From Neoechinorhynchus agilis (taxonomy: Eukaryota > Animalia > Acanthocephala), in assembly GCA_051530055.1 (NCBI GenBank), contig CM121343.1, forward strand, positions 1 through 32,365: a stretch of DNA of 32,365 nt, given 5' to 3'. The position numbers were made by a program, and so were the translations under genes. A model generated the notes under the pieces. That model had not been told where the DNA came from and did no database searches. It saw only the letters and a list, made by a program, of their open reading frames with translations. The first letter of the stretch is position 1. Each line of letters starts with the position of its first letter. Positions 1 through 32,365 of this stretch are shown here, piece by piece.

Positions 1-96
1 TGTTTACAAAACATTTCAATGTTACGCTCTAATTATTTGTTTATGTTCCGCCAATTTTCCCGATTGATGGGTTCTTAGACTCACAATCTCTCGCCG

Positions 97-570
97 ATGC
101 ATTTTTATAATCCTTATTTGGTGCTATATCCGCCTTCAATGACAAACGTTACGATGTCGGAGGTCCTTGCTCATCCGAGATCATACTTCCATCCTTGTGA
201 TCAACAATATTCATTTCAAGCGATGCCACAATTTAGTTACAAAATCCAAGCGAATCAACAAAACAATTTTGAGCCAAGAGTCTTCAATGGGTTCGTGAAT
301 TCCAGTCTCATTGGACTTTGTTTGCAGCTTTATAAGGGTGTATTCGTCGATCTTTTGAAAAAGGAGGAACTTTGCATACATTATCTCCTTGAAGTTGCTC
401 ACAATTCTCGAATACTCGGTACGGCGGAAGGTAATAAAAATGCCGATATTATTACAAAATACGTAAACGACTACTGCGATCGGAGCGCAAATCGCTTTAA
501 TGAAAATAATGACGAGCAACCAAGACGAAAAAAGCACCACAGTAGAAGACGCAATAGACAAGGACGGTAG
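97..570 (+). CDS. Hypothetical ORF, 157 aa, basic C-terminus; coding status uncertain
   Basis: Open frame with ATG from the ORF track; no recognisable motif. Confidence 0.2.
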   Translation: MHFYNPYLVLYPPSMTNVTMSEVLAHPRSYFHPCDQQYSFQAMPQFSYKIQANQQNNFEPRVFNGFVNSSLIGLCLQLYKGVFVDLLKKEELCIHYLLEVAHNSRILGTAEGNKNADIITKYVNDYCDRSANRFNENNDEQPRRKKHHSRRRNRQGR

Positions 571-1087
571 ACCGAGAGTGGAAATTGAATGTAATACAGT
601 AATCGATAGGCGTGATACCTTCATAATTTTTTCTAAAATAAAGCATAGTCGCAATTTTGAGTATGTATGGCGGTACCATGTTGAAACATTTATTTCGCAG
701 ACGACTCTCGGATGCTCGAATCAAGTAAGCATTGCACATGAGTATCTCGGCTAATCAAGTAAGATAAAAATTGAAATCGGTAAGTGTTAACTAGGAAAAA
801 TGACACATACAAAAATCAAAGGTTAATATATCCTCCGCCAATTTCTTGTTCATGACTGTTGTGCCGATGACAAGGTGAATCGTGCTCGCTACTTTATCGC
901 CGTCAAAGTTAAAAAGTGCAATCCTTTTCGTTGTTTTTAAGAGAATTGTATCGACTTTAATGACACTTACGATTAATCGATAACTTTTCGTCTCGTTTAT
1001 GATGTCGGATCTTTCTTGATTTCCTTATTGCTCTATACAGTTTAAGCTTTTGGCTTTAAAACTCGTTTGTCGTTTTTACTCAGTGAT

Positions 1088-1219
1088 CGATATTATGCAT
1101 ATTGGCCGAAAATGGAGGGTGCTATCAAAAGCAAGATAGGAACTTGTTTGATATGTCAAGCGAATCAACCGAATAAACCGTTGGGCCAGCGAGGTCCACG
1201 TGTACACGCTTCCATGGAT
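1088..1219 (+). mobile_element. Ty3/gypsy integrase zinc-binding (H2C2) fragment
   Basis: Translates YYAYWPKMEGAIKSKIGTCLICQ...RVH, matching the gypsy YW-P-x-M...C-x2-C-Q...RVH pattern that precedes the integrase core. Confidence 0.7.
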
Positions 1220-1700
1220 TCGTTGGCCAATCCCAACTCCCATTGCTCGAAGCTTCAACTTAGCTTTGATGAACCTAATTGTGACCATAATTTCTCTGAT
1301 ATTATCGATATAGCCGCACCCGTATCGTACTCCATTGTCACGAATCGTCCATTTATTTCCAGACTGATGCTTTTTGCTGCCGCATGTACTGATCCTTCCA
1401 TGTCCTCAATATTGTTAATCGTAATATCGTCCTCCGTGGAACCATTGATTTTACCTAATGATCTTTTTCGATTTCGGCAACAACGTCTGATATGTCCTTT
1501 TTGATTGCAACCATAACATTTCACATCTCTTGCCAAACATTCCCAAGGTTTCATGTGCGTAAAGCTTCCGCATCTTTCACAATTCGCGTTCGTATTTTGA
1601 ACCCTCGAGCTTCGATTTCCTGTTCTGGTCCTCGCGATTCGATCGACATTCGATTCCTCCCAAGCTCTTGTATCACTCCTTTCGTCCTCTGAGCTATCTA
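1215..1700 (-). mobile_element. Ty3/gypsy (K02A2.6/Mag-like) gag zinc knuckles + aspartic protease fragment
   Basis: Minus frame gives CERCGSFTHMKPWEC and CYGCNQKGHIRRCC knuckles followed by protease YDTGAAISII...LW. Confidence 0.85.
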
Positions 1701-1728
1701 AAATGTCGTGGCTACCTTTAACACTTGC

Positions 1729-1975
1729 TCAAATGTTGGGTACCTCAATGTTGATGTTCTCTTCATTAACTGTCCACTGTATGTGTGGATCTTGACTGTT
1801 AAGTTCAGCATTTAGTGAATCTCTGTTGTTGTTGTTAGAATCAGTCAGAATGAATACATCGTCCACATAACGCCACCACCGATTTGCATGACTATGAAGC
1901 TCCAAGATAGTAGACTCCCAATCTCGTATGTAGATGTTGCCCAAGGTTGGGGTTAGGGCGCTAATCCGAAACTAC
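1729..1975 (-). mobile_element. Penelope-like element reverse transcriptase fragment
   Basis: SALTPTLGNIYI...WWRYVDDVF...LNSQDPHIQWTVNEE matches the PLE RT motifs (SPxLANIYM, RYVDD, LN-x4-I-x-FT-x-E). Confidence 0.85.
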
Positions 1976-2299
1976 CATTTTGTCCCCTTCCGTGTGGAAA
2001 CGTACCTTGGGAGAGTCGGCACTGGCCCTCGTGGAGGACTTGGGGAAACGAATCAACGGGGCGACTGGAGAGCCAAGATCGACTTCGTTCCTAGCCCAAA
2101 AAATAAGCAGTGCGGTGCATCGGGGCACCACCATTTTAGCCAGCGCCGATGAATATAAGCGGAGAGGTTGTAAACAATGCATAGATAAATTGTATACAAA
2201 TAAATTTATGATTGAACAATTTTATAAAATTGTAGATGTTATAGTCCCAGTTATCCCATAAGAGCAAGCGAGATGATTTCTGACGTTGAGGTGCGATGG

Positions 2300-2855
2300 A
2301 GGGAGTGATAAAGGCAGAAGAGCTATCAAAGTTTGCGGCGGGGGAATGGAGTTTAGAGGCCAACGAGTAGGCGTCGATATTAGTGATTACATTGTCGAGG
2401 AGAGCGTTAAGAAGTGTTGAAAAGTCAGTTAATTGACTCAACTCGGAGAAGAGTGAGAGAGGAAATAGTATATTGAAGTCCTCTCCAGTCAGAAAATGGT
2501 GTGAATTTGCCGAGTTTATTAGCTCTATCATCAATTCCAGTTGACATAAAGAGGACTCAGGAAGAGAGGTAGGAGGGCGGTAGACGCCAGCAATAGTGAA
2601 TTCTCCAAGACCATTTCTTAGGGGGCCTATGAAAGATGAAGAGTGTGGTAGTGATTACTGTACAAAAATTGAGAACTTGCTGGACGTTAGTAGCGGTACT
2701 TATTGAAGGAAGAGTAACCGGAAAGGATGATTGAATTGCTGTTAAGAGCTGTAAGCCATGTTCTTGTTAAGACGATTACGTCGGCTTTTGAACGAGATGA
2801 AATGAGTGCAATTGCATCTAATTTAGGGATAAGTCTTCGAGTATTGAAGTATATT
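2300..2855 (-). mobile_element. Degenerate APE endonuclease of a CR1/L2-like LINE
   Basis: Minus-strand frames give IYFNTRRLIPKLD, DVIVLTRTWL, GYSSF, IAGVYRPP and FLTGEDFN, the ordered APE motifs (N-x-RSL, ETWL, YRPP, GDFN), with stops and frameshifts. Confidence 0.8.
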
Positions 2856-3160
2856 ACCGTGGAGAAGGGGATTTGGGTTCATAGAGGGTAGAAATGAAGG
2901 AGATTACAGTTTCATTGGTTGTCATGGATGATGAATTAAAGGGGGAAACGATACAGGTTTTCTTTCAAAGGATTTATTATCCCTAATAGATAAGTACGGG
3001 AGCGAATAGAAAATTTGTTTTGGGATGAGTGATTGGCAATGTGAGTAACGAGTTTTTATTTTAGAATTGGTGTGGAACAGCTCCGATTGATTATGCCGAT
3101 TTATGGTATATTTGTGTGTGGGTTAAGTGATAATTTTTTACTTGTTTCGGTAAGGAAATC

Positions 3161-6020
3161 GTGTTTAATGTGGATGGAGAGGTTGATTGTCCTTTATGGT
3201 TTTCCGGGCGCTGGTGGAGAAAAGAAGCAGCTCCGGCGGCCAGACAGCTACTGATAGTAGCCTGTCAACGCGGGGGTCGGTGTGCCGCTCCACTTGGTGA
3301 TGCGGCAGCGAACAGGAGAAAAAAAATCCACCAGTGCAACGGGAAAAAGCGAGGGCGTCGTTGCTCTCGCCGACGACTTGAGCGTCGAAATGAGCGAAAC
3401 TGTCGCCGGAGGCAACGAAAGCGTCAGTCGAAGCTCATCACCGTGGTGGGTACGGACTGTTCAGGTGGTGCTGACAGCCGGGAGCCCTTTGGCCCAGCTA
3501 TTTCAGATAGAAGAGGACTACGAATCGGATCCTTGAATTGTAGGAGTCTGCGAGCGCAATGGCGTAGGGGAACCCTGGCCAAATTGGCAAGGGACGCCAG
3601 AATGGATCTTGTGTTTTTACAAGAATTGCGCATAAGAGGGCAATCAGACACAGACGCAAATCAGGAGGATTTAGGAGGAGGCTGGTCATTCTTTTACCTA
3701 TCTGCGGACAGTCGAGGAAATGGAGGTGTAGGCGTTTGTTTATCACCCCGCCTCCGAAACTCAACACTTATGCTGCCATGGGAAAAATCCCAAGAGACGC
3801 TTAACTCAGCTTGACCATATATTGTTGAGACGTAGAGAAAAAATGTCGGGTTAAAAACGCTGACACATTCACAGTTGATGGGCTGTTAAGCGACCACAAG
3901 ATGGTGATGTGTCAGTTGAGCATGAGGGACTCGTTGTTCCGTACGCCTCAGCATCCTCCACGTCCGTTCTATGGCGCCCTCGCTAATGAGGAGAAGAGGA
4001 ACGAGTTCGATATCGAACTAGAGAATCAACTGAGCTCGATGCCAGCTGCTGAAACGGACATTGATTTTTATTACAAGTCAATCTGCGACGCAGTGACCGA
4101 AGCGGCCGAGAAAACCATCCCAAAAATGAGGCGTATAAAAGCTGCAATGGTTATATGGCAGGAGGACTGTGAATTTATGGCAATGGCTGAGCAGATCAAA
4201 ACTCTAAGAAAAAGAGGAAAACGATCTGAGGCTCGCATTGCAAGTCTTGAACTTGCCAACCTCTATAATGAAAAGCACAAAGCTTCGATAGAGGATGCAG
4301 TTCGCGGGATCGCATATAAGGAAGGTTTTGTTCGTACCTGCTTAGCATGGAGAACGATAAACATTCTCACAGGAAGATCCCAAAGACAGCCAACTTCGAT
4401 TGAAGGTCCCTCCACGGAAATCAGAAAAAAGAGAATCGTTAATTATTTTGCGGAAATTCTCAATTCGCCATTATCGTCTTTGGAAGTGAGTCCTGCACTT
4501 CCAAAAAGCGCAATCGCCAAAGCACTGAGGCATACTTCACTGGACCGATTTCCGTGAAGGAAGCGATCGCTGCGGCGAAAATGATGCGTGCGGGACGTGC
4601 ATCAGGCCCATATGGGATAATGGCAGAGGTACTGAGGTTTGAATCTATTGCCAGAAAAATCATACCAGTAATGAATGGCATAATGAATGGTGGCTCAGTA
4701 CCTCAAATCTGGCAAACGGCGCATTTAACAATGATCCCCAAGGAATGCCGCTCGACAAAGGTGGAGGACTACAGGGGTATATCCTTGATGTCCAACACGG
4801 CAAAACGTTTCAGCAACATTTTGAGACGCCGAATTCAGCCAATCTTCGAAGCGCTTCTAAGAATTGAACAGAACGGCTTCAGAAAAGATCGAGGCACCAC
4901 AGAGCGCATATTGGCTTTGAGGAAGATCCTCGAGGAGGCACGAATTCATCAAACGGATGTGACGCTGGTATTTGTTTATTTCCGTCGAGCTTTCGATTCG
5001 GTAAATCGAACGATGATTGGCGGTATCTTAAAGGAGTATGGAGTGCCGCCGATCATTGTCACATCCGCTTTGGCATTATATAAAAACACAATGTCCGCCG
5101 TCAAGACAGCTGACGGTTTGACTCTGCAGGGCGACGCATTGGCTCCTTTCCTCTTCATCTTGGTGCTTGACTGGGTAATGAGATGGGCACTACCGAATGA
5201 TGAAGATGGATTTCTTCTGTTTAGGAACAGAGATTGCAGGTATCCTGAGATACGCGCCTCCTACATGGCATATGCCGACGACATCGTATTGATGTCCTCA
5301 ACAGTCGAAGGAGCTCAACGCATGCTAAATGGACTGCGCGAGAGGGCGAGTATGATTGGTCTGACCATCAACTCGAAAAAGACGGAATTTTTGACGATTC
5401 CGCATGTCGCGCATACAGTCTATGGCGAAGGGCGGAATGGCGTTGAGCAATTAAAGCAGATAGAGCGGTATGCCTATCTGGGAGCTGTCGTTCCTGAGGT
5501 GAGTGCGGATGTCAGCCGACGGAGAGCTATAGCTTGGAGAGCAGTGGGGCAACTTAAAACACTGTTTGACAGTGAGTCTTTGCCAGATGAACTCCGTTCG
5601 CAGCTGTTCAGGGCTCTAATTGAGAGCAATCTCTACTAAAATGCAGAGACCTGGACACTGTTACCAACGGCGACGAGGCAGTTGGACCAAAATCATTCAT
5701 CTCTCTTGCGTGCGGCGTTAAAGGTCAGATGGTCAGATAAAGTAACCAACAAAGCACTGTATAAGAGAGCCGGAGTCCAACCGCCCAGTGAATATTTTCG
5801 CCACAGACGACTGCAGTTCATGAGCAATATAATTCGGTCCGAGGCATCTTGCCCACAGGTCGTGCAACATTTCCTTTTATGGAAGCCAACGACATTGTAT
5901 CGTAAAGGCAAAGGGAACTGTCGTACATGCGATGACCTGATTTTAAGAGACGCGAATTGTCCGCATAACAGGACTGCTGTCGTGTATTTTAGATCCCTTG
6001 CGGAGTCTAATTCTATTTGA
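3161..6020 (+). mobile_element. Near full-length but inactivated RTE-type non-LTR retrotransposon (APE + RT)
   Basis: APE motifs LRIGSLNCRSL, DLVFLQELR, GNGGVGV, QLDHIL, SDH. RT motifs YRGISL, QNGFR, RAFDSV, QGDALAPFLF, YADD. C-terminal LKVRWSDKVTN and RRLQF. Split over at least 4 frames with internal deletions (middle of APE; between KTADGLT and LQGD). Confidence 0.92.
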
Positions 6021-7577
6021 CGGGCTTATACCTACGGTGCAACGTAGGAAAGTACCGCTGCATTGCTGCCAGCGTGATGGCGACGGTCGAGGAAGGACAA
6101 AAGCTGGAATTTGGTGGGAGGTGGTGAATGTAAAGAAAAGTCGATACTCATTATTTAAAAACTTACAAGCAATAGCGACTGAAAAAAAAATGATTAATTG
6201 TAATCTATTATTTTTATTTTGATCGTTGAAGCATTTGAGATTTTTTGAATAAATCGTGATGTCGATGATTTTTTCTCTAAACCCCTGCTCTGTAATGCTC
6301 ACAATCTCACAAAATATAAATTGAATTTCTTTAAAAATTATGTTTTAATAACGCGAGAGAGAGACCGTTGACGTTCAGAGGAACGTTGAGAGAGAGGATG
6401 AAGAGAGAGAGGAAGGGGGGATGAGAGAGATTGCAAATTTATTGATGGGTTTGTACTTGCCTGAAGGAAATAAGAAGGTTCAAACTTATAAATATTAGCG
6501 GCTTTTTGCACGCGGTAGCATTTTGCTGGATTTCCTGGGAACACTGAAGGCGCACGGGAATACAGAATATAGAATGGTTTCTGCTGTAAGAAGAGATAGT
6601 TGCAGGGCCTTCTATGGAAGGAAAACAGTGTGCCAGGAGCCGAAACGAAGATACTTCTTAGGTGCACCATTCGTCGATGATGAGCGAGAAAGCAAAGCAA
6701 AGGTGGGGTATACGAAATTCACTGCAATGAATGTAGTAAATCCCACGTAGGCCAAACAAACAATTTGGAAAAACAACCAAAGAACACCAATTTGACCTCT
6801 GAGGAGAGGCACCGATGGCGGTTCTGCGATATTCAACAATTTTGAACAATAAGACCACGTCCTAAATATCAACAATGCCACCATTTTTCCACGAAGTGAA
6901 TCCAAATGGAATCGCGTTATAAAGCTTGGGGGGGTGGGGAATATGGCGGACTTTAAACTTAATCTAAGTACAATGTGAATTTAAGAATTCCTCATGTGTT
7001 TTTAGACTTTGGTAAAGGCACAGTGCCGAAATATTGCAATTAATAAATTCTTTTTATTTTTTAAACAAGCATTAACTATTCAGCCTTCAAATCTAAATTT
7101 TTTTCAAATCGTAAAAAATACGAAACAATTTGTAGAAAGCATTTGGAATTTTGGGCTAAAAATACCCTGAAAACACATAAATTGACTATTTCGACACAAA
7201 ATTGAAGTGCGACCGTTTAATACGCCTGAAGAAACGAATTTCATGTATTTTTCCAGAAAAAAACCATGCAAATTTTCGAGGTTTTAAGAAATATAAAATT
7301 TCTACCAAAATACGAGCAACATTTTTTTTGTTCATCAAGTGAAATTAAATTTTTTTGTCGGAAAACCCGACTGAAGAAAACTCTGAAATAACTAAAAAAG
7401 GCAAAAAAGAATTTAGTTAATTCAGGAATAACGATAGGATTCGTTTTATTTCAGAGAAAACTTTTCGATAAGTCACACGGTCTCCCGATTACTTAAAAAA
7501 TTCACTAGTTTTTAATTTGGAAGAAATTCATAAATTAAATAAAAATTGGTAGAAATCTCTAAAAATATTCAAGGATA

Positions 7578-8582
7578 TCGCATCCACGCAAGACTACCAC
7601 TAGAAAGACTTTGAGCAAGCAGACTACATGGCTCCTTTTTACAAATTAATTATTTTCGTACTGAGGCAGAAAGGGAAAATGACCCAATTATCAATTTAGG
7701 TCTACAAACATTGGGCAAATGATATTAATTTAGGCATGAGCCTTGACGATAGCCGACACTCGTCGCATCCACGCAAGACTACCACTAGAAAGACTTTGAG
7801 CAAGCAGACTACATGGCTACTTTTTACAAATTAATTATTTTCGGACTGAGGCAGAAAAGGAAAATGACCCAATTATCAATTTAGGTCTACAAACATTGGG
7901 CAAATGATATTAATTTAGGCATGAGCCTTGACGATAGCCGACACTCGTCGCATCCACGCAAGACTACCACTAGAAAGACTTTGAGCAAGCAGACTACATG
8001 GCTACTTTTCACAAATTAATTATTTTCGGACTGAGGCAGAAAAGGAAAATGACCCAATTATCAATTTAGGTCTACAAACATTGGGCAAATGATATTAATT
8101 TAGGCATGAGCCTTGACGATAGCCGACACTCGTCGCATCCACGCAAGACTACCACTAGAAAGACTTTGAGCAAGCAGACTACATGGCTACTTTTCACAAA
8201 TTAATTATTTTCGGACTGAGGCAGAAAAGGAAAATGACCCAATTATCAATTTAGGTCTACAAACATTGGGCAAATGATATTAATTTAGGCATGAGCCTTG
8301 ACGATAGCCGACACTCGTCGCATCCACGCAAGACTACCACTAGAAAGACTTTGAGCAAGCAGACTACATGGCTACTTTTCACAAATTAATTATTTTCGGA
8401 CTGAGGCAGAAAAGGAAAATGACCCAATTATCAATTTAGGTCTACAAACATTGGGCAAATGATATTAATTTAGGCATGAGCCTTGACGATAGCCGACACT
8501 CGTCGCATCCATGCAAGACTACCACTAGAAAGACTTTGAGCAAGCAGACTACATGGCTACTTTTCACAAATTAATTATTTTC
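7578..8582. repeat. Tandem array, 185 bp unit, ~5.4 copies
   Basis: Motif cgcatcc recurs at 7579, 7764, 7949, 8134, 8319 and 8504 (period exactly 185); units differ by only a few substitutions. Confidence 0.98.
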
Positions 8583-8870
8583 TATGACAAACATTTAGAC
8601 GCGCGCCAAAACCTTAAACATATTAGAATTCTGTCGTTCTTGGTACCTTCCAAATCGCCATAAGTTTTCTATCCTTCCCGCTTGTTCCGGGAATCGCTCT
8701 ATTTTGCTCTCGGATGAATCGAGCGAATTTGGGGCTGATGTTTGATTCGATTTACCATTGTACCGAATACAAGCGGAAGCGTCTTTTTGCACGGTTGTAA
8801 TATATTGAAATCATTGGAAACGTTTTCCGATTAATGTTCTGCATTCGGGTCATAATTAGTGAAATGAATT
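8540..8870 (-). pseudogene. Fragment of unidentified repeated sequence family X (second copy at ~11780-12110)
   Basis: Collinear anchors tacttttcacaaatt (8558/11801), gtaccttccaaa (8643/11876) and cataattagtgaaat (8851/12090). Minus-strand peptides DRKLMAIWKV vs DRKRRAFWKV and FVKSSHVVCLL vs FVKSTNLVIVL. Confidence 0.55.
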
Positions 8871-8896
8871 GATTCTCTCAGTTGTAATATTCATCC

Positions 8897-9261
8897 TCTC
8901 ACTTGGATCATATATCCATTCGCGCAACTCCATCATTTCTTCGTGCATTAAACAAGCCTTTTTATATGTTCCTCATAAGGAGGGGACATCACAGGTATGA
9001 CCTTCAATAATCATTTTGGCCATAACTCTTCCAATGGAAATAAAATCGTTGATGTAACCTCTAGATCCGATCTTATCCGGTATAACAGTTTGCAAAGAAG
9101 TATATTTAAAAAGCCCTCTTCTGGGGTTCAGAGCTTCTTGCATAAATAAATTATGAAATTCTCTTAGAATGCCACCTCCATCAACACCATATTCTTCGAG
9201 ACCATATTGGTTAACCATAACTACATGCGGCTCTTTATAAAGCGAGAGAGTCGGATTATTT
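8897..9261 (-). pseudogene. Partial duplicate of the HECT-domain exon (source 19039-19478)
   Basis: 8985-9261 differs from 19203-19478 by 2 substitutions; two internal deletions of about 53 and 22 bp. Confidence 0.95.
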
Positions 9262-9302
9262 AATAATAATTTTATTTGATCATACGTACGAACAGGAAAG
9301 TG

Positions 9303-9518
9303 TCAGAGGGCCATAACATAAGTTGTGCAATCATGCATTTCGAACATCCATCTGCATAGATTATGTTTCAAGGAATCAATATCTGGATGCTTGAGGAATA
9401 GTGCACTTTTTAGCAGAACTTCTCCAAAAATAAGACGTTGCTCCGCAGGTCTACCGCGACTAAAAAACGTAAGGCCAGAGATGGCCCATGTTTTCCAAAT
9501 TTGAACGCGTTTTTTTGT
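9303..9518 (-). pseudogene. Exon-like open frame of unidentified gene family Y (paralog at 25901-26099)
   Basis: Stop-free frame RVQIWKTWAISGLTFFSRGRPAEQRLIF..., 16/20 aa identical to the 25905 ORF over the core. Confidence 0.65.
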
Positions 9519-9789
9519 CCGTTAGGTTCTGCTTACTTGCTCTAACATGCAAACGTTTTGCTAATTTAAGAATTTTATTAAAATGTGTCAGGTCAAATTT
9601 CTCATTCAACCTTGCATTAAAATTATATCCTAAAACCTACAGAATAATTAGGCACTGACAAAAATATATTGAACATTTCAGAAATTAGGGTACTATAATT
9701 CGGCATTGTATGCTTGATTGCGAAATTGAAGAAGGCTACATTCAGGGGAGAGAAGCGATATTTTCGGGATAATGACAGGTCGTCCGTAA

Positions 9790-10050
9790 TATTCCATGTC
9801 AACATATCATGGAAGCAAATTTCCGCGATCGACGTCTGTTTGGCGAGGGATATTGTCACGCGTCGATCCAATGGGGCGAAACAACCATCCAAGAAGGAAT
9901 GAGAATTGTTATAGATCCGGTGAAAAGTAGGTTGAATAGGACGGATGAATTCGTGTGTGCCATCACGATTGGCCACAGCCCGGGTCCATTTACCGGACGG
10001 ATCATTAAAATCCCCGAAAAAGAGAACGTTCCCGTCCCATTGCTGTGGAT
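9790..10050 (-). mobile_element. C-terminal half of an APE endonuclease (CR1/L2-like LINE fragment)
   Basis: VLFFGDFNDPSGKW...IQPTFH...FLDGCF matches GDFN-x-P-x2-W ... PT ... LDL. Confidence 0.65.
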
Positions 10051-10084
10051 TGCACCTTCCGTCGATTGGCATCCAAAGTCGCGT

Positions 10085-11378
10085 GTCAGTTCGCCACCGA
10101 TCGATCAACTCTTGCCGCTTCAATTAGGAGTCGGAGTTCCTGCTGGAGCCGAGGCGGCCGTACTTGCAGCACGAGCGTATAGTCGAAACGGTATCCATAA
10201 GGGAATGGCAATTGTCATGCTTGATATGGAAAACGCGTTCAATTCAATATGCCGCACCGCGATGACAGAGGTTGTCCACCAGCACCTGCCAGAAATCTAC
10301 CAGTACGTGTCCTTGTGCTGCGACCAGTCCAGCATGCTGCTGTTCGGCGAGTCTCAGATCGAATCAGCAGAGGGTGTTCAACAAGGTGATTCTCTAGGTC
10401 CTCTGCTGTTCACATTGACGATCAATCATCTTGCATACAGCTCTGCCAGAGTTGTCGATTTGGTACCTCGACGACTGTTGCATCGGAGGGGAGATCGACC
10501 AGCTCATCCGCGACATCAAAAACATCTCCGAAATGCGTGCCGATATCGGACTATTCCTGAAAACGGACAAATGGGAAATGATTTCGTACGACCAAGAGGA
10601 TGCATCGAGACTGCTCACCGTACTACCCGGAGCAAAGAGAACTGCAATCGACTCAGCTGACATTCTCGGGTCTCTAATCGGTAACCTTTCCAACCTGGAA
10701 ACGTTCCTCTCAAAAGCTATCGATCAATGGCGGCTCACTGCCTCCAGGCTCTTGCACATCGCGCGACGCGACGCTCAGTTCATAATAGGACGTCTGAAGA
10801 CTTCTCCATGCTTCAAGTCAGTACTCACTAGGGATTTCGACAACTGCGTTCAATCAACCCTGTCAGAAGTCCTCAACCTACGGCTGCCCGACAAAACATG
10901 GAAACAGGCGACCCTTCCCATTCGATTCGGTGGTCCCTGGCATCCAGAGTGCCACCGAAGTAGCAATTCCTGCTTTTTCATCATCGATTTCGGCCTCTTC
11001 AGACCTTGTGCTGAAAATCATCCCACCACACACTCGACTAGAGTCACATCCACCACTTTAACTGATTGAAGCGCACGCTCAATGGACATCAGTGTTCGGG
11101 CAGGTCGTTCCAACGGAAACAATCTCCCAAAAACGTTGGACTGCCTTGCTCCACACTGCGTATTATCAGCAGCTTCTTAACTCATGTTCATCTCCCAACG
11201 ATAGAGCTCGTCTCTTGGCAGTCTCAGCTCCACACTCCAGCGACTTCTTGAAGGCTTTCCCAATTACATCTGTTGGCACGAGGCTGGATGACCAAGCCAT
11301 CACCGTCGCTGTGGGACTTCTGTTGGATATCGATTTCTCAGGCTCATAAACATGTCGGTGCCGTGGGACAGTGAATAG
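10085..11378 (+). mobile_element. CRE-clade (restriction-like endonuclease) non-LTR retrotransposon, RT portion, 5'-truncated and frameshifted
   Basis: LPLQLGVGVPAGAEAA, LDMENAFNS, EGVQQGDSLGPLLF, WYLDD, QATLPIRFGG, RARLLAVSAPHSSDFLKAFP; these motifs are typical of CRE/SLACS-type RT. Confidence 0.9.
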
Positions 11379-11733
11379 TGTGACCGAGTCACTAGTAGAC
11401 ATGTTCTATATTCTACACAAAACCGAACACGCACACCTACACATATTCGCGCATGCAGTTACTACTGTTTATCACCCGATCGATGACATGACGACATCAT
11501 GCCCACTATAACACTTTCACAGCGTCTTGGGATCTCCACTCACACTGTCCGTCCGCCTCTTCTTGAGCGCTCGAGCTCGGTTCTCCATGCGCTCTTCGCC
11601 CAGACGTCTTCATCCGCTTGTGTCATCTGCAGGTACCATCGCATATCGACAACAAACAGTTTTCACACCTCCTCATTGGGCACTCGATCCTTGCGTGTCA
11701 ATCCTGCGGACCATCTCAGCATCCGCATTTTGT
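11379..11733 (-). repeat. 3' terminal direct repeat: 143 bp TGTGA...TCACA core (11379-11521) plus 212 bp RTE-derived segment
   Basis: No difference from 15582-15936 seen by eye (offset 4203). The minus strand of 11522-11745 encodes KLAVNKMRMLRWSAGLTRKDRVPNEEV...MRWYL...DSVSGDPKTL, an RTE C-terminal region. Confidence 0.93.
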
Positions 11734-12805
11734 TGACGGCTAACTTGAATTTGCCCGCCGATTCAATGTTGAACTTCTTCAAGAACAATGACTAAATTGG
11801 TACTTTTCACAAATTGCGAAAAAATTTGAACGGGCGCTAAATCATTACCCAGACCGTGGATTCTTCTATTTTTTCGTACCTTCCAAAACGCCCTCCGCTT
11901 TCTATCGCTGCATTCGCGTTCCTCTCATCGTTCTTTTTTGTTCGTCGATAAGTCGAGCGATATTTGGAGAGGATAGTTGATTTCTACGTTCGTACCGAGG
12001 ACGAGCGAAGGTGTCTTAGCGCCTAAATGTGAGTAATTTTTCTCGAAATTTTGTGGCAGCGTCAATATTAAAATGTAATGGATATTGGGCATAATTAGTG
12101 AAATCAATTTGTTGCATTGACGAATTCTTTAAGATTTAACTGTCTTGTAGAATAAAAATGAACGCCTCGCCACGAATTTGATCCATGCGAAGATTTTGTT
12201 CGATTATTTCCAACCCGATAAGACGCGGAGAAATCCATCGGGATTCTTGATTTCTACGGATTAAGATCGGGCCAAAAATGTTGCTTGATTCCATTTCTCC
12301 TTACACTTAAAATAGAGAAGTGACTCCTGAAATTTGGCGTTTGAACACATGTCAATTAGCACTCTCATGTTGAACATTTATAGGATTTCATTGACCTTCA
12401 ACAACGGAAACTTTGAAGCTCTTCCGAAACACAATCTCGTTTTATCAATTGAGCCTCATAATGCAATCCCGAAAAAGTTAATTGAGCATTCATATACCGA
12501 TTTCTATTTTTTTAACAAAGTGAGCAATAATACAGATGCATTGCCAATTAAAAGTTGAGCCTATTTAATCATGTCGACTTCATCCGGTTTTCGATTGTAG
12601 GTGGTGTGATTTCCCTTTCTTATTCTAGTTGCGCTTCCTCCTCCTTTATTGATAGCAACATTCTGTACTCATTGAACCTGGACGTGAAGGTGCTCCACGG
12701 CGTTCGCCTGTACCCCTGCGCACGTGGACTTCGCTTGATGGCCTACTCTTGCCTTCACTATATTCATCAGCCCGCCAACTGGCTTGTTGAAGACAGTGCG
12801 CTCTT

Positions 12806-13887
12806 AGGTCCCATTAAGTATATTTGCTCTAAGTTCAAAACGTAATATGAATACCGAAGAAAAAAATGCTTTGATTGAGCATTTAAAGGTTGTCCCCTTT
12901 CATGTACAGGAAATGCCGGCCCCTCTTCAAGGTAAGAGTAATGCGGACCAGGCATTAGGTGCAACGTCGCACACTCAGGTCCAATTGCAAAGGCCGAAAA
13001 TAGAGGACTCCTGTGATTGTGAAGAAGCTGAAATACTGCTGCGTCTCAAGTACCTTCAAATCTTTGACGATCTGCTTTCGGAAGGCGCTTTGTATACAAA
13101 AAGGTTAGGAACGCATCTCAGTAAGGATGAAAAAGTATATTTAGACTTTAAAAAAATGATTTTAACAATAGATCCCCGAATTTAAGAATTACCGCAAGGT
13201 TTATGGGTTTCACAAATTTTTAAATGTTATCTAAAAAGACAAAATTGTGCAAATTCTTTGTAATAAAATTTTTGCATCGAATTGCATACACAAAAAGGAA
13301 TGCGATTTAAAATAAGCTTTTAATTTCTGACTCGGTAATCTGTTCATGAGTTGGGCGATATTATACTTTCAAAATACAAATTGGACGCTGAAAAGTTATA
13401 ATGCTCGCTTAGAAAGTATTTTCGATACCGGTATATGGTTACACTTTTAAAGATCGCAGTAGAAACGAAGACAACTAAAAATCAATTTGGCGGCTGGAGT
13501 ATTTCAATGGACCACGAACGACTACACAAACTCCTATTTTTAATCTCAACTTTTATTGGAATTTCATCCTTACTGAGATGCGTTCCTAACCTTTTTGTAT
13601 ACAAAGCGCCTTCCGAAAGAAGATCGTCAAAGATTTGAAGGTACTTGAGACGCAGCAGTATTTCAGCTTCTTCACAATCGCAGGAGTCCTCTATTTTCGG
13701 CCTTTGCAATTGGACCTGAGTGTGCGACGTTGCACCTAATGCCTGGTCCGCATTACTCTTACCTTGAAGAGGGTCCGGCATTTTTTGTACATGAAAGGGG
13801 ACAACCTTTAAATGCTCAATCAAAGCATTTTTTCTTCGGTATTCATATTACGTTTTGAACTTAGAGCAAATAAACTTGATGGGACCT
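12806..13887. repeat. Inverted repeat: arms 12806-13132 and 13562-13887, 429 bp spacer; arms are fragments of a zinc-finger-family gene
   Basis: The 312 bp core differs by 5 substitutions and 1 indel. Both arms translate to ...ALGATSHTQVQLQRPKIEDSCDCEEA.... 12940-13029 is 81/90 nt identical to 24321-24410. Confidence 0.95.
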
Positions 13888-14289
13888 TCGTTGACTACAC
13901 GTTACATAGTAAATATGCTATTACGTCTCTAAGAAACGACAACCAAGTAGTATGCTTACTGTTCTTTTTCGTCGCCGTCCTCGTTGTTGTTACATGCTGC
14001 CGCGCAAAATGTTCGCTGGGTGTTTTGTATACGATCAGATGTTGTTTCGTAAAAGTGTTGTGGTAGCACTCTTTCAATGTTTTCCGGTGTGAAGTCGCGA
14101 AAGGCCTCGGTGCAAATGAGTGCTTGCCATAAATTAAAAAATATGTCGGAGGTGTATTCAAGATCGTGCAACTTTGTTCCGGAGGAAAACAAACAATGGA
14201 GAATCCGACGTCAGTGAGGGCTAATCCATCGTTATTCAGTAAGCAATTTTTCTGATTGCTTGACGATAATCCTCTTCAATCAGTGCCTT

Positions 14290-15516
14290 CACAAAAATCG
14301 CATATTGCTCTCCCAAACAAACATCGACTGTTACAGGGCACTACATAGGCCTTGACTCTTTTTTTCGCTCCGCTGAGTTCCACTGTCAATTCACATTCTC
14401 CAAAATCCACGACTTTCGTCCCCCAAATCCCTTCGATTCTTTGCCCTTAAACAATATCGGACGTCCTACTTGTTCCCATACCTTTTTGTTAATAACGCTT
14501 ACCTCCGCTCCTGTATCGAATTGCATCTTGCAGTTGGCATTATTGATTTTGATCGCGATCTCCATTCTTTTGTTCTTTCTTTTATCGACCACGTCTAAGC
14601 TAATTTGCTCGTTGTCATCTTGTGCACCTTCCAATGGTGCCAAGTCGACCACCCACATTTTCGAGCAAAATGTCCTATTCGCTTGCACTTGTAGCATCGA
14701 GCTCGCTCCGCTGGGCATCTTGATCGGAAATTATGTGCAATGCCGCATTTTCTACATTTCCGGGCGCTTATCGTTGCTTCGTTTCGCTTCCCTCCGCTAT
14801 CTCCATCTGTCGATCGTCGATTAAATCTCATTCCTGTTCTTTGCTCCAATCTATTGATATCGTGCTCCATTTTTAATTCTTTAGGTTTTCCCCCAATAAT
14901 TTTCTGGGCTTTCTCACTTGCTTCCATCGCGTGGGCCAATTCTAATAACTTTTGTGGTGTTCTTGCACTGCATCGCGGTCTTTCTGAATGTCTCATTGGA
15001 TATTCGGAGGATAACCAGGTCTTTGATTCTATCATCCACGGCTTTCAACTCATCATCAATCTCTTTTGAGAAAAAGTTGCATTCTCTTGCAGCTCCTCGC
15101 ATATCAGCCACCCATTGTGCATGTGTTTCGCCTTCATGTTTATTTTTCGAATTGAAAATGTATCTGGCCAATATTTCCAATGCCTCAGCTTTTTAATATT
15201 CATCCACTAGCCGGATAATGTCCTTATTTGCGAACTTCGTTATCCCCTGTGCTGCCATCAATTTTTTTATCAGCTTGTATGTTTCGGCACCGACCCATGC
15301 AAGCATATTTGCCTTTTTGGTTCCATATTCGATCACTCCATTAGCTTCCATATACTGGTTCATTTGTTCAACATATTCTGCCCAATCCTCCTGCTCCGGC
15401 TCGTATCGTCTGAATGCATTTATCCCTCTCCCCTGTCCATATGCATCCAATTCGCCTTTTCCGTGCATTGATCTCATGAGCTCCATCATTGCTGCTTCTG
15501 TTGCTGCCGCATCCAC
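14290..15516 (-). mobile_element. Ty3/gypsy (K02A2.6/Mag-like) gag + protease, frameshifted
   Basis: EDWAEYVEQMNQYMEANGV, ARYIFNSKNKHEGET...DMRGAARECNF, knuckles CRKCGIAHNFRSRC and CYKCKRIGHFARKC, protease FDTGAEVSVI...GECELTV...YVVP...LFGR. Confidence 0.92.
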
Positions 15517-15565
15517 TCCCTCATCATGTTCGCTTGATCCTTTATGATCTGCTGCAACATTTGAG

Positions 15566-15579
15566 CACCCTCGTTGCCA
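15566..15579 (-). promoter_or_regulatory. Primer binding site, probably tRNA-Ser(GCT)
   Basis: Minus strand reads ...TCACA-TT-TGGCAACGAGGGTG, 2 nt after the LTR end. From recalled metazoan tRNA-Ser(GCT) sequences this is one mismatch from the complement of the 3' end (TGGCGACGAGG...). Confidence 0.8.
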
Positions 15580-15581
15580 AA

Positions 15582-15936
15582 TGTGACCGAGTCACTAGTA
15601 GACATGTTCTATATTCTACACAAAACCGAACACGCACACCTACACATATTCGCGCATGCAGTTACTACTGTTTATCACCCGATCGATGACATGACGACAT
15701 CATGCCCACTATAACACTTTCACAGCGTCTTGGGATCTCCACTCACACTGTCCGTCCGCCTCTTCTTGAGCGCTCGAGCTCGGTTCTCCATGCGCTCTTC
15801 GCCCAGACGTCTTCATCCGCTTGTGTCATCTGCAGGTACCATCGCATATCGACAACAAACAGTTTTCACACCTCCTCATTGGGCACTCGATCCTTGCGTG
15901 TCAATCCTGCGGACCATCTCAGCATCCGCATTTTGT
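15582..15936 (-). repeat. 5' terminal direct repeat (143 bp core 15582-15724 + RTE-derived segment)
   Basis: Same sequence as 11379-11733; directly abuts the PBS. Confidence 0.93.
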
Positions 15937-16495
15937 CGGTGCGGTGGGACAGTGAATAGGTCGGGGACTCACGGCCTTGACTGCAAGCGTTCAAATGCAC
16001 GCCACGCATGGCACTCAGCAGTCAACCACATAATTAAGGAAGCCCTCTCAACGACCGGTTTTCCCGCTCGATTCGAACCAATCGGACTTTCTCGGAAAGA
16101 CGGTAATCGCCCTGATGGAGCGACTCTCCTCCCATGGTGTTGCGCGAAAATACTGGTTTGGGATTGTACTTACCCCAACACGCTCGCAGCATCCCACTTA
16201 CTGGATTCCACTTCAAAGCCGGTAGCAGTCTCCAGCTTCAGCAAGGAATAGAAGCGGCATAAGTACTCCTAGCTCGATGGGCATCAATATATATTCATCC
16301 CGATTGCGGTGGAAACGCTGGGATGCATCGGAAAAGAAGCCGATTATTTCCTTTGTCGACTGGGAAAGATGCTAAAACATGCTACCGGCGATATGCGCTC
16401 CAGTAGCTGTTGCAGCGAATCAGCGCGGCGGTCCAACGCAGCAATGCCGCGGCCATCAAGGAAGCTGCTGAGCAATCATAAAAACGTATTCCATT
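15934..16495 (+). mobile_element. CRE-clade element, 3' part: zinc knuckle + restriction-like endonuclease
   Basis: CRCGGTVNRSGTHGLDC, RH, EP, RPDG...LVWDCT, FIPIAVETLG and terminal RISAAVQRSNAAAI; resumes where the left part stops. Confidence 0.9.
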
Positions 16496-18303
16496 AGCTA
16501 AAATGATTGGCATTGATATCCTCGGCCCATTCCTCTTCAGACGCTAGGATCAAAGCGTTGAAGATGGCGATTATATTTTCTAAGCTGAGGACATTAGTAG
16601 CTTTAAAGGGGATAGAAGACCCATTATTCGAAACTTTGTCCCTTGATTTCCAACATAGAATAATATCCGAACTTTTCAGATCGAATCGACTCGCTTTAAT
16701 TGGTAAATAAACGCCCACCTAAGATTCCCTATGACAACCGTTTGCATGGGTAGCACAGAGTGCTTTTATGACATTCTCGAGGCCATCACATTTATTCCAG
16801 GAGGAAGCAGCCTTTTGTCCAAGTTAAAGACGAACCAATCAAGCCACAATCTAATCCTTTACCCGTGGCAAAAACCAAGTTGATGAACCGCATTGTGTTC
16901 AATACGTATGACGATTTGTTAGCTGTTCAGAATATAAATCGGAGGACGTCCAGATAAAGATGAGTATAACCGAATATTTGAGAATTTTTTTGACAAGCCC
17001 TTTCTTCAACCAATCAATATGACCAAGCGCACTTCCCGTTTTCCATCTGAAAATCTTTCTCGAGTGTTTAACAAATCACCAAAAAAGGACAATTTTCTCT
17101 CGGAAAGCAAGTTCAATGCCCATCAATGGGAGTGCGAATGTCTGAATGCGTAATCGTAATGAACGAAAACCTGAAAACTCAAAATCCGCGCCATACCCAC
17201 CAATCCATGTGCCTATAAGATACAATTTCTATTAAAGTTGAATAAAAAGAATGATATTTTGCCAAGGGCTTCAAACGGTGAATTGAATCGCAGAAATTCA
17301 ATAACTCACAACTTCGATCTTCCTAAAATTGATTGTGTCATTTAAACGTCACGCTTGATCTTGGCGAAAGGCTCTTGTTGTGCCCTCCTAAAGAAGAATA
17401 AGGCACGAAATTTTAGACTACGGGAATGTTCACTAAGAGTTTTAATCGATGTTACACATCCGCTCCTTTTGTCAACGGAGTCTTGCATATTGAAGTGAAC
17501 ACATCACTTACAAAGCTCCCTCCAATCCGGGCCGGGGAAGATGGATAAAATCAATCATAACACCAACTTGAACAATACGGTTGTGGGTTTTCACATGGCT
17601 TTGAATTCTCAAATACCGACCTAAACTGCGATTTAGGCTTCAAGTCCACCTCGGCACAACTGCGGAATGTGCAAACTCTGCCATTTTTTAGCCTGTTAAA
17701 GGTATTTTATCCTATGTCGGACTAGCCAGTTACCTTCTTATTTTCGAAGTGTCGAAGTGAACATGTTTAAGTGACTAAATCACATTCCTGAGCAGGGGAA
17801 ATCAGCCACCCGGCTAGCCTAAGAGAAAAAGGAATTGTGTAAATCCGAACAGACGAAGTCCACCTGAACAACGTCCCGCTTTCATATGCACCTTTCTCGG
17901 AGAACTAAGCAATCTTCACTATCCTTCGAAAAAAGAACAAATGACTTGGCCCAGAAAAGTGGTGTCATTTCCCCGATTGCCAAATGACAGTCTCCCTCTG
18001 TGTAAACAATGGTGTTTTTCTAAAAATATATTTCTTTAAATATGAAAGAGTGAGTTTTTGGGTCTCATGACTCTATTTAATTTGTTCAGCTTTTAAAGAT
18101 TTTTAAAAGCAAGTTTTACCATTTGGGGGAAAACAGCTCACTGAAGAAGTTAGTTCAGTAGTGTTAAGTCATTAAAATTTAATAAAAAGTATGCTTTCAG
18201 CGGAATTGATACTCTTTTACGCATAGGTTTTATTGGCTGAAGTCATTTTAGTTCGTTAATACCAGTTTCGACCATATATATACATATTTGCTTTAGTCCG
18301 CTG

Positions 18304-21300
18304 TTATGCAAGTTCAAAACCTGATTGGGCTCGAATACTCTGCAAAAGTCTTGTTCGCATGATATGTTTGTTTTCATACGGTGGGAGGCCTAACGCATTA
18401 ATGCACGTTTGAGCCGTTGGCCATCGCTCAGTATCACGACCGAAATCACCGACGGTGAAAGGCGGATTAAGTCCGGCAAATCCCGACATTGGTAATCTAT
18501 CTGAGCTTGTAACAAATTTCAGGAGCAACCGTCTTTCTTCGTTAGTGAAGTTGTTTAAGACGTCCCAAAATAGTATAATAACCGGGTGTTCGGAGTGGTA
18601 CGCGCCAGTGTAGTTCGCACATTCACGCCATTCAATGCAATCCAAAGTGGTAATCGCACGTCCGTTAATTAGAATTTGAAACTCGTCTGGATTAAACACT
18701 TGTAGCATTTGGAACGGTTTCGTTCCTAGAACGTGAGACATTCCGAGGCAAATGGCATTCGACTGCTGAATCATCGAATCATAAAGCACATTCTTGACCA
18801 TTTTATGTACAAACGAGTGTAAGACATTGGTTTTTCTCACCTTATTGCAATGGGAGCAGCCATTGGAAAAAACCAATGGATAAAACCTTTTTGCACAGAA
18901 TACCGTCTTGTTCACCCTCAACGTAATCGGCCATGTTGATCCCAATTTCAGACAGCTGATCATCAGTCATTGTACATAAAGAAGATAGTCCATAGTAGAG
19001 ATCATCATCAACTCCCAATAGCTGTTTTATGCGGAAATTCTCACTCGGATCACATATCCATTCGCCCAACTCCATCATTTCGTCGTGCATTAAACAAGCC
19101 GCTTTATACTTTGAATTTCGAAATTCGGGATCGCGAGAAAATCGGGCGCAATGAGATCGGATGTTCCTCATAAGAATTTCTAGGAAATTCTCAGAGATGG
19201 GAACATCACAGGTATGACCTTCAATAATCATTTTGGCCATAACTCTTCCAATGGAAATAAAATCGTTGATGTAACCTCTAGATCCGATCTTATCCGGTAT
19301 AACAGTTTGCAAAGAAGTATATTTAAAAAGCCCTCTTCTGGGGTTCAGAGCTTCTTGCATAAATAAATTATGAAATTCTCTTAGAATGCCACCTCCATCA
19401 ACACCATATTCTTCGAGACCATATTGATTAACCATAACTACATGCGGCTCCTTATAAAGCGAGAGAGTCGGATTATTTGTATAGGAAAGAAGTCCGTCTT
19501 CGTAAATATGATTTCGTCTTATAGCAATCGGTTGCTCACCATGATGAGCCGGGGTGCTAGGTGTGTGGTGCACTCGGGCGATTTTCTCTATCATTTCAAG
19601 TCTCCGACCGAGATATACCAAGAAAGGAGCCTGTCGTAGCAGAACAGTGGTAAACATATCATTGAGCGACAATTTAGCATTTGTCCAAGTATTTGATTGT
19701 ATAAACAAGCGCGGAAACGAGCCTTCGTCGGTATACATTTCAAGCTGGAGTGTTTTGTAGTCGCGGTTGTAGATTGCAGGATCACCGAGTAGCACCGTCT
19801 CTGATTGTCGAATAAAATTGACTTTATCAGTTGCATTTTTGCAATCTCGAAAATAGAAATCTCTCACGGCTGTTAAAAAGTAAGATAAGCTGTAGCTAAG
19901 AATGAATTTGCTAGATAGTGTATTCCTGTCGCAATTGGAAATCTTCACCTTAGCCACTATTGTTTGCACGCAATCTAAGTATGATTGAAGACAAATGGGA
20001 TAGAGGCTGCGACAGTCACATTGATCAGTGTCAACCATATACAAATACTTGCTCATTAGCAACAAACATCCCTCCAAGACTCCGTTTACGTGGTCATTCA
20101 AATTCATAACTTTCAAAAGATGTTTCGTGAGATCTTGAGCCATTCTTACCATGTCAACATTTGCCAATAATTTCATTAAATATCCGTGAATGGCTTTTAT
20201 ACATGGATTTGAATCATTTCGGTTAGCGGAGGTACTGCACATTTTTGCTAAGTGCCATATAAATGAAAAAAACGAACAAATAACTCTATTCGAACGAGCG
20301 GATAAAATGTCGAATTCCGGATCCTGAATTCGATCGAGCCAACAACCTATATGACAGTACATTATTTTAGCAATATCGGTTTGACATCGGGTTTTTAAGC
20401 TTGGCACCTTGGTTACATTCAGCCAAAGAAGTGGTAGAGTTTCGTTATAGAGGAGAAAGTAATCATCTGTCGCCCTGCACATGGATTTTCCCCTCTGAAT
20501 GATTGTATGTTTCATGCACTGGATAATCAATGGAAATGTGAATTCAGATATATACGTAAGTGAACACTCAGAATCCGCTTCAGAATCATCAAAAAGATCC
20601 AGCTGAAAGCAAAGAAGTATGTCGAATCGAAATTCATAAGGATCTTCCTGGTACACAGACGACATAATTTTACATAACGCTGGGAAATCAACATTCTTAT
20701 CATCACCGTTGGCAAATAAAGTTAATCCATGCATCAGCGCACCGGGACCCTTGATCAAACCCTGCTCGGTTCGACCATATTTTACTGCAATGATCGTATT
20801 AGTTTACAAGGACGAAACAATTCAAATTTGCTTGATTTCTAAATAATAACCCTTCAAACTGTTTGGAGTCATACGAACGAGCGCTACCATGATAACTTGA
20901 AATGATAAAATCGGAGGACAAAATCTAATTAACAACAACAAAGTTTCATAGGTCTGCAAATTCAAAAAGTATTAAATCACTACGCTTTAATTTAATAAAA
21001 ATTTAGAAGATTAGGACCATGTTTAAAAATTGGCTGATTTATCAATTTGCAAATAAAAATTATCTTTAAATAGTCTGTTAAATTTGGAATAAAGAGCAAA
21101 TGTTTAATGTCGATGTGCCATTCGTTTCGTCATTCAGAGCAATGAAAACTTTGGCTAGCTGCTACGGGGACAATACCCGAGTTTTAGATTTCAGAAATAC
21201 AAGCTTCTATCATCAACCATTTTTAAATAAAATGAAAACCTACAAGACTTGGAGAATAAGCATCTATGATATTTATTGCACCTCACCCCATGAAATTTCG

Positions 21301-22517
21301 TACAAATTTCAAGAAGGAAATTCTTTAAATTTCAAGGCATTACAACATGCGTAAAACTCAGTTTCTGAATTAATCGACATTGATTCATTGAAATATTTGA
21401 CTCTAGGTGAATTAATAGCTCAATGCCAACGAAAAATTTCATATTTATATATAATACCCAAGTTTCTGGCTGAATACTAAACCGATCGCTTACACGGCTA
21501 TTTGACAAGATGATATTATCAAACAAAGAATGATCAAAGTAAAATTGAAGAATCGTTTGTGGATTTTTCTAGACTTCCAAATATTCTTTGCGAGTAAAAG
21601 GTAACTAAAGAATTGTGGTGTGAATATACTCGCCCGATTAACAGGTATTTTACTAAGAAATATTTCGGAAAGCGATCAAATAAAGCACTTAGAAGAGGCT
21701 TCCTCTTTCAAGATATCTTCATATCTCTCACCCGGGTGGCGATTATGGTTGCGACACTTAAAACTAAATTATCAAAATGAGATGAAATTTGATACCCTTC
21801 TCTTTTTAAGATCATTGCTATAAAGGCGCCAATATCAACGTAGCCAATGATTCCATCAATAATTTGTTTTTGACTTTACTTGAACCGCGTACATCATAAA
21901 TGGCCTCGAGCCAAATGCGTTTGATGAACTTATAATAAGGACTATCGCGACCTTCGATGACACCTTCTAACCATCTCCAACGAATATTCGAATTGAGGGC
22001 ATCAAAGTATTCCGATAGTACGAATGTTTGGACAAACGAAAATCTACATATTAGCTTCTCAACAATATCGCCACGGACGCACATACTGAATAATTTCATT
22101 AGTTGGAAAAGCCATTGTTGGTTTTCGTTCGTGGCACTAATTCTCTCCAAATCCTCACTGATTTGTCTAACCATCGAAGGAACTATCAAAGCATTGTAGA
22201 TTTGCTTCTACAAATGCCCAAGTTAAAAAGAAGCAAAAGTGCAACTCACCAAAATACGCCGAATAAATGTTTGATCATTGAGCCACGAAGCGAATTTGAT
22301 TGGGAAAACGATGCTAAGAATAGACTCATGCGATGAGAAATCAAGGGACCCAAAATTATCGATTAGATGTTGTTTCGATACAATTGCCTATTATGAAAAC
22401 GAACAAACTTAGATACAAAATCGAGAAACCATTGTACTTAACCAGTTTTTTCTTCGCCAGAACACCTCTAATGAACGACTGTATCGTTATTGCACTTGAA
22501 TTTCTCATCCGTTTCAC
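18304..22517 (-). CDS. Multi-exon IQ-motif/HECT E3 ubiquitin ligase, UBE3B/UBE3C-like; 5' end and some middle exons unresolved
   Basis: HECT motifs IRRNHIYEDG, EEYGVDGGGILREF, LLKFVTSSDRLP, RWPTAQTCINALGLPPY, GFELA*. IQ exon 22517-22443 (AITIQSFIRG). In-frame GT-AG exons 22387-22250, 22207-~21880, 20953-20851, 20784-18887 and 18840-18304. AATAAA at 18234-18229. Confidence 0.88.
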
Positions 22518-22689
22518 CTAAACGCAAGTCATTCCAACGAACACTCAAATCACCCGAATACCATGTGAGAACGTCGATACGATAACACTTGGTCCATTAT
22601 TTCGCCCAGAGATTTCTAGAAAGAATAGATTAAAGCAAAGCTCTTAGCCTCGTACCGTGTGACTGGCGCCATTATAGGATTGTCCTTTC

Positions 22690-22960
22690 TTCGGCCTAAT
22701 AACTCCATCGAATAGCTGAAGCGTACAAGAAGGATCCATGTCCGAAAATGGTTTCAATACAAAACGCGCGCGCGCGCGTCGACACCGCATAGAAACAACT
22801 GCGATTCTTCTGTGTTCTTGTTGTGTGCATGGTCTGAGTTTTAATAAATCTTCTGGGAGTCGCATGCGATGGTACCTCCCGGTGACAGAGGCAGATGAGG
22901 ACGCAGCTCGAGGGGAAAGGTGGGAGGACAGTGTGAGCGGAGATCTCAAAACGTTGGGAG
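22690..22960 (+). mobile_element. Decayed, internally deleted RTE 3'-end fragment
   Basis: RHRIETT...RMRWYLPVTEADEDA...RWEDSVSGDLKTL; shares MRWYL and DSVSGD with the RTE segment inside the 355 bp repeats. Confidence 0.7.
22765..22778. repeat. (CG)7 microsatellite
   Basis: cgcgcgcgcgcgcg read directly. Confidence 0.95.
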
Positions 22961-23477
22961 AGAACAAAGACGAAAACCGACAATGCTGAAAAGAACCACC
23001 TCTCAAGTGAGAGAAAAGTTCAAAGAAATATTGTTTGTGAGTGTTCAACATTTGCGACGTGCAACCCGCACACACAAGTGACCAAATGATCAAACAGATC
23101 AACTCCGCATCTTCCCAAATGTCCTGCTCGAGAGTTACATTCTTTTCGTTTCAATTGGCAGTACTTCAATGAGCCATTTTCAAGAACTCGAGTTCAATGA
23201 ACAAAAAGAAAACCTGTCAAAAGTTACTGTTTTTTGGTATTATCGAATGCGGGTTTCCATGAATACGAGATAAAAAGGAGCTGCTTTGGGTTACAAACAT
23301 TCGAGGAAACGAGCAATTTTCGCTCATGAGCTCTACTATAAGATTTATAGTTAAACAACCTTAGACTGAGGTTATGGCCATTATATAGTTTTTATGTATA
23401 CTTTCTCGACGAAGGACAAAAATTGAACAAGCTTTGAAAGTTAGTTCATCAACTTAATGTGGTTTTGGGCAATCAAA

Positions 23478-23542
23478 AATCTAACCCAGCCATCGGGGTG
23501 ATTCGGTGTCGGTCTCAGGTCCAGACAAATGGGGAGGGTTGG
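23478..23542 (+). ncRNA. Twister ribozyme (P1-type), partly degenerate, in the RTE 5' UTR
   Basis: UAA-CCCA-GC-[P3 CAUCG/CGGUG]-UCGG-UCUCAGGU-CCAG-ACAAA-UGGG-GAGGG aligns element by element with the twister core UAA-P2-GC-P3-CCGG-UCCCAAGC-CCGG-AUAAA-P2'-GAGGG; P2 (CCCA/UGGG) pairs perfectly. Confidence 0.8.
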
Positions 23543-24105
23543 TGTCAGGAAGGGCATCCGACCGTAAAACCTTGAGCTAGAAACACATCAGCAATGTCAA
23601 GTCTAATAACTCCGATCGATCGGGCTTGTTTATTAGGTCATGCCACGCGCAAACCCGGCGGCCGGAGTTTGTGAAAAAAATTCAGGGTTACCGGATCAAC
23701 GACGGGTCCGGCTAAAGAAGCGAGTCGCTTTCAAAATACGAATCGGCACCCTGAACGTAGGTTCAATGACCGGGGGAAGCAGGGAAGTGGCCGACTTGAT
23801 GAGGAAGAGAAAAATCGAAATTCTTGGCGTTCAGGAGGTTAGATGGAAAGGAGGAAAGGCTAGAGAATTAGGCGACGGATTTAAACTGTTCTATAGTGGA
23901 GGAGCAAGTGGTAGGAACGGAGTGGGCGTCATAGTATCAAAGGATTTAGGGGACAGCGTCGTGGAGGTGACACGGACTATCGATCGGATGATGGCGCTGA
24001 AGGTAAGCGTTAACGGCGAAGCTACAGCAATAGTTTCTGCGTATGCCTCCCAAGTCGGTTGTAGTGAAGAGGAGAAGGAATTTTGGCTGGATTTATCGGA
24101 AGTTA
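23478..24105 (+). mobile_element. 5' end of an RTE LINE (5' UTR + APE N-terminal half), 3'-truncated
   Basis: IRIGTLNVGSMTG, EILGVQEVRWKG, FKLFYSG...RNGVGVIV, DRMMALK, IVSAYASQVGCSEEEKEFW; ends abruptly. Confidence 0.92.
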
Positions 24106-24106
24106 C

Positions 24107-24410
24107 AGAAATAGAAAAAGTATGAAGCACATGACGGCGTTGTTCACATTTTGCTCGAAGCTGAAGCTCGAGCAACAATCGATGTTTATGTGGAAGTGGA
24201 GAAAAATTATATATCCAAGAATCACTTTTATAATTTTCCCCCACTCACATATTCATGGATTTTATCTTTAAAAATCGATGATTATATATTGGAAAGACAT
24301 CGTCAGTCAAGTCAGAGGAGAATGGGGACCATGCATTTGGTGCAACATCGCACACTCAGGACCAATTGCAAACGCCGAAAATGGAGGACTCCTGCGATTG
24401 TGATGAAGCT
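24107..24410 (+). pseudogene. Fragment of a paralog of the C2H2 zinc-finger gene
   Basis: RNRK-YEAHDGVVHILLEAEARATIDVY...ILERHRQSSQRR vs RNRKKYEPHEAVVEVLPEEEAKATIDMYILERHRHSSHRR of the 29.7-31.3 kb gene; frameshifts and a 96 bp insertion. Confidence 0.85.
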
Positions 24411-24509
24411 ATAATCGACGAGCAATTTTTATTTGTGTTCTCCGATCTACAGTTGAAGTTGTTCACTGTGACAATTTGCGGTTTACGTTAAATGCCATAA
24501 ATTGCCTGC

Positions 24510-25200
24510 AATTCGCTCTTGAGCGACAAATGGAGTTCCTTTCCGCAATCTCGAACCAATAGAAGCCTTTCATCATTATCGTTTAGGACTCCAATCCCAT
24601 GTGTCCCCATAATTTCCGATGCAACACTGGTGTCAGCTCGAACTTTCGCGTTCATATCTCCCATTGCGAATAGGGGATCTTTGGCAGTTGCAGTTAGATC
24701 AGTCAGTTGTTCATAGAAGAGATCCTTGTCAATATCCGAATGCTGTTCCGTTGGGGCATAACAAACAATGATTGAAATCTACGCATGCTTTGTCCGAAAC
24801 TTGGCTTTTAACAATCTTTCATTTACTGGCGTCCATTCTGTGAGGACCTCCTACATCTCCTGTGTAACGACAAGCGCTATGCCGTGTTTTTTCCTCGGTG
24901 CGTAACATGAGTACAAATCCATCAACTCCCCAACCGTTTGGTCCCTTTCCCTGCCCATCTGCACTCCTGAAGAGCCAACAGAGCAAGACGATATTGAAAG
25001 AACATCTTTTCCAGTGTTCCTTTCCGTCCATTGTCCGAACATTAAAAATGACGCTATGAACGTTATCTTCTTTGAAGAAAAATCCGCGGTTCTGTTTAGG
25101 TTGTCAGTCCGAGGTCGTAGTCCGTGAGATCCGCCCGGCAAAAAGTTCTTTGTAGGTTTCACAATCATTTGGTTTTGTTTTTACGAGGGCGGGGATTGGC
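24510..25200 (-). mobile_element. Second RTE 5' fragment (APE), degenerate
   Basis: Minus frames give HGIALVV, PVNERLLKAKF, ISIIVCYAPT, KDLFYEQL, MGDMNAKV, GTHGIGVLNDN. Confidence 0.88.
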
Positions 25201-25900
25201 ACACCGTACGTTGACGAATATAATTGAATGGAGTTGCTCTATTCAGACGAATAGGAAAACACCTGCGCTTGGTACTAATTTTTTGACGTTTAAAGGCAGC
25301 AGGAATCAAATGAGGGATTCAAGATCAATTCGATAATCAGTATTACTCTTGCTAGCTGGTTGAACTTAATATAAGACGTATATATTCTTTAAAGACTAAC
25401 TTTTCGTAATTATTTATTAGCTCTTAATTTGTTTGTACGTGGCTGGCTTTATCGTTATGCAGAGCTATAAATATTGGAATAAGAGAGAATTTCCGACAAT
25501 TAGAAATCTTGCAGCGCAAAAATAAAGGGATTCAATGGTAGAAAGAAAAATAAATGGTTATGTTACCCAATAAAGCTAAAATTGTGTAATTAACCCCTAA
25601 TTTTACCTTTAAGACATCTTCAAGCCGCATATTAGGAACTTTGATATCTTTAGTCTTGCTTAAAAACGGTATACATCACATTGTGTTTTCGGTTATCCGA
25701 AACTGATCCCGTATCCGAATGGTGTTAGAGTAAAGGGTGTGAATCATAGAATTGAACAATTTGATAAAATTAAAGATATTATAATTACGTTTATCCCAGA
25801 CGGGAGGACAGAAGAGTGGTCAGAGTTTGCTGGGGGGGTATTCGTATTATGTTTCGAAACCCGCACAGCAGCGTGATCAATAACCGCGGCTATTTTGTAG

Positions 25901-26099
25901 ACTAATGAGTTCGATCTGGAAGTCGTGGGCCATTTCCAGCCTAGTGTTTTTCTCAAGAGGTCGCCCTCCCGAACACAAGCCACTCTTCATTCAAGAGTTC
26001 TTCAGGCACATTGATTTGCTACCAAAATCCTGGGCTGGGTTCCTGAAGGATCTTTGCCTGCAACGGTGCAATCGTTGGACATCTTACTCACATTCCTAA
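25901..26099 (+). CDS. Exon/ORF of unidentified gene family Y
   Basis: Acceptor attttgtag ending at 25900; ORF MSSIWKSWAISSLVFFSRGRPPEH...; protein-level match to 9303-9518 (minus). Confidence 0.55.
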
Positions 26100-26181
26100 T
26101 TTATACTCATTGTCCATCGCACTGACTTATACTTGACTTATACCCGATATGCTGAATAAATTCTCTTTTAGTTTTTAGGGT

Positions 26182-28923
26182 TTGTGGATTTTTGTTAGGC
26201 GGTCGATACTAATAAAAAGGTACGATGGTCGAATATGGAAACTAGACAAATCACTACATTTGCCCTTTATGTTCAACCGGACCCGAACTTCAGGGCTCAA
26301 AGTAACCAAGAGCGGTCGCAAAGAACCTGGTAATAGACAAACTGCGATTACTAAGGAGTTCATTGGAACTAGGGATTATTCGGAAAGATCTGTTTACCGA
26401 TATGAACCAGTTGTTCTACATGTTTCCAATCTGGACTATAAAATGAGTCGAGAAGAGTGGAGTCTATATTTTCACAAATGCTTCTCACAGATAGCCAGCA
26501 TCATCAAGATCGAACTACGTGATTCCAACCCGATGAACAGTAATGAACGCACTTATCGAACAAAGTCACTCAATGGATTTATCACGGTTGCTCACGAATC
26601 TGATGCAATGCAAATCATAAGCAGATTTCATAACAAAAAAGTGGGATATCGTCGTCTACAAATCCATATATTGGCACGCAATGTTGAGCGTAACGGCCGT
26701 CAAAGTAATGTAATAGATCTTGAGCTTCTGAAAGATAGGATCTCTTTCTTACTTTCTGGTCATGATCAGATGACGCTTACGGATTTGAACAATATTTACC
26801 GTCAGCATTTCACTGATTATAATATAACGAGCACTGAGTTGCTTAAGATTCCACGGGTAGTTGACGTTATTAGTTCAACAAATAGAGGTATATCGGTAAG
26901 ATTGCGTGACACTTGGGGTTCGGATTCGGATGCAAAAGTCAGCAATATTGAGCCATCTGATTGGCAACCCTTACAATTGCGAGTTACCTGTGACAATTGT
27001 CGTAGTGCTACTGTATACTCACCAATGGAAGCTACCGTTAAGGTTGAATCTCCGTCTTTGAGCACGTTCAGTGGAAACGTTCGGAGATTGTTGGAACAAC
27101 ACGGCGGATCGGTGGATTTATCTCGATTTGTGTCTTGCTATAATGCTTTATTTAAACCACTGATCACGAACGCATCTTCTGGCATTTGCTTGGAACATTA
27201 CATTAGCTGTGTGGAGGGCGTTACTATCATGTCTGATTCTACCAACACCCCCCAATGTGGAGAAAAATGCGGATCCGGTTTTTCTACCCTTTCTCCGGAC
27301 TACCAGATAATAAAAAGAGTATCGTTGTATGAAGTATCTAATCGACAATCGAACAATAAACCATTATGTACGATAATTCAATCCAAGACAACACTAGAGC
27401 GTGAGATTTTGAAGATATTAGAGAACGAAACTCACTGTGTGATACCAGCGTGTACGTTTTTGAACGCCTATCACCGTCGATTTCATAGACAACTACGAGT
27501 AGCCGACTATGGATGTCGAAAAATCAGTGAACTATTTCAATCATTGCCCGCGTATTTACAAGTCATCGGATCATTTAATGATCAATACCTTACATTGCCT
27601 CATACCGTTCAAATGCAAAGGTTTCAATTGTCTCTAAGAAGGATATTCAGATCGACAAACAAAGAGTCAATAAATCTTGAAACTTTACTCGATTATTGGA
27701 CGCTGTTAATCGGAAAGGCTTTTGATCCATATGATTTCGGCGTTACCTCAATACTTGATTTGTTGTATTGTCTTCGATCATCCAAAGAATTTAAGATAGT
27801 CACAACATCAGTGTCTTCTACAATCTTTAGATTCGTTAAATCTAAACAATGCCTTAACTTAACCAATGATATTTTGAATATTATGATTGACAAAGGTGGA
27901 CTTCAAATTCGATGTTATGACTTACTAAACGAATTAGCCAACAGGCTAGGGAAACGATTTGCAGATTTTACAGATCTTGAATACGACTTTGATCTACTTT
28001 TAGACTATGTCGACTGTTCCTTGATTCAGTTATCAGAATGTCTCGCTACTATGGAACAGCAGGTTACAGTAAGTCAAACTGGCCTTAAACTGGTACTGGG
28101 AGCTAAACTAGTCAAATTAGTTTCTAGAGGCGGCCGAAACTCGACCAACATTTCAGATTTGAAGCATTTGTGGTTTTCGGAAGAGATTGACGCACTTGAC
28201 ATCAATGCCTATGGATTCATTGATTTTTCTGATATGTTGATACACATGAAGGAGTATGTGAGTGTTCTTGGTAACGGCTATGTAGAAATATGCCCCCGTC
28301 GAATTCGCTGTATTCTTCTATCAACTATAATTGACCTATTAGATACCCAACTCAATTACGAAGATCAAATAGAACTCGATATATACGAATTCCAATCTAG
28401 AGTTAAAAATCAGTTCAATGTCCAGGTCAGATTATGTGATATCGCTTCTTGTCTGGGTGACGAATTAGTCTCAATAAAAATTTCATCATTCAAATCGATT
28501 GATACAGTTCGCATTTCTGGCACAAAGTGTCTTATGTTCGCCAAGGCAATATTATCAATTTTCTATGAGCGATATGATATGATCAGACTGAACAATTATC
28601 CGCCCGGATATTCTAAACCTACGAGTGAACTTTGTCTAGATGAAATAATGCACATTTATGAACGAAAATTCGGCTTACCTTTAGACCCAATCAATTATGG
28701 ATGTTACTCGTATCCATCGCTTTTGTCAAGGATGCCTGACATTATCTCATTTCGACATCTTGTTACGAATGGTGGATCGGATCTTACTTTAATTTCGTTA
28801 TCCCTTGCTTTCCAGTCCCTTTATTACCATTGGGTCAATTCCGTAAAAGTTGGGAATGCGAGCCAATTGATAAGAAATAAAATAGAGCAATGCTCACCGT
28901 TAAACAAATTCGTCGACAACTGA
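26182..28923 (+). CDS. MARF1: MARF1/Limkain-b1-like protein: RRM + multiple LOTUS/OST-HTH domains, no NYN domain visible; first ATG at 26269
   Basis: RRM LHVSNLDY...GFITV...KVGYRRLQI. LOTUS repeats including GICLEHYISCVEGV, CVIPACTFLNAYHRRFHRQLRVADYG, FDPYDFG, LDINAYGF and LDPINYG. AATAAA at 28976-28981. Confidence 0.85.
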   Translation: MWIFVRRSILIKRYDGRIWKLDKSLHLPFMFNRTRTSGLKVTKSGRKEPGNRQTAITKEFIGTRDYSERSVYRYEPVVLHVSNLDYKMSREEWSLYFHKCFSQIASIIKIELRDSNPMNSNERTYRTKSLNGFITVAHESDAMQIISRFHNKKVGYRRLQIHILARNVERNGRQSNVIDLELLKDRISFLLSGHDQMTLTDLNNIYRQHFTDYNITSTELLKIPRVVDVISSTNRGISVRLRDTWGSDSDAKVSNIEPSDWQPLQLRVTCDNCRSATVYSPMEATVKVESPSLSTFSGNVRRLLEQHGGSVDLSRFVSCYNALFKPLITNASSGICLEHYISCVEGVTIMSDSTNTPQCGEKCGSGFSTLSPDYQIIKRVSLYEVSNRQSNNKPLCTIIQSKTTLEREILKILENETHCVIPACTFLNAYHRRFHRQLRVADYGCRKISELFQSLPAYLQVIGSFNDQYLTLPHTVQMQRFQLSLRRIFRSTNKESINLETLLDYWTLLIGKAFDPYDFGVTSILDLLYCLRSSKEFKIVTTSVSSTIFRFVKSKQCLNLTNDILNIMIDKGGLQIRCYDLLNELANRLGKRFADFTDLEYDFDLLLDYVDCSLIQLSECLATMEQQVTVSQTGLKLVLGAKLVKLVSRGGRNSTNISDLKHLWFSEEIDALDINAYGFIDFSDMLIHMKEYVSVLGNGYVEICPRRIRCILLSTIIDLLDTQLNYEDQIELDIYEFQSRVKNQFNVQVRLCDIASCLGDELVSIKISSFKSIDTVRISGTKCLMFAKAILSIFYERYDMIRLNNYPPGYSKPTSELCLDEIMHIYERKFGLPLDPINYGCYSYPSLLSRMPDIISFRHLVTNGGSDLTLISLSLAFQSLYYHWVNSVKVGNASQLIRNKIEQCSPLNKFVDN

Positions 28924-29704
28924 AGCGATTTGCTGGCTGTCAATCGCGAGGATTTCTCTGCATTCTTCATTGTAAAATAAAGAATCCTTAATTTAGTAAA
29001 ATGTCGTAGGCGGCAATTGGCTTTCACGTGAAGGCATTTAAGAGTAGTTTTTGATAATAAAACTCTTGTGGAACAAAACGACTTCATCATATACCCGGCC
29101 ATTTCTGTAAAAAGCAATTCAAATACTCTTAACTTGGTCGTTAATTAAGCCGCCGCATTTCCTGGAACGTTTATTATTTCTACAAATAATGTTCTTTAGC
29201 TGTTGTGAAAAGACCCATCGACCGTAATTTGCTGCATCAAACTATGGACTATAGCCCCTTACCGCGATTTCGTTATCCATCAAATTTTTGTGCCATAAAA
29301 ACGCACTTGTTGTGTTTTATCCACTTTGACGATTACCGATTGCTAGAAAAACTGGTCGCCGATCTAATCAACGTGTTTCTTGGAAAAATAGGTAAATAAT
29401 TAAGTGGCAACATTGTTTCATCTAGAAACGGATTACCCGATTGGTATAGTTTTATTCGTTATTGGCTTTTCTATACAAAAAAACCCGATTTATCTGATAA
29501 TTTTAGAGTGTGGTTAGTTTATGAATTGTTATTGTGGCGTGGAAGGTTTTTTTGACAAATGGAAGAAAATCCTGGTACAAATCAGGGGCGCACTCGTGTT
29601 CTATAATCTCAAGATTTTGTGTCAAACAAGTAAACAGTTTATAAATAAACAAACATGCAAAACAAATCATCAATAGCAGAGATCGAGATCGGAAAACGAA
29701 TAAA

Positions 29705-31316
29705 TTACAGCGGATCAAGTACCTGCATCTTGGCGGTTCCCCTGTGGGCACGGTTGTTGTGGAGAATCGCAAGCTTGTAGAAGGTGGTAGTATAATTGCA
29801 TGATGTGCACCGGACAGCTCCGCCTTGCAAATGCAATCCCAGATGATCCACTTGATTCTCGAGTGCACAATCTATGCGCACTTTGCAAAAAGAGCAAATA
29901 ATATTGTCTTTTTGAAGCTTCACGGTATTGGATTTCTTAAGATGCGATTTCGAGAGCGTCTTCTTTTTGTTCGAATGAATGAAGACATCGACTTGTCGAC
30001 TGATTTCCATTATTCCCTCATACCTCTCAGGGTAGTAGGCAGTGTAGATCCGGAAATAATCGAGGAACATTTGTTCAATTTGTTTTCCTTTTGAGTGTGC
30101 ATTCACCTTTTGTCTCATTTCCAAAAGGCGGCCAGCGATGTGCTGCAAGAGTTGGTCGAAAGAGAGGTTTTCATAGAGAATAAATCCACACAGTGATTCA
30201 GTGTTCAAAATGGTCCCGAAAGTGCTCTCGTATAATTTTAACGTGTTCATGGCTGTATTGTTTCCCAAATCATGATAAGACTCGTTCAATACGCCCACCG
30301 ACTGATGAATCTGTGCGATGTGTTGGCGCATTGACTCCTGACTTTCTCCGCGATAGAAGCATTTAGCGCATTTGAACTGCTTCAATGGATTGATCAAGGG
30401 CATTGAGGATGGAAGATTTGGTTCGCCAATATAAAAGCGTGGAACATCGATCGGCACTTTAGACTGGGCCACCAAATGGTTCAATTGGAACATGTCCTTA
30501 TGACCTGACTCGTTTTCCATCTTTATAAACTTTTGCGGGTGCGATAGCTCGGCGGATCTATCTAGCGCGCCCGCACAAAACGGTTGACGTTTTCGTCGGT
30601 GGCTTGAGTGACGATGTCTCTCCAGGATGTACATATCGATTGTGGCCTTCGCTTCCTCCTCCGGTAAGACCTCTACAACCGCTTCGTGTGGCTCGTATTT
30701 TTTCCTGTTCCGAATGTGCTTTTGGACGTCCGACTTATAGTTCGCTCTTTGGCCACAAAATGAACATTTGAACGGTTTGAGGTTATGGTGTGCCGCCATG
30801 TGGATATAGAATTTGTCAGTTGAATAAGTCCCGAACTTGAAACAGATATCGCACTCCATTCGACCCGCTCGTTGGCTCCTTGGACCCGGCAGTCGCACTT
30901 TCATGGACGACATCGCAGGCGTTGGCAGAACTGATTTAGCGCCCGTTGTGTCCCTACGATAGCAACCCTGTTCAAGTTTAAACCTTTCTTAAGGTGTACT
31001 CACATTATTCGACTCGTGATAGATACAACTCTAGGTTGGTCCTTATGCTTTCTGCTTTGATGCTTGCATACATCGGCCCGATATTTGGATTTGTACGGAC
31101 AATAATGGCACTCATACAGTCGACATTGAATCTTTTGTCCACTTGAGAGTGCGGACTCCGGTTTAATGGAGGTTTCCCTGGTTAAACGATTATCCGAGTA
31201 CTCATTAGAAGATATGGCTAAAAGATCGAGTCAAATGTCACGCGAACTAGACACTTACCCAAGTACGCATTCAACTCAGCGTGGATTTGCTTGGGAGTAA
31301 TCGCCGATAGTTCCAT
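29705..31316 (-). CDS. Multi-exon C2H2 zinc-finger protein; exons 31316-31259, 31217-31004, 30953-29705 (possible further 3' exon after a donor at 29723)
   Basis: GT-AG introns of 41 and 50 nt keep the frame. Fingers YECHYCPYKSKYRADVCKHQSRKH, CDICF...HMAAHH, FKCSFC, FKCAKC...HIAQIH and CTSC...HNNRAH. Confidence 0.88.
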
Positions 31317-31340
31317 CTTTTTATAAGTATTCACCGCTAC

Positions 31341-31361
31341 CAACAACAACAACAACAACAA
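31341..31361. repeat. (CAA)7 microsatellite
   Basis: Read directly, ~25 bp upstream of the zinc-finger ATG. Confidence 0.95.
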
Positions 31362-32365
31362 CAGCTACAAATCAGAAACAAAAATTATATTCACAGCAGC
31401 AGCCGTCGTCGTCGGCCCAAGGTCCGTTATGATCGCAAACCTGATGTAATGCCGCCTGTGGCCCCCCATTGATTATTCATTCGGTGCCGCAGCCTTTGTA
31501 CCTGCGTGTTCATCGAGTATTCATTGTTTTTGATCATTACATCAACTAAGGCCGATCGATGCGCTCTACTTGTGCTGGACGCAACGGCAAACACGGACCC
31601 GCTAAGACGAATCTTTGTGAAATCCTAGAAGTATTTAAAGCACAATGCCCTTGAATAAGACAAATTGGCAATTACCTTGACCAGGACCCTTCTTGTAACA
31701 TGGATATATCAAATTATGAACTAATGAAGCGCTTCTATTCTTTGAAAAGCATCCTTAATTACATTCGTAATTTTTTTTGAAGAATCCGATTTCAGCCTTT
31801 GGTCAGTTTACCTAAAAATACCTACAAACGGAAGCAAAAATCCCTTCGGTCAATTTGATCGTCCAAAGACGTCAAGTCCTGTAACTCGACAAAGAATGCT
31901 TAAAATACAAGTTGGTGGATTTTCGATTAATCTCACAACCGCGTGTTATTCTTTTCGATTGTCCTTAGTCAATTTAAGCAGTTAAAAACAAATTAAGAAG
32001 TAATACGTCGAGGCAAATGCCACATTTGAGTGATATGCCGTTTTTGGACCGCAATCGTTTCTATGTTATTGGTTGTGAAATTGGAATAAAATTTTAAACA
32101 ATTAGACGGCAATCATTTCTATTTTCCAAGCTGTAGAGTCTGAATAGAATTTAAAAAATCGAACAGCATGTTCCGGGTAATAATAACACATTTGATTAAT
32201 GCACTCGTGTACGTCGAGTAAAATTAATTTATTTGGAAGCAAAGGTATTGTTGGAGATTAATGAAACTTGAAGATTAAATCCAGCAATCAAAGGTAAAAA
32301 AGCTAAAAAGAAGGAAATTATTGCGGGTCAGAATATTACATATCTACCAGCGAGTCGGTCACAGC

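What the first reader, a model, noticed from the sequence alone, without database searches (positions are those of the whole stretch)
11379..15936. Non-autonomous LTR retroelement that replaced pol with captured host-type cargo
Architecture on the minus strand: 355 bp repeat, PBS, gag, protease, ~2.5 kb non-retroelement cargo, identical 355 bp repeat (seen). The cargo includes zinc-finger-family fragments in inverted repeat, a family X copy and unassigned gene-like frames. Identical terminal repeats normally indicate recent reverse transcription (established), yet gag-pro carries several frameshifts. This suggests a defective element mobilised in trans while carrying host sequence, i.e. LTR-mediated transduction in an invertebrate (inference). 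This is the best candidate for an undescribed system in the window.
Basis: partly seen in the sequence, partly recalled or inferred. Interest (0 to 1): 0.85.

Follow-up and report, generated by a model that had tools for sequence, protein, structure and literature searches.

The report
Pol-less Gypsy retrotransposon, odd insertion junction
This is a defective Ty3/Gypsy-type jumping gene in the thorny-headed worm Neoechinorhynchus agilis that kept its end repeats, gag and protease but lost its copying enzymes; this kind of element is well known, and only its unusual insertion junction is mildly interesting.

Summary
Window 11379-11733 and 15582-15936 are 100% identical 355-bp direct repeats. 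On the minus strand they bracket a PBS-like site, a Ty3/Gypsy-type gag with a CCHC knuckle, a protease, and 2.56 kb with no RT, RNase H or integrase.

The whole unit interrupts a dead R2/CRE-like (RLE-type) non-LTR element. Joining the two flanks restores a reading frame colinear with uninterrupted homologues, so it is one discrete insertion.

Gag-protease has three frame changes and in-frame stops.

The "host cargo" claim is not supported. The filler has no Pfam hit and no protein homologue. Its two identifiable pieces are copies of local repeats. The zinc-finger link rests on adjacency only.

Trans-mobilisation is plausible: the unit has zero LTR differences against 2.4% divergence between its internal inverted-repeat arms. 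It could not be tested, because no other genome copy was reachable. The hybrid ONT/Illumina assembly of pooled worms could also have made the repeats look identical.

The junction is non-canonical. It has a 23-bp target duplication (26 with TGT) carrying one mismatch, a canonical CA only at U5, and six A-rich bases before the first TG at U3.

This is a new member of a known kind (Bs1, ETn, IAP 1-delta-1, LARD).

The parts
15582..15936 (-). 5' LTR copy (355-bp repeat). The first six bases in element sense (ACAAAA) may be a polypurine-tract remnant, which would leave a 349-bp TG...CA LTR.
   Evidence: 100% identical to 11379-11733. It ends ...GGTCACA and is followed by TT then TGG. TG occurs only at repeat positions 7-8.
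15566..15579 (-). Primer-binding-site-like sequence TGGCAACGAGGGTG, two bases after the 5' LTR.
   Evidence: Read directly. A 13/14 match to the 3' end of a eukaryotic tRNA-Ser(GCU) is recalled from memory and was not tested. The window holds no tRNA gene.
14953..15516 (-). gag N-terminal part, with an in-frame stop at 15193-15195. It is annotated in GenBank as ACOME3_008570: exon 1 at 15816-15747 inside the LTR, exon 2 at 15548-15193.
   Evidence: P0001 is 99% identical. The segment is homologous to the gag region of Ty3/Gypsy polyproteins.
14655..14960 (-). gag C-terminal part with a CCHC zinc knuckle, in a different frame from gag-N.
   Evidence: Pfam zf-CCHC, E=0.003, below the gathering score. 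tblastn frames.
14291..14640 (-). Aspartic protease. The N-half carries DTGA and ends at the stop at 14386-14388. The C-half (LFGR...) lies in yet another frame.
   Evidence: Pfam gag-asp_proteas E=1.2e-4, Asp_protease_2 and RVP, all below the gathering score. tblastn. The C-half was read by eye.
11734..14290 (-).
   Evidence: No Pfam hit on either strand, no RT/RH/IN by tblastn, no homologue for its ORFs, no poly-A tract.
11757..12120 (.). Repeat family "Y" inside the filler, lying next to the 3' LTR.
   Evidence: 64-70% identical to window 8522-8880, E=5e-27.
12806..13887 (.). Inverted duplication: arms 12806-13132 and 13562-13887, with a 429-bp AT-rich spacer.
   Evidence: 97.5% complementary, with 7 substitutions and 1 indel. 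No flanking target duplication. About 110 nt of each arm is 85-90% identical to 24307-24415.
11379..11733 (-). 3' LTR copy. There is no purine run directly upstream apart from AACAAAA.
11353..11378 (+). Left copy of the duplicated target: TGT plus 23 nt, reading CRCRGTVN in the host ORF.
15934..15959 (+). Right copy of the duplicated target. TGT is shared with the end of the repeat. There is one mismatch, and this copy keeps the conserved Gly codon.
9809..11378 (+). Host of the insertion, left part: a decayed RLE-type non-LTR retrotransposon (RT domain through the CxC motif).
   Evidence: Pfam RVT_1 E=2e-9. The best PDB hits are R2 proteins, E=0.003. Alignment.
15960..16500 (+). Host of the insertion, right part: the C-terminal zinc-knuckle and restriction-like endonuclease region.
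   Evidence: Colinear with P0002-P0007.

Best explanation
The 4.56-kb unit is a pol-deleted derivative of a Ty3/Gypsy (Metaviridae-type) LTR retrotransposon of Neoechinorhynchus agilis. Its layout is LTR, PBS, broken gag, broken protease, 2.56 kb of non-coding repeat-rich filler, then LTR. It lies on the minus strand as one discrete insertion inside a dead R2/CRE-like non-LTR element.

Shown: the anatomy, the absence of RT/RNase H/integrase, the broken frames, the discrete insertion, and the 23-bp target duplication.

Inferred, about 0.55: the unit was already defective and already carried the filler when it was last reverse-transcribed, so RT and integrase came in trans from an autonomous relative.

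Inferred, about 0.35: the insertion was only half canonical. The U5 end was joined at its CA as integrase would do. The U3 end still carried about six bases of polypurine-tract remnant (ACAAAA before the first TG). It was joined 23 nt away through ACA/TGT microhomology, and gap filling produced the long duplication.

The filler is best read as a patchwork of other genomic repeats, not a captured gene.
For: Anatomy:
- The 355-bp terminal repeats are identical.
- CA, then TT, then TGG follow the 5' copy.
- gag is homologous to 1797 proteins. The full-length ones have PR-RVT_1-RT_RNaseH-Integrase_H2C2-rve order.
- Polyprotein tblastn covers only 15480-14377.

Discrete insertion:
- The joined flanks align without a gap to uninterrupted homologues P0002-P0005. 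The C-x-C-x9-H spacing is kept.
- 23 nt of target lie on both sides, in the 5'-stagger geometry of integration.

Defective before the last cycle:
- The LTRs show 0 differences in 355 bp. The internal inverted-repeat arms show 8 differences in 327 bp. At the arms' divergence about 8.7 LTR differences would be expected, so P(0) is about 2e-4.
- There are three frame changes plus stops in 1.2 kb of gag-PR.

Junction:
- TG occurs only at repeat positions 7-8.
- The last 20 nt of the repeat match the target at 13/20, including TGT.
- A diverged LTR-like copy at 22.79 kb also has an A-rich run before TGCG.
- Tf1 cDNAs are known to keep PPT nucleotides and to insert without integrase at sites resembling the PPT, sometimes with 5' LTR truncation (PMC11042837).
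Against: - No second copy and no autonomous partner could be looked for. gag has only one close hit, which is this locus. Exact-protein look-ups found nothing. A metagenome scan found nothing.
- The genome is a MaSuRCA hybrid assembly of Illumina and ONT R9.4 reads from about 50 pooled worms (PMC12690905). Consensus building could have made the two repeats identical or introduced indels.
- There is no convincing polypurine tract next to the 3' LTR.
- The LTR lacks a TG start if the whole 355 bp is LTR.
- A 23-bp duplication is not what integrase makes.
- The duplication carries a mismatch although the LTRs carry none.
- The downstream flank shows no PBS homology, unlike the Tf1 integrase-independent events.
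- The 10/17 similarity beyond TGT is only p about 3e-3 and could be chance.
Confidence: 0.65

Rival explanations
1. An autonomous Gypsy element inserted here and then decayed in place. Pol was lost by deletion and filled with other DNA. The two LTRs were kept, or made, identical by gene conversion.
For: The window is a transposon graveyard with other rearranged pieces. These include a second Gypsy remnant that also lacks RT/RNase H (1866-1182) and a recent gene-fragment duplication (8982-9261 against 19199-19478). The target duplication carries one mismatch although the LTRs carry none.
Against: The filler shows no nested-insertion hallmarks: no target duplication around the inverted repeat and no poly-A tract. 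Zero LTR divergence against 2.4% between the arms requires conversion confined to the LTRs.
Confidence: 0.2
2. Assembly artefact. The second repeat copy, the perfect identity or the frameshifts come from hybrid assembly or polishing of pooled, polymorphic worms.
For: The assembly is a MaSuRCA hybrid of Illumina and ONT R9.4 reads from about 50 individuals, with very little HiFi data and Hi-C scaffolding.
Against: The structure is internally coherent: CA-TT-TGG after the 5' copy, the insertion exactly bounded by the repeats, and flanks that rejoin in frame. A mis-join would not be expected to produce this. No Ns lie in the window.
Confidence: 0.08
3. An ordinary segmental or tandem duplication of 355 bp, unrelated to reverse transcription, that happens to enclose a Gypsy fragment.
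For: Only the bare fact of a direct repeat. The region also holds a 185-bp tandem array.
Against: The repeats are exactly co-terminal with a discrete insertion into an ORF. One repeat is followed by a PBS-like site and gag in the right orientation. The end next to the flank is CA.
Confidence: 0.04

Closest known systems
Maize Bs1 (a pol-less LTR retrotransposon carrying transduced host gene segments)
   Same: Both have LTRs plus a gag-side coding remnant, no RT or integrase, and foreign DNA in place of pol (PMC13317346).
   Different: Bs1's cargo is demonstrably three host gene fragments that form an expressed chimeric ORF. Here the filler has no gene homology at all. Bs1 is from a plant and a different lineage.
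Mouse ETn/MusD, IAP 1-delta-1 and VL30 (non-autonomous ERVs mobilised in trans)
   Same: These are defective LTR elements whose internal region is partly non-retroviral or deleted. They are copied by proteins from autonomous relatives and are often more active than the helpers (PMC6466679).
   Different: Their helper, copy number and new insertions are documented. Here none could be examined. They are vertebrate class I/II ERVs, not Ty3/Gypsy.
LARDs and TRIMs (large retrotransposon derivatives; terminal-repeat retrotransposons in miniature)
   Same: They have LTRs, a PBS and a non-coding internal domain, and they are non-autonomous (established knowledge; named in PMC13317346).
   Different: LARDs and TRIMs have no gag or protease. 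This unit keeps a recognisable though broken gag-PR.
Integrase-independent or one-ended cDNA insertion (Tf1 in S. pombe; also reported for HIV-1)
   Same: The cDNA end retains primer (PPT) nucleotides. The upstream flank resembles the PPT end. The 5' LTR edge is non-canonical (PMC11042837).
   Different: In Tf1 the downstream flank resembles the PBS and no regular duplication is described. Here the U5 end is a clean CA, a 23-bp duplication is present, and the pathway was not tested.

Membership tests
LTR retrotransposon, Ty3/Gypsy (Metaviridae-type) derivative | Long terminal direct repeats bounding the element | tested here: met
   355 bp, 100% identical, co-terminal with the insertion.
LTR retrotransposon, Ty3/Gypsy (Metaviridae-type) derivative | LTR termini 5'-TG...CA-3' | tested here: inconclusive
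   The U5 end is CA. The repeat starts ACAAAA, with TG only at positions 7-8. The feature is met only if those six bases are not LTR.
LTR retrotransposon, Ty3/Gypsy (Metaviridae-type) derivative | tRNA primer-binding site just inside the 5' LTR | tested here: inconclusive
   TGGCAACGAGGGTG lies two bases after the LTR. The match to tRNA-Ser is from memory only. No tRNA of this species was available.
LTR retrotransposon, Ty3/Gypsy (Metaviridae-type) derivative | Polypurine tract abutting the 3' LTR | tested here: not met
   Only AACAAAA (6 of 7 purines) is adjacent. The next purine run, GAAGAAG, lies 38 nt upstream.
LTR retrotransposon, Ty3/Gypsy (Metaviridae-type) derivative | 4-6-bp target-site duplication | tested here: not met
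   The duplication is 23 bp (26 with TGT) with one mismatch.
LTR retrotransposon, Ty3/Gypsy (Metaviridae-type) derivative | gag with CCHC knuckle and a D-T/S-G aspartic protease, homologous to Gypsy polyproteins | tested here: met
LTR retrotransposon, Ty3/Gypsy (Metaviridae-type) derivative | pol in the order RT, RNase H, integrase (autonomy) | tested here: not met
   No similarity in 11734-14377 by Pfam or tblastn. The element is therefore non-autonomous.
Non-autonomous, trans-mobilised LTR element (ETn / IAP 1-delta-1 / LARD type) | Several copies with the same defective interior at different sites | not testable with these tools
   The N. agilis genome is not in any searchable DNA collection. 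Searches found nothing beyond this locus.
Non-autonomous, trans-mobilised LTR element (ETn / IAP 1-delta-1 / LARD type) | An autonomous partner sharing LTR, PBS and packaging region | not testable with these tools
   The window holds only a roughly 70%-identical LTR-like fragment (22783-23101), which lacks the PBS and adjacent gag.
Gene-transducing LTR element (Bs1 type) | Internal segment demonstrably derived from host gene(s) | tested here: not met
   No Pfam hit or protein homologue. The arm ORF does not match the zinc-finger protein. Only repeat-to-repeat similarity was found.
Host element: RLE-type non-LTR retrotransposon (R2/CRE/NeSL group) | RT domain followed by a C-terminal Cys-His motif and restriction-like endonuclease region | tested here: met
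   RVT_1 E=2e-9. The best PDB hits are R2 proteins. The C-x-C...H...C, RPDG and WD.T blocks align with homologues. Assignment to the CRE clade itself was not tested.

The most novel reading that the evidence does not exclude
This is a natural germ-line record, in an acanthocephalan, of a pol-less Gypsy derivative copied in trans. Its cDNA entered the genome by a half-canonical route. One end was joined at CA. The other end still carried polypurine-tract bases and was joined by microhomology 23 nt away, giving a long target duplication. The element also carries a 327-bp-arm inverted repeat which, if transcribed from the LTR, would form a long hairpin RNA.
Probability: 0.25. Interest if true: 0.5.

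Novelty: new member of a known kind. Interest (0 to 1): 0.3.

Why it matters
Transposable elements of Acanthocephala are barely described, so this is a usable first example of a non-autonomous Ty3/Gypsy derivative in the group. If other copies exist, they would show that an active helper element is present in N. agilis. The junction, with its 23-bp duplication and a possible PPT remnant on the 5' LTR, would be a rare natural footprint of non-canonical cDNA insertion in an animal germ line, which is otherwise known mostly from yeast and cell-culture experiments. Nothing here points to a new class of mobile element or to gene transduction.

Tried and rejected
1. The 355-bp repeat is CRE-derived. 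This was prompted by a 43-nt, 79% match between the left flank and the repeat end plus right flank. It was rejected for the repeat body: an hmmsearch with a profile of CRE-like homologues found nothing in the six frames of the repeat, and DNA alignments did not exceed shuffles. Only the last 20 nt show 13/20 matches.

2. The start of the repeat resembles the target downstream of the duplication. This is not significant.

3. The true LTR extends upstream of the 3' copy. There is no significant homology between that upstream region and the diverged LTR-like copy.

4. The cargo is zinc-finger gene fragments. The arm ORF does not match the zinc-finger protein. Only the neighbouring 24046-24321 piece does.

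5. The cargo encodes something. Pfam on both strands, a k-mer/HMMER search with nine concatenated ORFs and Rfam all gave nothing.

6. The inverted repeat is a nested foldback or MITE insertion. No flanking duplication was found.

7. The arms are under coding constraint. There is no codon-position bias, and the third copy has indels.

8. Integrase-independent insertion of the Tf1 type at both ends. The downstream flank does not resemble the PBS.

9. Finding other copies. Exact-protein look-ups and a metagenome pattern scan returned only this locus or nothing.
Full report
**Source**

The gag N-terminus matches one GenBank protein, ACOME3_008570 of Neoechinorhynchus agilis (Acanthocephala), at 99% identity. 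Its encoding record is CM121343.1 of assembly GCA_051530055.1. The fetched locus equals window 5193-25816 at 100% identity, with the same coordinates. The window is therefore the first 32 kb of that 7.8-Mb scaffold. The assembly is a MaSuRCA hybrid of Illumina and ONT R9.4 reads from a pool of about 50 worms, with very little HiFi data. It was scaffolded with Hi-C and annotated with BRAKER after repeat masking (PMC12690905). This bears on every argument below that rests on perfect identity or on single-base indels.

**Observation**

A self-comparison of the window gives one perfect 355-bp direct repeat, 11379-11733 = 15582-15936. It also gives an inverted repeat, 12806-13132 / 13562-13887, at 97.5%.

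Read on the minus strand, the right-hand copy ends ...GGTCACA. It is followed by TT and then TGGCAACGAGGGTG (15579-15566), the usual position of a tRNA primer-binding site. From memory this is 13/14 complementary to the 3' end of a eukaryotic tRNA-Ser(GCU). That is a lead, not a test, because the window has no tRNA gene.

**Coding content**

Six-frame Pfam scans find only a CCHC knuckle and the N-half of a retroviral-type aspartic protease on the minus strand. They find nothing in 11734-14300 on either strand.

A full HMMER search with the 200-residue gag segment finds 1797 relatives at E<=1e-3. Six long relatives all have the order protease, RVT_1, RT_RNaseH, Integrase_H2C2, rve, which is Ty3/Gypsy architecture. 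tblastn with eleven such proteins against the window covers only 15480-14377 within the unit. RT, RNase H and integrase are therefore absent, not merely diverged.

The surviving genes are broken as follows:
- gag-N (15435-14953) carries an in-frame stop at 15193-15195.
- gag-C with the knuckle (14960-14655) is in another frame.
- The protease N-half returns to the first frame and ends at a stop at 14386-14388.
- The protease C-half is in the third frame, by eye.

**A discrete insertion**

The plus-strand flanks belong to a decayed non-LTR retrotransposon. It has an RVT_1 domain (E=2e-9), and its best PDB matches are R2 proteins (E=0.003).

I joined the left flank (ending ...TCRCRGTVN at 11378) to the right flank (starting RSGTHGLDCK at 15960) and searched with the joined sequence. 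Four uninterrupted homologues cover 81-86% of it. They align without a gap across the joint, and the C-x-C-x9-H spacing is preserved.

So 11379-15959 is one insertion. The 23 nt CGGTGC[C/G]GTGGGACAGTGAATAG occur on both sides (11356-11378 and 15937-15959), with TGT ambiguous between repeat end and target. The right copy keeps the conserved glycine codon and the left copy is the changed one.

This rules out an ordinary segmental duplication. It also rules out a deletion joining two separate elements, because the flanks of such products would not rejoin.

**Is the repeat itself CRE-derived?**

A 43-nt, 79% match between the left flank and the repeat end plus right flank raised this question. A profile of the homologues finds nothing in the six frames of the repeat. 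Alignments of the repeat ends to the target do not exceed shuffles. Only the last 20 nt match at 13/20. Without TGT that is 10/17, p about 3e-3. This is either chance or the microhomology used for joining.

**The junction**

The geometry matches integration. Each 3' end of the insert is joined to a different target strand with a 5' stagger, but the stagger is 23 nt instead of 4-6.

The U5 end is a clean CA, and the internal 5' copy still has the two extra bases (TT) before the PBS, as expected after integrase processing. The U3 end is not canonical. The repeat starts ACAAAA, and TG appears only at positions 7-8.

The simplest reading is that the LTR proper is 349 bp (TG...CA) and that ACAAAA is the end of the plus-strand primer region, copied onto the outer edge of the 5' LTR. 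A diverged LTR-like copy at 22783-23101 likewise has an A-rich run before TGCG.

In fission yeast, a fraction of Tf1 cDNAs retain PPT nucleotides. Integrase-independent insertions occur at sites resembling the PPT or the PBS, sometimes with truncated 5' LTRs (PMC11042837). Here the upstream side fits that picture. The downstream side does not, because it shows no PBS similarity. I therefore propose a half-canonical event: U5 joined by integrase, and U3 joined through ACA/TGT microhomology. This is inference, and I give it about 0.35.

**The filler**

The filler runs from 11734 to 14290, is 30-42% GC, and has no poly-A tract. Its ORFs have no homologue among 5.8 billion proteins, and Rfam finds nothing.

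Two pieces can be identified:
- 11757-12120 is 64-70% identical to 8522-8880 (E=5e-27). That locus sits beside a 185-bp tandem array.
- About 110 nt of each inverted-repeat arm is 85-90% identical to 24307-24415.

The 24.3-kb copy abuts a pseudogene piece (24046-24321) related to the zinc-finger ORF at 29705-30913 (tblastn E=1e-8). The arm ORF itself has no similarity to that protein. The arm differences show no codon-position bias. The inverted repeat has no flanking duplication.

"Host-type cargo" is therefore unsupported. The filler looks like a patchwork of dispersed repeats.

**Was it moved as a defective unit?**

The LTRs show 0 differences in 355 bp, while the arms show 8 in 327 bp. At the arms' divergence, 8.7 LTR differences would be expected, so P(0) is about 2e-4. 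The inverted duplication therefore predates the event that made the LTRs identical.

Three frame changes plus stops in 1.2 kb are also too many for the time since that event. If the event was reverse transcription, the unit was already pol-less and broken, and its RT and integrase came in trans.

Two escapes remain: gene conversion confined to the LTRs, or consensus artefacts of the hybrid assembly.

Copy number and a helper could not be examined:
- gag has no other close hit.
- Exact-protein look-ups of element ORFs are not on record.
- A metagenome scan for the LTR core found nothing.

**Comparison and verdict**

Pol-less LTR elements that keep LTR and PBS and are copied by helpers are well established. 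Examples are ETn/MusD, IAP 1-delta-1 and VL30 in mouse (PMC6466679), Bs1 and BARE-2 in plants (PMC13317346), and LARDs and TRIMs.

This unit works like these. It fails the Bs1-type membership test on demonstrable host-gene cargo. It fails two canonical LTR-element tests, the 4-6-bp duplication and the adjacent PPT.

It is a new member of a known kind in a poorly studied phylum, with one curious junction. Interest is 0.3.

Noticed in passing
window 7578-8582: A 185-bp tandem array, 5.4 copies, 99% identical. The first 60 nt or so of the unit overlap repeat family Y (8522-8880), which is also present in the element's filler.
   Followed up: partly
window 8897-8966 and 8982-9261 versus 19039-19108 and 19199-19478: A 91% / 98.9% identical copy of coding sequence of the neighbouring HECT-ligase gene lies 10 kb from its source and lacks about 75 nt. 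This is a recent gene-fragment duplication, directly beside the Y repeat.
   Followed up: partly
window 1182-1866: A second Ty3/Gypsy remnant. gag-C and protease (1866-1261, minus strand) are joined directly to integrase fragments (1238-1182 on minus, 1088-1180 on plus), so RT and RNase H are also missing.
   Followed up: partly
window 22783-23101: A diverged copy, about 70% identical, of the LTR on the plus strand. It shares the core blocks but lacks the PBS and has no gag after it.
   Followed up: partly
window 15193-15816, minus strand: The GenBank gene model ACOME3_008570 starts inside the 5' LTR (exon 1, 15816-15747). It splices over a GT-AG intron (15746-15549) that removes the U5 end and the PBS. 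It then reads the gag N-terminus up to the in-frame stop.
   Followed up: partly
window 24046-24321 and 29705-30913: A pseudogene piece related to the C2H2 zinc-finger ORF at 29705-30913 (tblastn E=1e-8). It lies next to the 110-nt repeat shared with the element's inverted-repeat arms.
   Followed up: yes
window 3161-6020 and 23640-24125: An APE-plus-RT non-LTR retrotransposon split over four ORFs (3161-6020, plus strand). A separate APE-domain fragment lies at 23640-24125.
   Followed up: no
window about 1950-2260, plus strand: A second 3' fragment of the same kind of RLE-type non-LTR element as the one hosting the insertion. This was read by eye from the ORF translations.
   Followed up: no

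Follow-up and report, generated by a model that had tools for sequence, protein, structure and literature searches.

A defective LTR retrotransposon of Neoechinorhynchus agilis with an internal 327-bp inverted repeat and sequence links to a C2H2-like gene lineage

The window analysed here, a 32,365-nucleotide stretch of Neoechinorhynchus agilis DNA (CM121343.1:1-32365, assembly GCA_051530055.1), harbours a recently inserted LTR retrotransposon that is defective and non-autonomous and bears a long inverted repeat in its interior. The explanation that we favour, and hold with about even confidence, is that of a mosaic element whose internal hairpin would be a by-product of template switching, acting on the element's own family if it acts at all. 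An earlier note on this DNA had assigned the hairpin to a C2H2 zinc-finger gene family and had proposed that it could silence that family in trans.

N. agilis is an acanthocephalan, a parasite of fish. The window represents the outermost start of a 7.8-Mb scaffold and is dense in mobile-element debris (LINE endonuclease and reverse transcriptase (RT) fragments, pieces of LTR elements and a 185-bp tandem array), with genuine genes for a HECT ligase, a MARF1/LOTUS protein and a C2H2-like protein interspersed. A 402-aa ORF at 29705-30913 (minus strand) agrees at 100% identity with an N. agilis hypothetical protein of 506 aa, and a locus encoding that protein equals window 19705-32365 in every base. 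This local C2H2-like zinc-finger (ZnF) gene (506 aa) is found with an identical product at four places of the assembly (window 25490-32365 and loci L003-L006), three of which also share a MARF1/LOTUS neighbour. The duplication that L003, L005 and L006 share with the window around the gene stops at ~25.5 kb, and these copies are consequently uninformative on the inverted repeat. With four matches among 5.8 billion proteins, the C2H2-like family seems to be confined to acanthocephalans.

The tandem array (7578-8582; 5.4 copies, 99% identity) overlaps the start of a 324-nt segment, 8547-8870, which resembles positions 11790-12109 in the interior of the LTR element (64% over 335 nt, E=2e-26). The same segment adjoins a piece of the HECT ligase gene (spliced product, 794 aa) of ~365 nt that is duplicated 10 kb off, 8897-9261 corresponding to 19039-19478 with 99% identity over 280 nt and 91% over 70 nt. 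Judged by its sequence, the HECT piece together with 8547-8870 is a second instance in which sequence like the interior of the element is joined to a fragment of a host gene. Furthermore, a degenerate LTR-like piece at 22846-22962, 74-83% identical to parts of the young LTR and in inverted orientation, is overlain by an annotated gene call of 246 aa (window 21818-22739).

The element measures 4.56 kb, lies on the minus strand and is nested in a non-LTR element. Its boundaries are given by two direct repeats, each 355 bp long and free of mismatches, of which 15582-15936 represents the 5' LTR, with gag directly inside it, and 11379-11733 the 3' LTR; the retroelement context claimed for the hairpin is thus confirmed. 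A primer-binding-site (PBS)-like sequence, TGGCAACGAGGGTGC, recognized from the junction sequence at 15565-15579 (minus strand), starts with TGG 2 nt inside the 5' LTR, and the sequence ahead of the 3' LTR is only moderately purine-rich. The gag remnant (14598-15579, minus strand) consists of three frame-shifted open stretches and contains a CCHC zinc knuckle (Pfam zf-CCHC, E=1.4e-4). It is followed by a retropepsin with a DTGA motif and one frameshift (14279-14730, minus strand), matching Pfam gag-asp_proteas (E=1.4e-5), Asp_protease_2 and RVP; its PDB matches are weak and confined to the FIV protease. A further open stretch of 126 codons (13898-14275, minus strand) has no match in Pfam or in PDB, and the 3' internal region (11734-12805, minus strand) shows neither a long ORF nor pol domains in Pfam. 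No Pfam match to RT, RNase H or integrase was obtained at E<=1 in the minus-strand frames of 11734-12805 and 13888-14420 or in the arm ORF, which indicates that the element is non-autonomous.

Insertion is confirmed by the flanks, since joining the outer flanks renders the ORF of the host non-LTR element continuous again. The target-site duplication left by an LTR integrase is normally short, 4-6 bp; here, a 23-nt host duplication with one mismatch is present instead (11356-11378, partner 15937-15959, 22/23 identical). In addition, the final 20 nt of the LTR (11714-11733 and 15917-15936) agree at 12 of 20 positions with the host sequence immediately left of the duplication. Integration may therefore have been non-canonical or assisted by homology, or the site may have been converted from a further copy of the host non-LTR element. 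In the search for further copies, a chimeric gag-protease query gave one unrelated weak match only; transposable elements (TEs) had been masked ahead of the BRAKER annotation of N. agilis, which places other copies beyond the reach of a protein search. The element family is accordingly a prediction, one copy being known, that of the window.

The inverted repeat described in the earlier note (arms of ~327 bp, ~98% identity, 429-bp spacer) was reproduced. The left arm extends from 12806 to 13132 (plus strand) and the right arm from 13562 to 13887 (minus strand), enclosing a loop of 429 nt at 13133-13561. The repeat finder returned two pairs, 12861-13132/13562-13833 (272 nt, 98%) and 12806-12865/13828-13887 (60 nt, 97%), which are separated merely by a 1-nt indel within an A-run. 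In a global alignment of the left arm with the reverse-complemented right arm, 319 of 327 columns are identical (97.6%), the differences being seven substitutions and one indel of 1 nt, and perfect duplex runs reach 93 bp. The loop is AT-rich (30% GC) as compared to the arms (42.5%). RNA folding of 12780-13910 gave a single continuous 327-bp stem spanning both arms, with a minimum free energy of −670 kcal mol−1; Rfam gave no match at gathering thresholds. An inverted repeat of such length and identity cannot be explained by chance. A full-length minus-strand transcript of the element is predicted to span both arms, the right one in sense and the left one in antisense orientation, in agreement with the LTR-driven transcript proposed earlier. 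On the sense strand of the element, an AATAAA (13552-13557, minus) follows 5 nt past the first arm and might serve as a premature poly(A) signal.

A trivial origin of the repeat, as an assembly artefact of chimeric or fold-back long reads, was also considered. Fold-back artefacts yield perfect palindromes in which the loop is small or absent, whereas the arms observed here differ at eight positions and enclose a unique 429-nt loop with homology of its own. For the assembly, ~50 worms were pooled and an ONT-guided hybrid strategy was used (PMC12690905), and one of its small contigs is a 24.7-kb palindrome, both of which would favour such an artefact; however, its MaSuRCA mega-reads were built on Illumina k-mers and no genome amplification was involved. 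The differing arms, the unique loop and the Illumina-based, unamplified mega-reads together render an artefact improbable in the extreme.

The origin of the two arms is indicated by the reading frames. On the sense strand of the element, a single frame leads from the C-terminus of the protease through the 126 codons of 14275-13898 into the right arm, broken only by two stops and an A-run indel; open reading stops at 13485, beyond which no stretch exceeds 67 codons. The left arm is likewise open in one frame over all its 108 codons, a length equalled by 83 of 5000 dinucleotide shuffles. As the right arm is frame-continuous with the open frame past the protease, the right arm and loop are probably the original stretch and the left arm its inverted copy.

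The ends of the repeat bear on whether the unit moved independently. At the left end, GCGCTCTT is followed by AGGTCCC and, at the right end, GGGACCT is followed by TCGTTGAC; no target-site duplication of 2-10 bp is present at 12805/12806 versus 13887/13888, where the flanks read ...GCTCTT and TCGTTG..., and this speaks against a transposon inserted on its own. With its AT-rich spacer between two long terminal inverted repeats, the unit does have the architecture of a foldback or long-TIR DNA transposon, which could have jumped independently into the LTR element, but the missing duplication, the frame continuity from the element into the right arm and the lack of any further copy of the repeat in ~150 kb of N. 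agilis sequence examined make this quite improbable. The relative age of the arms is informative in another respect. The LTRs differ at 0 of 355 positions and the arms at 8 of 327 (Fisher p=0.0027), which suggests that the hairpin predates the insertion of the present element copy, although the same excess of arm divergence would equally be expected if an older TE had jumped in. The hairpin has, on our reading of these differences, probably passed through at least one round of retrotransposition and reverse transcription. The identity of the LTRs could partly stem from assembly collapse or gene conversion, which would exaggerate the contrast between LTRs and arms.

The relation of the arms to the zinc-finger family was then assessed at the level of the gene fragments and of the genes. 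The earlier note had reported 90% identity over 90 nt between the arms and 24321-24410, and 90-91% over 90 nt was recovered. The match involves the arm core at 12927-13035 (plus strand; mirror copy 13659-13767) and 24307-24416 (plus strand), with 86% identity over 110 nt when gaps are included, and at the protein level with 52% identity over 52 aa (E=2e-18). The segment 24307-24416 abuts a ZnF paralog fragment of the P0003 lineage at 24106-24321 (plus strand), which is 94-96% identical to positions 10441-10560 of locus L002. Homology of this fragment to the coding sequence of L002 ends at 24321, approximately where the arm match starts; the shared piece is therefore attached to the ZnF fragment, and not demonstrably a part of it. 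An 80-nt insert within the fragment (24190-24269) has an A-rich end and the flanks ATCGATGTTTAT and ATCGATGATTAT, and resembles a small retro-insertion that duplicated 12 nt of its target.

The arms themselves resemble none of the ZnF genes compared. BLASTP of the arm ORF against the intact local ZnF protein (P0001) gave E=98, so that the peptide echo EEAKATID/EEKNALIE put forward earlier amounts to noise, and against the complete paralog P0006 gave E=1.5 through the hexapeptide TQVQLQ/TQVQIQ alone. The hexapeptide, which in the paralog stands directly past QRR, is a positional hint and was not accepted as evidence at this E value. At the nucleotide level, the arm was aligned locally to the intact gene, for which a low identity had been noted earlier, and to the L001 and L002 paralog genes, with results inside shuffle noise, and BLASTN found no match to the arm in L007-L009. 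A match GCGCTT.GTAT...ACAAAAA, which would make the arm tail the C-terminal coding end immediately upstream of the loop block, was equalled by 210 of 500 shuffles and was rejected as evidence. Homologs of the arm ORF were absent from a word-indexed search of 5.8e9 proteins, a database which returned annotated N. agilis proteins with another query, as well as from an exhaustive HMMER scan of 1.84e9 representatives; Pfam gave nothing, an AlphaFold model was uninformative (pLDDT 40), and the arm-core and loop-block patterns each had 0 matches in metagenomes. The arm ORF is hence coding-like and, as far as these searches reach, an orphan. Of the ZnF-family origin claimed for the arms, there remains the match of the core to a segment abutting a ZnF fragment, whereas the arms are unlike the ZnF genes compared; the sequences point weakly and indirectly to such an origin of the hairpin.

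A second link to the same lineage, new and absent from the earlier note, was detected in the loop. A block of 148 nt (13342-13489, minus strand) is homologous to the 3' flank of the paralog lineage that comprises P0003, P0004, P0006 and P0007. Its identity is 92.6% to flanks of the P0004/P0007 type (L001, L008 and L009 (11603-11750)) and 81-82% to those of the P0003/P0006 type (L002, L007), and the distance from the stop codon to the block is 56 nt in every copy sampled, namely L001, L002, L007 and both halves of L008/L009. Since the gene copies carrying the block are mutually 99% identical, their common block amounts to a single observation at the level of the lineage. In the window copy, ~5 differences are private, and states are shared with the one gene-flank type as well as with the other, so that a transfer from gene to element and one from element to gene flank are both conceivable. 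In the paralogs an AATAAA precedes the block, and the block may accordingly lie outside the paralog mRNA. That two pieces of the hairpin unit adjoin one ZnF lineage is evidence of moderate strength for a contribution of a rearranged copy of this lineage to the insert; at the sequence level, the links of arm core and loop block to the lineage constitute an association and not a proof of derivation.

Some features of the paralog loci may be recorded here. The contig JBMGUZ010000039.1 (24.7 kb; L008/L009) is palindromic throughout and contains two inverted ZnF paralog copies (278-aa and 181-aa calls) along with ABC-transporter genes, facing each other ~5 kb apart; it is either a true large inverted segmental duplication or an assembly artefact. 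The annotations P0003 and P0004 (L001 versus L002, ~10455) differ by 1 nt in the length of an A-run, and the resulting frameshift gives KKYEAHDGVV versus KSMKHMTALF. This difference is probably a homopolymer error or a polymorphism, and the division into gene calls of 278 aa and 181 aa could be explained in a similar way.

The same observations can be read without any host capture. The arms would then be native coding sequence of the LTR family, a degenerate ORF past the protease of which one piece was inversely duplicated, and both the 24.3-kb segment and the 148-nt block would be stray fragments of the TE family. The frame that runs from the protease through the 126 codons into the right arm is in accordance with this, as is the openness of the arm over 108 codons in spite of its having no homolog in the databases searched. 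The LTR-like piece at 22846-22962 near the 24.3-kb fragment, the resemblance of 8547-8870 to the 3' internal part of the element, and the 99% identity that reduces the ZnF copies to one observation add to it. Against it, two pieces of the unit beside the same ZnF lineage would have to be a coincidence, no RT-like or other TE domain is recognizable in the arm or in the 126-codon stretch, and the differences between the arm and the 24.3-kb segment, 1/4/6 at codon positions 1/2/3 by hand count, are without third-position excess. We regard this reading as reasonable, though distinctly less likely than the mosaic-element explanation.

The consequences of the hairpin for silencing depend on the sequences that its arms match. 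In the window and nine N. agilis loci, the longest exact match of the arm outside the element is 20 nt, at 24384 in an unannotated fragment, and none of 21 nt or more to any gene was found; the BLASTN searches and local alignments described above likewise revealed no intact parent gene of the arm, which the earlier note had advised to look for. The notion that siRNAs from the arms silence an expressed C2H2-like paralog in trans, possibly a repressor of the element, does find encouragement in a hairpin geometry that fits Dicer, in the embedding of the hairpin in a retroelement with a putative LTR promoter, and in the indirect ties that connect one ZnF lineage with the arm core and the loop block. 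A precedent is provided by Drosophila hairpin RNAs (hpRNAs), the ~200-bp arms of which derive from target exons (PMC10317233). However, the arm is unlike the intact local gene and five paralog copies, its best exact match, of 20 nt, is to an unannotated fragment, and its peptide occurs in no protein of two databases, one of them with annotated N. agilis proteins. Moreover, the sole firmly ZnF-related piece is the loop block, which is predicted to be single-stranded and in sense orientation and which may lie past the AATAAA of the paralogs. Trans-silencing of the C2H2 family is consequently not borne out, and we consider it very improbable. Still less credit is given to the extended version, a mobile hairpin gene in which a helper-mobilised LTR element would spread an hpRNA from the C2H2-like lineage and damp a host factor, possibly a TE repressor; this is barely credible.

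The small-RNA repertoire of the worm sets further bounds. N. agilis possesses miRNAs, PIWI and clustered piRNAs with a ping-pong signature and has no RdRP (PMC12256650), and two small-RNA libraries of it (PRJNA1127840; PMC12256650) and RNA-seq data (PMC12690905) exist. As RdRP is lacking, siRNAs would come from the duplex alone and would match the element family and little else. The clustered piRNAs, together with the make-up of the outermost start of CM121343.1, where fragments of LINEs, LTR elements and genes form a mosaic, lend some colour to a different reading, in which the locus is part of a piRNA-producing, TE-dense scaffold end and yields 27-32-nt piRNAs from long precursors, the hairpin being irrelevant. 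This appears unlikely to us, and it does not conflict with the structural explanation. The position of the AATAAA past the first arm further suggests that most transcripts could end before the second arm.

The mosaic-element explanation would account for these observations as follows. The layout would be LTR, PBS, gag, protease, ~2.5 kb of non-pol sequence and LTR on the minus strand, inserted lately into a non-LTR element, with the position of pol occupied by a mosaic insert that holds the 1.08-kb inverted duplication. The left arm would have been made by a strand switch or snap-back in an earlier round of reverse transcription, which is the simplest route to it. The 148-nt loop block would have come from, or be co-ancestral with, the 3' flank of the lineage-specific C2H2-like genes, and the arm core would have a relative 10.5 kb away, in sequence to which a fragment of the same ZnF lineage is fused. 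The hairpin-bearing element would then have been copied using the enzymes of a helper. Those transcripts from the right LTR that pass the AATAAA at 13557 would form a 327-bp dsRNA stem, a substrate of the Dicer type, and the small RNAs, matching the arm sequence only, would act on copies of the element family. Without RdRP, the single-stranded ZnF-derived loop would stay out of siRNA production. We therefore judge the effect of the hairpin to be self-limiting or neutral and the hairpin to be no silencer of zinc-finger genes.

Among known systems, the closest in architecture are the Drosophila hpRNA endo-siRNA loci Nmy/Tmy and hp-ODox1/2 (PMC10317233), which are, like the N. agilis repeat, evolutionarily young and consist of a long inverted duplication whose arms, each a few hundred bp in length, enclose a loop. 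Their primary transcript is a mosaic of gene and TE sequence, as is predicted for N. agilis. In hp-ODox2 a Krimper fragment lies outside the duplex and is without siRNAs (PMC10317233), and the same would be expected of the ZnF-flank block. The N. agilis hairpin differs from these loci in being known from sequence alone, in having no perfectly complementary target among the sequences searched, and in its residence inside a retrotransposon with identical, intact LTRs, which makes it potentially mobile.

In maize, Mu killer is an inverted duplication of part of MuDR which silences the MuDR family; it derives from a DNA transposon, makes use of a flanking promoter, and its silencing is genetically proven. 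The likeness consists in a rearranged, defective TE copy forming a hairpin aimed at its own family, and an action of the Mu killer kind on the own family is the one that we consider most likely, if the hairpin acts at all. The N. agilis arms, in contrast, are not demonstrably TE-coding and are characterized by their sequence only. The gene-fragment-carrying (transducing) Bs1 element of maize and non-autonomous elements of the LARD and TRIM type have pol replaced by foreign or non-coding sequence, keep LTRs, PBS and gag remnants and are mobilised in trans. The N. agilis element likewise keeps LTRs, a PBS-like site and gag, and has in its internal domain a piece traceable to a host-gene region; its firmly identified piece, however, is 148 nt of a gene 3' flank for which either direction of transfer is conceivable, and an internal 327-bp inverted repeat is atypical of such elements. 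In mouse oocytes, pseudogene-derived hairpin endo-siRNAs arise where an inverted duplication of gene-derived sequence gives intramolecular dsRNA. Those hairpins are clearly homologous to expressed parents, whereas the N. agilis arms have no identifiable parent in the sequence searched.

To our knowledge, no case of retrotransposon counter-defence by RNAi is known in Acanthocephala. At present, the locus stands as a structural peculiarity, well documented, of a scaffold end rich in TEs, and it teaches that similarity over 90 nt is insufficient for the inference of a target. Should the hairpin undergo transcription and dicing, the locus would be the first of the hpRNA type described in Acanthocephala. 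It would also be an unusual one, since the arms are older than an insertion whose LTRs are identical and the element carrying the hairpin thus still appears capable of mobilisation. It would then provide a natural test of the survival of a long dsRNA hairpin through reverse transcription, and would test whether silencing of the own family can be seeded by defective TEs in an animal with PIWI and without RdRP.
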